Program-made: the position numbers and the translations under genes | Shown here: one piece after another, positions 1 through 64,000 of the stretch | Position numbering within the stretch: position 1 is the stretch's first letter | How the letters are laid out: each line of letters opens with the position of its first letter | Assembly: GCA_050084515.1 (NCBI GenBank) | Contig: CM114271.1 | Span: 28,396,001 to 28,460,000, forward strand | Direction of reading: 5' to 3' | Source of the DNA: Blasia pusilla | Lineage: Eukaryota | DNA: 64,000 nucleotides | The notes under the pieces: generated by a model | Told to the model about the DNA's origin: nothing | The model's input: the letters and a program-made list of their open reading frames with translations, nothing else | Databases searched by the model: none

Positions 1-430
1 CGCTGTGAAGAATCACGTCCACGCACTGAAAGCATTCCACCACCTTCCGCGGGACAACAAACTCAAATTCCCCTTTGCAGATTATGTTGAGGTAGCCATC
101 TTCAGGTGACGTTATCTCCACGGAGGGGCCGCTAGCCGAAGTCCTTCCTTCAAATATCTCAATATCGTCACTGGCATTCGCAGTTTGGGCGACTTTTTTC
201 TTCTGTTTCCAGGGCTTTACTACCTCCGTAGCTTTGACTTTATCCGTATGGGTCACTTGAGGACTCATCTCTTCCGATCGAATTCGCTCTCGAGGTCGTC
301 CCCTCATCCGACCATCTTTTCCACTTATACGGACTTCATTCACTATCGCTTTATCTAATTGCGGATTGTCAAACTCTCGAGAGGTACTGGCACCTCGACT
401 AGCACCTTCGCCCTCCCGATCTTGCAACAT
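1..430 (-). CDS. Partial ORF running off the left window edge, function unknown (probably TE-derived)
   Basis: Manual translation from ATG at 430 (MLQDREGEGASRG...EFVVPRKVVECFQCVDVILHS) has no stop before the edge; no recognisable domain. Confidence 0.2.
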   Translation of the reverse strand, partial: MLQDREGEGASRGASTSREFDNPQLDKAIVNEVRISGKDGRMRGRPRERIRSEEMSPQVTHTDKVKATEVVKPWKQKKKVAQTANASDDIEIFEGRTSASGPSVEITSPEDGYLNIICKGEFEFVVPRKVVECFQCVDVILHS

Positions 431-1236
431 ATTTTACAGAGTCCGATCGTGAACGACTGGACGAAAGTCTTGGCAATCTACTCCGAGAATCCAATGACGA
501 GAGTCCTTCCTCGAGAGCACTCTACAATCCGGGAATCAGCTAAAAGAACCTTCTCAAGGCAGAGTCCATCCCTCTGCTCTTAACAATCGGGCAACTCCTC
601 CTACTCCATCCGAAATTCCCGTGGGACTTCTCGACCCGGCATCCACATAAGTAACTTTTTTAATCTTCAAAATGCCAAATCCGAGTCCCTCCCAGCGTCC
701 GCCACAAGGCGCAGTGAAGCAATTCCTGTCGCCAGACATTGCAATCAAATCTCCTTCCGATCTCTGCCAACCCTGTCTTCATCATACTCCTCAATCTGAA
801 GAACGTCGATCCGTCGATCGATCCATCAATCGCCGCCAAAAGCCTGTTTGCATTCCAGAACCCCCTCCCCCACTCCACACACAAGAGCGGAGTAGTGCAT
901 GAGTAGTGCAGAGTACACGTTCAAATGAACCTGCGTAACAAACGACACGAATTGGAATTCAAAGGGGAGATCTCCGCCACTTTAAATTTTACGAAAGGGA
1001 AGAAAAAAGGATGCTCGTGATGCCTTCTCGCCAATTTCCCTCCCCCCATTTTTTCTTTTTATTTTTTCCTAATATTCTTCCTTTCGCCGGCCACTTGTGA
1101 CGTTTCTAGTCTCCTCTGAATTTTTTATTTGATAAATTAATTACTAAGTTATCAATTGAGGGAGACTAGCTTTGGCCAAGTGAAGTATGGAACATTAATA
1201 ATTAGTGAATGCCTTACTTATGGTACTTCAAATTAA

Positions 1237-4200
1237 CTAGTAAGAATGCCCATCTAAGAATGGCATCTAACTTTAATATTCATACTATAATCATATTTTT
1301 TCAATGAGAATTTTAGAAAATTGTATAAATTAAAAATTTCACACAAATGAGTTTTTATTTTTATTTTAATTTAATACTTCATGATATACAACATTCCTAA
1401 TGTAAACATCCATTTTCTTGATGGGATGTTCACTATCTATCATCATATGAATGAAATTCCTCGAACCTACTCTAGATAAGGCAACATATAATTGCCCATG
1501 AGAAAATACAAGGTTTGGCAAGTAGATGCCGACTCTCTCTACTCTTTGACCTTGAGACTTATAAACCGTCATTGCAAAAGCAGAACGGACAGGAGACTAA
1601 AATCATCGCAAATCAAAAGATAAACCATAATGAGATGCAATCAATGGGATGCGTGGAATGAACACTCAAGCTCCAATGTTTTTTCCTATAATGATAATTG
1701 CAGCTATAAGATGTCGACTAAATCCAACAATCGCCATGCGAGTCTCATTCGCTTGTCCAAAAGATCTTTAGTTGGTGGAACTAAGAAATGTTCCCACACC
1801 ATAGCTAGGAGAGAAGGTGTGTTATATAGAAGAATGATTGCAAAGAGTAGATGCAATGAATACCCTATACGAATCACAACTGCCTCTTCAAAGCAAGAAA
1901 ATATCTCTCTGTCATCCTCCAAAAGTCCCATATGAATAGTTGTTTGTTTGAAGGTAGGATAAACTACATCATCTATAGTTCTCAAATCTTGATATGATTG
2001 AGCTCCTCTCGCATGATGGAGAAGTAATGGTAACCAATGACGCTCTCCTTCACTTGAGAAAAGCATGTAGAAAAAAATATTATAAAAATCAAGAGATGTA
2101 CAACATTCTCCCAAAAAAGAAATCTCTATATAATACAGTAAGTTTATCTTGGTGTATCATATACAAACGTCCAATAGGGTGTCCACATCCTTTTCATGCA
2201 CGTTTACGTCGATGCCATCGCTTCTTATTCCAAGAGTAGAAAGAAGGGAACTCCAAATAAAGATGTTGTCGAGCCGTCGAATCATAAATATTTGTTGAAA
2301 ACCATAGAGTGGGAGTGGTCTCCTTAGTTTGCTCTAGAATAATACCCAAAGAATCTTGCCCATGAAAGTATACCATTTAGCTATCTTGAAGATGGACGAT
2401 CAATATCACAATACTTGGTTGCTCCGCATGAAGACTAAACTTGAAAATTTGTCAACATGTTTTTTAAGAAGAAACGTACCTTCATACAACAAAACGAAAA
2501 AATTATTAAAGTCAAATTTACTATCATTGGAAAAAGATAGAAACATAATTTTTTTTAAAGATTGAAATACCTCGCATCAAGATACAATGATATCTCATCA
2601 ATAGTTTCCTCGACCGATATTCTTTTTGCCACTGTATATGATATCGTATGGGATCCCTTGTACACAAACTTAAAAAATCCTTCACTGCCAAGATGCTATT
2701 TCTTATCTCCAAGTTGATGTGACAATCAAATAAAGTACATACCATTGGATTATATGGAACTCACACAACGATTATCAAAATCATGATTTGACTTATCAAT
2801 CAATTTGCCATTATCACGCTGTCAATCACAAATATAATCCGATTAGTGCTTTGAGAAAATATTTAGAAATTTCATAATTTAAAAAATATTTTAAAAATTA
2901 AACCTATAAATTATCTCTTACAAATGGGATATCCATCATCGTTCTCCGTTGTCATTGATGCAAAAGGCATAGGGTACCCTTTTGAAGAGACTTTTGTCGT
3001 TTTGTCTGTACAAGGTGCATTTGGATGTGCTACACCACATGGGTCATGAATCCTATAGTTTCTCACAATAGAATAAAGCCTAGGGATGAGTAATAGGATT
3101 CCGAATCTTAGCATATTCCAAATCCTCTCATCAAAATGAGGGATTGTCCTTGGCTTATCCTCTATCGTAAGAATAATCAAGATATGCGGATGTGGTAGAC
3201 CTCTTTTCTGGAACTCAACTACATGAATACATCCTACCACACGACCCAAAATATACTTCTCCATAATAAGTCTCAACAAATCCTCCTTCTTTTGTTGGAA
3301 AACACATACAACCAAGTCAGTACGATCGGATGTTGTTTGCCCAGGAAGTAGAGCAAAAGTAATCTCTATCCATTTAGGGTTGCAAGTCATCGTAAAAATT
3401 TAGTCATGCTTCCCAAAATTTCTCACAATGGCCAAAGCATCATGATACAACTCATGAATGTGACGGGGTCCTCCGATGAAAGAAGAAGGTGAGATAATTT
3501 CTCTCCCTATGCCATGACCATTACCATCATGCGTAGTCATGGCGTCTCTAACACCTTGGTATAAATCAACTCTCAACTCCTTTTGATGTAGTCATATCCA
3601 AGTCAGTCATTGCATTTCGATAGTCACATACATATCCACAATATATTCTTGCGTAAGACGACCAAACTACAACAACCGATTATTATCCATAGCATTAGCT
3701 CACATTTGAGGTCGGAATGAAGCAAATTGTAAAGTTGTTACTGTCTTTGAATTTACCTCATGAGTGTCAACTCCACCTTCAATATCTTCCCCTTCAATTC
3801 CCTCTTGCAAATTATCATCTCCATTCTCATCCCCACCCACGTCGATCACAAGATGCCCTCTTATCATTTGATCACCTCTTATACCTTCTTGCACTTGCAA
3901 AGGTATCCCATGATGCCAACTTGCTCACCATAGACAAAGGGCAAAACAAAGTGCAATGGGATATATGCTTCATTCAAGTTGGATAAGCGATGAATACCTC
4001 CTCCATATAAATGAACAACAATATCACGTCTTTGTACACACTCACTCCCATCTCCCAGAAAGATAGCAACAACCTCTAAAGCAATAAGCAAGGTATATCA
4101 TTTTGCATCAAGACCTCGCTTACTACCCTTAAGAACAATATGGAAATCGAAGTAACATGGATCAAAAGCCATATTTCGAAACAAAACTACATATGGATTA

Positions 4201-7100
4201 TGGGCATGCAACATATCTTGTAATCACCTTAAGATCTTCGGCCTCAACTGATCACAATTATCTACATTCATAATCCTTCTTCTATGTTCCATCTGATGCT
4301 CATCATCACGAATGTAGATTTGCGCAAATTATGGAGGAGCATCAGTCTCTGCATGAAGAGGTCCAATAGAATGATAAACACCACCTTGAATCCTGAAGTT
4401 TCCTATACCACCTCTTTTTTGTGTAACGTGTGCTCCAGTGGATGCCAATTGAAGAGTGCTATTATAGGCACGTGCGTTACGCAACAAATGAAGATTGTTT
4501 GAACTCATACCATAAATTAATTCTTATCGTATAGAGGGTGAAGCCGCCAAATATGGTAGATGAATCTTACCATACTGACGACACACACCAAAAAGCGAGC
4601 TTGTAAACCTAGTATACTTAACTCTCTCACACTTCCAATGTAAAGCATTGCAACTTGGGCAAATCTTATTCATAAGTCCAATAGTAAAACGACCATTCAT
4701 ACTATCAATACGATCTCCCAAACAAAGGATTCTAATATGCTGCCCCTCAAAGTCAGGAATACGTGCAATGTTGAGTAACTTTTTCAAGTTCACAACCTTT
4801 CTAGATCCTATATTTGGAATCAAGGCATGTACATGATCCTCATTCACTTCCATCTGGCCTGCATGATTGTCTTCATTTGCATCACTCCTTATGAAACAAT
4901 CACTAACATGATCGATATCATGTACATACTACATCCAAATGAGTATGGCTTTCCCTTTGGCACTCAGTTGGGGCCACTTGAAGCATGTGAAACACTTGTG
5001 GAGGGTTGGTGGTAATTGGAAGACTACAACACAATTAAAAATATTAATATATCATAAATTAGAAACAAATTTAACATGGGTAAGAGATGGTGTGATCACA
5101 ATCCTAGAGTTCATAATAGCTCCAATTGAGGAAATCCTATGAAAGGCCTATGAGAAACCATTTTTAGAAATCACTTGCAAACATGGTGGATTATTAGCCC
5201 AAGATGCCGCATTGGCATGCTGCACGTATTTCCCTATGGAATTCAAAACATTTAAAAGACCAAGTAAAAAACATACAATAATAAAAGTATGTGAAGCATA
5301 CCTAATATTAGTTGGAATATGAACATCATGACTGGTCATAGCCTTTGTTTCTTCTCAAGGAAGTACACTCATGGATACTTGATGAAGATTCACTTCAGCT
5401 AAAAGTTCGTGTCTTCTACTTTGCCCTTCAACTTGTGCAACTTGAAGCAGACCATGGAATCCTCGAGGGTTGGATGGGAGAGGAAGACTAAGGAAAAAAT
5501 AATTGTAGAAAAGCAAGTCACAGTAATGGAAATATAATAAAAATAAAATTTTATAGTCAACAATTTAAAGAAAAATAACAATTTTTAATTTATTTGGTAA
5601 TGAAACATACATGGGAGATAATGGAGTGTATGTTGAAGCATGAAGATTCCCATTGGTAGGTGCTACGATCAACCTGGACAAAGAATTAGGAGAAATCACA
5701 AAAGGAGAAGGTTGTTCTAACAACTATGATATAATATTGAAAATTAATAGAAAAATAAGTACCTTCTATTATCTACATCATGGAAGTCATCCATGATGGG
5801 TGTTTGTGATTCTTCGATCAAAGGAACATTCACAATAGCTTGAACATGACTCAATTGAACAGAATTGGCATGTCTTCATCTTTGTCCTTGAGCTCTTGCA
5901 ATTTGATGTAAATTACGTAAGTGTTGCAGGTTTGACGGAATTGGAAGTCTATAACACAAACATGAAAAATATTAAGGTCACACAACAAATCCATAGTGTG
6001 CACTTATAATCATGGAATCATTGTATCATCATAAAGCTAAGCATTCTTACATTGGGGATGACAAAGTGGTAGGATGAATTATAAATTGCATATCTCGAAG
6101 CGCCCTTCTACTTCTTGAGATGTTGTCCTTCTTGCCTTCTTACATGAAAGCTTATCTTTTTCATCTGAAACCCGTATAGTAGATGGTGGACTACATGAAA
6201 TATGGTGATCATGCTCCACAATAGGTAAAGAAACATTGGTGATGTTTGTGAATGGTCTTTTTTCATTCTGCCTCAATGGTTCCTCATGAGATTCATGCAT
6301 CTTGTGACAATATCAATCATCCCACATAAATACATATTGTCAATATATCAAACCAAAAAAAAAACACAATGAAATATGAACATTTGTAAGAAAAACTTAT
6401 ACTTGAAATTTTGTTGTGAGATTATATTATATATTTTTAAAAAAACTTAAATTTATAGAAAAATATGAAATAGGAAAATAATTCTAATGGGCAAGGAGAC
6501 TCATCTGTACTCATCTCACTTGAGTTATCGAAGCAAATTTTATGACCGTCACTAATTTCCCGTGACCCACACACATAAGAATCACATACAAATGAATGGC
6601 TAAATGCTATAATGTCCGAGAAAGGGATGCAATCATGTGTGGAATCAATATCTCCTCCTCCCTCATCATGTCCAACTACTTCTTGTGGCATAGAATGATG
6701 ATTCAAGATAGGCGTAGTCAAAATTCTAGATGCACTCTCATCATAGCTACAACTCTGATCATTTCTCAAAGGGTCTATACTAACATCATGAGCATTAATC
6801 TTATTTTCAGAAATCGGCAATGGAACAATTGTAGGACGTGAAGTCTTATCCATATTTCTGAAAATTGGCGATGGAACATAGTCGGGACTTAAAGCATCTT
6901 TCCTATTTTCAAGAATCGGCGATGGAACATACTCAAGACTTGATACTTGTATCACCTCTACAATGTTGGCATCTAGAGATGTATAATCCCTTTCTTGTTC
7001 ATCAAGAGGGACATAGAACTCACCATTGCTATATTGTCTCTCATTTTCACTCATTTATAAAATATCATTTGGTAGAATCTGCAATATCCATACAATTATT
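1237..7100 (-). mobile_element. Helitron A (internally deleted; 5' terminus not located, right coordinate approximate)
   Basis: Minus strand ends ...ATGCCATTCTTAGATGGGCATTCTTACTAG|T (imperfect hairpin, CTAG, then T). Rep motifs TCNPKW and EFQKRGLPHPHILI and helicase C-terminal motifs lie upstream. Confidence 0.85.
1366..4853 (-). pseudogene. Helitron Rep/PIF1 helicase (RepHel), degenerate, intron-containing
   Basis: ORF fragments: CPSCNALHW (N-terminal Zn finger), MTCNPKW...VEFQKRGLPHPHILI (HUH), LLLHHARGAQSYQDLRT, KSQGQ...VFSHGQLYVALSRV (helicase motifs V/VI). Many stops and frameshifts. Confidence 0.9.
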
Positions 7101-10100
7101 TTAATGAAATAACTATTTTAAAAGAGAAAGAAATAATACTCAGTAGAAATGGATAGAAAATCTAGAATATAATAGAAAGAGATAAAGCTTGCTTTTTTTA
7201 GTCACACCACCCCCAATGAAAGGAAACCTCGTCGTTTGCTCAACTTAATAATGTGAACCAAACACATATCACAACAAAACAATGAAATTTTCTTGCTAGC
7301 ATCATAGTTTTTTATTGCAAAGAGAGAGAGAAAGAGGAATTAAGAAAAATAAGCTAGGAAAATTGGATTAAAACTCACATAAATGCCAAAAAAATCATTA
7401 TATATATATATTCACTAAATATCTATACTATTATGGGAGAACGCATTCTCAAAAGTGCAACAACCTAGCTTCTGCCATGTGGACTTTTCGCCAAATGAGG
7501 AGATTGAAAAATCGGCCTCTGACAATTGTTTCACATAGCTGTTGGATGGTGCATTTTAGGGTTTAAGGTTGTCCACCGCTTAAGGCTCTAACTGTTTTTA
7601 TGTGAGTTTTCAAATTTATGTCCTTAGGACAGTTACGGTCTTCAGGAGAAGGGATGTCCGTTGATTTAAATGACCTCTCACTTAGCAAAGAGTTGGCGAG
7701 AGGGAAGCAAGACGATGCGATAAAGTTTCAAATCTACGAGGAGCATTGTCTTTTTTGCTTCACAGAGATTATATTTCCCCACTGTGCTCTTGACAATCAG
7801 GTGACGTCAGTCATTTTACTTGCTTTCTTTTCATAAATCGTTGAGGCGTACATTTTGAGGATTATTATTATTGGTATGAATAGATTGTTACAAGTAATGC
7901 AATAGACTTTGAGCTCTACCTCTAGCATTACACATGAAAGTATTCTAATGTATGCTTCATGCAATCCAGGCAGTGCTACATCGAGTTCAGGTTCTGATTC
8001 AACTCCTGCCATCTCCTCCCGATTCAGCAACTCCAACTTTGAGCCCAACTCGAACTCCATCTCCATCTTCTGCTCCAGCTGTGACTTCGGCTGCAGCTCT
8101 AGCGGCTCCCAAGCATGGTTTCTACTCGACTCAGCTCTAGCTCTATCTCCCACTCCATCTCTGATCGTAGCTCCATCGGCTCCCTAGCACACTCTCTACT
8201 CGGCTCAGATCCAGCTCCAACGGCTCCCGAGCACGGCTCTCAGACCTGCAACCATTATGGACAGAGGTGCAAAACAAAACGCAGCCAACTAAACATGGGA
8301 GTCACAACACGCAAGTCAACACAAGGGAAGGGGAAGAGTGTGTCTAAGGAATCTTCATCAAAAAAGCATTACGGTGTAAAGTCACCTGATGTTGAACCAT
8401 TGGAAGCTCCAAGTGATCTCCCATATATGGAGAGGATGTCATGGGCTTGAGTAAGTGGAAAAAGTCTCATTTTCCAAGTTGTCCTTGGGGAGAGAGACTC
8501 ACTCGCAAACTTGCTCCAGGCTTCGAAGGTGGGGTAAAGGATTCACTCCTTGTTGGAGCACACCCTACGTTTTCAGACAAGGGGTATTATCCAGAACCAA
8601 TCGAAGGTTTGGGAAAAGAAATTTTTATTGAAGTCCAAGGGACATCCCCATATCAGCTTAGAAGGACCAGTAACAAGAGGGTCAACACGATCGAGAGGGG
8701 ATCTGCAAAGAAAAGGTAGAGATCTCCGAACCCCAATGTAAAACAGCAACACTCGCAGTCTCATAGGACATCCCCTATTCAGGTAGATAGACCTACTACA
8801 TGTGTCTTAGAACCACAGGAGACGAACAAGTCGCCTTAGAGAGCACCAACTGGAAAGAGTGTGGTAGTTAATATACAAATTTGGAGATGAGCTTCGTAGC
8901 TAGGAGAGAAAGAGTTTGCGGATGAATCATCGATATCAAATGACACATGTAATGCTATCTTTGAGAATCAAGCTACCTATGGAAGTTGTGGTATCCGGTG
9001 TATGAATGTCTCTTACAAGACTCTCCCTCCCTAGCTATCAGTACTCAACTCAAGTACTGTTGACTATGAAAAAGTGTCTTGAACGGAGATATTTTCCAAG
9101 GGCGGCCGGATTGGTAGTAGTAAAACTGAATCCAACAGGGAAACTAAATTTTGTGTGACAAACCCTCAGTTCTGCACAATGGGGCTACTCGAGAACTTGC
9201 TGCAAGATGCAACACCACCAACAAGGGTGGCATCAACGAGCAGATGTTGTCCCACAAAGGTTGTCCGACAATGGCATATTAGCCGCAGACCAAGCTTTCA
9301 GTGCAACCGCCAACCCATGGACCTGACCCCAGACCAAGGAATCGTTCTATTGCGCAGACACCTTACTGCACCCAAGGAGCCGTGGACTTAGTGCATCAAA
9401 ATTGTAGGCTTGAACCCAAACCAACTACTTAGTGCATCAGAAATGTAAGACGCGCACATGAGAGAACAGTCTACAAGGGGCAAAGAGTAAACCATGTTGC
9501 AAGGAAAAATCAAAGCACCGAGCCAAGAACACAACGACAGCGCGGCCTCTTTTGACAACAAGGACGATGCGAGAGGAAGTGCAAGGAGGCACCAACAAGA
9601 AAATGCGCAACCATTTGCATCTACCTAGAGCTCTGCATGAAGGTAAGAGATGGTAGAGGGACGAGCGATCAAAGAAGAGCGTATCTGTGCGCTCAAGCGC
9701 ACACGGGTATTGAAACTCGCCAGCTAAACATCACTCGAGAGCTCCGTGCACGAGACCCTAAACAGCCAACTAGACAACAACACTCAAGAGCGAGTGCGCT
9801 CTCGAGCCATTTGAGCAAGCCGCATTGTCAAAAATTGAACCAAAGATGTAACTTGCACAGTCGAGTGAGAGCGCCCGTGAGGCTTAGAGCGAAGTCCGTG
9901 ATGGGCGAGTGGGCGAAAATGAGAGAATTGACGGTTATAGGGGCAACATATCGGGGTAGGGAGGAAGGGAGAGGTATTCAAGGGCGGACGCGTCCCATCA
10001 GAATCGGGGTTGGGAAGAAGGGGATGGGCGCGGCCGCATCTTAGACGCTGGTTTTCCGATTGAAGATCTAATGGTCCAAATAATCTTGACCGTTAGAATC

Positions 10101-12039
10101 GGGGTAGGGGGGAGGGGGTGAGGGGCGGCGAGTCTCAGGCGCGGACCATCCGATTGATAATCTAACGGCCTATCCACGGTCGGATTATCAATCGGATAAT
10201 CTAACGGCCCAAAAAAAGTGGACCATTAGGTATGGGCCTTACGACTTGCACATGCGGCGCCGACCGCGGATAGGGTTGGTAGTCGATGTTGGGTTCGAGA
10301 TAGGTTCGGTGGTAGGCTCGATGGTATTTGTAATAATTTTATAAAAAAAATCCTACTCTCATTTTTGCTTTTTCCACTCCTCGCCAAAAAAAAACCTCAT
10401 TTTTTAATAGGCTTTTATTTTCTATTTTTTAAATAAGACAAATTTTCCTATTTTCTCCCTCGGATTTCCTTTGTCCTTCTTTTCCTCTTCCCACCAAATT
10501 TTTTTCCCCAATTTTTCAATTTTTCTTAAACATCCCAACTAAAATAACTTTATATATTTTGTCTTCTTCTATTCTTTTTCCAAAAAAAAATTTTATTTTC
10601 TCTTTCTCTTTCTCTTAAAATTTTCCTTTTAAACACTTCCTCTAAAATTTCTTTATGTCTACCTCGAAACTTTTTCATTCTCTTCTCTTTTTTCGCACTT
10701 TACTTTTTTTCCTTATCTCGTCTAGTTTTTTCCTCAATTTGCCCATTTAATTTTCATCATTGTCTTTCTCTACTATTTTACATTAATTTTTTTCAATTTA
10801 CTATTAGTTTCTATTATCTGTGTATTTTATGTCCTTAAGCTTTGTGTTTTCTTTCTTTCTATTATCAAGTTTAATAAGTAGTTATGTGGTGTGTAATGTA
10901 GATGGCGAGTGGAGGTGGTTTATTATTGAACGTGGAGAGACGGCCACTAGGAGTTATCACAAATACATCGATTCTGCAACAAAATTCAGGGAGACAAATC
11001 GAAGAATTAAAGAACACCTCTCTTTGGGAAAACAAAGTAAGCAACATATTTCCATTTCCACGATATGCCTTACATCCCATGTTTTGTATGTGTATACCAT
11101 AATGATGCAATCTTGGAATTTTTGCCCGTACTTCCTCTTCCATAAAATCCAACACACTTGCGTGACTTCCGAAAGTTGGTGCGTGTGAACGCACAACAAA
11201 AAAGGCGTGCACGTTGCAAGGAAATATTTGCACAAAAAGTACATGTTGAATATGAATTCTTTCCCGAAATATCTCCGACGTAAGTTTGCAAAATTGACAA
11301 TCATTTAGCATGTCCACATTTCCACCCTACATAATGTTCACTTCTAATTTAATTTGGTGCATTGCTCTTAACATTTATGTATTGTTTCACACTTCCCATT
11401 CTATTGAATCCTATCGATAGACGTGATTTTCGGAAGGTTCTACGTGGCGAGATCCAAAAATGAAAACGTGCTATTCGTGCTGACAAAATGGAAGCCTTGA
11501 AAGAAGAAAAAAAGGTGTTATTATCGAGAGTATAGAAAAAGAAGGAAAGCGCTTCATGGTCAAGTTAAGCCAGAGATGAAACTTCAAAGTATTCCAACTA
11601 CTCCAAATGAAGAGCTTATGGCTATTGGTAGTCAATCCACGAGGTACATATCTAACGTTTTACATCCTCGCTGAAAATCTCTGATTGTTCATTTTTTATT
11701 TGTATGTATTATGTAATATATTGATGTTTTCTCAAGCCTTTCAATGAGGATGGAGGAATGGTAGGAGAAAATCAAGAAGTTCATCTTCCATCCACAGATC
11801 GGATACATGCATCACCAAGACCGGAATATATCTACGACAAGGCTAGCTACTCATGTGATACCATAAGTCGAGTTACCTATCACTCTTACGACTCTGATTC
11901 AAAATGAAGTTGTTGAGAATTCTTTGACTCTTCCCCATCATGAGAATGAAGCAAGGTCAAGAGTAGATCCTATGTCTTCTACCATTAATGGAGTTTTGTT
12001 ATCTCCAGAAAGTGCCACTATACCAAATGCTTCTAGCAT

Positions 12040-14877
12040 TCCTCCGTTGCCTGTTGTCGATAGGATTGTAAGATTAAATACATTATTGAATATTGCAAGA
12101 AGACCAAATTTCCAAGAAAGTGATATTAGGAAGTTAAGATTACATAGGAGTTTGAATCGTGTCAGCGATCTTCATACATTGGGTTATATGACAAAGATAT
12201 GCCCATGATGTCATGCTTTACATTGGAAATAAGAAAGGGTGAAAGGGTTAAAGATTAGTGACTCACCATATGGCATGTGTTGTGGCCATGGGAGAATATA
12301 TTTACCCCTCTTGAAATCGTCTCCTCTATTCTTGAAATCCTTGATTTTAGGTGTTGGTCCTAGAAGTCTTCATTTTCTTACACATGCTAGAGCTTACAAT
12401 TATGCGCTTCAAATTGCATCTACTAGAGTGCACGTAAATGAACAAATCGGTGGCATTGGACACTTTAGGGTCCAAGGCGGTATCTATCATTATGTTGGAT
12501 CCCTTACATCTTAATATAGGGGATCATCCCCAATTTTCTCAACTCTACATCCATGATACGGCAAATGAATTGAAGAATCGTGGAAGAGTTATGTCTAGAT
12601 CTTCTGATCTTAATATAGATATTTGGAGAGGGCTACAAGACATGTTACATGAATGCAACCCATATGTAAAGATCTTTCGTCATATGGCATATGAAGCAAG
12701 TGACCTTAATATGCGGATCATCCTCAAGGCAAGTAAGAGAGGTCTTGATGCTAAGCGTTATAACTTACCAATTGCTTCTGAGGTTGCGACTATTTTTCCG
12801 GGTGATGGTAGTGAGCATGTTGACCATCATAATATAATTGTATGACTATATTGAGGAGGAGTGAAGCGTGTATCATACCTCAATGGAGCATATATTCCAC
12901 TATATTTTGTTCTACTATTTATCTATGGTGAAGCAGGTTGGCATCCTGGAATACCCTTTGGGAGGATTGAAGGCCATACAGAATCCCAACGATTGGGCCA
13001 GAATATTCATGAGGAGGGAGATGTGGACCCTTTAGAATATTGGATGGATGGGGAAAGATTTTATGGTGATATTTTTTAGGAAAGAAAAAAGAAGGGTGTT
13101 ACGGCCTTGCAATTTGCATATTTTCGACTTCAAACACGGATTGGAGGCAAAGATGACAATTGCTTATTGCGGTTTGGTCGACTTACTCAAGAATATATGG
13201 TTGATCTCTATGAAACTGTAGAGATGCGATGATTATCAAGGATTTTCTTGAATCAAAGGGAGTTAAGGGTTGAATTATATCAAGATGTAAAGGATGCCAT
13301 GCATCGACATGATTTGGGTAGTCGGAGGGTTGGGAGGCACATTATATTACCTTCTTCTTTTACTGGAGGGCGACGTCACATGCATCAATTATATCAAGAT
13401 GCAATGGAAATTGTAATATATTTGGGTAAGCCGGAATACTTTTTGACTATGACATGCAATCCAAAGTGGGAGGAGATTATATCAGCCTTATCACCTGATC
13501 AATCGGCTATGGACCAACCAGATTTGGTCGAGCGGATTTTTAGAAGAAAAAAGAAAAAGTTGTTAATACTTATCATCAAGAAGCAGATATTGGGACGAGT
13601 TGCAAGATACATCCATGTGGTGGGACTCCAAAAAAGAGGTTTGCAACATGTGCACGTTCTTATTATATTCGGATGGGAGGATAAACCACGTAATATTCAT
13701 GATTATGATCATATTATTTCATTAGAAATCCCTGATCAATCTACCCATCAAGGGTTGTGTTCTACTATTGCTAATTGCATGGTTCATGGGCCATGTGGAC
13801 TATTAAATCCAAATGCACCATGTATGGATAAGGAAACCAAAAAGTGCACCAAAGGCTATCCTAAGGCTTTTGCGGTCAACACTACAAAGACGGAAGATGG
13901 CTATCCAATCTATCGCAGGTAAGGATCCTTTAATCTTGGCTTATCTTTATTATTGCAAGGCATATGATGTAGTTGTAGTATTGGAAAGCATATTCATGAT
14001 TTATTACCGTATTTTTGTAGATTGGAGAATGGGAGGGCAATAATTAAGAGCCGACATTCATCGGATAATCATTGGGTTGTGCCAACAATCCCATGTTATG
14101 CATCCTCTTCGATTATCATATTAATCTCAAAATCAAAACAAGTGTTTATGCCATCAAGTACTTATATAAATATGTCTACAAGGGGTCTCATGCGGTGTCA
14201 TTTAAGTTGTCAAAGGACACGGATACATCCAATGCAATTGACGTTGTTGACGAGACAACATTATATCTTGATGCGATGTATGATTTAGATCTTGAGATTG
14301 TGCTACTTCATTGATGTGATGCATAATATTCTATTTCTTATCCATCATGTTCATTCTCCTTACTTGAATACTTGGAATTTTTATTTTTCCAGATAGATAT
14401 CTTCTTCAGAAGCATGTTGGCATTTCTTCAAGTTTTCTCTACATGCTGAACTTCAAAGTATTGTGAGATTAGTAGTTCATCTTCCGGACCAATAAATAAT
14501 CTACTTCAATGATGTTCACACTCCTCAAAATATTTTGCAACTAAATAGAGAGACAATTATGACCCAATGGTTTGCAACCAATCTATTTGACTCCACTGCT
14601 TGATAATATCTATATGTAGGTTTCCCTTCATATTATCGTTGGAGTAACAAGAGATGGATTCGTAGGGTAAGAAAATGTAATGATTGTGGCCATCCCATTG
14701 GGTGCTAATACCTTACTCATCCAGGTAAGAACTTAAAAGTTCTTAATATACATTTTTTTTATATACCAGCCTCACCAATTTTCTTTTATATATGCATAGA
14801 TGAGCTAATTTTTCTCACTTTTTCATAGGTGAAAGAGAACGACATAGGTTGAGATTACTCCTCCATCATGTTCAAGG
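12040..14877 (+). pseudogene. Helitron B RepHel, N-terminal/Rep part
   Basis: ICP*CHALHW...GMCCGHG Zn finger; YFLTMTCNPKW; LQKRGLQHVHVLI (HUH); KYLYKYVYKG (Y2 motif); GT-AG intron at about 13919-14020. Confidence 0.9.
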
Positions 14878-15481
14878 GAAAACACATGGTCCCCAAATTG
14901 CACCAAACATCGAGCAACCAGCGAGCTGCCCCTTTAAGCTCTCTCACCCTCTCATTCTCTCTTTGTAAAATAAGGTGAAATCTCTCACAACACCATAACT
15001 CTCAAATGTGTGCACTCTCACATGTCGCTCTCAATGACAAACCAAACCCACTCTCCTAACGAGAGCCTTGGGCTACACACACAAGGCAAGCAAGACCATA
15101 CCTCCCCCGCCTTATGCCAAGAGGTTCAATAAAGAGAGAATGAGCTCTCAAGCTCTCTTTCCTTGAGGTATACCCCTTCCCTCTCCCAAGCTCTCTCCAT
15201 GGTAACCTATGCTCCCAAGTCACCTCCTTGGATCTTGACTTGATGTAGGAGGTCAATGGCCACTTACCAGAAATAGGAAGTCAACCATATACTCAAAATG
15301 GTACTTATCTAAAATAGTAAGTGCCTCAATATGGCTCCGAATGAGCCGAAATGAAGGGAAAATCTGCTCTCTCAGGTTTCTCAGGGCCTTAATAGGTCAT
15401 CCTCAATCTCCAGAGTCTGTCCCCCACTACTCGTGAAGGCGCCCTACTGGATCTTACTAATCTATCATAAAATTCGTGATA
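14878..15481 (-). repeat. 3' terminal repeat A (LTR-like) of Gypsy copy 1
   Basis: Direct repeat of about 22805-23410 and homologous to 39605-40090 and 52661-53147. Confidence 0.85.
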
Positions 15482-15483
15482 GT

Positions 15484-15592
15484 TGTCGTGCGCATACACA
15501 TCGCTGTCAGCAAACACACACATAAATACGCACGATCCCATGCTCACTCATGGCATCCAAACAACGAGACAAGAAGTACCAAAATATCTCCA
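15484..15592 (-). repeat. Short TG...CA repeat B of Gypsy copy 1, preceded by purine tract AGGGGGGCGA
   Basis: Homologous to 52533-52658 and 53148-53258; joined to repeat A by AC. Confidence 0.7.
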
Positions 15593-15774
15593 ATCGCCCC
15601 CCTAGGTGGTGGTTAGGTCCCTCTAACTTCAGATAACCATATATCCCTATCTACCATGACATACATTTCTCGGACGCTAAGAGCAAGAAGGCCGAGTGCT
15701 CATATGGCTCCATCGTTAGTCGCCTTTTTGTCATCCATATCACAGACACAAGTCGGAATGTAGAACTACCTACT

Positions 15775-17170
15775 CTATGTACATCTGGGACACATCCATT
15801 GTCCTTGAGAAACCCTAGTGAGAGATGGCGTCAAGCATGCCATATGCCATCCTCTCGAATATCCATCAAAGACTAGCATAGTGGTTGCACCATTGGTCGA
15901 ACCACACAACATACATTGCAAGCTTGCAAGAACTACTAATAGGCTCGGATCAACTATTCCGTCAATGTTCGGGAGCTGACACGGTGCACAATTATGCATA
16001 TGGTCCTTCCAAACCAAACCATCGCATCCCTCCAATAAGAGAACACCTGATGGCAAAACCTCACGCACTCTCAAGATGGTGCACCCTACAGTCACATCCA
16101 ACGTTGTGGGTGTCGTGTGATGCAAGTAGACATAGTTTCCTAATGAAACCTCCGGATAGAAGGTCGATAACCATCCCCCCAAAAAGTTGCATACCTCAAT
16201 GTATCCCGATGCTGTGCAATCGCCAAGTTCTCAAACGCCATGGGGATCACTCTCTGGAACAACTCAACCCTCTATGAACATGCTCCCATCCATACATCAG
16301 CGTCATCAAGGTTCAACACCTCACCAACATCTTGACGAATAGCTGCAGGTAAATCGGGCTCACGACCATAAAGTAGCAAGTGCGATGAGAAAGATGCTAA
16401 GGATGCCTGCTTGCCAAATCTGTATCCCATCGCCAACCACGACAATTGAAGGTCCCAATCTCCTCGGTGACCTCTCTTCAAGCCATATTTGGGTAATCCT
16501 CTCTTCACCATCTGCACAACCCTCTCCACTAGTCCATCCACCTTAGGATGATCTCACAAAGTGGTGCGGTGGTCGATTAGTGCCTAATCACACAAGGCAT
16601 GAAACTCCCCGCGAAACTCTATACCTTGGTCTGTCAGTACCTCAGCTGGTGCACCGTAATGACTCATGACTCAATCTAGGAAGGCATATGCTACTCCCTC
16701 ATTTGCTTTGTCAGGAAATGCCACCAACTCTATCCACTTCAAGAAGTGCTCGACCATCACCAACACATAACGACTATGGCGCTCCGTCAAAGGCACAGAT
16801 CATGCAAAATCCAAACTCCATCTATAACCTAAACCCATGATCGAAAGTGGATGCAATTGTGAAGTGGGAGCATTGAATGATGCTCGGACTCGATCACACA
16901 CCATGCATGTGGCAACAAACTACTGAACGTCAGTTTGCATGCCTCGCCACCAATATTGAATCTGGAGCAAGTTGTACGTCCGCTTCACTCCAAAATGATC
17001 CAACTCCTCATGGGCATGACGCACCAAACATGCTCTCTGCAAAGGATGAGGCACTACATGCACTCTAGTATTCTCCCACACTCACAACACACATGTCCTC
17101 TTCCACCGGAACCGTCTGGCTCGCTGTAGGATCTGATCCCGCTCTCTAGCATCCATTGTGCTCGCGATGC
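15775..17170 (-). pseudogene. Gypsy integrase with C-terminal PHD finger (copy 1)
   Basis: GLVERVVQMVK, WDLQLSWLAMGYRF, then CMLC...DGYSRGWHMACLTPSL...WMCPRC. Confidence 0.85.
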
Positions 17171-17199
17171 TGCCTGTACATCAACATAGCTCCAAGCCC

Positions 17200-18290
17200 C
17201 AACATGATCCAATCAGTATGCAACTCTGATCGGTCTCCTTAATACAGGCGCAGAAATCAATCTATCTTTGAGCAACGAAAATGCTCTCTCCTGCTCATCT
17301 CCCTAGTGCCACTCCTGATCCACCTTGGTCAACAAGGTTAGCGGCTTCGCAAGCGAACTGAAACCCTTGACGTACCGTCGATAGAAGTTCATCAATCCCA
17401 TGAATGGACAAACTCGACTCATATCTTTGAGCCATGGAATGCATGAAATAGCCTCTACCTTCGTCTGCTGCACACCAAGGCCCCCTAGGTATATCGTATG
17501 ACCCAGGTACTTAATTTGGTCGTAGAAGAACTTGCACTTGCCTGGATGTAGCTTCAAGCCATGTAACTGCAATCGTCGAAACAACTCCTCTAGATGTCGC
17601 TAATGCTCCTCAACTGTGGTGCTAAAGACTACGATGTCATCAATATAACATGTAGCAAATCCAAACCTGGCAAGAACCTATCCATGATCCTCCGAAACTC
17701 ACCTAGGGCGTTCTTTAACCCAAATGGTAAGAACCGCCAGTGGTACAAACAATCCTTCCCGTGAGGATCGATGCCCCAAAAAGCCGTCTTCTGTCTGTCC
17801 TCCAATCTGATAAGAAAATGATGGTATTCAGCCCGAAGATCTGACAAACTGAAGACCTTTGTATGCCCAATAGCATCAAAGATCTCCTCGAGGGTGGGCA
17901 TGGCATAACTATCAGACTTTATTTGCCAATAGATAGGTCAATAATCTGCACACATCCGTCTATCTGTCTAGTTGCCATGCACATACTTCTTGGCGGGCAT
18001 GACAGTAGCAGATGCATACTCTCCATGTGACATCTCCACTGGTCCTGCTTCAACTAAGTCCTTGCTCATATTTTGAATCAGAGCCCTCTCTATGTCATTA
18101 TGCCTGTAGAGTAGTCGGAAGATTGACGTGTCAATCGACAACTCAATGCGGATCCCTGGATCCTTCAGCGTACCAAAATCCTGCATGCTAAATGCAAAAA
18201 AACTCTTATAACTCCTCAAGAATTGATGTATTCGGCCGTGCTCTAGCGATCTCCTCCTGTCATCTTAGGGCCCATATCTGGCTCCCAAGT
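17200..18290 (-). pseudogene. Gypsy reverse transcriptase (most of RNase H deleted), copy 1
   Basis: YASATVMPAKK, MPTLEEIFDAIG, FLPFGLKNA, LKLHPGKCKFF...YLGH, FYRRYVKGFS. Confidence 0.9.
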
Positions 18291-18647
18291 CTCCATCGTG
18301 ACTATAGTAGGACTCTCTGGCGCGGGTGTAGGTGGTTGCTATGGTGCAATCCCGTCTCGAACAATGAAACTCGATTGCTCTTCTACTGCCAACTGCAAAA
18401 TATGATCTCCATGTGCAGTACCCAGGACCACGCTCGATACTGTGGCTACCATCTGAAGGCGTACCTGCAAAAAATCCCAAGAAGTCCAACGATGTCTCTC
18501 ACAATCATACCTGGTGTATCGATCTCCTCAGGTCTCGCCCCTAGCCATTGCCTCAACCGTCTCGGTAGGCATGGGGCTCACCAACGCAACTATAGTGATC
18601 TGTCGCATCCTCAAACGACGTTGCTCATGTACTCCTAAGATGAAAAT

Positions 18648-19586
18648 CTATGTCAAGCATTTCAGGTCCATTGCATGATCCAAGACATCACGTTGTGATA
18701 CCTCTGATAATGACGATATTGCCGTCACTCCTATGGGGAATCCCATTGCTCGCTCTCGCTCATCGACATTGGGCTCCACCAACCTCTGTACTTGGTCATC
18801 CCAAACCAAGCCATGTCCAGCATCCTTGAATGCATAGGAAGCGGGAAAACTCACCAATGTGGGAAAGGCTGCTCGTGGCATGCCAATCCTGTTGACCACA
18901 ATCAATGGCGATCGATCATTGTGCCTCATTGGCTGTGATCGACGGCATGGATCTAATATACAATCCACCAACAAATTGGAGGGATGCTCCACTCTCGCAT
19001 AAGCCCTCCGCAATACCTCATGTGGCACCAAGTTGGTCCACCAAAGATGCAGGAGATGTGCTCGTGAATCCACACTCGCCGCATCCAACAAAACTTCCAG
19101 ACCAATCCATGTGCGCGCACCTGATGTGCCCTCGTCACAACATGGGAACTCGAATCACCCAAAATCGGCATATTCTCCAAAATGTATGCTAGAGGACGAG
19201 ACTGATGCTCTTGCAAGTGTCGCAAGATCCGCATCATCTCCCAAAACAACCTGGACTTAGAGTGCTTATCCGCTATCCCGTCCAACACTTGATTGGCCAT
19301 GTTAGGGCCAATCAGCAATGACCAAGTCTATGGTCCCTAACTGCTCCAAGTCCTGCAACCCCACCAATGAAATGCCCCTCGATAAGGAACTCTGGTAATC
19401 CTGAATGGCGCACGCAGACAACAAGTCTAGAAAACGGAGGCGTAACTGCGCCATATGGTAAAGTGAAGCACGCCTCGCAACATCATCAATCTCCACATAC
19501 AGGTACTGTTGCACGCGCACTCCAGCTTGCAAAACAACAACTAACCCAATGCTGATCCCTCCAAAGAGATCCATCACCCGAATACC
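18648..19586 (-). pseudogene. DNMT3-like C5-cytosine DNA methyltransferase domain in Gypsy pol (copy 1, frameshifted)
   Basis: VMDLFGGISIG (motif I), YLYVEID (II), IDLVIADWP (IV, damaged), YILEN (VI), SRAH...WWTNL (VIII), ERERAMGFP (IX), VLDHAMD (X). Confidence 0.85.
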
Positions 19587-19997
19587 TTGCTCTAGGATGC
19601 ACCACACAATCGGGGTGGTGTCAAAAGGGGTCATAGCAGCACTCCTTGCTACATGGGGTTCCTCGGACCTGTCATACTCTGGTGCAAACGTCTCGCTCCA
19701 CGCGGTCTGCACATGCTTAGTGGCTAAGCATCAAAGCTCCTCAGTCGAGCCCCAAAGCGGCACCTCTCCTCCACGGACTCATGCAGCTACCATGACACTC
19801 CTCTAGAATAGGAGTATCCTTTGCATGGATAGGTCCCTCAATCAAATCACTAAGCCAAGTGATGGCACTACTATATGGTGCTAAGGTCGCCATCTCTCTT
19901 GGCCGTCGATCGATACTGCACGTGTGAATCAAACGGGTAATGAGCTAAGGCATCCATCACATGACTTCCATCCTAGTCTATAGGACGCTGACTCCTC

Positions 19998-20330
19998 CTA
20001 GTAATCCAAGGAAAATCCCATCGGGTATAACACTTCTCCACCAACCAAGACGTTGTAAGACTTTTCATAAGTCACTATCGCCTTGGCTCGCATCAGTGTC
20101 TCATTTGTAGGAGCTCTCGGGTGAATCCTCACCATGACCTCTTGTCGGGTGATATACTTGGTGGTATTTGCTCCACCAAAGGATGTGTGTATCCGGAATG
20201 GACAATGCTCCACATTGGCTCTCGTCAAGCCCAATCCTCTGAATGATGCTTTCCCCAACATTAGGGGTTGCGCTCCTGAATCCAACAAGACGAGCTGCGG
20301 ACTAAAAGCTCTACCTCTTAGACTCACCAA
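19998..20330 (-). pseudogene. Retropepsin aspartic protease (copy 1)
   Basis: VLLDSGAQPLMLG active-site motif and downstream YNVLVGG motif. Confidence 0.8.
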
Positions 20331-20849
20331 CTAGAAGACCTCTCTCCATGTATCCAACAACATAACACCAAGAGAAGCCATGGCACACTCTATCACGGGT
20401 TTAGTCGGCATCTTCGCCAACCAAGCAGCCGTAGCTTGCCATGAATCTGACATGGACGACCCGAGCATCCGCTCCAAGGGCAGGTCCATCACCTCCCCTG
20501 CAATCACCTCTGAACATGATGCAGGAACTCCAACTCCATGGTCACACAACATAGCGGCCAGCTAAAAAACCTCGGCGGGCGTACCTCCCAACGTCGTAAC
20601 ATTGGATGCACAAAATAAAGGAGCGCGGGACACAACAATGGCCTCCCCCAACAACGTGCTCAACACATGCTCCTCTTGAGCATCAACAATATGAATCGTC
20701 GTACTTGCTTCTCCCATGGCCCTTTGTGCCTGCACACCAACAACATCAACAACTCTCTGGGAATTGTGATCAGGACCCATTGATGGGGTCCTCATTGCCT
20801 CGAAAAACGTGAAGGACTGAGGAAGCTTGGTCTGTTTCCTAGCTTCTCC

Positions 20850-22180
20850 TCACTGTGGATCCAACTCTACGGCTGCTCCATGCATAATAACTGCGATAGC
20901 CTCCATATGGGCAACCCCGCACATCCAACCAAGATCCTCCATATCTCTAGCGGCTCCATAAGACGTTGATGACACGGATTCGGTATCGGGTAATCTCAAT
21001 ACCATAGCGGCAATCTGCTGTTGTAGCTGTTGTATCTGAGCAGCCATCCCAGCCTCACCTCCGGCATCTCCCTTGATGTATGTAGGTGGTGGGACTCTAC
21101 CTCCTCTTGTCGGGCAACTCTAGCTCCTCGTCCCCCAACGAGACCACTTGGTGCACGTCCCCTAGGCCCACCCAGACCAGCAACTCACTCTGGTGCCTTC
21201 TCAAGCCCTTGGCCCGAACGTAACTTATGGTGTAAACTGAAATACCATGTACGTGTGTGACCATACCTGTGAAAATATTCACAATAATAACCTCCTGGTG
21301 TAGCACCATCTCCTCCTCCATGGTGAGGCACATGTCCATGACTCTGATGAGTGCAGTCGCGTTGATGATGGGCTCCACCACATGACCAACGAGTTATCAT
21401 AGGCGGCTGCTGCTGAGCCACATATGAAGATGCAGGTCTCTATGGCACGAGCTCCCGGTATTCTCCATGCGCTTGCAGTGCCACAATCGACCTATCTCGG
21501 AGTCCACATTGCTGCATTGGTGGAGGCAATCGCGATTGCTCTCGCCTAGAACCCATGGTGGCTACGCTCTCCTCCGCCATGTTGCGCTCTATGTTCTTGG
21601 CGGTCCTAAAAACATCTCTCAATGTAGGGGAGGTGTTCATAAGAAGCATCCCCTCCCGCACTTGTGTCCGTAGGGTCTAGTGCAGCAGCGCGTACCGTGA
21701 CTGGATAGGTTGAGTCTTTGTCATCCCCTGAGTGACATTGATCAATCGGCGCAAGCAAGTGTAAGCCTCATGCAAACTCTCACTCGGGCATCTCTGGAAG
21801 TCGTGGATGCTCCTAAACTTCTCCTTCCGTACCCCTTGGTAGCTCGCCCTCAACTCAACGAAGAACTCAACCACGTGGTTGAACATGGGACGAATCCGAC
21901 TAGACGGTGCAACTGCTCCAGTGCGAGTGACCCCTCCGTAACATCACTATTGGAAGAGGAAGTAGCCTCTCTTGACTCCTCCTCCTCATCTGGGAATGGC
22001 TCCGTCCATGACATATAGTGTGGATCATAGTATAGTCGTCATGCCTCAATCTCCTGGGCATATGTGTGGGAGAACTCATCGTAATTGTCAATGGGCGCCC
22101 CCTCTAAATGCTGAAACATATCGTTTCATGCCTTAAACGGGTTGAACTTTCTAGAGTTCCTAGCCCGTTGTGAGTCACAC
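20850..22180 (-). pseudogene. Gypsy gag with zinc knuckles (copy 1, 5' part deleted)
   Basis: WSCGGAHHQRDC and YCEYFHRYGH knuckle remnants; homologous to about 45530-46900. Confidence 0.7.
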
Positions 22181-22804
22181 CAGCCAAATGGGGCTCTAAG
22201 CGGTCGTAGGCGACAACAACGGTCGACGATCAAAGGTCGACGGTGGATGGTGACGATGGACCATTGATAATGACGATGGACCATCGACGGTGATGGTTGA
22301 CTATTGATGGCGGACCGTTGAAGGTGAGGGCCGCCGCCGCCGCGGCTGCTGGTTTGAATAATTTTACCCTCAAAATCGCCTAACAATGGCAAATCTGCAA
22401 AATTGGCCATAACTTTCTACTCGAAGCTCCAAATTGTGCACCATCTATTGCATAGCGTGCATAACTTTGCCATCTACGATGGTCTCAAATAATATTTTGT
22501 AATCGGACCTTTGTATAAAAATTTACTGGGATTGTTGCAAGTCCCAACGTCTCTTCTCCTACGGAAATTTTGGCAGTGCTTACGCGCTGATTTCTCTCCA
22601 AAAAAATTAAAAACCTGTGAAAATAAAAATCAGCAAGCTACACGGTGCTCATGAGAGCATCGGTATGGGGAAACCCACCCCCATACTTAATCCCTATCAG
22701 AAATTGGGCACCGCTTCCGCGTGCCACTCTCTCACACAAAAAATCAGAACACAAACATCAAAACATGCGGCTCTTGCTCCCATGAGCACTCCTATCATCC
22801 ATGA

Positions 22805-23410
22805 AGCAAGAAAAATATTCCCCAACATGCACGTAACATCAAGCAACCAGCGAGCTTCCCCTTTAAGCTCTCTCACTCTCTCATTCTCTCTTTGTAAAAT
22901 AAGGTGAAATCTCTCGCAACACCATAACTCTCAAATATGTGCAGTCTCGGATGTCGCTCTCAATGTCAAACTTAACCCACTCTCCTAACGAGAGCCTTGG
23001 GTTACACACACAAGGCAAGCAAGACCATATCTCCGTCGCCTCATGCCAAGAGGTTCAATAAAGAGAGAATGAGCTCTCAAGCTCTCTCTCGTTGAGGTAT
23101 ACCCTTTCCCTCTCCCAAATTCTCTCCATGGTAACCTATGCTTCCAAGTCACCTCCTTGGCTCTTGACTTGATGTAGGAGGTCAATGGCCACTTACCAGA
23201 AATAGTAAGTAGACCATATACTCAAAATGATACTTATCTAAAATAGTAAGTTCCTCAATGTGGCTCCAAGTGAGCCGAAACGCAGGGGAAACCTGCTCTC
23301 TCATGTTTCTTGGGGCCTCTGTAGGTCATCCTCAACCTCCAGAGTATGTCCTCCACTACTCGTGAAGGCGCTCTACTCAATGTTACCGATCTATCCTAAA
23401 ACACGTGACT
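22805..23410 (-). repeat. 5' terminal repeat A (LTR-like) of Gypsy copy 1
   Basis: Begins (A)GTCACGTGTTTTAGGATAGATCGG on the minus strand directly against Helitron sequence; matches 14878-15481. Confidence 0.85.
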
Positions 23411-25727
23411 ATATGAATGCTTGGGAACGATTCATGGGATAGTATGTCCAAAATTCAAGGAGGCTTCTATCCAATTGGGACTTCTTGAGGATGATAGGGA
23501 GGTGTTTACTTGCTTTGAATAAGCTTCCATAATTCTTATGGGTTTTTCACTAAGTCGTCTCTTTGCAATTATTCTAGCTTACAACACGTCTACTCAACCT
23601 GCAATATTATGGAGTCAGTTCTTGGTTCCGTTGGTCAAAGATCTCTTATATGAACCACATCAAGTAAGAATCCAATACTATAACTCCTACATAACAAATT
23701 TATTCCTAATAGTAGTAACGTTTTCCATCTGACTTATATGGAGAGTCCAACATACTAACCATAATTTCGACCTTTTTTGGAACTCTTCCATTACATAAAA
23801 TAGGAATTCCTAATCTTTTTGTTGATGATGCTATCATTAATACCGCATTATTGGAAGTCCATTATTATTTACAAGATCAAGGAAATAGACTATCTGACTT
23901 CCCATCCATGCCCCAAGATCATTTTGAAAGCCTTCATTCACACTCATATTTGGAGGAACAAGAGCTATCATATGACAAGGAAGAATAATTCGAGCAAGTG
24001 CTATTTTGAGAAGTGAGTCTAAATAAAGGAACACGCATGATATAGGACGCTATACATGATGAGCTTGATTAAATATGCACGAATGCTCCACCATCTCCAA
24101 AAGTTTTTTTCCATTGATGGTCCGGTTGGAATTGGGAAAGAAAATTATATAATTTTCTCCTTGCAAGTGTATGGAGCATTAGAGGTATAGCTTTGGATGT
24201 AACATCATTTAGTATAGCTACCCTATTGTTAGACGGAGGACGTACTGCTCATTTGCGCTTCAAGATCCCCATTAATCTTCATTAAAGCTCTACTTGCAGG
24301 TTAGTACCATAAGTTGTTATAAGTAGTTTGATTTTGTTAATACTCCAACTTTTTTTTCAATTACTCCAATTATTTTGGCTTCTAATTTTCTTTTCTTTTT
24401 GCTGGTAGTTTATCAGTCGATAGTGATGGAGCGCGCTTAATTCGTGAGGCGATGCTCATTATACCATTATGGCTTGATCTTTTAACCATTACCATTGCCA
24501 TTATATGGGACGAGGTACCTATAGCTCATCGTCATGCCTTTGAGGATGTGAATCGAACCTTACAGAATATCATGGGAGTCGTTTCGGATGATTTACGGCA
24601 ATTTCCATTCAGTGGAAAACTTATGGTATTTGGTGGTGATTTTTGTTAAGTGTTGTCTGTTGTTCATCATGGGGATCGGCCACAAATCATCCAAGCCACC
24701 ATAAAGAGATCATCTCTTTGATCTAATAAAAGGGTCATGAAGTTGAAAAAAAACATGAGAGTTAAAAGGTTGGATGGTCATTTGCGTGATGAACAATAAG
24801 CTTTTGCTGATTGGTTATTGGAAGTGGGAGAGGGTCGTGTACTTTTCTACCCTCATTTGGGATAAGACTTTATATGATTACCATCTGAGATTGTTACTAA
24901 TAGTAACAAGATATGTGATCTTATTGATTTTGATTTATGGCAATTTTCCTAGCTAATTCCATGACATTGATTTCTCAAGAGATACAGCTATTTTGACTCT
25001 AAGAAATAAATATGTTGACGACATAAATGCAAACATTACATGTCTTGGTTCCTTGGAGAGGTAATCCTTTAGACTTATCTCATTTGTACTTCTATTAATA
25101 TTTTTTTAAAAAGTTTCGATACTAATATTTTATTTTCTCACTAATTCATTACATATTGTGTACATGAGCATATTTACCTCATCGTCGACTCTATTCCGAA
25201 TGAGGGGATGAGTCATATCTACCCAACTGAATTCTTGAACACATGCTTGCCTTTTGGACTTCCTCTGTATCGTTTGTGTTTGAAGATTGGTGCACCAATC
25301 ATGCTCTTACGAGACATGAATGGGTCACGTCAACAAGTTGAAAAGACAAGATTGGTGATTCGTGGATTTATGAGACATTGCATTCATCCTGAAATTATCA
25401 TTGGGAAGAATATTGGAGATCTCATTTTTATTCCACGTATTCCATTGGTTGCATGATATTTCGGTTTGCCATTTGATTTGCGTAGGTCTCAATTCCCTAT
25501 TGGGTCGACTTTTGCTATGACTATTAATAAGTCGCAAGGTCAAACTTTGCAAAAGGTCGGCGTTTACTGGCCTACTCCTGTATTTTCTCATGGTCAGTCA
25601 ATTGAATATAGCATTATCTAGAGTAGGAAAGAGAAGTTCCATCCACATTACCATTGGAAGAGATGAACATTCAAATAAGGAAGGTGACTACACACAAAAT
25701 GTAGTAGATAAGGAAATATTTAAATGA
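23411..25727 (+). pseudogene. Helitron B RepHel, C-terminal PIF1 helicase part
   Basis: Resumes at YECLGTIHG...LGLLEDDRE; Walker A-like DGPVGIGK (about 24117); [42 protein letters not shown]. Confidence 0.9.
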
Positions 25728-26244
25728 AATAAATTTGATAAAACGTATCTTCCCTCTATACTACCTTACTTCACCCATACAACGCACGGGCACCTTACTA
25801 GTATATGAGGTTGTGTGGTATAGGTGAAACACATAAACGTCACTATACACTCATTTTTTGCCTACCATCGGGCAACGGGATCCGGGCATGAAAAAAAACC
25901 ATGTTCATAACTATAAATGAAATTCCCCAAAAGATTAACACATGGCAAGGCTAGGTGAGGAGGTTCGACTATTGTGAGCTTGGAGGGCTCAGTTCTAGCA
26001 TGGCTTAAGGCAAATCTTTTGTCCTTCAGGGAGTACATGCCCAAAAATTATTCGTAGGACTCAGAATTAAGGCATCCTAATCTCCACCCGATAGGAAAGT
26101 CTGTAGGGAGCACAAAAAATGCTCGAAATCCCAAAAAAACCCAAACCTGTTAGATAGTCCATCTTTTTGGATCACCCAAACTTATCTTAAGATACTAGGC
26201 CATCATGAATGAATACATGAACTCTCTATCAACGCTCTGACATT

Positions 26245-26247
<3 letters not shown>

Positions 26248-26316
<69 letters not shown>
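26248..26316. repeat. (CT)n microsatellite, about 34 units
   Basis: Uninterrupted CT run. Confidence 0.98.
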
Positions 26317-26319
<3 letters not shown>

Positions 26320-29300
26320 TCTCCAACCAGTCCAGCACCGTCCAGCAGGGGATCTATGGTCATAAGGCTACGACAAGCACTACTTAATCAGTATAGTCTC
26401 CCTTTGGGCTCATAGAGTCTCTTGCTCCTCCATCCCACACAAACGCACAAGCATCTACGCCAAGATTCAGCACGAGTGCCGAAAGTCATACGAGGGGGAT
26501 AACGTTTCTCCTCATACCTCTTGTTTTGAAGAAGAAGAAGTTTGTGTGACGGACATCAACTTTGGGTAGATAGAGAGAGGTTGGAAATTTACCTACAATA
26601 ATGATATTCATAATTTCTATATATTATAATTTTCTTTTGACTTTCAGATACGACTTCAACATGGGTCAAGAGGATTATTGAATTCCAAGAATCCAATATT
26701 TATCTTTCAAAGGCGGATATTCCGAGCCTCTCGCGGGACTCCAATCTTATTTAGAAAGGAGATTGAGTGAGCCAATCCGTCTACTTGTAAGCCTAATTAG
26801 AGCGGAGACTCTTATGCTCGCAATAGTTGTTTCTTGACAAACATGGGTTAAGTTGGATTTTATCAAAATTTGAGATGAATTGGCCTACTTGGTGAATCCA
26901 TTAAAAGAGGGTCTCTCTCACTCTTGCCGTAGTAACACAATAAGGAATTTTTGTTTGATGTCAATGTGAGATTCTCCTCAATCCGCATAGAAATATGGAG
27001 TTGCGATTTTGGTTGACTCTTTCTATGAGGACTAACTAGAACAGTCTGACGTCGTTCATTGAGCGTAATTGATATATACATGGGAACACGGCTCTTGAAC
27101 CATTTTTCTTGATAGCTTTGTGGATGCAAAAAATACTATCTCTTGTTTTGTGGAAAGTGCTTTGCTCATTTGAGAGGAAATTTAGCAAGGATCACGAAAA
27201 CGTGGATCTCCATGGAGCGTTGGTGGTCAGGACATCAACCTCATGCAATCTTGAACTATTGGAATTTGTTACTATTGATAATTCCTTCTCTTGAACATTC
27301 GCAATAGATTTGGTAAGATCCATCAACACAAAAGATGATGGTGGCGGCCATCATCTTTTGTGAGGGAGCATCATGGTTTGTACAAGAGTTGGGTAGCACT
27401 CGACTTCGCAAGAACGTCTTGGGGTGGCAATCAAACAGTGTAAAGATTCCTTTCTTGCAACACCATCAAATCGTTATTAGCCAATGTTGCATATGGACAA
27501 ATTCAGTATCCAAGGATGTGTCTATGTCTGTGGACTTAAGTTCGTCCTATGAAAGGACTTGTCCATATGGGCCCCACCTTCCCCTTCTTTCTCATCCCCC
27601 CCCACTTGCCCAAATGTTTCATACTTTCCTATTTCCTCCTCCCTCCATCTCCACTTCTTCCCTCCTTATTAACGTACTCGCCGTTGCCCTACCTTCCATC
27701 GTAAACTACAAGTGCATGCCCCACCTATTGCAATCCACGTCCGTCCTAGGGATGGACTTATCTATTTTTGTGCAACCATATAACTAGCTGATTGTAACGC
27801 TTTCAAGTCCTAATAAGATTTTGGTAACAATCACATACATCCTAGCAAATTAAAAGAAAAAAACCACCTAGAGCGTTGTTTCCCTCTACCACAACTCCAA
27901 CTTCACACACTCCACGCTCCTTAATTCCAACTTTCGTCGTAAATCAAGTATGGAAACTATTAGAGATACCTCAATTATACCAAAGCTACTTTAGTAACTA
28001 TCACAACCATGTGTAGATACAGGAGTGAAGAAACTCACAAAGTGACATATGAACAATATCACATAGCCAATAACACAAGAACATGTGTGTGGATTAACGA
28101 GTCTATGTAGATCCCCTTCGAGCCGCCAATTAAAGCATGGCACATGTTTGCTGGATAAGGTTAGAGATTATGATGTCCATAAGGTAAGACTATGCATAAT
28201 TTATATTGGAACGGGCGACCCTATGTGGACATGAGACAAAATAGTGAGAAAGTAAGGCAAAATAGCAACATGCCAACAATTTTGCTATTTTTTCTTCTCC
28301 GTTAAAATTTATTATCCCTCCCTTCGTAGTGGAGGAAACTAAATTGTAATGGAGAAGGAGTAGGTATTGTTTAAATTTTATGGAATGATGACATTATTTA
28401 GGGTAGTGAGGTGTCATTTAAACTTTAATCGAGGAGTGGAAATACTTAGAAGAGAAAATATTATTACTCTTCTAAGATTTAAGAAAGTATAATTCTATTT
28501 AAATTTTGGAAATAAAAATATGATTTTTAAAAAGGTATTAGGATTAATTAAAATTTGACATTTTGGGAAAGTAAATAAATTTTCAAGGAAAAGTAAATGA
28601 TTTCATTACATAAATTTAATTAATAATTTAGTTAGTGGATGTTATTTTGGTGGAAAGAGTAGAAGGGGAAGAATAAACATTGTTTAAACTTTTATGGATG
28701 AGTGAAACTGTGAAATTATTTAGGGAAATTGGGTATTCTTTAAATTTTAATTGAATAGTAAAATTATTTTAAAAGTGATTTTTTATTGATATTTTAAGAG
28801 TTTGAAATTATAATTGTTTTTTAATTATTATAAAACCATTTTATAGTTTTTAAACATAATTTCTTTATTGTAGAGAATATTTTTCTTACATTTAGCAGTC
28901 CCCATGTGCAATATTATTAGCAACAGAGTTATCAATAACAAACATCTCTCTACTCGAGACTTGCCTTTTGGGGGTTGTCACTCCTTTGGGATTGTCTAAT
29001 GTTTCCTTTAATTAAACTAGATGAAAAAAAGGCTTCTTTCCTTCAATCCGACTAGTGTTTCATCAATCATTCTATTAAGGGCGTTAGCTCACTTTGAAGA
29101 CCAATTAATAAATTACGCCTATCATTTTTGGCCATGCACTCAGTTAAAAAAATACCCTATACTAAGCAGAAAAAAGAATTAAGTCATTCTTATTTACTTA
29201 TAATAATAATAATAATAATTTAACTCAAATTCAAACATCTTCCCCGATGAAATCTTCTACAGTCTTTTCTATTTTTATTATCTTTTCTTATTTGAAAAAT

Positions 29301-32047
29301 TCAAATTCTCTCTTCAAGGTTCATGCCAACAAAATTATGACAAAATTTAATTTAGTTTTGAAGGAAAATTAATTGGGAACAAATGAAAAGGATAATATGA
29401 CACTAATGGTACAATAATCATTCTTCAAACTAATTATACACATATTATTTCTATATTAATTTTCTATTTTCAACTTGAGATAAAAAATTAATCCCTATTT
29501 TGGAAAACAAGTGTGCGGCCTATACTAGTCTTGAATGGATGGGGTGATTAAGCCAAACTTTCCTAGTAAGTAGAAAAAGATAAACATAAGTAGTTACATC
29601 TGCGTATGTAAAAAAAAAAAGAAGGGAAGTAAGTACACTAGTAGCTGTACGTGTGCATCTATGCTTAATTTTGATTAAAATAGGGGTTGGTGTTGAGGTA
29701 GTACGTTGCAATTTTTTTGATAGATAGATACATTGTATTATGTGATAATCATTACATAGGTCATACCATAGAGGTACTTATGGAGAGCCAACCTATTACA
29801 ATTATATGCTCTTCCTCCCATGATAATACTCTCACCAATCTGCACTCCAATCCCTTTTATTGTTAACTCTTTTGTTCATTATCTTCTTGTGCTTTGTATT
29901 AGACTTGACTGAATGAATTGTAATGATTCATGTACACATCCTTCCATTTAGTTGTATCTAGTTGATTGTTGCTCTCCAGTCACAAGAAGAGGACTACCTA
30001 CTTTCATAGCAAGCACTATAGTGATTGATTTGTAAAACTCAAAACACTTCATCAACTCATATAACACTAACCATTGTTATACCAAGAACCTAACTTCACT
30101 CGACTTCAATTGTTGATTATGCGTTTAGAGAATTCATCATGCTTGCCATTCATGTTGTAGTTTCCGTAAATAAGATTTTCCCTTCCTTGGCATTGCTCTG
30201 ACTCTTATTCTGAGTGGCATGCACCACACTCAGAAGAAGCAAAAAAGTAAGCAGAACGGGTACATAGAACTCATAATCAACAATGCAAAGCACATATGGA
30301 GATGATAGCAAGCAAGAGAAGTGTATCACAAGACATAACAAGCAAGGAAGTTGATAAGGCAAAATGAAATTTGAACATGCATATGAAATAAGGATTCATG
30401 TAATCATTGTAACAAAAACTTTCCCAATTGTTTTTAAACAACATAGTACATCATACAACAGTGCCCAAGTGTAGAGGTGGTGCAAAAGATATATGTAGGA
30501 TAAAAACCTAGCATTACATTATTGGCTCAACGTTGTATGATCAATGTATTAGCAAAATCAGAATATGAGCAAACAAAAAATCTTCAAATTGTAAGAAGAT
30601 GATATGCCCAAAATTATAAAGAATGATTGCATAAATTAGGAGCAAATTATGCCTCAACTCTCTGAAAATTGTCTTCTACATGTTGTTGCAATGAAAAGAT
30701 CTTGAGTTAGAGTTAGTACCTTAAAAGTGAAGAATACAAGTTAACATACACAAAGCTACATGCATATAAGAAATCATATGCTAGATGGAGCAAGGGGATG
30801 TGTACCTCACATGTACTCTTGCATTTGTTGGAAGACTGAAGAGTAGAGTTATAGTCAGAGGCATTGTTTGATCCAGAAGTAAAACAAATTGAAGTGCTTG
30901 ATGGCAAATCACGATTTGGTTCAGATGTTGCATCTTAACTAGAATTATGAGATAGGATGATCACATCATCAAACTCGAGCAAAAGGGGAAAGTGATTCGG
31001 ATTCTCCACATCTATAGGTAACGATTAACATATGGAAGATGGCCATTATCTTCAGCTAGTTTAATCTTGTCAATCAGATGGTTTGCTTTTGCTAATGAGA
31101 GATTTAAGAGCATTTTACCGTACAGGAGATGCATCTGATGCCTTACGATACATAGCTACTCTAGCATGATGCCTCATGACAGTATGTTGAATAGGCATGG
31201 TACATATTTTATTTTCAGACTAGTCTCTTTGAAATCCACATTCTTGAATTTCAAGGCCTCCTCTTGAATGGTTGTACACAAGAATAACTATTACTCATGC
31301 ATAGAGCTCAAGATTGCCATGATGAAAAAAAACAATCTAGACAAGCACCAAATGAGAAGGTAGGAAGCACTTGATGTCGTTACATTCTTTTTGATACGTC
31401 AGAATTTAGAATCCCATATCTACCCATGGTTTGTGAGTGTATGGATTTTCTTGCTAGTCACCCCGTGCTTCCAGAAAGTTGGGACCATGCCTAGATTATC
31501 CACATACTTAATCTAATTCTCAATTCAGAGAATGAAACGTGGCTTGTACTCGACACGCTAAGCTTTGATGTCACTCAAATAATGCTCACGAAATCAAGAT
31601 AGCTTGAAAGCTCTTGGTAAGAACGTGTTAGAAGAAACAAGGATGGATAATAAAAAAAGCAAGGCTGAATATGGGCAATTAACTACCTCAAGTGAAGCCC
31701 TCTCAATTTGATGATGCTCATTTTTTAAAGCACTATAGGTAGTATATCTTAGTTAGTCTCATGCTGGTGATGCATATTTTTTGAATGCACTATAGGCCTA
31801 GGTAGTACATTTGGGTTAGTCTCATGCTCAAACAACGATATATGTACTTGCTGAGAGACATAAGATGAGGTCCTAGCAACTCGCCCTCGAGTATATTTTC
31901 CTCTTGTTGAAATCTTGCCAAGACAACTGGAAAAAAAAAGAAATTGGAAAATTGGTACAAATCAAGTGAGTTGGCCTAGAATATCGAAATCAGAAGGCTG
32001 AAGTCGACCTAGTATTTGGAACTTAGTTCTTGTTCTAAGTTATAGCT

Positions 32048-32908
32048 ATGGGTATTCTTGAAGTTTCACACTTTGATCTTGCCCAGCCTTTTGGTGGGAA
32101 ACTATTAGTCCTAGTTGGAGGTCCTTGCCAACTACCACCTATATGCAGCCATAGGGCTTTGACATATTGCTGTAACTGCCACATCAACTCATCCACATTT
32201 CTCACATTCGCTATATCCTACCAAATAGTCTCGCTTATGTGTCACTCGGAGGATCCCCCTTTCAATGAGCTTATCAACTCAATTATGAAAAAAAATTATC
32301 TATTGAATCTTAGATACATGGATGCCTCAGACCTTGCTTTATTTACGAAGATGAAGCAATAGACTATGTATCTTCATATACCACAATTGTTTGCACACAT
32401 TGTGAAGACTTGTCAAATTTTAACCTACTAGCTTTAAGGCGAATGTTTGGTGATGCTTCAATTGTGAAAGTTGATGTTCTTACTGATGAACTAACATCCA
32501 CTCAATTTAGTTCATGGGAAAATCATTCTTCATTCCATCAAGTCATATTTTTTTCTAAGCACTGCAAGGTTATACTTACATCAAACATCAACTTGAAAAT
32601 AAAAACAACTAATGGTTTAATTTGTTTTGTTTTTTATCTTCTTTATGAAGATAATATGTTAGTTAAGATTATTATCAAGCTTCATTCCAATGGAAAATCC
32701 ATTTTTATTACTAGAGCCAACTTCTCAACACCAAGGTATGACTCAACCCATAAATATACTAAGAGAACATTTCCTCTAGTATTAGAATACACCATGACAA
32801 CTCATAAGAGTCGGGGCTCCACAATAGTTGGTCCATGCTTACTTGTTACTAGGTCTATCTTTGCATTCGGACTAGCATATATTATGCTCTCACGTGTTGG
32901 TAGTAGAT
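32048..32908 (+). pseudogene. PIF1-type helicase C-terminal part of a third Helitron-like element (inverted segment)
   Basis: QPFGGKLLVLVGGPCQLPPI, KVILTSNIN...NG, FPLVLEYTMTTHKSRGST, FAFGLAYIMLSRV. Confidence 0.8.
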
Positions 32909-33650
32909 CACCACATATAGGAATAGCAAATTTTCAATGGACTATTGTTGCGAGTGGATGGAGACGTACAACAACAATACATGTTGTCATAGAAAGTAAT
33001 CGCGAAATTTTTGTGGAAGACCAAATTTGTACATAAATTGTAGAAAGAAGGACTTGACACAACTTTTAGGTCTAGAAAGGACTACTAGGCCAGATTCTAC
33101 ATGCCTAAGCTTCATGAAAAGCACGTGTTGTTATTCATTGGGTAAGTGTGGATGAGGATTACTAACTTCTACATCTCGAACTACTTGGCTAGTATGATGA
33201 GAGCATGTTTGGCTGGAGAGCACGGTAGTTAGATCAATAGCTATTTTAGCCTGAAGGATGTCTATATCTTTCACTAAAATTTCAGCCTCATGAAACTGGC
33301 TCCACCAATTGTGAGGTGCATGGCATTTACTCAAGTCATGTATCTTATTCGTAAATTTGATAACCCCCCTATGAACACACTCATGTAAGTATGTCCATCC
33401 ATCAGCTTGGTATAAGAGGATGTGCTCCTCTAAACAAAACACTATATAGTCTAGTAGAATTGCATAAAATAACTCATTCCATTGATACAGAGGATGGAAC
33501 TTTGTAAAGAGAACAATTCGATTTGATCTAGCTACAATGTTGCCCAAGTTATCAAGGCCGATGATGTCCCTCTCCTGTTTACTTAGAATACCATAATGTG
33601 AATAGTATGAGGTTAGTATTCACACTATTGAGAAACCTCCAAGTATTCCT
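32909..33650 (-). pseudogene. Helitron-like Rep C-terminus and helicase N-terminus (third element)
   Basis: GLDNLGNIV...LFTKFHP...LFYAILL...YLHECVHRG, followed by decayed Walker A region GLVVLSRPKSCVKSFFL and motif Ia-like LLSMTTCIVVVRL...TIVH*KFAIP. Confidence 0.6.
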
Positions 33651-33822
33651 ATTATACTAGAAGAAATCATATAATATATGACTTTGATGTATGACTAGAC
33701 TCAGTCATATATTATGGTAAATGACTGATTATGACTCATTATCATTAGAATTATATAAACTAAGGCATTTACATGTAATGACTAAGTCTACCCAGATGGT
33801 ATATGACTAGCGTCATGTGGTA

Positions 33823-34408
33823 CTGAGTTATCTGTACCTATATACACAAGATTAAATTCTCCTACAAGCACTTTCTCTCTGATGAAATGACAGAGCACTT
33901 CAACATATTTTGTACGAGCATGAAACACAGGATTATTACCAAGCTTGATGCTACTAATGTTGTCTGCATATATTATAATAGGTCATAAGTTACTAATACC
34001 AATCTCAATAAGTAATCGATGAAGCCACATTGCCTCACATGTTGCATTGGTTGCTCCTCTATATTCAACATCTGTTGAAAATAAAACAACTGTAGTTTGC
34101 TTATTTAAAGCCCAACTTATAACTGCGATTCCTAAAGTAAATAAATAACCAGATGTGGAGTCTCAATCAGTCACGCTTCCTTCCCAATGAGCATCTGTGA
34201 ATCCCTGTAATTATAAACTCGGAGAAGGTTCAAATTGAAGCCCGAATTGAACAGAGAATTTCCCATATTGCATAATCCTCCTCACAATACCAAGGTGAAA
34301 TTTGTGAGGTGCTTGCATTAATAAGGTCACTATGCCAACTACATAACTCAAATCTGACATGGTTATAGTCAGATAGATCAAACTTCCAACCATGCGTTAT
34401 TTATATTA
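33823..34408 (-). pseudogene. Copia C RT C-terminus/RNase H
   Basis: MVGSLIYLTIT..DLSYVV, NPVFHARTKYVE..HFIREKV. Confidence 0.85.
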
Positions 34409-34413
34409 GAATC

Positions 34414-34818
34414 TGTTGGATTCTCAATATCCATTTCTCTGAGCACCATTAATTTGATCCGCTCCCTTGTATGAGGAGAAGTCAAGATTGATGGTTCCGA
34501 CCTAGACGTCGAAGGAGTCATAGTAATATAACGTATGTGGTTTTAAGAGTAGCGTTACTAGGATTATCTAACCCTATATTACATCAAGATGCGAGGCATC
34601 CTGATGCAATTTTTTCTATTAATAGAAACAAATACCCTAGTTTCCTGAGTAGTGAAATAGTCGGGAGCCGCAGCGGTAGCGCATTCTCGTATGTCGAGTT
34701 ATCTCCATGTTTAGGTTCCATCGAAGCTCTTATGTGAGCGCACAAACATACTAGGCCACTTTGTATCTCTAAGTTTTGTAAAGATTTAAGTGATTCCATC
34801 ACTTTTTGTTTTCTCACA
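34414..34818 (+). repeat. Copia D 5' LTR
   Basis: TGTTGG...CTCACA; matches 38944-39436. Confidence 0.95.
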
Positions 34819-34829
34819 TGGTATCAGAG
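34819..34829 (+). other. Primer-binding site (initiator tRNA-Met)
   Basis: TGGTATCAGAG immediately after the 5' LTR. Confidence 0.9.
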
Positions 34830-34890
34830 TAATAGGTTTTCCAATATTTTTTATCTGGCGATCTAGTGTGTTTGCACAAAATCTTGAGAG

Positions 34891-37800
34891 ATGGCTACTT
34901 ATTCGTCACTTCGTGTCGGCCCTCATCCGCTGGATGAAGGGAAGTTAGATGGATCTAACTATACATTGTGGAAGTTCAAAATGAGAACTTTCCTCGAATC
35001 ATTTGAGATCTGGGAGACGTCCACACGGGCCAATTCGAATCCACAAGCTACTTTGAGTTCTGCATGCTTATCTTCATCTAGGAATATCGATCATGTTGTA
35101 TTGTTGGCATGGAAACGCAGAAACGCTGATGCTCTATATGCGATTGTCACAAATGTAACTAATTTTGTCATGACTCTCATTCAACATACAACCACTACTG
35201 CTGAGGCTTGGAACATTATGAAGAATCAGTATGAAACGAGGAATGAGACTCGTATTTAGAATATGGAGAATCAGCTTACGTTTGAGAAATTTTCAAAAGG
35301 AGAAAGCGCGGAGCAATTTTTGACAAGGATAAAAAAATCCTCAAGATCAGATGGGGTCCGTAGGAATTTCAAAGTCTAGCAAAGATTTGGCACGTCCGTG
35401 CATAAGGATTTTGCCTCCAAGGTATGACATTTTGGTCACTGCATTGAATTATGGAGTAAGACCCATGCCGCTTACTTTTGAAGAATTTGGCGCAATCTTG
35501 GTACAAGAGGAAATGCGCTTCAAAGCAAGAGAAGGAAGTGATGCAACATTTAGTGCCAATATACAAAGAGGTAGAAATCAAGATTACAGTTCAAATGTCA
35601 AGAAGAAAATTCCAAGGAAATCCTTCAAATACTTTTATTGTGGTAAGCTAGGTCATCTTATCAAAGATTGTAGAAAGAGGAGTTTGGATGAGAAGAACGG
35701 TTGTTTAAGACCTAAGAAGGAGTCTGGAAATTTGGTAGAACTAGTGGAACATGAAGTAGATGTTTGGGTAGCAATCGAAGAGTTTTGCACACAGGTAGAA
35801 CATTCCACTAAGTCAAAGAATGAAGATGCATGGGTGCTTGATAGTGGAGTATCTAGGCATATGACCAATCATAAGGATTGGTATAGCTCCTTACAGCGTG
35901 TACAGGAGCCCATCGTTGTTACTCTTGGGAATAATGCAAAGTGCCTTTTAGAAGGGAAAGACACAATTTCTTTAGTCTCGCAAAAAGGAGACGAAAAGAA
36001 GTTAATTGATGTATTGTATGTACCAGAGTTGAAGCAAATTTTGATTTTAGTAGCAACATTATATGATCGTGACCTAGAAGTTTGTTTCAAGAAAACTGGA
36101 GCAGTCATTGAGGATGCCAATGGGAAAGTAGTGGGTAAAGGTATACGACGTGGAAATATCTACGAGTTTTATGCTTTCACGACAAGCGTAGGTACAGATC
36201 TTAGTAGCAGTAAGTTGTGGCATGAAAGATTTGTTCACCTAAGCTTTCCCTTACTAAGTCAGATGCAAAAATTTGGCATAATTGTTGATTTACCAACAAC
36301 TTCTGAAGTGTCGGATACATGTGAAGCTTGTATGATGGGCAAGCAATACCGACAACCATTTCCACAAGAGTCCAGTAATAGAGAATAGGCTCCTCTAGAG
36401 CTGATTCATGTTGACCTCTATGGTAAAATGAGAACAGTGGCATTAGGTGGTTCTTCCTACTTATTTTTAGTTGTTGATGATTATATTAGGAAGATGTGAG
36501 TGTATTTCTTTCGTGATAAGGCAAGAGCTTTTGGAAAATTTAAAGTATGGCACAAGCTGGTTGAGAATGAGACAGGAAAGAAGGTACAAAAGCTTTGCAC
36601 CGATCGAGGAGGAGAATTCTTATCAACATAATTCAACAAATATTTGGGGGAGCATGGAATCAAGCGACAGTTAACCACGGCACATATACCACAACAAAAT
36701 GGAGTTGTTGAGCGTCGAAACCGTACAATGGTGGAGATGGCAAGATGTATGATGAAAGTAAAAGGTTTGATAGAAGGATTTTGGGTTGAAGCTATTAATA
36801 TTGCCATTTACATTTTAAATAGAAGTGCTACCAAGTGAGTGCAAGGCATGACTCCTCATCAATCATACTCAAGTAAGGTACCATCAGTCCAACATTTCAG
36901 GACTTTTGGTAGTGAGTGCTTTGTATATATTCCTGAAGCATCTAGGACCAAGTTGGAGTCCAAGAGCAGGAAGTGCATCTTTATGGGATATAGTGATGAG
37001 TCTAAAGCTTATCGCCTATGATGTCCTGAGGCAAAGAAGATAATCGTGAGTCGTGATGTGGTATTCCAAGAACAACCTCGTCAAGTGGCGGAAATTAGTG
37101 GTCCGTCCACATTATCATCAAACGAAGAGATAACCTACTAAAGCACACCGCCAATGTTTACACCAGATCATCAAGAAGAAGAATTTGATGATGATTACAA
37201 AGAGCAGCATGCTCTTCCACTGCGGTTGTCATATCCTAAGTGGATCAAGCAACTCTTGGATGGTAAGGATCCACCAGCAACTGATGAAGTTGTTACACAT
37301 CCAAGAAGATCCAAGAGACTAGAGGAGGAGAAGAGAGCTTCCGCACATCTCGTCAACATGGCCTTGATGACAGAGGTCTTGAAGGTGGAAGAGGCATTAT
37401 GCTTGGATGAGGCCCTTGCTCATCCTCAATGGAGAGAGGCTATGCAGATGGAGATGGACACTATTCAGAGAGATGAAACTTGGACTTTGGTTGAGAAGCC
37501 AAAGGACAAGAAGATAATACGCACCAAGTGGGTGTACAAGACCAAGTACAAGTCGGACTGTATATTGGATAAATTCAATGCGAGGTTGGTTGCACAAGGA
37601 TGCTCACAAATCAAAGGTTTTGACTTCTATGAGACTTTTGCTCCTACTGCAAGGATGACAACCATTCGAATTGTTTTAGCGATTGCAGGAACAAGACGTT
37701 GGCATGTATACCAATATGATGTGAAGTCTGTCTTTCTCAATGGGAGTCTCAAGGAGGAGGTGTATGTATCTCAACAACCAGGTTTTGAGACAACCGGATC

Positions 37801-38911
37801 AGAAGAGAAAGTTTGTTTAATTCATCAAGCATTGTATGGGTTGAAGCAAGCCCCAAGGGTATGGTATCAGCGAATAGATACATTCTTCCGAGAGAAGGGT
37901 CTCATCATGAGTCCGTCAGAAGCAAATTTGTATGTGTTTTGCGAAGATGGGATGTATATGTTGATAGTCATGTATCTAGATGATCTTATCATCACTAGAG
38001 ACCACAGTAAGAAAATAGAGGAAATCAAGGGAGTGTTTAAATCTGAGTTTGAGATGTCAGATTTAGGCCTTTTGCACTACTTTATAGGGTTGGAGATTTT
38101 GCAATAGTCAGATTCTATTTTTCTCTCTGAGCAAAAGTATGGTAGAGAAATCTTGAAGGCATTCGGGATGACCGAGTGCAAGGAAGTGGTCTCGCCAATG
38201 GAGGTAGAGTTGAAACTCTCGATAGAGGATGTTTTACCATTGGTACATGAAAAGTTGTACAGAAAGCTTGTAGGTGGTTTGATATTTTTGTGTAACACTA
38301 GATCAGACATTAGCTTCGTTGTGGGAGTGTTGAGTAGGTTCTCAACTAAGCCTCGTGAGAACCATTGGAAGGCAAGAATGCGTGTGTTGAAGTACATCAA
38401 AGGCACTATCGAGTACGGCATCACCTATGGAGTAGGGACGAAAATGACAGCTTTTTGTGACTCGGATTGGGAAGGAGATTCAGATTCTCGAAGATCAATT
38501 TCGAGTTATTGCTTCTTGGTAGGATCAGGCGTGGTGTCATGGGTTAGCAAGAAGCAACCTACAGTGGCTCTTTCTTGTACTGAGCCTAAATACAAGGCGG
38601 CTTGTTATGCGTCTTGTGAAGTTGTATGGTTGAGATGGATATTGGAGGACATAGGAGAAGCACAAGAAAGTGCTACTGTAATGTGGTTTGACAATCACAG
38701 TTGCATTGCCATAGCACATAATCCAGTGTTTCATGCTCTTACAAAGCACATAAAGATCCAGTATCATTTTTTTCGTGAATTGATCGAGAGAGAGGTTTTG
38801 AAGTTAGTCTATTGTCCAACAGAGGATAACCGTGCAGACATCTTCATGAAAGCTTTGAGCGAAGATCAACTTCACCGACATCTGAAGGGTCTTGGCATAG
38901 GTCCAAGATAG
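34891..38911 (+). pseudogene. Copia D gag-pol
   Basis: LDGSNYTLWKFKM; FYCGKLGHLIKDC; WVLDSGVSRHMT; LWHERFVH...CEAC; PQQNGVVERRNRT; KWVYKTK; YLDDL; SKKQPTVALS. Several stops and a frameshift near 35340. Confidence 0.95.
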
Positions 38912-38934
38912 TATTCCACATGAGAGTGGATATT

Positions 38935-38943
38935 GAGGGGGGA
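38935..38943 (+). other. Polypurine tract of Copia D
   Basis: GAGGGGGGA directly before the TG of the 3' LTR. Confidence 0.85.
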
Positions 38944-39436
38944 TGTTGGATTCTCAACATCCACTTCTTTGAGCATCATTAATCAAATCGGCCCCCTTGT
39001 ATGAGGAGAAGCCTAGATTGGTGGTTCCGACTAAGACGTCGATGGAGTCACAGTAATATGACGTAGGTGGTTTTAGGAGTAGCGTTACTAAGATTATCTA
39101 ACCCTATATTGCATCAGGATGCGGGGCACTCTGATGCATCATGGGAGTCCGGGGACGCAGCCCATGGATATGCCAAGACGACGCGGGGGTTCGAGGGTGC
39201 AGCCCCCGACAAAATATTTCTATTAATAGAAATGAAGAAAAATAGGTAAAAACCATAGTTTCTCGAGTAGTGAAATAGTCGGGAGCTATAGCGATAGCAC
39301 ATTCTCGTATGTCGAGGTATCTCCATGTTCAGGTTCCATCAAAGCTCTTGTGTGAGCGCACGGACGGACTAGGCTACTTTTTATCTCTAAGTTTTGTAAA
39401 GATTTGAGTGATTTCGTCACTTTATGTTTTCTCACA
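38944..39436 (+). repeat. Copia D 3' LTR
   Basis: Matches the 5' LTR plus an extra GC-rich block of about 75 bp. Confidence 0.95.
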
Positions 39437-39604
39437 GAATCTACAAGAAACTCTCCTTCATCCACTTTTAGCTTCACACTCTGGTCCAACGGTGTAGAGA
39501 TTGGCTTACAAGCCATCATCCCGAGTCCTTCATATCAAAATTTTCTTGTAATTTTAGCTTGACTTGTTGTACCATATCCTTACTACTCCGAGTAATCAAT
39601 ACGT

Positions 39605-40090
39605 TGTCACGTCTTTTAGGATAGATCGGTGAGATCTAGTAGATTGCCTTTGTGAGTAGTGGAAGACAGGCTCAGTAGGTTGAGGACGACCTATTGAGGC
39701 CCCGTGAAACCTGAGAGAGTAGGTTTCCCCTTCGTTTCGGCTCATTTGGAGCCATATTGAGAAACTTGCTATTTCAGGTAAGTACCATTTTGAATATATA
39801 ATTGATTTTATATTTTTGATAAGTGGCCATTGACCTCCTACATCATGTCAAGAGCCAAGGAGCTGACTTGGGAGAATAGGTTACCATGGAGAGAGCTTGG
39901 GAGAGGGGAGGGGTACACTTCAAGGAGAGAGAGCTTGAGAGCTCATTCTCTCTTTGTTGAACCTCTTGGCATGAGGCGGCGAAGCTATGGTCCCTTGCCT
40001 TGTGAGTGTAATCCAAGCCTCTCATTAGGAGAGTGGGTTTTGTTTGACATGAGAGAGAGTGCATATCTTTGGGAGCTATGGTGTGAGATG
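39605..40090 (+). repeat. 5' terminal repeat A of Gypsy copy 2 (resumes at about 43614 after the LINE fragment)
   Basis: Direct repeat of 52661-53147. Confidence 0.9.
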
Positions 40091-43000
40091 ATCTAGATAA
40101 TGGGCCCCAAACTTGGGTCCCATATAAGACCACCGACAACATTAAGCTCATAAATAAGAATTTCCTAAGACCCCAAGACACAAGATGAGCTCTTCTACAT
40201 CGGTTTAAAAATGAATATAGAGCTTTGTAACCAGCTTCTACTCTCTTTTGCACGCAAAGTGCCCAACTATAATCATTAGAGAAATCGATGCCTAGATATT
40301 TATAACTCTTCACTTGTTCTAATTGTAGACCTTTGTAAAAGAACGAGAACTTGGATCTAGTATCCACTACAATGACTTTAGACTTCTCCATATTAACCTC
40401 CATCTGATTCTCGATATAAAACCTTGCCAAAATGTCAAAGTGTTGTTTTTAACTAATGCCATCACGTGCTAGTAATATGATATCATCTGCATACAAAAGA
40501 GCTTTGATGACAAAGTCCCCAAGCTTGACACCTTCAATATCACATTCCTCCAACCAATTTTAGATATCATTTATGAAAACTCCAAATAGAGTAAGGGAGA
40601 GAGGACAACCTTAAATGACTCCGATGGTACTCAAGATCTCTTGAGTTTGTGAACCTTTGATTTTGGCCCGAACGGAATAGGTTAACGTGGCCACGACTGC
40701 TAGGAGATTTGGTGGTACTCCAATGGCTTGCAGCCTTTCCCATAAGAGCTTACGAGGTACAGTATCAAAAGCTTTCTTGAAATCGATGAAGCCGCAAAAT
40801 AAAGCTTTTCCATTGCCCTTAGATTTCTCCCATAAAACACGCAAGGCCAAGATATGGTCGATGGTGTTGTATGTTGGGCAAAAACCAGCTTGGATCCGTG
40901 CTCTCTTTTGGAAAGACTCTCTCTATGCGCTCAACTTTGACTCCACAAATTTCCCTAACAACTTGGCAAAAACACTACCCACCATGATAGTGCGATAGTT
41001 TGTCAGCAAGTCCTTCCTTCCTGATTTGAGAATAGAAACAATCTCCCGTAGCGACCAGGTTGAAGGAAAACCATAGATAGAAGCATCACCCAATACTTTG
41101 GTGAGGATCGGTCCAATACAATCTCCTCCCCACTTGAAAAGTTCAATAGAAAGACCATCCAAATCCTCACATTTACCATTTGCTAATCTTCTTAGTTGGG
41201 TTATCACCTCTCCTTTAGAGAATAAGCCAGGTATTCCCTCACAACGTGGCATAGATGTAGCGTCGGGGAAGAAATAGATCTTTTCGGCAAAAGATACCAA
41301 AGACTTGGGATCAAGAGTAGGTTTTGAAGACCGTACTACTAACCATCTCCAAAATGATTTGGGGTCCTCGTGCAGCTCCCTTGTTAAGGACTCTTGCTTC
41401 CGCTACAAGAAAGCTCGTTTCTTAGATTTTACCAAGTCTTTGCAAAGGCTCGTCATAATAAACCGACTTTAGAGATCCAAAGATTTATCAACTGATCTTG
41501 CCATTGCTTGCTTGCATTCATAGTCAAACCACCCATTACAAGGCAACCTCCTAGCACTTCTATCCCTATGCCGCGAAAATAACTTAGATGTAGTGTTGTT
41601 GAGCAATTCGGTTAGTTGCAAACTTGCCGTGTGTGGATCTCCGCTCCATACAATGCGAGTCAAGAGTTCTTGTAAATGTAGCGTATAAAGATCATTTTTA
41701 CCAGGATTTAAGGTTAAAAAATGCTCTGTCAAAGGATTTGTAGAAAGATCTGAAGAGATTCTAGACCACAAAATATCCTCCTTTTCTTTGAGAAGAGGAG
41801 AAGTCAAGGAATCACTGAATTGGGTAAATTGAGCAGTACGGGTGCGAGCATTGAAATCCTCAACTAGAAAGACTTCACCTTTGCTTTGATATTTGAGAAC
41901 ATTCCCAATAAGTTAATGGAACGGTTGACTTAGATTGTAAGTGCGTGTTGAGTAGATAGGCATGGACAGTGGTGCAAAATAACAAACTGCCAAATAACAA
42001 TAAGATCCCCCAACCAAACCAAGATGTAGCCAATGATATTGGCCCCTGATATCTTGATCTTCTAGATGTATGAGAGATAGAAATTGAGACCTGATGAAAG
42101 GAGCAATACCACCATAATCCCTTCATGCCCGCATCGCGTAGATGAGCAATAAAACTTGCTTCTTGAGCCTCTTTGACCTTTGCAAGCTCCTTTCTCCTAG
42201 CTTCAACTTGTAGAGGTGTAAGATCAAAATCCAACCATATCCTCTGTCCTTTGAGAATGGCCTTGTTAGCCATGGCAATATCACGTTGAGTTTGATCAAC
42301 AAACTTAACTAGAATGGCACGAGGTTGTATTCCCGTTTCCCCAACACGGAAAGCTTGAGCCAAGTCCGGGTTATGAACATGAAGTGTATCAACCAAGAAC
42401 TTGGTGACAACACTCTTCACCTATTCGCTCTCTATTTTTGGCAAACCTGAGATTATCACATTCTTTCTACGGGCAATTTGGTTTTTCTTTTCTATCTCTT
42501 GCTCTTGACAGAAGAGATATGAGCAACCTTTGTAAGATTTCATTTTTTACTTCTAAAGTTTTAACAACCTTATGCAATCCAGGACTATAAGGAGTAGTCG
42601 CTAATGATGATGCCTTCTCTTGAACATCCGCAACAGATTTGGAAAGATCGAGCATCACACTAGAACTATCTTTCAACACTTTCTTGAAAACCTCTTGGGT
42701 TGCCTTTAATTCTCGGATTTGAATATGTGCAAGGTTTAATTAAGAAGTTTGTACCTTGAATTATTGTTGAAGCTCTTTCAATTTGTGCAAGACCACTTGC
42801 ACTAGATTCAAGATTTTGTCTTGAGTAGTCATCATGTAGTCGACTTCACTACATCCCAGATATTCCACGACCTCCAATAAAGTATAACCAAATCTCCAAC
42901 ACCATACAACTTATGCTCTAGAACGTACTTGAAATTCTTATAGCTATGACGCCTCTTGACACTCCACGTTGTCTCAAAATATTAGCTTCATATCACACTC

Positions 43001-43613
43001 CACCTTAAAGATATGGCCTCCGCAAGATTTAGATCTTAAATCGTAAAATCTAGAAGAGCAAAAACTCAAATCTCGCACAACTTCGTGTGTGTAATTGGGT
43101 TGTGCTTAAAATTTTCAGGGCTAGGATGCCTCTTTATATTCCATGTTTTCTCAAAATATCAGTTTCACATAACACTTCATCTTAAAGATATGGCCTGCGT
43201 AAGATTCAGATCTAAAATCCTCAAATCTAGAAGAGCAGAAATTCAAATCTCTCACAACTTCGTGTGTGTAATTCAATTGTGTTTGAAATTTTCAAAGCTA
43301 AGACAAATTCTTACATTGTAAGTTTACTCAAAATCTTAGCTTCATTTGACACTCCACCTCAAAGATATGGTCTCTGTAAGATTCGGATCTTAAATCCTCA
43401 AATCTAGAAGTGCATAATCGCAAATCTCTCACAACTTCGTGTGTGTAACTCCGTTGTGCTTGATATTTTCAGGGCTAGGACACTTCCTAATTCTCCACGT
43501 TTCTTCAAAATCTCAGCTTCATTTCACACTCCACCTCAAAGATTTAGCCTCTGCAATATTCAAATATGAAATCCTCAAATCTAGAAGAGCAGAAACTCAA
43601 ATCTCTCCTCAAA
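40091..43613 (-). mobile_element. Non-LTR retrotransposon (LINE) fragment: 5' tandem repeats, ORF1, partial APE endonuclease, RT; 3'-truncated
   Basis: ORF1-like RAILVKF...IWLDFDLT; EDFNAR endonuclease motif; NYRTI, QAGF, FIDFKKAFDTV, GCPLSP, YADD, YKYLG. Confidence 0.9.
42960..43613. repeat. Tandem repeat, period about 178 bp, about 3.7 copies, at the LINE 5' end
   Basis: Anchor (C/T)TCAAAAT recurs at about 42973, 43150, 43328 and 43504, with shared AAATCTAGAAG and ACAACTTCGTGTGTGTAA blocks. Confidence 0.9.
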
Positions 43614-45269
43614 TGTAGAGAGAGATTGGATCTTACTTTACAAAGAGATAATGAGAGAATTGAGAGAGTGAGAGACCTTCATGGGGGAGTTCGCTGGTCA
43701 TCTGTTTTTTTTCAGGTTGGTGACTGTGTTCCCTCTTCAGCGGCTCATGGGAGTGCTCACCAGGGCAAGGGCTGCTTTGATTGTTCTTTGCATTTGCCGA
43801 TTTTTCGTATGGAAGAATGGCACGCGGAAGCGGTGCCCAATTTCTGATAGGGATTGATTATGGGGGCGGGTTGCCCCATGCCAGTGCTCTCAAGAGCACC
43901 ATGCAGCTTATTGATTTGTATTTTTACAGGTTTTATATTTTGGTTGGGAGAAATCATCGCGGAAGCGCTCCCGAATTTTTTGTAGGAGAAAGAGACATTG
44001 GGCTTTACGACAGTCCCTATCAGTTTTTACTGGAATGTCCAATTCCAAATATTTTTTGACGTTGTCGTAGATCGTGAAGCTATGCACATTGTGCATCAAA
44101 CAAACTCCAATTTGGGGTTGCGAGTAAAAAGTTATGGTCAATCTTGCAAAACTGCCATTGCTAGGCGATTTTTAGTGTTAAATTGTTCAAACCCTAAACC
44201 AGCCGCCACGCCGTCATAATCACGGTCAACGGTCAACCGTCACCATCACCATCAACGGTCAACCATCACCATCAAAGGTCCACCATCCACGTCGCCGTTT
44301 CCGTCGCCCAACGTTGCTCAGAGCTGCATTTGGCCGTTTTCCACCCTTTGGTTGACATTGCCGCCATTACGAAGTGGAGGGTCTTTCACGACCACCGTTG
44401 ATTCTTTGACTTGCGCCGCCACCACGTACTTTGATTTGGCCGCCTCATCATCAAAGTTTCGTCATCAACCAGTGATGGTATATGATCTCCGATTATGGTG
44501 TTTGAGTTTTGATTTCATGCTACTATGTTGTGATTGATAGCCGCTCGACGAGGATCGAGTACCGTGCCATGACGCCTGTAGCCGCAACGCGCCGCAAATT
44601 TCCGCACCGTGCCGCTTGTGGCCGCACTGCACCATCTTGATTGCGGAGCCGCACCGTCATTGTGGAGCAGAGTATGGGTTTATTGTTGATTGAGGAGGGA
44701 ATGCCGCCGAGTGCCGTATCCCACCATCAAGGATCGTGCCATTTGGTGCCGCTTGCAACGCCGCACTATTCCGCTGGAACCGCACTGTCCATCAAGGAGT
44801 TTTAAGTAGTGTTGGTACGGGAGGAGTATGACTTGCTGATTGGAGGAGTTGACTCCACGACTGAGTTGGGATCAAGATTTGCAGTTGCTCAAGAGCAACT
44901 GCAAATTCTGGTCCTTTACCCTGTACTTGTGAGGGATTCTGGGATTTGGGTAGTTTATTTGGGGATATTGGGTGTGTGGATGCTGAGAGCATCATTTATG
45001 TATGTGTTTTAGGGGACATAGACCTGTATGGGGTGTCCAGAGTTGAGGGTAGGTTGTCGATGAGATGATAGTCTGGTCGATTTGCCGCACCACGCCGCTT
45101 GTTGCCGCACGTTACATGTCTCGGGGAGGGAGAGTGTAGATCGAGTGCCGCATGTTTGGGATGAGTGATTGAGGGATTACTCGCGAGGTTGAGAGTGATC
45201 TTGTGAGAGGGGCACGAGGGCCATCACAACCTCCTTTCAAGATTTTGAGAGCCGAGGTAGTGGACCTAA

Positions 45270-47400
45270 GAGTAGCTCCGGCGGGTTTACCCGGAGTGGT
45301 ACGAGGTTTCGAGGATCTCCACGTGAGAGACCATATCGATTTCCTTCTGTGTTGTCTTCAGACGAGGGAGAGCATGTAGAGGAGTTTGTGAGCACATCGC
45401 CACACATTGTGAGTGGTCCTACCAGTTGGGCGTATGAGATGGACGGTCGGGGTAGAGGACCGCGTAGGTTTTCAAGTGCAGTAGGCACGATTAAGTTGCA
45501 CGATTTCATAGCAAAGTTTAGGAGTTTGTGCGACTCCCTGCGGGCCAGGAACTCTACAGAGTTCAACTCGTTTATAGAATGGAACGGTATGTTCCAGTAT
45601 TTAGAGGGGCGCCCATGAACGATTACCATGAGTTCTCTCAGAGATATGCGCGTGAGATCAAGGCGTGGAGGCTCTACTATGACCCACATTATGTGTCATG
45701 GACAGAGCCATTCCCTGATGAGGAGGAGGAGTCAGGAGAGGCTACTTCCTCTTCCACTAGTGAAGTTTTAAGAGGGGTCACTTGCACGGGAGCTGTTGCA
45801 CCGTCTAGTTGGGTTCGTCCCATGTTGAACTCTGGGGTAGAGTTCTTTGCTGAGTTGAGGGCGAGCTACTAGGGGGTATGGACGGAGAGGTTGCGGAGCA
45901 TCCACGACTTCCACAGGCGCCCGCGTGAGATTTTGCATGAGGCTTACACTCGCTTGCGCTGGTTGATCAACATCACTTAGGAGATGACAAAGGCTTAGGC
46001 TATCCAGTCATGGTACGCGATGCTAGACCTGACCCTACGGACACGGGTGCGGGAAGGGGTGCTTCTTATGAACACCTCCCCTACGTTAATAGATGTTTTG
46101 AGGACCGCCGGGAACATTGAGCGCAACATGGCGGAGGAGAGCGTAGCCACCATGGGTTCTGGGTGAGAGCAGTCACGATTGTCTGCACTACCTGTGCAGC
46201 AACGTGGACTCGACTGTGGCACCACGAGCTCAGGGAGGATACGAGGAGGCCGTGCCACAGAGACCTGTGCCTTCATATGCGGCTCAGCAACAACCGCCTA
46301 CTATTACTTGTTGGTCATGTGGTGGAGCCTATCATCAGCACGATTGCACTCGTTACGGTCAAGGATGTGTGCCTCAGCATGGAGGAGGAGATGGTGATGC
46401 ACCAGGAGGTTATCAGTGTGACTATTGTTAGAGGTATGGTCATACACGCGCCAGGTGTTTTAGTTTACATCATGAGTTACGTTCAGGGTCGAGGGCCAAA
46501 GAGGGCACCAGAGCGAGTAGCCGGTCTAGGTGGGCCTAAAGATCGTGCACCAGGTGGTCCCATTGGGGGAAGAGGAGTTGGAGTTTCCCGACAGGATGGT
46601 GGAGTTGACCATGGAGGAGATAGAGTCCTACCACCTAGACGCGTCGAGGGAGATGCCAAGCGTGAGGCTAGGATGGCTTCTCAGATACATCAGCTATAGG
46701 AGTAGATTGCCGCTATGGCATTGAGAATACCCGATGCCGGATCCGTGGCATCGACATCATATGGAGCAGCCAGAGATATGGAGGATCCTGGTTGGATGTG
46801 CGGGGTTGCTCTGATAGAGGCAGCCGCAGAGTTGGATCCACATCGAGGGGAAGCCAGGAAAAAGACTAGGCTTTCTCAGTCTTTCACGTTGTCTGAGGCG
46901 TTGAGGACCCCTTCGATGGGTCTTGATCAGAGTTCCAGGAGAGTTGGTGATGTTGTTGGTATGTAGGCATAGAGGGCGATGGGAGAAGCGAGTGCAACGA
47001 CTCCTACTGTTGATGCTCAGGAGGGGCATGTGTCGAGCACGTTGTTAGGGGCGGCCACCATTGTGTACCGCGCTCCTTTATTTTTTGCTTTCGATGTTAT
47101 GACGTTGGGGGGTACGCCCGCCGAGGCTTTTTGGCTGCCTGCTACGCTATGTGAGCGTGGAGTTGGAGTTCTGCATCACGTTGAGAGGTGATTGCAGAGG
47201 AGGTGATGGACCTGCCCTTGGAGTGGATGCTCGGCTGTCCACGTCGGATTCATGGCAGGCTGCGGCTTCTAGGATGGCAGAGATGCCCGCTAGACCCGCG
47301 CTAGAACGTGCCATGGCTTCTCTTGGTGTTGTGTTGTTGGATAACCAAGGAAAGGTCTTCCAGTTGGTGAGTCTCGGAGGTAGAGCTTTTAGTCCGCAGC
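45270..47400 (+). pseudogene. Gypsy gag with two CCHC zinc knuckles (copy 2)
   Basis: CWSCGGAYHQHDC and CDYC*RYGHTRARC; fragmented ORFs homologous to copy 1. Confidence 0.75.
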
Positions 47401-47979
47401 AAGTATCACCCGACAGAAGGTCGTGGTGAGGATTTGCTCGGGACATCCTGCAGATGAGTCCGTGGTGCGAGCCAAGGCGATAGTGACTGATGTAGAGTCC
47501 TACGACGTCTTGGTTGGTGGAGCAGTGTTATACCTGATGGGGTTTTCCCTGGACTACTAGGAAGAGTCAGCGTCCTACAGACCATGATGGCAGTCAGGTG
47601 ATGGGTGCCTTAGCTCATTACCCATTCGATTCACATGTGCAATGATCGGCCACGAGAGATGGCGACCTTAGCATCATTTAGCAGTGCCATCACTTGGCCT
47701 AGTGATTTGATTGAGGGACATATCCATGCAGAGGATACTCCCATTCCTGAAACTTCTATGGAGAGGAGTGTTATGGAAGCCGCATCATTCTGTGGAGGAG
47801 AGGTGCCGCAGTGGGGCTCGACTGAGGAGCTTCGACAATTGGCAGATGAGCACGTGCAAACCGCATGGAGCGAGGCGTTTGCACCGGAGCATGACGGGTC
47901 TGAGGAACCCGAGGTAGCAGGGAGTCCTATGATGACACCCTTGGATACCACACCCATTGTGTGATGTACCTCGGAGGAG

Positions 47980-48920
47980 GGTATTTGAGTGTTAGATCTC
48001 TTTGGAGGGATTAGCACCGGGTTAGCTGTTGTTTCGCAGGCAGGAGTGCGAGTGCAACAATACCTGTATGTGGAGAGTGATCATGTTGCGAGGCGCGTCT
48101 CACTACGACATATGGCGCAATTACGCCTACATTTTCCCGACTTATTTTCTGCGTGTGCGGTAGAGAGGTACCAGAGTTCCCTACCAAGGGATATTTTGTT
48201 GCTGGGGGCGCAAGACTTAGACAAGTTAGGCACCATTGATTTGGTCATTGCCGGTTGGCCATGTCACGGCCAATCGAGTCCTGAACGAGGCAACGGGTTG
48301 GCTGACACTCGGTCCAGGTTGTTTTGGGAGATGTTGAGGGTCTTACGGCAGTTGCAGGAGCACCAGTCTTGTTCTCCAGCCTACAATATGGAGAATATAG
48401 CAATCTTAGGAGACTCCAGGTCATGGGTGGTGATGAGTGCTCATCAGGTGCGTGCCTGGATCGGCCCAGCAGTGTTCTTGGATGCGGCGAGTGTAGGTTC
48501 TAGAGCCCATCGCCCGCGTCTATGGTGGACCAACTTGGTGCCCCATGCGGTGTTACGGAGGGCGTATGCGAGAGTGGAGCGCCCCTCCCATTTGTTAGTG
48601 GATTCCATTATGGATCCAGGTCGTCGCTCACAGGTAGTGAGGAACAATGATCGACCACCGTTGACTGTGGTCAATAGGGTAGGCAAGTCGCAAGCAACCT
48701 TTCCCACGTTTGTGAGTTTTTCCGCTTCCTATGCATACAAGGAGGCCGGTCGTGGCTTGGTTTGGGATGATCATGTTCAGAGGTTGGTGGAGCCCAACGC
48801 CGACGAGAGAGAGCAGGCGATGGGATTTCCCACAGGAGTGACGGCAGTACCGAAAATATGAGAGGCATCACTACGCCATGTCTTGGGTCATGCGATGGAC
48901 CTTAACAGCTTGACATGGAT
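47980..48920 (+). pseudogene. DNMT3-like C5-cytosine DNA methyltransferase domain in Gypsy pol (copy 2; 290-aa open stretch)
   Basis: LDLFGGISTG (I), YLYVESD (II), DI (III), IDLVIAGWPC (IV, catalytic PC intact), SRLFWEMLR, MENI (VI), DAASVGSRAHRPRLWWTNL (VIII), EREQAMGFP (IX), VLGHAMD (X, after one stop). Confidence 0.92.
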
Positions 48921-49272
48921 CTTCAACTTGGGAGTGGCTGAGCAGCGTCCGATGAGATCGCGACAGATCACAGCAGTTGCGTTGGTGAGCCCCATGCCTA
49001 CCGAGACGGTGGAGGCAGTGGTTGGGGGTGAGATCCGAGGAGATCGACACACCATGGGAGATCGAGAGAGACATCCTTGGACTTCTTGGGATGTTTTGCA
49101 GGTAAGTCATCAGATGATAGCCACAGCATCGAGCGTGGTTCTCGGCACTGCATGTGGAGGAGACAAGAGTTTGCAGTTTGCTGCAAGAGAGCGCTCGAGT
49201 GTTGTTGTTCGAGACAGGGTTGCACCATAGCAACCACCGATATCCACGCCGGAGAGTCCTACCGTAGTCACA

Positions 49273-50750
49273 ATGGAGACTTGGGAGCCAAATATGGGCC
49301 CTAAGTTGACAGGAGGAGAGCGGCGCCAAATACATCACTTCCTTAGGAGTTATAGGAGCTGCTTTGGGTTTAGCATGGAGGATTTGGGTATGCTGAAGGG
49401 ACCGGGGATCCGCATGGAGTTGTCGAGTAATACGCCGATCTTCCGACGACCCTACAGGTATAGTGATATGGAGAGGGCTTTGATTCAGAGTAGGAGCCAG
49501 GACTTGGTTGGAGTAGGACTAGGGGAGATGTCGCATGGGGAGTATGCATCTGCCACTGTCATGCCCGCCAAGAAGGATGTGCGTGGCAACTGGACGGATA
49601 GGCGGATGTGTGGGGATTACCGACCTATCAATCGGCAGACGAAGTCCGATAGGTATACCATGCCCACCCCTGAAGAGATCTTTCATGCGATTGGTCATGC
49701 AAAGGTTTTCAGTTCATTGGATTTGCAAGCCGGATACCATCAGCTGCCTATCAGATTGGAGGACATGAAGAAGACGAAATTTTGGGGCATTTATCCTCAC
49801 GGGAACGATTGTTTGTACTAGTGGGGGTTCTTACCATTTGGGTTAAAGAATGCCCCAGCTAAGTTTCAGAGGGTCATGCATAGGATCTTGGCTGTTCTGG
49901 ATTTTGCTAGGTGTTATATTGATGACATCATAGTCTTTAGCGCCACGATTGAGGAGCATGAGCGACATCTAGAGGAGGTGTTTCGACGATTGCAATTACA
50001 TGGGCTAAAGCTACATCCAGGCAAGTGCAAGTTCTTCTACGACCATATTGAGTACTTGGGTCATACAATATACCCGGGGGCCCTTGGTGTTCAGCAAACA
50101 AAGGTACAGCCTATCTCACGCATTCCACGGCCTACAGATCTGATCCGTGTTCGCGCATTCATGGGATGGCCAAACTTCTATCGGCGGTACATCAAGGGAT
50201 TCAGTTCGATTGCGAAGCCGCTGACCTTGCTGACCAAGATGGATCACGAGTGGCATTGGGGGGATGAGCAGGAGCGAGCATTTCAGTTGCTCAAGGACAG
50301 GTTGATGTCCATGCCTATCTTGAGGAGACCAATCAGGGGGCGTCCTTTCAAGTTCCACACAAATTGGAGCATGTTGGGGCTTGGTGCGGTGCTCACCCAA
50401 CATGATGATGAGGGTAGAGAGTTTGTGGTGGCTTATGCTAGCCGCTCAAACAATGCTGCAGAGGCAAAGTATAGCTCGTATGCGGATGAGTGCTTGGCTA
50501 TGGTGTGGGTTGTCGCGCATTTCAGGTGTTACTTATTCGGCAATCCCTTTACCATGATCACTGATCATCAACCACTGAAGTGGTTGATATAGTCCGACAA
50601 GCTTACGGGGAAGCTTGCGAGATGGGCTCTGTTGTTGCAGGAGTATGATTTTCATGTGGTACATAGACCTGGGATGCTCAACCAGGATGCAGATGGATTG
50701 AGTCATAACCCATGCCCGATTCAACGAGATATGATTGGAGCTCGATAGCA
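49273..50750 (+). pseudogene. Gypsy RT and RNase H (copy 2)
   Basis: RMCGDYRPIN, LDLQAGYHQ, CYIDDII, YLGH, VVAYASR, ITDHQPLKWL. Confidence 0.95.
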
Positions 50751-50930
50751 TAGAGAGAGTGATGAGGAGTTAGTGCCACGATGGCATACGTAAGCCTATT
50801 TAGGCATGTTGGCTATGGAGAGCCAGAGTGTGGAGACTTCGATGGCGAGGTCTAGCGGAGAGTCCTTGGATCCCGAGGCTAGTGAGGAGACGACAGATGG
50901 CTGAGATATATTCATGATGATGGAGTAGTC

Positions 50931-52344
50931 TTGGAGTACCTTTGGACTTGCAACGTTGCGAGCACCATGGGTGCTAGAGAGTGGGATCGAATCCTACAGC
51001 GGGTCAGATGGTTCCGTTGGGAGGGGACACATGTTTTGAGGGTTTGGGAGGATGGCAGAGTACGCGTAGTGCCGTTTCCTTCGCAGAGAGCACGACTAGT
51101 TCAGCATGCTCACGAGGAGTTGGGTCACTTTGGGGTGAACCGGACATACAGCTTGCTCCAGATTCAGTATTGGTGGCGAGGCATGCAGACTCACGTTCAT
51201 CAATTTGTTGCCAAGTGCATGGTGTGTGATCTGGTCGGAGCATCGTTCAATGCTCCGACTCCACAGTTGCATCCATTACCGATCATGGGCTTAGGTTATA
51301 GATGGAGTTTGGATTTTGCAGGACCTTTGCCTTTGACGAAGCATCACAGTCGTTATGTATTGGTGATGGTCGAGCACTTCTCGAAGTGGATCAAGTTGGT
51401 TGCATTTCTTGACAAAGAAAGTAAGGGAGTAGCTTATGCCTTCCTTGATAGAGTGTTGAGTCATTATGGCGCACCGGCTGAGGTGTTGACAGATCAGGGT
51501 AAGGAGTTTCGCGGTGAGTTCTAGGCCTTGTGTGATCAGGCGTTGATCAACCATCGCACTACTTCGCGAGATCATCCTGAGGCGGATGGATTAGCGGAGA
51601 GAGTTGTGCAAACGGTGAAGAGGGGTTTACGCAAGTATGGCTTGCAGAGGGGTCACCTAGGAGATTGGGACCTCCAGTTGCCCTGGTTGGCGATGGGATA
51701 CAGATTCAGCAAGCAAGCATCCTTAGCATTCACCGTACTTGCTTCTTTATGGCCAAGAGCCAGATTTACCTGCGGACATTCGTCGAGATGTTGGTGAGGT
51801 GCTGGACCTTGATGACCCAGATGTATGGATGCGAGCATGTTCTCAGAGGGCTGAGTTATTTCGGAGAGTGATGCCCATGGCGTTCGAGAACTTGGCGATT
51901 GTGCAGCATGGGGATACGTTCAGGTATGCGACTATTGAGGGTGGTGGTTATCGACCAATTATCCGGAGGTTTCATCAAGGAGATTATGTCTACTTGCAGC
52001 AGACGGCACCGACGATGTTGGATGTGACTGTAGGGCGCACTATCCAGAGAGTGCGTGACGTTTTGCCATCCGGTGTTCTCTTGCTGGAGGGACGCGGTGG
52101 TATGGTATGGAAGGACCATGTGCATAATTGTGCGCCATGTCACCTTCCTAACATTGATGGTACAGTCGATCCGAGCTTAGCAAAAGTTCCTGCAGGCTTA
52201 CGTTGTATGTTGTGTGGTTCTGCGCGTGGTGCGGCCACAATGCTAGTCTATGATGGATGTTCGAGAGGTTGGCATATGGCATGTTTGATGCCACCTCTCA
52301 CTAGGGTTCCTCGGGGACGATGGATGTGTCCCAGATGTACATAG
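50931..52344 (+). pseudogene. Gypsy integrase with C-terminal PHD finger (copy 2)
   Basis: HHCC (HEELGH...CMVC), LDFAGP, LTDQGKEF, GLAERVV (D,D,E), then CMLC...DGC..GWHMACLMPPL..VP.G.WMCPRC. Confidence 0.92.
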
Positions 52345-52532
52345 AGGAGATATTAGGTACGTTTGGATTTTGACTTTAAATGTGATATGGATGACATGAA
52401 GGCGACTAACGATGGGCCCATATGAGCACCTAACCTTCTTGCTCTTAGCGTTTGAGAGATGTATGTCATGGTAGGTAGGGATAGATGGTTATCTGGAATT
52501 AGAGGGACCTAACCACCAGCTAGGGGGGCGAT

Positions 52533-52658
52533 TGGAGATATTTTAGGACTTCTTGTCTCGTTGTTTGGATGCCATGAGTTAGCATGGGATCGTGCGTGTT
52601 TGTGTGTGTGTTCGATGACAACGATGTATATTGTGTAGCGATGTATATGCGCACGACA
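52533..52658 (+). repeat. Repeat B1 (TG...CA) following purine tract AGGGGGGCGA (52522-52531)
   Basis: Repeated at 53148-53258. Confidence 0.8.
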
Positions 52659-52660
52659 AC

Positions 52661-53147
52661 TGTCACATCTTTTAGGATAGATCGGTGAGATCTAGTAGAG
52701 CGCCTTCGTGAGTAGTGGAGGACTGGCTGAGTAGGTTGAGGATGACCTGCTGAGGCCCCGAGAAACCTGAGAGAGCATATTTCCCCTTCGTTTCGGCTCA
52801 TTTAGAGTCATATTAAGGAACTTAGTATTTTAGGTAAATACCATTTTGAGTATATGATTGACTTTCTATTTTTGGTAAATGTCCCTTAACCTCCTACATC
52901 ACGTCAAGAGCCAAGGAGGTGGCTTGGGAGAATAGGTTACCATGGAGAGAGCTTGGGAGAGAGGAGGGGTATACCTCAAGGAGAGAGAGCTTGAGAGCTC
53001 ATTCTCTCTTTGTTGAACCTCTTGGCATGAGGCGGCGGAGCTATGGTCCCTTGCCTTGTGAGTGTAACCCAAGCCTCTCATTAGGAGAGTGGGGTTGGTT
53101 TGACATGAGAGAGAGTGCACACCTTTGGGAGCTATGGTGTGAGATGG
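52661..53147 (+). repeat. 3' copy of terminal repeat A (Gypsy copy 2)
   Basis: TGTCACATCTTTTAGGATAG...; matches 39605-40090. Confidence 0.9.
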
Positions 53148-53258
53148 TGTAGATATATTTTATGACTTATTGTCTCGTTGTTTGGATGCCACGAGTTAGC
53201 ATGGGATTGTGCGTGTTTGTGTGTGTGTTCGGTGACAACGATGTGTATGCGCATGACA
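53148..53258 (+). repeat. Repeat B2 forming the right terminus of Gypsy copy 2
   Basis: TGTAGATAT...GCATGACA; Copia C RT resumes immediately after it. Confidence 0.8.
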
Positions 53259-56200
53259 AGATCGTCAGCATACAACACAATGATAACCATATGATCTTGT
53301 CCTCTCAAGATATATAACGAGGAGTTGGAATCACATACCCTAAAACCTAACTCTTGTAGGACGTATGTAATCTTGCCATACCAAGCGCTTGGAGCTTGTT
53401 TGAGCCCGTATAGAGCTTTCTTAAACCTGTATACGCGAAATGGAAACTCGGGATGCTCATATCCAGGTGGTTGAGTCATATATACCTCTTCATATAGATC
53501 TCCATTCAAAAAGATATTATAGACGTCCATTTGATGTAATCTCCACTTCATACTTATTGCAACTACATGCAACCATTGTTCTCGTAGTCGCCATTTTTGC
53601 AATAGGGCTAAATGTTTCCTCATAATAGATGCCATATTGTTGTGCATAGCTCTTAGCCACTAATCTTGCTTTGTATTTGTTAACAATATCGTCTTGATTG
53701 CGCTTGATTTTATAAACCCATTTCCAACCAATAGCTTCCTTACCATAAGGTATATCAACCAGCTTCCATCTCTGTTGCTGTCTTAATGTAGCAAGCTCTT
53801 CCTCCATAGCTTCAATCCATTCAACTTTATTTGCAACTTCTTCAAAACAACTCAGCTCTTGTTCTTGAAGGGTTATCATCATATATGCAAGATGTGTCAT
53901 AAGAAAATCTATGAACATGATGTGTTACTCTTCTTGATCTACAAAGTTTTTGTTTAGAGGTAGATACCTCTGACACTTGACTTGAGCTTTGACTAGTGTT
54001 AGTAGATTGAATACGTATTCTTCCCGTCCATAAACTCACAGATTTAACTAACGAATATAAGACCTCTCCTAATCGTGCACTAGTACTTAGGGAATTTGAA
54101 GGCAATGTTCCGTTGGTTTACAGTCATATTCTCCCCTCAACAGACAAATTTAGATGTGGAATAGGCTTAGATGGAGCATACCATGACTTTAGCTCATCCA
54201 TAACAACATCGCGACTAATAATAAGCAGTCTAGAGCACGACTTATAATAAGCAGTCTAATAATAAGCAACCTAGGGAACGACTAATTATATCCTTTATTT
54301 CCATCAACGTAGCCAATGAATATACATCTTTCAGATTTGGGGTCTAATTTCTGATGTCTTTCAAAAGAAACATGAGCATAACAAATACAACCAAATACTT
54401 TCAAGAATGAAAAATCAGATTCACTTCGTGCGAAGACTTCGGATGGAGTCTTATCATGAATTCCTACTGTTAGAGTTTGGTTGATTAAGAAGACTGCACA
54501 GGCTACATCCTCTCCCCAATACACCTTAGGCATATTCTTCTCATTCCAACATAGCTCCTGTTGCCTCAACAATATGTCGAATCTTCCTCTCAGCCACTCC
54601 ATTTTGTTGTCGAGTGTAACGGCAAGTCACTTGACGTTGGATGCCATTCTAACGTAAGTTGTCATCAAACTTTGTTGAAATATACTCTCCTCCTCCATCA
54701 CAACGTAATTTTAGAATGTGTTATCCATTTTGCTTCTCTACTAGAACTTTGAATGTTTGGAACACTGAGAATACCTCTAACTTGGCTTTCAAAAAGTATA
54801 CCCATATATACCTAGAGAAGTCATCAATAAAAGAAATAAAGTACTGGAAATCACTAAGGTTATGTTGTGATGTTGTCCACACATCACTGTGAATCAACTC
54901 CAATATCTTGGATGGTCTTCTACCTTGCTTTGGAAAAGGAAATCTAGCTTGTTTCCCAAATTGGCAAGCATGACATACCTCCAACATAGCAAGACTCGCT
55001 AATTTAAGAAGTCTTATTACTATAATAGATGATGAAAGACTCTATAATCTTTGAAGATTCATATGTCCAAATCTCTTATACCACACATTTAGATCTCTGA
55101 CTTGTTGGTCAATTTGACCATACATTGATGTTTGAATTTCTAACATAGAAATATCTAATTTGAACATTCTGCCAGATCTATTTCCTTTGTCTATCATAGT
55201 CTCGTCATCCATTCTTTCAATGAAACAACCATCTGTGTTAAACTTCACTTGATAATCTTGTTATACTATCTATCCTACACATATTAAGTTTATTGCAATG
55301 ATAGGAACATAGAGAACATTTCCAAGGGCACTAAGACCATCTGATGTTATTGGAACTTTATCGATGTGCAGGATATGATGTTGAGTGTCATCTCCTGTGA
55401 GCACAATTGCAGGATCTTTCATTGGCTCCATACTACTGAACCATTTAGCTTGTGAGGTCATGTGATTTGATGCACCAAAGTCAATGTACCAATTTGCTGT
55501 TGAGTCTTTCTTGACCATTGCTCCCATATGATGAAGCATGATCAAGAGATGCTTAGTTTGTGAATGTTATTGTTCTTGGTAGTGCCCTTTATGTTGTTGC
55601 TCCTCATAGTTTTGTTGATGTAAGGCTTTTGTTCTCATATGTGCCTTCTTCTTGAAGCAAAATTTTGCAGAGTGATCCTTTATTCCACAATAATTGCAAG
55701 ATCCATGAACCCTCTAATGTTGACATCAACCCCAACGGTTTCCAGCATCACCACCTTGTGATTATATGTGGTACTGATTCGTAGTTGATTGAGTGATATT
55801 ATATTGAGTGCCTCTTCCTTCATATGTTTGATATCCAACACAATCACGGAAGCTTCTACCAAGACCCCTGCCTTTGTTTAATCCATAACCTGAAAATACC
55901 ACACTCTCTTGTATAGTAGACGAGCTACCTTGCCTACTAGGCGCATCTCTTCATTGATTAACAGCGAGACTAACTCTTGAAAGATTGGATACTTCTCTCT
56001 CACTAAGATAGAGGTCTCAAAGGACTTGGCATCCTTTCTAAGGCCTTGAAGAGTGAACAAAATCACATCATCATCTTCTATTGTCATTCCAATGCTATTT
56101 AGCTAATCAATAATATGTCTGATACTCAAAACATAATCATCGATGCTCTACGATCCTTTCCTCACTTTGTTGAATTGCTATTTCAATTGAAGCTTCATGG

Positions 56201-56507
56201 CCTTTGTAGATATTTGGAACAACTTTTCCAATGCATCCCATGTCTCCTTCAGAGTACCAACATCTTGAATGTGACCTATCATTGGCGAACTTATCGTTAT
56301 TGAAATGTAGTTGATCACTTGCCTTGCGCGTTTGTTCTAAACACGAATATTCAAGTTTGTTCAGTCACCTTTTGGCTTGGCCTCATTACTTATGGCAAGC
56401 TCCCATAGTTCTTGAACCACGAGAAATTGTTTCATGCGAAACTTCCAAATATTGTAATTCTGCTTATCTAGCTTATCGCATATGATTGCTATTGAGGAAT
56501 ACTCCAT
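53259..56507 (-). pseudogene. Copia C gag-PR-INT-RT
   Basis: KLDKQNYNIWKFRMK, WYIDFGASNHMT, CHACQFGKQ, LIHSDVW, FIDDFSRY, WKWVYKIK, LYGLKQAP, LYADDL. Confidence 0.92.
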
Positions 56508-56980
56508 GACGAATGATTTCACTCACACAAATATAATTTCAGGCTCTCCACTACTCCAATTGAAGCATATATCACTCCTACATATAAATTGACCTTAAAT
56601 TTGCCAAAATTGATCAACTGCATGAGCTAACTAGTCAAAATTGGCATGTAGAGAGCAAACTACACAACTTTTCTTCACTAATTACAATTTCCTACACTTA
56701 AATAAATGGCTACTACATGAGCTCACAATGTAAAAATTGAAAGATTTTGGTTGCGTTGGAAAGCTCTTGACGAGCTCAATCGATCGGAAAACCCTAAAAA
56801 ATGCCTCCAAAATTTTATCACCGTCAAAGCTCCACTGTCAACGCTCCACTTGAAATAGGTACCCATTTAGCTCTAAACAAGATTTCCTTCTTCCAAACTA
56901 AAATCGTACCTTCTCTTGCCTCTCTGCTCTCCTCAAACACCAAGAATTGCAAGTGATGTTCTTCTATCGCTCTAATACCA

Positions 56981-57295
56981 TGTAGAAAACTGCTAAATAA
57001 GCATAAATGGTGGGAAACGGCTCACACTCACATGCCACCATGCATGAAGAACAAAATTTTATAATGAGAGAATGAGTGGAGGTTGGTCCTCTTATGTATT
57101 ATATAGTGTATGTACAAGCAACCCTAACCCTAATCTTAACTATAGTCTCAAGTTAGACTAACTGTGATTAACTAACCCTAATTAAGATAATTGAGCTTAA
57201 ATGACTAACCAAAATTAAGCTTCCCTACTTCGTGTGAGTACCAAATGTAATAGTTCAGGTGTCTCGTGAGCTTGATTGTAACTCAATCTTCAATA
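56981..57295 (-). repeat. Copia C 5' LTR (outer boundary tentative)
   Basis: Inner end CA abuts the PBS; outer end TATTGAAG is read as a mutated TGTTGAAG; TATA-like sequence near 57100. No second LTR to confirm against. Confidence 0.6.
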
Positions 57296-57298
57296 ACG

Positions 57299-57498
57299 CA
57301 CACACCACTCAACGGACTAGCTCTACGCACGAACGAGAGGACTCTAGTTCCAAGAGGGAAGGGAGAGCTAGAGGGTCGAATAAGGGAAAGAAGGGACCCA
57401 CACACCACTCAGTGGACTAGCTCTACGCACAAACCAGGGGACTCTGGTTCCACGAGGGAATGGAAAGCTAGGGGGGCGAATAAGGGAAAGAAGGGACA
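57299..57498. repeat. Two-copy tandem duplication, 100-bp period
   Basis: CACACCACTC..GGACTAGCTCTACGCAC...GAATAAGGGAAAGAAGGGAC at 57301 and 57401. Confidence 0.9.
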
Positions 57499-57842
57499 TG
57501 AAATTTATTTTTAAAAATGAGAATACCATAGAAGGGTCTTGGTTTATATGGGAAATAAGGGAGATATGAACTTAAAAAAAAAGAAAAAAAAAGAGGAAGG
57601 TTTAAGGTTTCATGAGACTTTCATGGGTGATTTAAAATTAGACTATGCTCATGATGGACAACTTAGATCTTCTTAATTATTCATAAAACTAACAATAATA
57701 ATTCACTTTGCCGCTTTCACCGTACATTTTTTTATTTCGTCCCGAAAGCTTGAAATCCTTCAAAGAAAATTTATGTTTGTTATTGGAACTGAATCCCATC
57801 ACCGTGATTATTTTAAAGATTTATAGATGACCATGAGTGAAG

Positions 57843-58659
57843 TTCTTCCAAAATCTTGTATCGAGAGGAAGAACTACGGTCTTTATTAAATTTTCCGTTG
57901 GTTTTACCTAAAAACCTTCTCCCACGGTTGGATGGAGATCAAAATTTGCAACGAGAAGTATAACACCTTCTTCAACCGCTTGAGCAATTTTGATCTTCCT
58001 TTTTAACCTCCAATTTGGATTTTTAAATACCCATCATCGGAACCATCTGCCATTTTTTACTCCCTTCATGTAGGTGCATTCACATTGAAAAAAATCACCA
58101 TGCCTCAAACCCTAATTTCACATGCTCTGGAAACGTTTCAGGCTTTTTGAGTCAGCAAGACTCCACTTGTGTCCTCTTATGTTGGGGAGTTATAGTTATT
58201 GCCCACATCTCCAGTGGATTTGATCTTCCCACCATTGGATGGCCTTATAACTTTGCGGGTTGATGGAAAACATGCTTTTCTAAAGGATGCACAGTTCAGA
58301 TATTGCTAGTTATCCACACATAAAGAGATAAACATTTAGATTCCCTCTTTCATTGTGCATTTTTTATTCCGTGATCAAACCTCAAAATCCTCTGAAAAAA
58401 GAATATTCTAGGCTCTCGAAAGTGAGCTCCATCTTTGTGAAAAGTTCCAAGATTTATGGATGAGAAGGGATGGAATTTTGCCAAAATGTTGCATCAAGAG
58501 GAATAACTAAGGTCTTCCAAGAGGGATTCTTCGTAGTGTTGTTAAAATTTCCATTAGTTTTACCTTAAAACCTTCTTCCACCATTAGATGGAGCTCAAAA
58601 TCTGCAAGGATAAGTATAACATCCTCTTCAACCGCTTGAAAGGTTTCGATCTTCCTTTT
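57843..58659. repeat. Dispersed direct repeat of about 160-180 bp (57843-58003 and 58477-58659) inside the CACTA remnant
   Basis: Shared CCAAAAT...GAGGAA...AAAACCTTCT...GATGGAG...AAGTATAACA...CTTCAACCGCTTGA...GATCTTCCTTTT. Confidence 0.8.
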
Positions 58660-59029
58660 CATTGTGTGGATTCTTTCATTAATTATGTAAGGAGTATTTA
58701 AATTAATTAATTCCTTATTTTTAATGGAATCTTTTCATAGTTCCTCCTAAGGTTGGTTTTGTGGTAAAATCATTTTGTTAACCAATATTCTCCAAATTAT
58801 GTTTTCTAACACATGTGTGTGAGAAAATAACTCACATTATTGAACGAGTCACGGGATATGACTAGAACATGACTGAGTCATTTCTAATATTATTTGAGTC
58901 ATTAGATAATGACTCGTTTGGTTTTCCAAGTCATAAAAAATGACTGGACCAATAGAGTTATACTTTGAGTCATTTTGTGCACAAAGTCATTCTAAGTAAA
59001 GTCATAAAAACCATAGTTTTCTTTTAGTG

Positions 59030-60870
59030 ATTACATGGGAGCCTTCCTTGTAATCACTAAAAGATTTATAAAGTAAACCTGGACATGGGTTTGTTGTGCT
59101 AACTACAGGGACGTAGGTACAAAATTTTGGATGTCACACATTCCAGATGAGCACCATCTATCCATAGTATCATATGGCATTGGACGCTACCTCTACCATG
59201 TATCTCGTAGCAAATAAGATAGTCATGCACCTCACTAATTATTTTAGGCCCTGAGACGATGAATAATGAAATGAATGAATTGAGTCTAACGTGGAAAAAG
59301 CTCAACGCATTGAGTTGGAGCATCATGCGAGGTGAAAGTGGGATTGAATTTGGTTACTAATGATTACATATTAGTGAATTCCGACCATCATATAGCAAAA
59401 ACCTCATATGAAGTGAGAGTGAGGAGCAATTGTGGCATTCCCCATTTATGCACCATAGCCTAAAAATCCTTTAGATGTCGCCTATGTTAGGATGGGCTAC
59501 TTGGAACATGAGGACTAACTCAATACTTGCAAAGCTTATGATATAATTCTTCTTCAAAGAGGTAGGGTCTATCTATCTTGAGCTTATCTAACTCCTCATT
59601 AAGTATAAATGTTCGCAAATTTGAACATAAGGCAATAGACTGGCATAATTGGTGTTTTAGGAGTGGATATGGCTTGAGCAATTATAAGGGATTGAAACAC
59701 CAATGAGACCTACTGCGCATATACTCTAAGAAGGTGGTAAGACTAGAAAAATATCTACAATGGAAGGGAAACACAAATGGGAAAGAGGTTGATTCTATGG
59801 TTAAATTTGGGTCGAGAGATGTACCACATGCAGTTGTCAATAACCAATCTTTTGAGAATGCACTTGCATGGAGGGAGATATTCCCATTGTCATATTTATC
59901 TGTAGATGTTCTCTTTTGCACAGGAAACGAGTAGGTTACGTCTTGCAATATGTTCAGCTTAGGGTGATAAGGATCATGGTTCATGCTTTGAATAACGTGC
60001 CCCTTATCTTGGGATTACTTTAGTATGCTTTGCACTAAAGATGGAGGCATCAAAACCAATCCGAATTAAGGGTTTGGTTACACTCTTAAGGTTCTATAAT
60101 CCTTGAATAGTGGATTAACTTATAGGTTAATGCACATTTTCTTATTCAAAGTAGGTGGAATAGGTGAGTGGCTTGCACATAAATTTTTGTTCACATTAAA
60201 TCTTATTAAAGGTGAATCTAGCAAGGAAATCATAGAGAAAAATTCCATATGGAAACCATTGAATTTTCTCTCAACACCCGTTATAGAATCCATAATAGAT
60301 AAAATATGTGTTTGTACGTAGAGGATCCATGATCACGACTGATCTAGTATAGGAGGGGATCTTTTTATCCAGTCAAATAAATGACTGCAAAAAAAATTTA
60401 AACGCCGAACCTATGTATACATGGAAGTGTGTAGGTGGTCTATATCTGATGCAGATATCATACAGGTATAATTTACCAGGACGGGTGTTATATGGTCTTT
60501 CAGAAAACCATTGCATAAAGCATATGTTGGGGTAGAGTCATATTCAAGTAGGCACATACGTGAACATGGGCTCCAATACTGCACATAACCACAATATCCA
60601 CAACACTGCATTTGTTTTTATTGACAATGAACATATTGAAATCCATTGGTTCATGTATAAATTTGCAAATGGCCAATTGTGGCATTGTGGTCTACATGCC
60701 AACCTTATGAGGAAAGCAACTCTGATTCTCTTGTAACCTCGAAACTTGATTAACATGCTCTTGTCGCATAGGCATGTCTTCTTGGTAGTCTTTATAAACC
60801 CTTGAACTTTCATGTGATATGTTTAACAAGTGCGTCCCATATGGTTTCCCTTTGATGCTAAGATTGGAAA
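59030..60870 (-). pseudogene. Rep (HUH endonuclease) N-terminal part of the third, Helitron2-like element
   Basis: CCGYCG; FPFVFP...EYMRSR; HVPSSP...RHLKDF*AMVHKWGMPQLLLTLT (motif 1); DYLICYEIHGRGSVQCHMILW (decayed HUH motif 2). Confidence 0.7.
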
Positions 60871-61510
60871 TCAATCAAGTTTCAACCAAGTAATGAGGTC
60901 TGAAACTCTGTAGGCACAATTTAGTCATGGATTGATGATATTGATGTGGTACAGGATGCAATCCTTAAGTTTCTTTAGTGCCAACTCTCATGCTCTGGAA
61001 TGTTACTAAATGCCCTTTCGAATATTGCATGAAAATTTTGGTATACCACATCTGTGTGAGTAAGGACTGTCATAACCAACTAGTGGGTTATCCATCATCA
61101 ATTTGCATGGATTAGTACAATAAATATAGGATTGATAATCAGTTTCATAAGCAAGCTTGGTTATTGGAATGTTGCATGAGAAGTTTCTTACATGCAAGAC
61201 GTAGAATCCTTGGGAGTCATTGCACTATCGTAATTGCTAAACTTTGGTAGTGAAAGTGGATCTATAAGTTGCATAGAAGAGCAACATAAGTAACACCATG
61301 CAGGTAATGACCAATCTAATAGAGCCGGCTCTGATGCATACTAAGTAGGAAACTAAGTAGCTTGAGAATAGAATGTATTATGTAGTTCTTTTGGTGAACT
61401 ATAGTAAATCGGCTCTCCTTGAGTTTCTAATTAGCTAGAAGATCATGTAGAAGTAGCACAAAACTAGTGCTAATGGGTATTCTCTACATGATAAGTTTGT
61501 GGTAGGTATT

Positions 61511-62511
61511 TGTCGCGCCCCTACTCTCCTTGAACGTCAATCTTTAGTGTTGTGGAAGCGTACATTCAGTAGGACACGATCTCATCATCGATCTGTACCC
61601 AAACACACACTCTTGTTAGTCACGTCCGGGCCAACCAGGGTTCCAACCCACCGAGTTCTCAACTCGGCGTCTCATCAAGCTCAACCTTCCTTAATTCATA
61701 GTTTCCAAAACGTGGCAAGTCCTTCAAGACTTGGATTAGACTTCCTGATTAGTCCAGGAACCTAAAACGGCACTTGCGCGCCTAGCGATCCTAACTGTTC
61801 AACGGACCTCGTGCGAGTTCCAAACCGAGACCCAAGTAATTGAGTCACGGGGTGAAATCCAAGGGGGATGTCTAAAATCGCCTCCGTAGACTTGGTTCAG
61901 GTTTTCCAACCCAACCCAAAACTCTCGATCCGTTCCATGCCCTTGAGCCGCCCCATGGCGCCCAAAGTGGGGGTTCGAGTTCCAAGCACTCTTGGAGACC
62001 TTCCCCCTTACTAGTACTTATGGGGTTCTCCATCAACCCCCCTTTTGGAAAAGGAGGGTCGGGCCCTTCATTGTGGCCCTCAACCCGACTCTACTTACAG
62101 TCGTTTCTGGGTTTCTTCTTAGTCGTTGCTTATGCGTTTGCAAAGATCTTTAGTGCGTTTGAACCGGCTTTCCATAAGCCTTCCAACGCACCCTTGTTTA
62201 ATCCAAATGGATCTTGGCGCTAAAAGTTATGGTTATAAATACAGTTGGAAACTCTCAAACACTAGTGGTGTTCCAAATCCGGATTCTTCCTTTGGCAAAC
62301 CACTTTCTAGACTCGACTCCTTTCAAGTCTTATTGCGCGTTTGGTCCAGGTTTCTTGGTCGCGACCACAACATCTGAAACGCGAAGCCTCGCTTGCGTCT
62401 CGTCTCTTGTCTCTTCTTCGAGACTACTCCAATGCGCAAACCATCTTAGCGTGAGCCCGCTAATGTTCCGATGTTCCGCTTGGCACTCGTTTGGTCATGA
62501 GGGTCGCGACA
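61511..62511. mobile_element. Solo LTR (1001 bp)
   Basis: Perfect 7-bp inverted termini TGTCGCG...CGCGACA flanked by perfect 5-bp TSD GTATT (61506-61510 and 62512-62516); no coding content. Confidence 0.9.
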
Positions 62512-64000
62512 GTATTGGCAAGTCATTCGCTATTGCATGCAATTCCTGTAGTTATATTCTGAGTGCAACATGGTCCACTTCAGGCAGTGTAAATTTAGCA
62601 GAAGATTGGGTGAAGTATTATAGTAAGGAAGGTAGGATAGAGGATGTGTTCCTCAAGTATTGACATTTTCAATGATAGAAATAATCCAAGTTATCCTAGT
62701 TACTATTGGTTCTCTTCCAACTTGGAATGAGTTGGGGTTTCATGCACTTTCAAGTAAATGAAGGTTTTCTTCAAGTACTGTAATCCAAAGCTCAGTCAAA
62801 AGCAATAAGAAAATGGTGGTTTAACAGCTATTGTGCTCAGAGTAATAGGTATGTGCATGATACACGTTGTTTAGACACAACTCATTGCATGGACATGCTA
62901 GAGTACTCATTTTAGCAAAAAAGTCCCTTTCAAGCAATGGGAGATTAGCTCCAAAGCGAGCACACACATACAACAAGCTAGGGCAGGGGAAAGGGTAAGA
63001 TTCCTGCAAGCCCCCTATCCAGATTTGGATGAGGCATCTAGGGTTCTTCAATGGAACCTTGGTTTTTGTAGTTTACTTAGACTAGAACAAAGTTCTATAT
63101 TTCCTAGCAGCAACCTAGCAATCAGAACAAAAACACACAGATACTACCCCTAAGGGCAAGTCTACCAACATACCTTAATGTAGCTACACCTTTTGACTAG
63201 AACGTCAATTACACTTCAAAATACTTGCACGAAAAAATATCCAAATAAGTAAATAAGATCCAAATAACTAACCAGATGGTAAGGGGGTAGTGACACCGAT
63301 AGTTGGCCTTGCATGAAGAGATTTGCAGTAACAGATGCGAGAAGAAAGCAGAATAATGTACAAAAATTCTTATTGCAGTGTTGAATACTTAGGCAATGCT
63401 GGATAGTAAAACAAACACTTGTATTCAGTGAGATAGAAGGACATAATGGAATTGATAAGAGAAAATTCAGACATAAACAAAAATTCCTGCATAGTAGACC
63501 TTGGGCAGTAGCAGAAATATTGGTCCAACTCCCGAAAAATTGACTCAAAATGTGGAGCTCTAAATGTACAACTTGAAGTTCGCTTAGGTTCACTAGAGCA
63601 ACGAAAGTAAAAAAGTTTGGCTTAAAAAATGTCGCAGGATTCAAATGGCGAAGGACTTGCTATTGGCAGAGCGGGAGATTTTCCTTGAATCCGACAGGAA
63701 GACAAATTAATTTGCACCATATAGCACATTATATCAGATAAACCTTTAGATACAATCTTAACGATCACTAAAGAGTAATAACCCAGTGAATAGCACAATG
63801 GATTCCCTTGATTTCTCTTAGGACTCTAAGAGCCTTTGCCCAATGCTATAGTCATTTGCGACTTCCCTCATCCATTGCCCCAAAATTTCAAGGGCTTAGA
63901 AGAATGGTGGTTATCAAGGTATGGTTAGGGCTACTCAAAGCCCTACTTAGAAATCCTTGTGACAACGGGTGATAATTGGCATGACGATCATTTTGCTCAC

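Follow-up and report, generated by a model that had tools for sequence, protein, structure and literature searches.

Hosts fight transposons chiefly by methylating cytosines, and one would not expect a transposon to retain, under selection, a de novo methyltransferase of its own. A methyltransferase domain carried by a transposon lies at positions 18648-19712 of the window (the whole 64 kb stretch analysed here, which is transposon-rich eukaryotic DNA), and the question is whether it is a fixed component of a retrotransposon family or a gene fragment captured once. DNMT3 domains borne by transposons had earlier been described in a single charophyte alga and in dinoflagellates (PMC5890265). The original prediction for this locus favored the first answer: it took the methyltransferase to be the second, independently inserted copy of a family feature propagated by retrotransposition.

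The analysis agrees. It is highly probable that 18648-19712 is the DNMT3-type domain of a dead element (E1) of the same family as a second copy in the window (E2), and that the domain is a selected and fixed part of this family, within which it may be expressed by a read-through strategy and serve in self-methylation.

Two DNMT-carrying elements

By tblastn there are just two DNMT loci in the 64 kb window, about 30 kb apart, one in each of the two elements (Table 1). Both copies have the order gag, protease, DNMT, RT, RNase H, integrase, PHD finger (ORFs, Pfam, tblastn), the DNMT being intronless and colinear with the Gypsy polyprotein; the methyltransferase of the minus-strand element (tblastn, 19712-18651) is thus at the same protease/RT position as that of E2, as originally claimed. 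Evidence for the protease itself is an LLDSGA motif in E1 alone, with no Pfam match; E2 lacks the 136 bp that in E1 contain the active site.

Table 1. Features of the two retrotransposon copies, in window coordinates
Feature	Position	Strand	Basis or remark
E1, degenerate Ty3/gypsy LTR retrotransposon (gag-PR-DNMT-RT-RH-IN-PHD)	14850..23410	-	LTR pair, colinearity with E2, domain matches
E1 5' LTR, then TGG	22783..23410	-	Local alignment to 3' LTR; ends set by eye
E1 3' LTR	14850..15481	-	Self-comparison and local alignment
E1 protease ORF with LLDSGA, ending in TAG (20000-19998)	19998..20330	-	ORF list
E1 DNMT3-like domain	18549..19589	-	Homologous to E2 47977-49017; tblastn, codon alignment, motif coordinates
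E1 TAA at catalytic Cys codon of motif IV	19302..19304	-	TGT in E2 at 48262-48264
Out-of-frame piece of E1 DNMT, about 50 codons	19110..19265	-	Indel list, tblastn frames
E1 in-frame TAG between DNMT and RT	18339..18341	-	Context TAG CAA CCA, common to E2
E1 RT, remnant RNase H, integrase and C-terminal PHD finger (PHD 15915-15781)	15781..18234	-	Pfam, tblastn
E2, second family copy	39605..53259	+	LINE-like insertion at 40100-43613 splits its 5' LTR
E2 DNMT3-like domain	47977..49017	+	Core ORF 47989-48861 open, 290 residues
E2 TAG CAA CCA, boundary of gag-PR-DNMT and RT-RH-IN-PHD parts	49228..49236	+	
PHD finger at C-terminus of E2 integrase	52201..52341	+	Pfam PF00628, E 3.7e-9
E2 3' end: B1 (52535-52660), A2 (52661-53155), B2 (53152-53259)	52535..53259	+	Repeat alignments

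Motifs I to X of the E1 DNMT all fall inside 18648-19712. In tblastn searches of the window, the Calypogeia fissa protein P0001 matches 20084-18423 in three pieces (frames -3, -1 and -3; E 9.7e-127), and the DNMT part of protein P0024 matches 19712-18651 (E 3.7e-37). None of the three E1 ORF fragments covering the DNMT has a Pfam match by itself, and the identity of the E1 domain therefore rests on homology; over 13 E1 ORF fragments, Pfam gave weak RVT_1 matches and one PHD match and nothing else. The E2 ORFs matched RVT_1, RT_RNaseH_2, Integrase_H2C2, rve, and PF00628.

The lesions of the two copies differ, as had been predicted, being mostly private, with three shared stops that are taken up below. 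In E1, the catalytic cysteine codon (19304-19302) has become TAA; two more stops are found at 19268-19266 and 18650-18648; the frame is shifted by the loss of 2 bp at 19264 and the gain of 2 bp at 19112-19113 (MAFFT indel list); two conserved arginines of the AHRxR block are gone; and 547 bp corresponding to E2 50395-50942 are missing at the RNase H/integrase junction. E2 has stops before motif I, at 47962 and 47986, and its motif X is cut off by a TGA at 48859-48861. Near-invariant family residues are retained at 23 of 30 positions in E1 and 28 of 30 in E2. Neither copy can now yield an active enzyme; both are dead.

The E1 LTRs are 90.3% identical over 590 bp, and the E2 LTR parts (39605-40099 and 52661-53155) 90.9%. 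TGG follows the E1 5' LTR; the G-rich tract ahead of the 3' LTR does not adjoin it but is about 125 bp away. E2 has an A-coding-B-A-B layout, with B1 and B2 92.8% identical, which is not seen in E1: local alignment found plain LTRs there and no terminal B repeat. An origin of the terminal B2 of E2 in repair after insertion was considered and rejected, the surrounding Copia frame being uninterrupted and B1 and B2 as diverged as the LTRs. No clean 5 bp target-site duplication was found; the E2 flanks read ...ACGT and ATCGT... around the otherwise continuous Copia frame.

At the C-terminus of the integrase there is no chromodomain match; a PHD finger (PF00628) stands in that place. The best PDB matches of the E2 finger are those of CHD4, PHF12, and KDM5. 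Several PHD fingers of these types are readers of unmodified H3K4, and the finger might steer integration by reading the histone H3 tail. Its derivation from an ADD domain was also considered and is unsupported, with no DNMT3 ADD domain among the 60 PDB matches listed.

Relatives and layouts

A word-index search gave 31 longer relatives, the best from Calypogeia fissa (64% identity), with 16 Marchantia polymorpha clusters and 2 from Sphagnum among those named. Near-length relatives number 129 and add Marchantia paleacea, Riccia sorocarpa, and further Sphagnum species; the top identity among relatives is 68%, or 65% where at least half of the query is covered. HMMER, run exhaustively on cluster representatives, returned 1616 matches at E<=1e-3, of which 565 pass E<=1e-10 and 139 pass E<=1e-30. 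Marchantia polymorpha is the name on at least 18 distinct clusters formed at 90% identity; the other named hosts are M. paleacea, Riccia sorocarpa, Calypogeia fissa, three Sphagnum species, and Closterium. No Klebsormidium-named protein was among the relatives retrieved in the protein searches. Judging from these matches, DNMT-carrying Gypsy elements are seen to be widespread in liverworts and mosses.

Layouts were assigned to 181 proteins through blastp comparisons with the domains of E2 itself. The window layout, gag-DNMT-RT (counted where gag and/or RT flank the DNMT), occurs in about 20 proteins, Marchantia and Sphagnum ones included; P0135 of Closterium sp. NIES-54 has the order DNMT-RT-RH-IN. 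A second layout, RT-RH-DNMT-IN-PHD, is commoner, with RT or RNase H upstream of the DNMT in 57 proteins (76 with DNMT-IN forms). In 83 proteins the DNMT alone is visible. The gag-PR-DNMT(-RT) architecture common to liverwort and Sphagnum proteins implies that the element has the DNMT as a fixed component, passed on by vertical inheritance; a fixed family feature is what the original prediction had proposed from two copies.

The two layouts themselves raise the possibility that a DNMT entered the Gypsy lineage twice, once between protease and RT and once between RNase H and integrase. One branch of the DNMT tree divides them: one change suffices on a FastTree tree of 132 DNMT domains (E2 and the 131 of the 181 relatives that cover the domain; unrooted and without host DNMT3), and in a quick IQ-TREE tree of 84 labelled rows, also unrooted, one branch with an SH-aLRT of 96 splits them, E2 falling in a 13-row clade (support 100) of purely window layout. 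DNMT identity between layouts, about 35%, is also below the 44-46% found for RT or integrase. However, one split in a tree without a root would be seen just as readily if the domain had been acquired once and had later moved, and the same unusual PHD finger after the integrase in both layouts fits one ancestral element. Two entries are, on balance, unlikely, though they deserve to be kept in mind.

Nature of the methyltransferase

The E2 core (47989-48861) matches PF00145 at 28.2 bits (cut-off 22). Its best solved relatives are DNMT3C, 3A, and 3B (E 1.6e-9 to 4e-6); M.HaeIII (1.8e-3) and DRM2 (about 0.09) match more weakly. Motifs I, IV (Pro-Cys), VI (Glu-Asn), VIII, and X (named as in the DNMT literature) are unpermuted, unlike those of DRM, by codon alignment and motif coordinates. 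An AF2 model of E2 47989-49017, made with X at its single TGA and a 42-sequence alignment, has a pLDDT of 93.0 and a pTM of 0.91; in a Foldseek search of the PDB with this model, all 31 matches listed are DNMT3A, B, or C (best E 3.2e-18), with TM-scores by target of 0.74-0.82 for isolated domains. A look-up in the ESM Atlas returned generic DNA_methylase clusters only. By homology and predicted fold, the E1/E2 domain is a DNMT3-type cytosine-5 methyltransferase.

It might nonetheless be a passenger, inactive or not methylating DNA at all, with for example a nucleic-acid binding or RNA role. The PWWP and ADD partners are absent beside it (Pfam found neither in the neighboring E2 ORFs), and the Klebsormidium Gypsy DNMT3 domain produced no methylation in a yeast assay, a result its authors describe as inconclusive (PMC5890265). 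Against this, the catalytic Cys, the ENV-type Glu, and the AHRxR..WTN block are retained in at least 90% of the 131 full-length relatives, and likewise of the 42 aligned for the model, and the predicted fold superposes on DNA-bound DNMT3A/3B. A passenger role is accordingly judged improbable for a domain that is better read as a methyltransferase.

What such an enzyme would act on is suggested by analogy: de Mendoza et al. proposed that elements of this kind methylate their own DNA (PMC5890265), and the enzyme of the present family may methylate the element's own DNA when newly made or newly integrated.

Selection and shared stop codons

Rates were compared by the Nei-Gojobori method over homologous E1/E2 codons, skipping stops and gapped codons, with 95% bootstrap intervals (Table 2).

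Table 2. Ratio of non-synonymous to synonymous divergence between E1 and E2
Region	Codons	dN/dS	95% interval
DNMT	344	0.25	0.18-0.35
RT-RH	344	0.30	0.21-0.42
Integrase	260	0.19	0.12-0.28
Integrase C-terminus with PHD	202	0.32	0.21-0.53
Linker after DNMT	106	0.79	0.46-1.57
DNMT and RT, wrong-frame controls	344-345	0.83-1.50	

Set against the wrong-frame values, the ratio for the DNMT indicates that the domain was kept by selection while the family was active, and purifying selection on it was about as strong as on RT and integrase during that phase. The synonymous/non-synonymous comparison proposed with the original prediction therefore came out in its favor, the DNMT value being similar to that of RT-RH, and it joins the same domain order in Marchantia, Calypogeia, and Sphagnum proteins in arguing for spread by retrotransposition and not for a one-off capture. 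A ratio between two dead copies is a mix of selected and neutral time; because both copies decayed neutrally after insertion, the true active-phase ratio is lower, and subtracting half of each LTR divergence would bring it to roughly 0.1, assuming neutral LTRs.

Over 1981 aligned codons there are 28 in-frame stops in E1 and 17 in E2, with 3 shared against a chance expectation of 0.24. The 39 private stops derive mostly from C>T and G>A changes (CAG>TAG 6, CGA>TGA 6, TGG>TAG 4, TGG>TGA 3). One shared stop is the normal pol terminator after the PHD finger. A second is a TAG at a homologous codon about 70 codons past the DNMT domain, followed in both copies by CAA CCA; it separates DNMT and RT, which are in the same frame in both. 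The third, in the protease-DNMT linker, is a TAG for the Trp of a conserved DYW (E2 47558-47560, E1 20000-19998).

The second of these may be a working part of the element. For seven gag-PR-DNMT gene models from liverworts the projected end is at residues 392-412, the stop being at 414, and gene models that run on into RT leave out the stretch around it. The type I read-through motif of plant viruses is UAG-CARYYA (PMC5382211), and TAG CAA CCA fits this leaky-stop context (UAG-CAR-YYA). The main product would then be Gag-PR-DNMT, with the enzyme as its C-terminal part, and RT-RH-IN-PHD would be reached by read-through of the conserved UAG. A conserved Met-Glu-Thr-Trp-Glu-Pro opens the RT part 13 codons after the stop, and the Met makes re-initiation an alternative to read-through.

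The stop at the Trp codon is a reminder that a shared stop can be a shared defect or a parallel mutation; it either arose by TGG>TAG in each copy independently or came down to both as a defect of their ancestor. If the latter, E1 and E2 could descend from an already defective master, moved in trans, in whose sub-lineage the DNMT was carried along and not selected. This would account for a TAG common to both at the DYW Trp, and for two shared stops besides the terminator where 0.24 are expected. The ratios of 0.19-0.32 downstream of it, in DNMT, RT-RH, integrase, and PHD finger, nevertheless require selection after the two lineages split, and with four private TGG>TAG changes a parallel one is plausible (about 0.1 by a rough estimate). 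There is thus a small chance at best that the pair reflects such a master, and selection on the DNMT within the family is the preferred reading.

Separate insertions

Internally, E1 and E2 can be aligned over their full length, at 81-83% identity and with 27 indels in the MAFFT alignment. The methyltransferases are clearly diverged, as stated originally: 79.7% of nucleotides and 72% of residues are identical over 344 aligned codons. Divergence between the copies is about 18-20%, against about 10% within each LTR pair. The insertion sites are also different, again as predicted. E1 sits within a Helitron (Helitron_like_N at 13233-13922, E 5.5e-41); another copy of this Helitron, at 1905-2472, matches the sequence on either side of E1. 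E2 interrupts a Copia RT (RVT_2, E 6.9e-30) between YADD and VLITRSS, the Copia frame (...LYADD/VLITRSS...) continuing across the whole of E2. A self-comparison of the window found no flank homology outside E1 and E2. In a four-LTR alignment, 26 sites have a two-against-two pattern: 23 unite the LTRs of the same element, 2 unite LTRs of the same position, and 1 supports the remaining pairing. Identities are 0.896 and 0.910 within elements and 0.850-0.863 between them. Gene conversion between the copies was considered and rejected, since identity is 82 +/- 5.5% per 150 bp and no run of identical bases exceeds 42 bp. E1 and E2 are separate retrotransposition events from diverged family members.

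That they are instead one insertion doubled by segmental (inverted) duplication, as their proximity and the two internal TAG codons shared besides the terminal stop might suggest, is so improbable that it can be dismissed: duplication after insertion would yield the opposite LTR pattern, and flanks without homology, different host elements (Helitron and Copia RT), greater divergence between copies than within LTR pairs, and the lack of conversion tracts all speak against it.

Implications

The window and the matches in Marchantia, Riccia, Calypogeia, and Sphagnum indicate that such elements persist in land plants used as laboratory models, where the proposed self-methylation is directly testable; the DNMT/RT stop and the integrase PHD finger supply hypotheses on dosage and targeting. 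Extra "DNMT3-like" gene models in bryophyte genomes are also explained by such copies, as transposon ORFs and not host enzymes.

We put forward more tentatively, with doubts on our own part, that the elements of bryophytes and Closterium form a distinct branch, with the DNMT in the Gag-PR product, a UAG-CAA-CCA gate, and a PHD finger replacing the chromodomain. If so, their layout is unlike that of the published alga-type element, and the transposon would bring along both an enzyme that writes chromatin state and a module that reads it, with selection on it continuing in land plants.

Comparison with known systems

The closest published system is KnitGypsy-Dnmt3 of Klebsormidium nitens, described as carrying an intronless DNMT3 domain in a Gypsy Pol ORF (de Mendoza 2018, PMC5890265); a 2026 preprint names the class "streptophytes (Gypsy-DNMT3)." KnitGypsy-Dnmt3 and the present family share a Ty3/gypsy polyprotein with an intronless, non-rearranged DNMT3-type domain. 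Both are under purifying selection, with a reported Ka/Ks < 0.2 there and 0.25 between E1 and E2, and the DIRS-like A-coding-B-A-B repeats reported there have the order found at the E2 3' end, although E1 has ordinary LTRs and no terminal B. The comparison is with the published description of KnitGypsy-Dnmt3, which places the alga's DNMT in one ORF together with RT and RNase H. In E1 and E2 the DNMT follows the protease and lies upstream of RT, and a TAG stands between DNMT and RT, so that they would make up one ORF if this TAG is read through. The best named relatives of the E1/E2 family are in liverworts and Sphagnum, at 50-65% identity, and the host here is probably a bryophyte, while the KnitGypsy-Dnmt3 host is an alga. 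The main text of that paper (PMC5890265) makes no mention of a PHD finger on the integrase.

The RT-RH-DNMT-IN-PHD elements, represented by public and metagenome proteins such as P0024 and P0026, likewise have a DNMT3-type domain and a C-terminal PHD finger, with RT, RNase H, and integrase 44-46% identical to those of E2, but their DNMT lies between RNase H and integrase and not between protease and RT. SymbioDIRS-Dnmt3 of Symbiodinium, as described, also has a DNMT3-type domain in a retrotransposon polyprotein and A-coding-B-A-B repeats (PMC5890265); it is a DIRS element with a tyrosine recombinase, whereas E2 has a DDE integrase (Integrase_H2C2, rve). The host enzymes DNMT3A, 3B, and 3C are the best matches in sequence and fold, with motifs I, IV, VI, VIII, and X in the same order, but at about 20% identity, and the E2 domain lacks PWWP and ADD and is part of a transposon polyprotein.

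A chromatin-reading module on a retrotransposon protein is itself familiar, from the chromoviruses, with a chromodomain after the integrase, and from the arthropod Copia-MBD family as described (PMC6673714). Unlike either, E1 and E2 combine a module of the PHD type (PF00628) with a DNA methyltransferase. Searches of the full-text literature outside subscription journals turned up no report of a liverwort or moss Gypsy-DNMT3, a PHD finger on its integrase, or the DNMT/RT stop. The kind of element, Gypsy-DNMT3, is already known; its bryophyte range, the TAG-CAA-CCA stop, and the integrase PHD finger are possibly new.

Position of the methyltransferase domain and internal stop codons

Both copies in the window, the degenerate Ty3/gypsy element E1 and its family member E2, carry the DNMT3-like domain (DNMT) between protease and RT. 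A second layout, with DNMT between RNase H and integrase, is found in P0024, P0026, P0045, and other public proteins; it is the commoner of the two, and abundant among unnamed entries. In the unrooted DNMT tree a single branch separates the two layouts.

At the DNMT/RT junction, both copies retain an in-frame TAG (Table) whose context agrees with the UAG-CAR-YYA leaky-stop motif. Liverwort gag-PR-DNMT gene models end about 2-22 residues from this site. Another shared TAG takes the place of a Trp that belongs to a conserved DYW in the Marchantia and Calypogeia homologues. TGG>TAG either arose in parallel in E1 and E2 or is a defect that both received from their common ancestor.

Most private stop codons in the coding regions of both copies stem from C>T or G>A changes, and CpG observed/expected is 0.67-0.77 within the elements vs. 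0.48-0.69 in the flanks. Such a pattern would be expected of DNA that has been methylated.

Features in and around the two retrotransposon copies
Feature	Position	Strand	Remarks
Helitron copy 1	1360-4454		Helitron_like_N 2911-3399
Helitron copy 2	12407-14849 + 23411-25733		Helitron_like_N 13233-13922
PHD finger, integrase C-terminal end, E1	15915-15781	-	
TAG CAA CCA, DNMT/RT junction, E1	18341-18333	-	in frame, kept in both
TAG codon at conserved Trp, E1	20000-19998	-	common to both
Copia element 1	35333-38911	+	
Copia element 2	39286-39604 + 53260-53924	-	
LINE-like element	40100-43613	-	RVT_1 28.5 bits, just below cut-off
TAG codon at conserved Trp, E2	47558-47560	+	common to both
TAG CAA CCA, DNMT/RT junction, E2	49228-49236	+	in frame, kept in both
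PHD finger, integrase C-terminal end, E2	52201-52341	+	
E2 3′ end	52535-53259		order B1-A2-B2

Insertions and element ends

The two Helitron copies are diverged, copy 2 being the one interrupted by E1. The two Copia elements are marked by gag_pre-integrs and RVT_2 domains; insertion of E2 divides the minus-strand one inside RT, between YADD and VLITRSS.

The E2 5′ LTR is itself split by the LINE-like element, which is bounded by a duplication-like repeat of 10-12 bp and contains three to four tandem units of ~178 bp (42925-43607). Its insertion point in the LTR is the one at which the 3′ LTR gives way to B2.

E1 has plain LTRs, whereas E2 ends in the terminal repeat parts B1-A2-B2. B2 duplicates the sequence immediately 5′ of the 3′ LTR over 108 bp, with 92.8% identity. 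It comes after the initial ~495 bp of the 3′ LTR and adjoins the intact Copia flank. The non-coding stretch before the 3′ LTR (52454-52650) is better conserved between E1 and E2 than any other part (93% vs. a mean of 82%); it begins beside a G-rich, polypurine-like tract, which lies ~125 bp ahead of the LTR, not directly at it.

Comparison with known elements

For the published Klebsormidium Gypsy-DNMT3 element (KnitGypsy-Dnmt3), A-coding-B-A-B repeats are reported (PMC5890265).

The PHD finger on the E1 and E2 integrases, whose best solved matches are those of CHD4, PHF12, and KDM5, is also borne by the RT-RH-DNMT-IN-PHD relatives; in chromoviruses, by contrast, this site is occupied by a chromodomain.

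What the first reader, a model, noticed from the sequence alone, without database searches (positions are those of the whole stretch)
47635..50592. Gypsy retrotransposon carrying a DNMT3-like cytosine methyltransferase inside its pol polyprotein
Seen: a 290-codon open stretch (47989-48861) carries C5-MTase motifs in unpermuted order: LDLFGGISTG, YVE, DLVIAGWPC with the catalytic Pro-Cys, EN, AHRPRLWWTNL, EREQAMGFP, then LGHAMD after one stop. ORF pieces starting at 47635, 47989, 48883, 49273 and 49876 share one reading frame, so the MTase is in frame with RT and RNase H and broken only by nonsense mutations. It lies between protease and RT. Knowledge: these motifs parallel the DNMT3 catalytic domain (LSLFDGIATG, DLVIGGSPC, FENV, AHRARYFWGNL, EMERVFGFP), not the permuted DRM type. 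Standard Ty3/Gypsy pol has no such domain. I recall reports of DNMT-bearing retrotransposons in dinoflagellates and a charophyte alga, so the concept has precedent, but this position and a probable land-plant host should be checked for novelty. Inference: as part of pol the enzyme would be packaged in the virus-like particle and could methylate the cDNA before integration, or the target chromatin, making this a self-methylating retroelement.
Basis: partly seen in the sequence, partly recalled or inferred. Interest (0 to 1): 0.95.

Follow-up and report, generated by a model that had tools for sequence, protein, structure and literature searches.

The report
Gypsy retrotransposon carrying a DNMT3 methyltransferase
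This is a decayed copy of a plant jumping gene whose replication polyprotein includes its own DNA-methylating enzyme, a rare arrangement already described in a green alga, found here in a genome whose closest matches are liverworts and where the family is very abundant and still transcribed.

Summary
Window 47614-50592 is one reading frame with five in-frame stops. Its 290-codon stretch is a C5 cytosine methyltransferase: Pfam PF00145 above cut-off, DNMT3A/B/C the best solved relatives by sequence, profile and predicted fold, and unpermuted motif order.

The domain sits between protease and RT of a Ty3/Gypsy element at 39605-53260. The element has a 5-bp target duplication and split a Copia RT. 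Its pol ends in integrase plus a PHD finger. A second copy, 81-84% identical, lies at 14850-23408 (minus strand) and has the same domains.

Between the two copies the MTase has dN/dS 0.24, like RT (0.36), RNase H (0.23) and integrase (0.20). Genomic reads of the coded species cover the MTase segment as deeply as gag. About 4% of sampled DNA reads match the element's interior. Three RNA runs show strongly strand-biased transcripts, almost all from other copies.

Relatives at 50-66% identity are unannotated gene models in liverworts and Sphagnum. A second domain order (RT-RNaseH-MTase-integrase-PHD) occurs in chlorophytes.

This is a new member of the known Gypsy-DNMT3 kind (Klebsormidium, 2018). 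Both window copies are dead. Self-methylation of the cDNA remains inferred.

The parts
39600..39604 (+). left copy of the 5-bp target-site duplication (TACGT)
   Evidence: The right copy reads ATCGT, so 3 of 5 letters agree. Taking out the element plus one copy leaves the host Copia RT frame open across the site, with its YADD motif.
39605..40099 (+). 5' terminal repeat 'A' (starts TGTCAC)
   Evidence: 495 bp, 90.9% identical to 52661-53155. About 85-86% identical to both repeats of copy 2.
40100..43620 (.). foreign low-GC insert inside the 5' repeat region; includes 177-bp tandem repeats (42925-43607) and a minus-strand ORF (41875-42420)
   Evidence: Absent from copy 2. GC is 0.40 against 0.50-0.54 in the element. 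Repeats. No Pfam family for its ORFs. About 20-25 bp of repeat sequence appears duplicated at both of its edges, read by eye.
43621..43757 (+). rest of the 5' LTR as defined by copy 2 (ends ...GCTCA), followed by a PBS-like stretch
   Evidence: Aligned to copy 2 positions 22960-22783. In copy 2 this part is repeated at both ends.
45199..46450 (+). gag-like region, with a zinc-knuckle-like C-x2-C-x4-H-x3-C at about 46309-46347
   Evidence: Assigned by position and by 82% identity to copy 2. No Pfam hit for the ORFs tested. The knuckle was seen by eye in ORF 46147-46431. Relatives P0044 and P0207 have zf-CCHC.
47103..47530 (+). protease remnant (frameshifted in this copy)
   Evidence: Matches copy 2 positions 20330-19998, which carries LLDSGA. 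That copy-2 ORF aligns to P0206 residues 662-767, where Pfam finds Asp_protease_2, at E 3e-11.
47968..48978 (+). DNMT3-like C5 cytosine methyltransferase domain (motifs I, IV, VI, VIII, IX, X in that order), with two in-frame TGA stops at 47986-47988 and 48859-48861
48979..49230 (+). linker between MTase and RT
   Evidence: No family hit. dN/dS was measured on 48961-49227, which overlaps the last 18 bases of the MTase part: 0.80 (0.40-1.71). Many indel joints among family reads at 49104-49217.
49231..50592 (+). reverse transcriptase and RNase H, with one in-frame stop
   Evidence: RVT_1 9.4e-22, RT_RNaseH_2 1.7e-30, RT_RNaseH 1.4e-26.
50886..51797 (+). integrase (H2C2 zinc finger and DDE core), split over two frames
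   Evidence: Integrase_H2C2 1.3e-16, rve 5.2e-10. ORFs 50886-51524 and 51525-51797.
52204..52338 (+). PHD finger at the C-terminus of pol (stop at 52342-52344)
   Evidence: PF00628 3.7e-9. Best solved matches are CHD4 PHD2 (2.5e-14), PHF12, KDM5A/B PHD1, KAT6A/DPF3, PHF21A, ATXR5 and AIRE.
52531..52660 (+). repeat 'B', first copy, preceded by a purine tract (about 52520-52530)
   Evidence: 92.8% identical to 53152-53248. Also present before the 3' repeat of copy 2 at 15592-15483.
52661..53155 (+). 3' terminal repeat 'A'
53156..53260 (+). repeat 'B', second copy; the element's 3' end (...TGACAAG)
   Evidence: The A-to-B junction is carried by 4,781 genomic reads of the family (table 7, agreement 0.59).
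53261..53265 (+). right copy of the target-site duplication (ATCGT)
14850..23408 (-). second, more decayed copy of the same family: LTRs of about 630 bp (23408-22783 and 15479-14850), protease 20330-19998, MTase 19577-18708 split over three frames, PHD inside 16230-15775

Best explanation
The finding lies in the pol gene of a dead Ty3/Gypsy LTR retrotransposon at 39605-53260. The element belongs to the Gypsy-DNMT3 kind.

In intact relatives one gag-pol ORF encodes zinc knuckle, aspartic protease, a DNMT3-type C5 cytosine methyltransferase, RT, RNase H, DDE integrase and a C-terminal PHD finger. Four things are shown:
- the domain identities and their order;
- that the MTase is a standing part of the family and is conserved by selection;
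- that the family is very abundant;
- that family members are transcribed, apparently in sense.

The mechanism is inferred, at about 40% as stated. The MTase is made as part of Gag-Pol and carried into the virus-like particle with RT and integrase. It methylates the new double-stranded cDNA, or the freshly integrated copy, most likely at CG. The PHD finger on the integrase tail tethers integration to nucleosomes with unmodified H3K4. New copies would then arrive already marked, in quiet chromatin.

The two window copies no longer do any of this. Each carries stops and frameshifts and about 9-10% divergence between its terminal repeats.
For: - Identity of the domain: PF00145 at 28.2 bits against a cut-off of 22. 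Best PDB hit by phmmer is DNMT3A at 6.5e-11. The family profile gives DNMT3A 1.9e-26, 3C 3.2e-23, 3B 8.3e-23, DRM 1.4e-15 on half the profile only, HhaI 4e-9, DNMT2 1e-5, and no DNMT1 at E<=0.01. The AF2 model has pLDDT 88.2 and pTM 0.89. The top Foldseek PDB hits listed were all DNMT3A, 3B or 3C.
- Catalytic residues in 71 aligned domains: Cys of motif IV in 67, Glu of ENV in 71, both Arg of RxR in 69. The window copy keeps all of them.
- Element anatomy: RT, RNase H, integrase and PHD by Pfam. Protease by homology to P0206. Terminal repeats. TSD and restored Copia frame.
- Intact relatives carry the same order in one ORF: P0206 (2358 aa, PR-MT-RT-RNH-INT-PHD) and P0044 (2188 aa).
- Constraint, by Nei-Gojobori between the two window copies: MTase dN/dS 0.24 (95% bootstrap 0.16-0.35; 285 codons used, 5 skipped). 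Compare RT 0.36, RNase H 0.23, integrase 0.20, and the MTase-RT linker 0.80.
- Family-wide presence: in a genomic run of the coded species, 532,318 of 12,895,792 sampled reads (4.1%) lie on 44000-52650 at >=80% likeness. Mean depth is about 5,270 in the MTase bins, about 5,230 in the gag-protease bins and about 7,770 in RT-integrase.
- Transcription: 6,550, 6,571 and 6,945 reads in three RNA runs. The strand bias is about 19:1 in the MTase bins of X22. This means sense RNA if the libraries are of the usual stranded type.
- PHD: nearest solved fingers are CHD4 PHD2, KDM5 PHD1, PHF21A, ATXR5 and AIRE. By my recall these read unmodified H3K4.
- Precedent: KnitGypsy-Dnmt3 sits in a Gypsy pol ORF with Ka/Ks<0.2, and SymbioDIRS-Dnmt3 domains methylate CG de novo in yeast (PMC5890265, passages).
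Against: - No activity is shown for any member of this family. The only tested Gypsy-borne enzyme (Klebsormidium) gave no methylation in yeast, which the authors called inconclusive.
- Conserved catalytic motifs do not tell DNA from RNA substrates, nor cDNA from chromatin.
- Of the RNA reads, only 10, 4 and 5 per run are >=99% like this copy. The transcripts therefore come from other copies whose intactness I could not see.
- The depth figures come from a Hi-C library, 1 in 100 reads sampled, at 80% likeness, so they are rough.
- 30 of the 71 domains have Glu-Cys instead of Pro-Cys in motif IV.
- I could not place the domain in a tree with host DNMT3, DRM, CMT and MET1, because no such sequences could be brought in. 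'DNMT3-type' rests on nearest solved structures only.
- No Klebsormidium sequence was among the hits, so direct kinship with KnitGypsy-Dnmt3 is untested.
- The H3K4me0 reading of the PHD finger is recalled, not tested.
Confidence: 0.8

Rival explanations
1. The MTase is catalytically active but works in trans on host chromatin, such as the target neighbourhood or other loci, rather than on the element's own cDNA. An abundant family would then add to, or disturb, the host methylome instead of 'self-methylating'.
For: The family is very abundant and is transcribed. The pol ends in a chromatin-reading PHD finger. The 2018 paper raises accidental activity of element-borne Dnmt3 on the host genome (discussion passage).
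Against: Nothing here separates cis from trans action. Being fused in Gag-Pol next to RT favours action inside or near the particle or intasome.
Confidence: 0.25
2. The domain no longer methylates DNA. It binds or methylates RNA, or serves as a structural or nucleic-acid-binding module of pol, and is conserved for that reason.
For: The Klebsormidium domain gave no DNA methylation in yeast, and the authors themselves raise RNA methylation for the LINE-borne enzyme. 30 of 71 domains have Glu-Cys instead of Pro-Cys in motif IV.
Against: The catalytic Cys is kept in 67 of 71, the ENV Glu in 71 of 71 and RxR in 69 of 71. The nearest folds are DNA-bound DNMT3 catalytic domains. DNMT2, the RNA enzyme, is a far weaker match at 1e-5 against 1.9e-26. 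SymbioDIRS-Dnmt3 domains do methylate CG.
Confidence: 0.12
3. The MTase is not part of the element. It would be a host DNMT3 pseudogene or a nested fragment that happens to lie inside this copy, or a mis-join.
For: The element does carry one nested foreign insert elsewhere, at 40100-43620.
Against: The domain is in the same frame as RT and RNase H. It is present at the same place in the second copy, which is 81% identical. In genomic reads of the family it is as deep as gag. It sits in a single ORF with PR, RT and INT in intact relatives. Its dN/dS is like that of the other pol domains.
Confidence: 0.01

Closest known systems
KnitGypsy-Dnmt3 of the charophyte Klebsormidium nitens (de Mendoza et al. 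2018, PMC5890265; passages read)
   Same: Both have an unrearranged Dnmt3-type domain inside the pol ORF of a Gypsy LTR retrotransposon, under purifying selection (their Ka/Ks<0.2; here 0.24, uncorrected for post-insertion decay). Their figure legend says the repeats are arranged as in DIRS elements, given as A-coding-B-A-B. Copy 1 here shows exactly that arrangement, and 4,781 family reads carry the A-to-B junction.
   Different: The host here groups with liverworts rather than with a charophyte alga. The family makes up about 4% of sampled genomic reads, whereas the paper says K. nitens has fewer copies than Symbiodinium. A C-terminal PHD finger is present here, and the paper's text never mentions PHD (0 occurrences). 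I could not see its Fig. 4c or its supplements. No Klebsormidium sequence appeared among the hits. Domain order and direct kinship therefore remain uncompared.
Host DNMT3 enzymes (DNMT3A/3B/3C; plant DNMT3) and DRM
   Same: Same catalytic fold and colinear motif order with DNMT3A/B/C.
   Different: There are no PWWP or ADD domains. The domain is embedded in a retroelement polyprotein. Sequence identity to human DNMT3 is about 21% over the fold alignment. DRM is circularly permuted relative to this domain.
SymbioDIRS-Dnmt3 and SymbioLINE-Dnmt of Symbiodinium (same paper)
   Same: A retroelement-borne DNMT sharing an ORF with RT, with A-coding-B-A-B repeats in the DIRS type.
   Different: Those elements use a tyrosine recombinase or an endonuclease. 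This one has a DDE integrase with an H2C2 finger.
Chromoviruses (Ty3/Gypsy elements with a chromodomain on the integrase C-terminus; from established knowledge, also cited in the 2026 preprint passage)
   Same: A histone-tail reader is fused to the integrase C-terminus, presumably to steer integration.
   Different: A few relatives carry both: Pfam PF00385 with PF00628 in P0195 and P0200.
EpiLTRs (bioRxiv 10.64898/2026.05.21.726589; passages read)
   Same: LTR elements that assemble several epigenetic domains in pol.
   Different: EpiLTR DNMTs are reported as sister to DNMT4 and are appended at the 3' end of pol, together with an adenine methyltransferase. That preprint itself treats 'streptophytes (Gypsy-DNMT3)' as a separate, earlier-described acquisition.

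Membership tests
Ty3/Gypsy LTR retrotransposon | pol order protease - RT - RNase H - integrase (integrase after RT) | tested here: met
   Pfam RVT_1, RT_RNaseH, Integrase_H2C2 and rve, in that order. The protease lies upstream.
Ty3/Gypsy LTR retrotransposon | long terminal direct repeats and a short target-site duplication | tested here: met
   Copy 2 has LTRs of about 630 bp, 90.3% identical over 590 bp, with TG...CA ends. Copy 1 has 495-bp repeats at 90.9% and a 5-bp TSD agreeing at 3 of 5 positions, with the host Copia frame restored. No TSD was recognised for copy 2.
Ty3/Gypsy LTR retrotransposon | primer-binding site and polypurine tract next to the LTRs | tested here: inconclusive
   A PBS-like TGGGAGCAAGAGCC follows the copy-2 5' LTR, but no tRNA match was tested. 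The purine tract at about 52520-52530 lies before repeat B, not directly before repeat A.
C5 cytosine methyltransferase (PF00145) | profile match above the curated cut-off, and motifs I, IV (Pro-Cys), VI (ENV), VIII (RxR), IX, X | tested here: met
   28.2 bits against 22. Motifs.
DNMT3 family | closest to DNMT3 catalytic domains in sequence and fold, with colinear motif order | tested here: met
DNMT3 family | falls inside the DNMT3 clade in a phylogeny with DRM, DNMT1/MET1, CMT, DNMT5 and bacterial enzymes | not tested
   No host DNMT sequences could be obtained. The three word-indexed searches returned only element-type proteins.
DNMT3 family | companion reader domains of host enzymes (PWWP, ADD in animals; DUF in land plants) | tested here: not met
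   Pfam finds none in the window ORFs. The only reader is the PHD finger at the far end of pol.
Gypsy-DNMT3 retrotransposons (as defined for K. nitens) | DNMT3-type domain inside the pol ORF of a Gypsy element, conserved among copies | tested here: met
Gypsy-DNMT3 retrotransposons (as defined for K. nitens) | A-coding-B-A-B arrangement of terminal repeats | tested here: inconclusive
   Met in copy 1 and supported by 4,781 family reads. Copy 2 has plain LTRs without a second B.
Gypsy-DNMT3 retrotransposons (as defined for K. nitens) | sequence kinship with the Klebsormidium elements | not testable with these tools
   No Klebsormidium protein appeared among the listed hits. Figures and supplements of PMC5890265 were not visible.
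DRM (domains rearranged methyltransferase) | circularly permuted motif order (VI-X before I-V) | tested here: not met
   Profile positions 14-148 align to DRM residues 228-352 only. The window domain runs I to X in order.
DIRS-like retrotransposons | tyrosine recombinase instead of a DDE integrase | tested here: not met
   Integrase_H2C2 and rve are present, and there is no phage-integrase hit.

The most novel reading that the evidence does not exclude
Land plants, at least liverworts and Sphagnum, harbour a living lineage of Gypsy elements that bring their own de novo DNA methyltransferase and an H3-tail reader. In this genome the lineage has grown to several percent of the DNA and is still transcribed. 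Element-encoded DNMT3 would then be a real contributor to how new insertions, and perhaps host loci, acquire methylation. Its A-coding-B-A-B ends, combined with a DDE integrase, would point to an unusual way of rebuilding the element's termini.
Probability: 0.25. Interest if true: 0.75.

Novelty: new member of a known kind. Interest (0 to 1): 0.5.

Why it matters
Cytosine methylation is the host's main weapon against transposons, so a transposon that carries the weapon itself is a paradox worth testing.

The 2018 report rested on one alga with few copies, and on an enzyme whose activity test was inconclusive.
- The kind reaches into land-plant lineages with tractable models. Marchantia polymorpha has at least 20 gene models among the hits.
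- It can become a major genome component, at about 4% of sampled reads.
- It is transcribed.
- It comes with a PHD finger that could steer integration.

Together these make the self-methylation hypothesis testable in a plant with good genetics. The window copy itself is a fossil and adds nothing functional.

Tried and rejected
- Own genome: none is held for this window, so no census of copies was possible.
- The search for related loci on metagenome contigs with the MTase alignment returned 80 loci at only 22-50% identity. No DNA of intact relatives could therefore be examined.
- Three word-indexed protein searches brought no host DNMT3, DRM, CMT or MET1 and no Klebsormidium protein. The phylogeny with host enzymes could not be built.
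- Literature: seven full-text searches, plus passages from six papers, found no statement of DNMT-bearing Gypsy elements in liverworts, mosses or chlorophytes, and no PHD finger on a Gypsy integrase. Subscription journals, figures and all supplements were out of reach, so this is weak evidence of absence.
- The look-up of sequencing runs: no RNA holder was listed in the index. The RNA evidence comes only from laying three raw-read runs of the same species label.
- Pfam found no family for the copy-2 protease ORF on its own. Pfam also found no gag family in the window, and none for the foreign insert's ORFs. My impression that 40100-40448 (-) is the tail of a non-LTR RT is unsupported.
- Rfam and tRNA scans of the whole window found nothing.
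- The ESM Atlas look-up returned only C5-MTase clusters: two viral and one streptophyte cluster of 57 members. It adds little.
- A first dN/dS script timed out on a slow alignment and was rerun with a faster one.
- I considered that repeat B after the 3' repeat was a local rearrangement. I rejected this because thousands of family reads carry the same junction.
- I considered LTR = B+A. I rejected this because the insertion boundaries fixed by the split Copia gene are the start of A and the end of B.
Full report
**Observation**

Window 47614-50592 on the + strand translates in a single frame. It has five internal stops before the closing one. Motif X (LGHAMD) follows one TGA.

Pfam gives PF00145 at 28.2 bits, above its cut-off of 22. 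The same frame continues into RVT_1 and the RT-linked RNase H domains. After a frame change come Integrase_H2C2 and rve. The last ORF (51727-52344) ends in a PHD finger, PF00628 at 3.7e-9.

**What kind of methyltransferase**

I read the domain through with X at its two stops (P0001).
- By phmmer it finds DNMT3A (6.5e-11), DNMT3C and DNMT3B as the best solved proteins. DRM2 follows at about 1e-3 and bacterial M.HhaI and M.HaeIII are weaker. DNMT1 is absent.
- I aligned P0001 with 19 short, MTase-only proteins picked from the 150 listed representatives (A1). The profile raises this to DNMT3A 1.9e-26, 3C 3.2e-23 and 3B 8.3e-23.
- Tobacco DRM matches at 1.4e-15, but only profile positions 14-148 against its residues 228-352. 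This is the signature of DRM's permutation, not of this domain's.
- The profile aligns to DNMT3A in three colinear blocks: motif I, motifs IV-VIII, and motifs IX-X.
- An AlphaFold2 model built on A1 has mean pLDDT 88.2 and pTM 0.89.
- Its best Foldseek matches in the PDB are DNMT3B, 3A and 3C catalytic domains, with E about 4e-18, TM 0.67 by query and 0.76-0.81 by target, and about 21% identity.

In 71 aligned domains the motif IV cysteine is present in 67, the ENV glutamate in 71, and both arginines of RxR in 69. The window copy keeps them all. 'DNMT3-like and unpermuted' is therefore supported. A phylogeny with host enzymes could not be made (see below).

**The element**

A self-comparison of the window shows two copies.

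*Copy 1 (+ strand).* It has a 495-bp repeat 'A' at 39605-40099 and again at 52661-53155, 90.9% identical. A 130-bp segment 'B' lies just before the second A (52531-52660). B is repeated just after it (53156-53260), 92.8% identical over 97 nt.

The element interrupts the RT gene of a Copia element on the minus strand. The Copia ORF stops at Y-A-D-D-L right after B2 and resumes right before A1. Taking out 39605-53260 plus one copy of a 5-bp duplication leaves the Copia RT frame open across the site. The duplication reads TACGT on the left and ATCGT on the right, agreeing at 3 of 5 positions. This fixes the insertion's ends at the start of A and the end of the second B.

A 3.5-kb low-GC insert (40100 to about 43620) splits the 5' repeat region. 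It has 177-bp tandem repeats and no recognisable family.

*Copy 2 (minus strand, 14850-23408).* It has plain LTRs of about 630 bp, 90.3% identical over 590 bp, with TG...CA ends. A PBS-like stretch follows the 5' LTR. Its interior is 81-84% identical to copy 1.

The protease is readable in copy 2 (LLDSGA, 20330-19998). It aligns with the Pfam-defined protease of the intact relative P0206 at E 3e-11. The order is therefore gag, protease, MTase, RT, RNase H, integrase, PHD.

**Is the MTase a standing part of the family?**

Yes, on four counts.

1. Copy 2 carries it at the same place (19577-18708), split over three frames.

2. Nei-Gojobori dN/dS between the two copies puts the MTase with the essential pol domains:

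| Region | dN/dS | Note |
|---|---|---|
| MTase | 0.24 | bootstrap 0.16-0.35; 285 codons used, 5 skipped |
| RT | 0.36 | |
| RNase H | 0.23 | 72 of 173 codons skipped |
| Integrase | 0.20 | |
| Integrase tail plus PHD | 0.33 | |
| gag piece | 0.41 | |
| MTase-RT linker | 0.80 | bootstrap 0.40-1.71 |

Each copy has since decayed neutrally, with terminal repeats 9-10% diverged. The constraint while the lineage was active was therefore stronger than 0.24. This last point is an inference.

3. Intact relatives encode everything in one ORF. P0206 (2358 aa) runs PR, MTase, RT, RNase H, integrase, PHD. P0044 (2188 aa) runs zinc knuckle, PR, MTase, RT, RNase H, integrase.

4. Raw genomic reads of the coded species were laid on 44000-52650 at >=80% likeness. 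Of 12,895,792 sampled reads, 532,318 (4.1%) lie on the stretch. Mean depth in the four MTase bins is about 5,270. It is about 5,230 in the nine gag-protease bins and about 7,770 in the eleven RT-to-PHD bins. Only 2,065 of the laid reads are >=99% alike and 317,507 are under 90%, so the family is large and diverged. These figures come from a Hi-C library sampled at 1 in 100 and are rough.

**Expression**

Three RNA-seq runs of the same species label give 6,550, 6,571 and 6,945 laid reads, about 0.06% of the reads sampled. Depth rises from about 20-40 over gag to 50-90 over the MTase and 150-260 at the 3' end.

The reads are strongly one-sided. First mate on the minus strand outnumbers the other by about 19:1 in the MTase bins of X22. 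In the usual stranded library this means RNA of the + strand, that is, sense.

Only 10, 4 and 5 reads per run are >=99% like this copy. Other copies are the transcribed ones, and I could not see whether they are intact.

**Relatives and host**

The word-indexed searches list proteins from these hosts:
- liverworts: Calypogeia fissa (65% identity), Marchantia polymorpha (at least 20 models at 50-63%), M. paleacea, Riccia sorocarpa;
- moss: Sphagnum fallax and S. troendelagicum;
- zygnematophyte: Closterium;
- chlorophytes, at 30-40%: Scenedesmus, Chromochloris, Monoraphidium.

Nearly all are annotated 'hypothetical' or 'unnamed'. The exhaustive HMMER search counts 2029 cluster representatives at E<=1e-3 and 193 at E<=1e-30.

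I built a quick IQ-TREE of 71 MTase domains. The window copy falls in a clade of 10 with the Calypogeia and Marchantia rows and one unnamed protein (SH-aLRT 100).

A liverwort, or at least a bryophyte host, is the likeliest reading. A transposon tree is not a host tree, and no host gene was found in the window.

**Two architectures**

I located the window's RT, integrase and PHD by BLASTP in those 319 proteins.

| Order found | Proteins |
|---|---|
| RT before MTase (RT-MT, RT-MT-INT, RT-MT-INT-PHD) | 76 |
| MTase directly before integrase | 22 |
| MTase before RT, as in the window | 11 |
| MTase only | 209 |
| MTase and PHD only | 1 |

Pfam coordinates confirm both orders.

In the tree, all 22 RT-before-MTase rows lie in one clade of 44 (support 100) with Scenedesmus and Chromochloris. 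Seven of the eight MTase-before-RT rows lie on the other side, with Closterium and the liverworts. The eighth (P0025) sits beside the 44-row clade with weak support. The position between protease and RT thus marks the streptophyte branch of a wider green-lineage family.

A PHD finger was found in 61 of the 319 proteins.

**The PHD finger**

Its nearest solved relatives are CHD4 PHD2 (2.5e-14), PHF12, KDM5A/B PHD1, KAT6A and DPF3, PHF21A, ATXR5, AIRE and UHRF1. From recall, not from a call, most of these read the H3 tail with unmodified K4. By analogy with the chromodomain of chromoviruses, I infer that the finger tethers integration to such nucleosomes.

**How it most likely works**

Shown: the domain composition and order, the conservation, the abundance and the transcription.

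Inferred: the enzyme is translated within Gag-Pol and enters the particle with RT and integrase. It methylates the double-stranded cDNA or the newly integrated copy, most likely at CG as the Symbiodinium DIRS enzymes do in yeast (PMC5890265). The PHD finger biases integration. I put about 40% on this exact chain.

Rivals are action in trans on host chromatin (about 25%) and an RNA-directed or non-catalytic role (about 12%). The only tested Gypsy-borne enzyme gave no methylation in yeast, which its authors called inconclusive.

**Decay**

There are 904 places where at least a quarter of genomic reads differ from the window copy. The window has A where reads have G at 218, and T where reads have C at 201. 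The reverse cases number 109 and 87. This copy has lost G and C by transitions about twice as often as the reverse. That is the usual trace of deamination of methylated cytosine in plant transposons. It is not specific evidence for self-methylation.

**Terminal repeats**

Copy 1 reads A - interior - B - A - B. The legend of the 2018 paper describes this pattern for DIRS elements and states that KnitGypsy-Dnmt3 has the same.

In the genomic reads, 4,781 reads that lie on B from 52531 are preceded by the end of repeat A instead of the interior (agreement 0.59). The bin depth there is about 11,600. The A-to-B junction is therefore a family trait and not a local accident.

Copy 2 instead has plain LTRs, in which A is followed by a different 135-175-bp tail at both ends. 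I cannot explain how an element with a DDE integrase regenerates A-...-B-A-B ends. This stays open.

**Comparison with what is known, and novelty**

The kind is known: Dnmt3 inside Gypsy pol in Klebsormidium nitens (2018). Later papers cite it as 'streptophytes (Gypsy-DNMT3)' (preprint 10.64898/2026.05.21.726589, passage) and mention DNMT3 'embedded within retrotransposon structures' (PMC12344493, passage).

Seven full-text searches found no report of such elements in liverworts, mosses or chlorophytes, nor of the PHD finger. Figures, supplements and subscription journals were not visible, and the public proteomes already contain the sequences.

I file it as a new member of a known kind, with moderate interest. 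The added value is fourfold:
- the land-plant range;
- the very high copy number with ongoing transcription;
- the PHD finger;
- the two domain orders across the green lineage.

**Limits**

- No genome was held for a census.
- The one metagenome scan brought only distant, low-identity C5-MTase matches that I did not use.
- No host DNMT or Klebsormidium sequence could be brought in for a tree.

Noticed in passing
window 39605-40099, 52531-52660, 52661-53155, 53156-53260; compare 14850-15592 and 22783-23408: Copy 1 has its terminal repeats arranged A - interior - B - A - B, and 4,781 genomic reads of the family carry the A-to-B junction. Copy 2 has ordinary LTRs of about 630 bp, with a different tail after A. 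How a DDE-integrase element keeps such ends is unexplained. The 2018 paper's legend reports the same arrangement for the Klebsormidium element.
   Followed up: partly
related proteins P0026, P0036, P0096, P0139, P0191 and others: A second architecture, RT - RNase H - MTase - integrase - PHD, is the commoner one among the proteins retrieved (76 against 11). It forms its own well-supported clade with chlorophyte hosts (Scenedesmus, Chromochloris). I found no paper describing it.
   Followed up: partly
alignment of 71 MTase domains: 30 of the 71 domains have Glu-Cys instead of the canonical Pro-Cys in catalytic motif IV (GWECQDLS). In the 20-row alignment A1 these EC rows are the ones that the tree places in the RT-before-MTase clade, but I did not tabulate the variant against clade for all 71. 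The cysteine itself is kept in 67 of 71.
   Followed up: no
window 40100-43620: A low-GC foreign insert lies inside the 5' repeat region of copy 1. It has three-plus copies of a 177-bp tandem repeat (42925-43607) and a 181-codon minus-strand ORF (41875-42420) with no Pfam family. It is bounded by what looks like a 20-25-bp duplication of LTR sequence. Its class is unknown.
   Followed up: partly
window 53266-56100 (-) and 39286-39599 (-): A Copia element (RVT_2, SH3_retrovirus, rve) was split in its RT motif YADD by the insertion of copy 1.
   Followed up: yes
window 35333-38911 (+): Another Copia element has long open pieces of 351, 321 and 267 codons (Pol_BBD, gag_pre-integrs, RVT_2 at 9e-63). 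It is possibly young.
   Followed up: partly
window 13233-13922 (+) and 32314-33036 (+): The first ORF is Helitron-like (Helitron_like_N, 5.5e-41). The second, by eye, resembles a Pif1-type helicase tail, but Pfam gave no hit.
   Followed up: partly
window 44000-52650, RNA runs X22-X24 (table 7): RNA reads break away from the window copy at the same places (50014, 50064, 50313, 51727, 52181, 52531), and their overhangs are 92-99% uniform. This suggests that one or a few particular relatives supply most of the transcripts.
   Followed up: no
window 44000-52650, DNA run X21 (table 1): The window copy differs from the family majority mostly by having A or T where the family has G or C (419 places against 196 the other way). 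This is transition decay of the kind expected from methylated cytosines.
   Followed up: partly

Follow-up and report, generated by a model that had tools for sequence, protein, structure and literature searches.

A PHD finger closes the integrase of a DNMT3-bearing Ty3/gypsy family in Blasia pusilla and is predicted to read the histone H3 N-terminus with little K4 discrimination

The window analysed in the present study, a stretch of 64,000 nucleotides from Blasia pusilla (contig CM114271.1 of assembly GCA_050084515.1, positions 28,396,001 to 28,460,000), contains two copies of one retrotransposon family. Copy 2 lies on the forward strand and begins with the TG of repeat A1 (39605..43639, +), which is interrupted near its end by a LINE (~40100-43613). 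A1 is directly followed by a putative self-priming site (43640..43655, +), which is, with one mismatch in copy 2, the reverse complement of A ~338-353 (39942-39957 in A1 and 52998-53013 in A2). The coding part starts with a degenerate Gag-like and protease-like region (approximately 45400..47700, +), recognized by its position, a zinc-knuckle-like motif and a D-S-G motif and giving no Pfam hit, and continues with a DNMT3-like cytosine methyltransferase domain upstream of the reverse transcriptase (47970..48870, +), a fixed in-frame TAG followed by CAA-CCA, which is a probable readthrough site (49228..49236, +), the reverse transcriptase and RNase H, interrupted by stops (49231..50600, +; PF00078, PF17917, and PF17919), and the integrase zinc finger and DDE core (approximately 51080..51960, +; PF17921 and PF00665), which are frameshifted in copy 2. 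The integrase C-terminal beta domain and linker (approximately 51960..52203, +), which we take to be SH3-like as in Ty3 integrases, lead into the PHD finger and the stop codon that end Pol (52204..52344, +). Downstream, a polypurine (G) tract (52522..52530, +) abuts repeat B1 (52531..52658, +), the CA end of B1 is separated by a 2-nt spacer (52659-60) from the TG of repeat A2 (52661..53155, +), and repeat B2 (53152..53258, +), the 5' part of which is deleted in this copy, closes the element with CA. The flanking bases, ACGT (39601-04) and AGAT (53259-62), agree at 2/4 positions. Copy 1 (14890..23409, -) comprises A1, degenerate ORFs, B1, and A2 with ~100 bp of 5' internal sequence, and is without B2.

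Both copies lie inside other transposable elements, as the first-pass annotation of this DNA had stated. Copy 2 interrupts the reverse transcriptase of a minus-strand Copia element between YADD and VLIT of its motif, and copy 1 has Helitron Rep on one side and helicase-like sequence on the other; a single window with two nested copies says little about targeting. Several further repeats were observed in the window. A second Copia element (34414-39436, +), with LTRs of 405-490 bp, a tRNA primer site and 2,781 first-look candidates in the host genome, is inserted in the same minus-strand Copia reverse transcriptase that holds copy 2. The degenerate LINE near the A1 end (40100-43613, -) carries ORF1-like and reverse transcriptase motifs and 178-bp tandem repeats at 42925-43607, and two Helitron Rep regions (2914-4454, -, and 12407-13922, +) are 65% alike in opposite orientation.

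The PHD finger of copy 2 (52204-52341, +) reads CxxC-x11-YxxC-x4-H-xxC...WxCPRC, is in frame with the integrase C-terminus in a frame spanning 51727-52344 (+), and is followed by a single residue and the stop codon (52342-44). The finger of copy 1 is located at 15778..15915 (-). The third Cys is Tyr in copy 2 (codon 52249-52251) and Phe in copy 1, in agreement with the first reading of the sequence, and Cys4 of copy 1 is also replaced, by Tyr. In a Pfam scan of 26 of the 27 window ORFs of at least 150 aa, the PHD profile PF00628 scored 36.9 bits in copy 2 and 28.2 bits in copy 1, both above the gathering cut-off of 24; together with the reading frame, these scores confirm the claim that a C4HC3 signature closes the integrase in both copies. 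The nearest solved single domains are those of KDM5/lid PHD1, PHF12, KAT6A, DPF3, BHC80, and ATXR5, and the predicted model (mean pLDDT 87.5) superimposes on the ATXR5 PHD at 1.0 A over 49 residues and on the DPF, ATXR5, MOZ, and BAZ2A PHDs with rmsd values of 0.7-1.3 A. The nearest solved domains and the structure overlay thus uphold the C4HC3 PHD originally assigned and place the finger with KDM5 PHD1, BHC80, and ATXR5. The finger is 72% identical to Marchantia Mp7g09570.

The loss of Cys3 in both window copies might suggest that the Blasia family carries the PHD as a functionless, decaying passenger, and a complete set of eight ligands was indeed observed in just 10/24 fully covered copies. 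Nevertheless, among 29 loci picked via the sequence upstream of the PHD, not via the PHD itself, every zinc ligand is the majority state: C1 in 26/27, C2 in 28/28, C3 in 22/29, C4 in 27/29, H in 29/30, C6 in 29/30, C7 in 23/27, and C8 in 23/27, so that the family consensus retains the residue that both window copies have lost. The seven remaining loci all carry Tyr at Cys3. The Cys3 codon stands in a CHG context, and transitions among copies occur at rates of 0.085 at CHG sites, 0.074 at CG sites, and 0.010 at A/T sites. A Tyr-bearing sublineage was also considered and ruled out, as Tyr copies do not cluster (distance of 0.072 between Tyr copies and 0.073 between Tyr and Cys copies). The CHG-context decay and the lack of Tyr clustering indicate that Cys3 is lost through recurrent decay after insertion, with the losses following the deamination of methylated cytosine. 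The PHD changes common to at least three copies gave an N/S ratio of 0.31 (8 and 8 changes, 16 total). Moreover, the PHD is retained from chlorophytes to liverworts, and this cross-species conservation largely refutes the passenger explanation, to which we give very little credence.

The Blasia family belongs to the lineage of KnitGypsy-Dnmt3, a Ty3/gypsy lineage that is old in green plants. The element that gives the lineage its name, from Klebsormidium nitens, is a Ty3/gypsy element with a DNMT3-like domain (PMC5890265), and the legend of Fig. 4c of that paper describes its repeats as DIRS-like. A query with the integrase C-terminus and PHD returned 80 long polyproteins, of which 77 carry PF00628 and the named hosts are chlorophytes; shorter matches were obtained in Marchantia (Mp7g09570), Calypogeia, Klebsormidium, Volvox, and Coleochaete, two Klebsormidium proteins carry integrase and PHD together, and one Marchantia protein is 79% identical. 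The reverse transcriptase-RNase H query, which contains no PHD, matched Marchantia Mp2g26090, Klebsormidium, and Closterium. In a FastTree analysis of this region (177 rows, those of <290 aa left out), the DNMT/PHD elements made up a moderately supported clade (0.76-0.80; 125-126 rows), separate from the chromodomain-bearing Haematococcus rows and the angiosperm rows. The Blasia copy is sister to Mp2g26090 (support 0.984) and shares a 38-row subclade (support 0.936) with KFL_013780010, a partial protein not matched to the copies named in PMC5890265. The methyltransferase domain precedes the reverse transcriptase in streptophyte-side rows and lies between RNase H and integrase in a 73-row, mostly chlorophyte-labelled subclade. 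The PHD is absent in eight rows on three branches, including Closterium and Tetraselmis, and five of these rows showed the DNMT, while one row of the clade is without DNMT; the pair of domains is therefore old and usually kept, and not obligate.

Several observations were made on the relatives themselves. The Marchantia "hypothetical proteins" Mp2g26090 (P0275), MARPO_0091s0058 (P0320), and Mp7g09570 (P0369) are pieces of DNMT3-bearing retroelements, and Mp2g26090 and Mp7g09570 belong to the KnitGypsy-Dnmt3 lineage. Chlorophyte-type polyproteins (P0008, P0046, and others) mostly extend 250-500 residues beyond the PHD, with one sub-cut-off match to an adenine methylase (E 0.004) and one sub-cut-off Tudor-like match, and some carry a G-patch ahead of the integrase. 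These extended polyproteins could be PHD-type counterparts of the EpiLTRs discussed below. In P0003-P0005, P0016, and P0017 (Pleodorina, Tetrabaena, and relatives), DNMT motifs IV and VI are altered, and volvocine-type elements possibly keep a catalytically changed form of the enzyme.

The first-pass annotation had proposed that the PHD replaces the chromodomain of chromoviruses. The position is indeed the same, behind the SH3-like domain of the integrase, but the statement holds only by analogy, because the reverse transcriptase clade lies apart from the chromoviruses, and there is no sign that the lineage ever exchanged a chromodomain for the PHD. No chromodomain (PF00385) was detected when 26 window ORFs were scanned, family DNA is absent from the 10 top-ranking chromodomain loci of the host genome, Pol stops one residue past Cys8, and the reverse transcriptase is not nested among chromoviruses. 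In the chromodomain-bearing part of the tree, the Haematococcus elements P0265 and P0278 carry a chromodomain and a PHD together, so two readers can coexist.

The methyltransferase of the window matched DNMT3A/B/C in all 29 of its PDB matches, and its motifs follow the unpermuted order I-IV-VI-VIII within a Ty3/gypsy polyprotein. The catalytic PC is kept in 25/31 aligned pieces, and the catalytic Cys column, read by eye from the alignment, in 74/80 rows. Methyltransferase activity of KnitGypsy-Dnmt3 was not observed in yeast, a result that its authors called inconclusive (PMC5890265). The stop between the DNMT and the reverse transcriptase is TAG in 27/28 copies and TAA in 1, with CAA-CCA next. 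UAG-CARYYA is a readthrough signal, and the TAG-CAA-CCA context fits it. Given the fixed TAG, Gag, protease, and DNMT would be produced together, and the PHD would be present only in Pol, from which it is presumably cleaved off together with the integrase. In DNMT3 proteins, the ADD and catalytic domains are adjacent, unlike the layout of the Blasia element, in which the stop codon and ~1,100 residues part the DNMT from the PHD. The idea of a reader paired with a writer stands insofar as a DNMT3-like domain was found in 79/80 long relatives (profile built from 23 of them and the window domain), all of them selected with a PHD-containing query; the pairing is nevertheless loose, as the domains are parted by a fixed TAG and the PHD is missing from three branches that retain the DNMT, and a coupling of the two activities is unproven.

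The residues by which the PHD may contact histone H3 were mapped from KDM5B mutants, in which L325 and W351 are essential, D328 contributes 30-fold, E321 ~10-fold, and D308, the K4 contact, ~6-fold (PMC4225485, in the passages available). Among 308 distinct clade PHDs, the D328 equivalent is Asp in 290, the L325 equivalent is L/I/V in 298, P347 is Pro in 274, and G349 is Gly in 252, while the D308 equivalent is acidic in 68. The Blasia PHD keeps the L325, D328, and P347/G349/W351 equivalents, i.e. the Asp after Cys3 that contacts H3R2 and the L/P/G/W pocket for H3A1. The Asp after Cys3 is present in 11/11 near-clade rows, and the Asp together with the Ala1 pocket in 28/29 genome copies. The acidic residue before Cys1 is missing: the D308 equivalent, at Cys1-4, is Ala or Thr in 24/27 genome copies and never acidic, and the E321 equivalent is Ala. 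Readers of H3K4me3 possess an aromatic cage with a Trp two residues before the His ligand. In the clade, the cage position is Gly in 284/308 PHDs and Trp in none. With the A1 and R2 contacts kept and the D308 and E321 equivalents lost, we infer a reader of H3 Ala1-Arg2 with weak K4 discrimination, and the H3K4me0 specificity that was initially assigned to this finger is doubtful.

The charge of the finger weakens even the predicted reading of Ala1-Arg2. The Blasia PHD has one Asp and a net charge of +4, is the least acidic of its subclade, and would be an unusual binder of a basic tail; the median net charge is +2 in the nearest subclade and -3 in a long-tailed, mostly algal group. A complex prediction with unmodified H3 1-35 of the same genome scored 0.34, compared with 0.01 for the best control, a result of weak grade for the tool, with contacts agreeing at least 91% and a partner pLDDT of at least 53. 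In the benchmark of this tool, which is without peptides, 51/78 solved and 2/108 mismatched pairs reached the mark, and scores of at most 0.60 comprised 5/78 solved pairs and all 4 passing mismatches, so that low passes are mostly wrong; moreover, memory of similar complexes that are already solved may explain the score. The acidic residues lost across the nearest subclade and a score barely at the mark are what would be expected if the liverwort-side PHD had lost histone reading and had become a basic module for DNA, RNA, the integrase, or a host protein surface. We consider this explanation improbable, since the Asp after Cys3 and the Ala1 pocket are retained almost throughout the near clade and the genome copies. 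The residues and the model taken together, the PHD likely tethers its protein to H3 tails.

The family is abundant and its sequences are found in RNA. A search of the host genome (390 Mb, 26 contigs) with the PHD region yielded 10,625 first-look candidates, a figure that is not a copy number. In a sample of 20 evenly spaced 10-kb stretches, 8 contain family DNA, which adds up to 11.3% of the sampled sequence. The exact junction pattern occurs 455 times, 85 of them on contig C1, where pericentromeric clustering was considered and dropped, since the 85 sites are uniformly distributed (KS p=0.44). In three raw RNA runs, assigned by species label only and with 10-12 million records of each read, 5,315-5,580 family reads per run were observed, most of them 90-95% alike and oriented as expected for sense RNA, which indicates that the family is transcribed in the organism of the RNA runs. 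Read depth across A masks the start position, because 3' read-through covers all of A. In addition, eight reads from the three runs skip 6,762 bases at L031:2820-9583, with GT-AG-compatible ends, and thereby connect the 5' region with the late part of the integrase core; if spliced in this way, an RNA could code for just the integrase C-terminus and PHD.

The insertion sites bear on the model put forward with the first-pass annotation, in which the PHD reads H3K4me0 and steers the integrase into heterochromatin, where the element's own DNMT acts in an ADD-like manner. From 88 loci, 57 3' flanks with an intact A2-B2 end and enough flank were compared with 400 tiles from 20 stretches, which are not independent, and with 46 flanks taken from 32 LTRs of a Copia that has no PHD; one of the Copia flanks is probably internal sequence, and solo LTRs count twice among them. 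The median CWG/GWC ratio was 0.44-0.48 in the flanks of the PHD family (0.48 for the 57 flanks), 0.66-0.69 in the Copia flanks (0.66 for the 46 flanks), and 1.0 in the control tiles, and insertion into own copies was observed in 15/57 PHD-family flanks, compared with 3/46 Copia flanks (p=0.009) and 42/400 control tiles. A further measure, any repeat hit (31/57 compared with 106/400), was dropped as biased, the library consisting mostly of family loci. The CHG-depleted flanks and the excess of self-nesting are in line with steering, as are the K4me0 readers among the nearest solved domains, the lack of an aromatic cage, the co-occurrence of DNMT and PHD among relatives found with a PHD-containing query, and the chlorophyte layout, in which the DNMT directly precedes the integrase. 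However, the PHD-less Copia is CHG-depleted too (PHD family compared with Copia, p=0.31 for all flanks and p=0.067 for non-family flanks), and steering into heterochromatin is therefore unsupported. Furthermore, the K4-contacting Asp is missing, the sites on C1 are evenly spread, the DNMT is far removed from the PHD and behind a stop codon, and DNMT-bearing Closterium, Tetraselmis, and other branches have lost the PHD. We regard this model as unlikely. Survival bias can explain much of the bias of surviving copies towards methylated repeats; nonetheless, the non-family flanks tend to be more CHG-depleted than those of Copia, and some targeting may be real.

The ends of the element consist of split direct repeats in the order A1…B1-A2-B2, with A of ~514 bp and B of ~130 bp. 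The A…B-A-B plan was observed in window copy 2 and in 5/10 long copies fetched, the rest being truncated or nested, and B-A-B in 23/30 junction-selected loci, with 5 truncated and 2 irregular; 5/15 fetched 5' stretches are without A1 (L174-176, L182, and L183), and three of four short A…B candidates are untypable. The termini are TG…CA, the B1/A2 junction reads CA-NN-TG, and the 4-bp target duplication in 17 paired copies is perfect in 11 and 3/4 in 4, with the window copy at 2/4 and one copy unparsed. A G tract directly precedes B1. The bases right after A1 are complementary to a site ~28 nt behind a TATA-like box, which is the same single place in A in 24/27 copies, and the match extends over at least 12 nt in 15 and is a perfect 16 nt in 8 of the 27 copies, compared with shuffle maxima of 7-11; no tRNA-type (TGG) primer site was found after A1. 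Several other forms were also observed. Three solo A-B units (L137, L116, and L133), the counterpart of solo LTRs, have one perfect 4-bp duplication and two of 3/4, L003/L173 has the form A-internal-B with a perfect duplication, and the A2/B2 joint of L157 contains a short filler that starts like the plant telomere repeat and is followed by a G-tract remnant.

B+A is delimited by the G tract on one side and the priming site on the other, so that reverse transcription would yield an LTR consisting of B+A, in which the attachment sites lie internally. Among 76 A2/B2 joints, A was found in 42 and AA in 19, both in every subtype, and a few joints carry bases that follow A1, while one keeps a remnant of the G tract (PPT). 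Such joint variants across subtypes are the expected residue of end-joining in each cycle, and a circle opened at the junction of the 5' LTR would yield exactly A-internal-B-A-B. The end structure suggests, in other words, that a DDE integrase opens an end-joined circle. Two-LTR circles are usually held to be dead ends for DDE integrases, and some bacterial IS circles are cut comparably to the proposed opening at CA-NN-TG. An alternative for the ends only, which fits any role of the PHD, is a PAT/DIRS-like route in which the RNA enters B2 and both repeat pairs are templated with no circle. Since 18 sense reads from the three runs cross A2/B2, B2 could be copied from RNA; the mirror product A-B-A-internal-B, the absence of which is unexplained by the circle model, was seen in 0/30 junction-selected loci, and the repeat plan of KnitGypsy-Dnmt3 has itself been called DIRS-like (legend in PMC5890265). 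We nevertheless rate this route as a serious but less probable alternative: the G tract and the priming site delimit B+A exactly, the joint variants occur in all subtypes, some with post-A1 bases and one with the G tract, and the element has a DDE integrase and 4-bp duplications, with rve and H2C2 domains and no tyrosine recombinase in the 26 window ORFs scanned.

Herein, starting from the identity, position and conservation of the PHD, the lineage, the end structure and the fixed stop, all of which are direct readings of the data, we propose an explanation that we favour with modest confidence, in which the PHD at the integrase end binds A1/R2 of H3 with little K4 read-out, the DNMT is separate, and integration proceeds through an end-joined circle. 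First, Gag, protease, and DNMT would be made up to the TAG, and readthrough would yield RT-RH-IN-PHD. The PHD would stay on the integrase and bind the free H3 N-terminus at Ala1 and Arg2; it would thereby hold the integration complex on nucleosomes while sensing K4 methylation weakly or not at all. As a separate, more abundant product, the DNMT would probably methylate the element's own cDNA, and selection after insertion could give much of the bias of surviving copies to old methylated repeats. Second, the RNA would start inside A, self-prime just past A1, and use the G tract ahead of B1, so that the product of reverse transcription would be a linear B-A-internal-B-A cDNA. The ends of this cDNA would be joined, and the integrase would open the internal CA-NN-TG junction and insert A-internal-B-A-B with a 4-bp duplication. 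In a broader and more tentative form, about which our belief and doubt are nearly balanced, an unrecognised, green-plant-wide Ty3/gypsy clade might combine a DNMT3-like writer and an H3 reader on the integrase with a self-primed two-LTR cDNA, attachment sites inside the LTR, and an end-joined circle cut at CA-NN-TG that leaves permuted DIRS-like ends, and the Blasia family, which accounts for roughly one tenth of the DNA, may methylate its own copies and preferentially insert into methylated repeats.

Transposon PHD fingers and DNMT3-bearing Gypsy elements are known already, each separately, and the motif alone is a modest finding. The layout of reader plus writer, in contrast, appears to be old and usual in the clade, from chlorophytes to liverworts, rather than a one-off of Klebsormidium, and it can reach a high copy number in a land plant. 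Such elements may inflate the counts of DNMT3 and PHD genes, as Marchantia Mp2g26090 and Mp7g09570 are pieces of them, and the missing K4 Asp provides a sharp and cheap way to ask what a transposon PHD reads. If the circle is the normal route, it would link LTR and DIRS-type end structures, and circle-using elements would be missed or mis-bounded by LTR finders.

Transposon-borne PHDs are widespread, and LTR elements with a reader plus a methyltransferase (EpiLTRs) have been described, according to the parts available of PMC5890265, PMC6673714, PMC2836005, PMC12885004, PMC4225485, PMC8557442, PMC9985172, PMC6317226, and bioRxiv 10.64898/2026.05.21.726589. In the open-access literature, Repbase reports being outside the search, no paper was found that describes a Gypsy element with both PHD and DNMT3, or integration through an end-joined circle. 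The term PHD is absent from the main text and supplements of PMC5890265 that were searched, figure images being outside the search, and the available passages give no end mechanism. The EpiLTRs of Cymbomonas and Euglena (bioRxiv 10.64898/2026.05.21.726589, in the parts available) resemble the Blasia element in uniting a reader and a cytosine methyltransferase in one LTR element, but they carry a chromodomain, DAM, and a DNMT4-sister enzyme, whereas the Blasia element combines a DNMT3-like enzyme with a PHD as its last domain; neither chromodomain nor DAM was found in the window ORFs scanned. The PHD is a known accessory domain of transposable elements, common in Chlamydomonas, as in REM1, CR1, Chlamys, and Ginger1, and the passages available on these elements do not report a PHD fused to the integrase of a DNMT3-bearing element. 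In REM1, the PHD reportedly lies in a separate antisense ORF with a chromodomain. As in chromoviruses, a chromatin-reader fold follows the integrase C-terminal domain, and self-priming is shared with the chromoviral Tcn1/Tf1 group, the Blasia site resembling the Tf1 type (PMC6317226, in part); the Blasia element differs in having no chromodomain, a separate reverse transcriptase clade, split repeats in place of two LTRs, and a DNMT. The ACGT flank of the window prompted a link to Phygy, which in REXdb has an NCGN target and a tRNA-Trp primer site; this link was rejected, as NCGN was found in 0/70 right flanks, with no TGG primer site after A1. The flank pair of L184 reads CGCG, not NCGN.

The finger itself resembles KDM5 PHD1, ATXR5, and BHC80 in its C4HC3 fold, the Asp after Cys3, the Leu at Cys3-2, the P-x-G-x-W Ala1 pocket, and the lack of a cage, and differs from them in having neither the N-terminal Asp (KDM5B D308, BHC80 D489) nor the loop Glu (E321) and in being net basic. 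With PAT/Ngaro-type DIRS elements, the family shares the repeat plan A1…B1-A2-B2; these have a tyrosine recombinase, whereas the Blasia element has a DDE integrase, TG…CA termini, and a 4-bp duplication. The closest system is KnitGypsy-Dnmt3, which has the same unpermuted DNMT3-like domain in a Ty3/gypsy Pol, DIRS-like split repeats, and a place in the same reverse transcriptase subclade. In the passages available of PMC5890265, that element is an acquisition of the K. nitens lineage with few copies; here, the lineage reaches liverworts and chlorophytes and makes up ~11% of the sampled genome.
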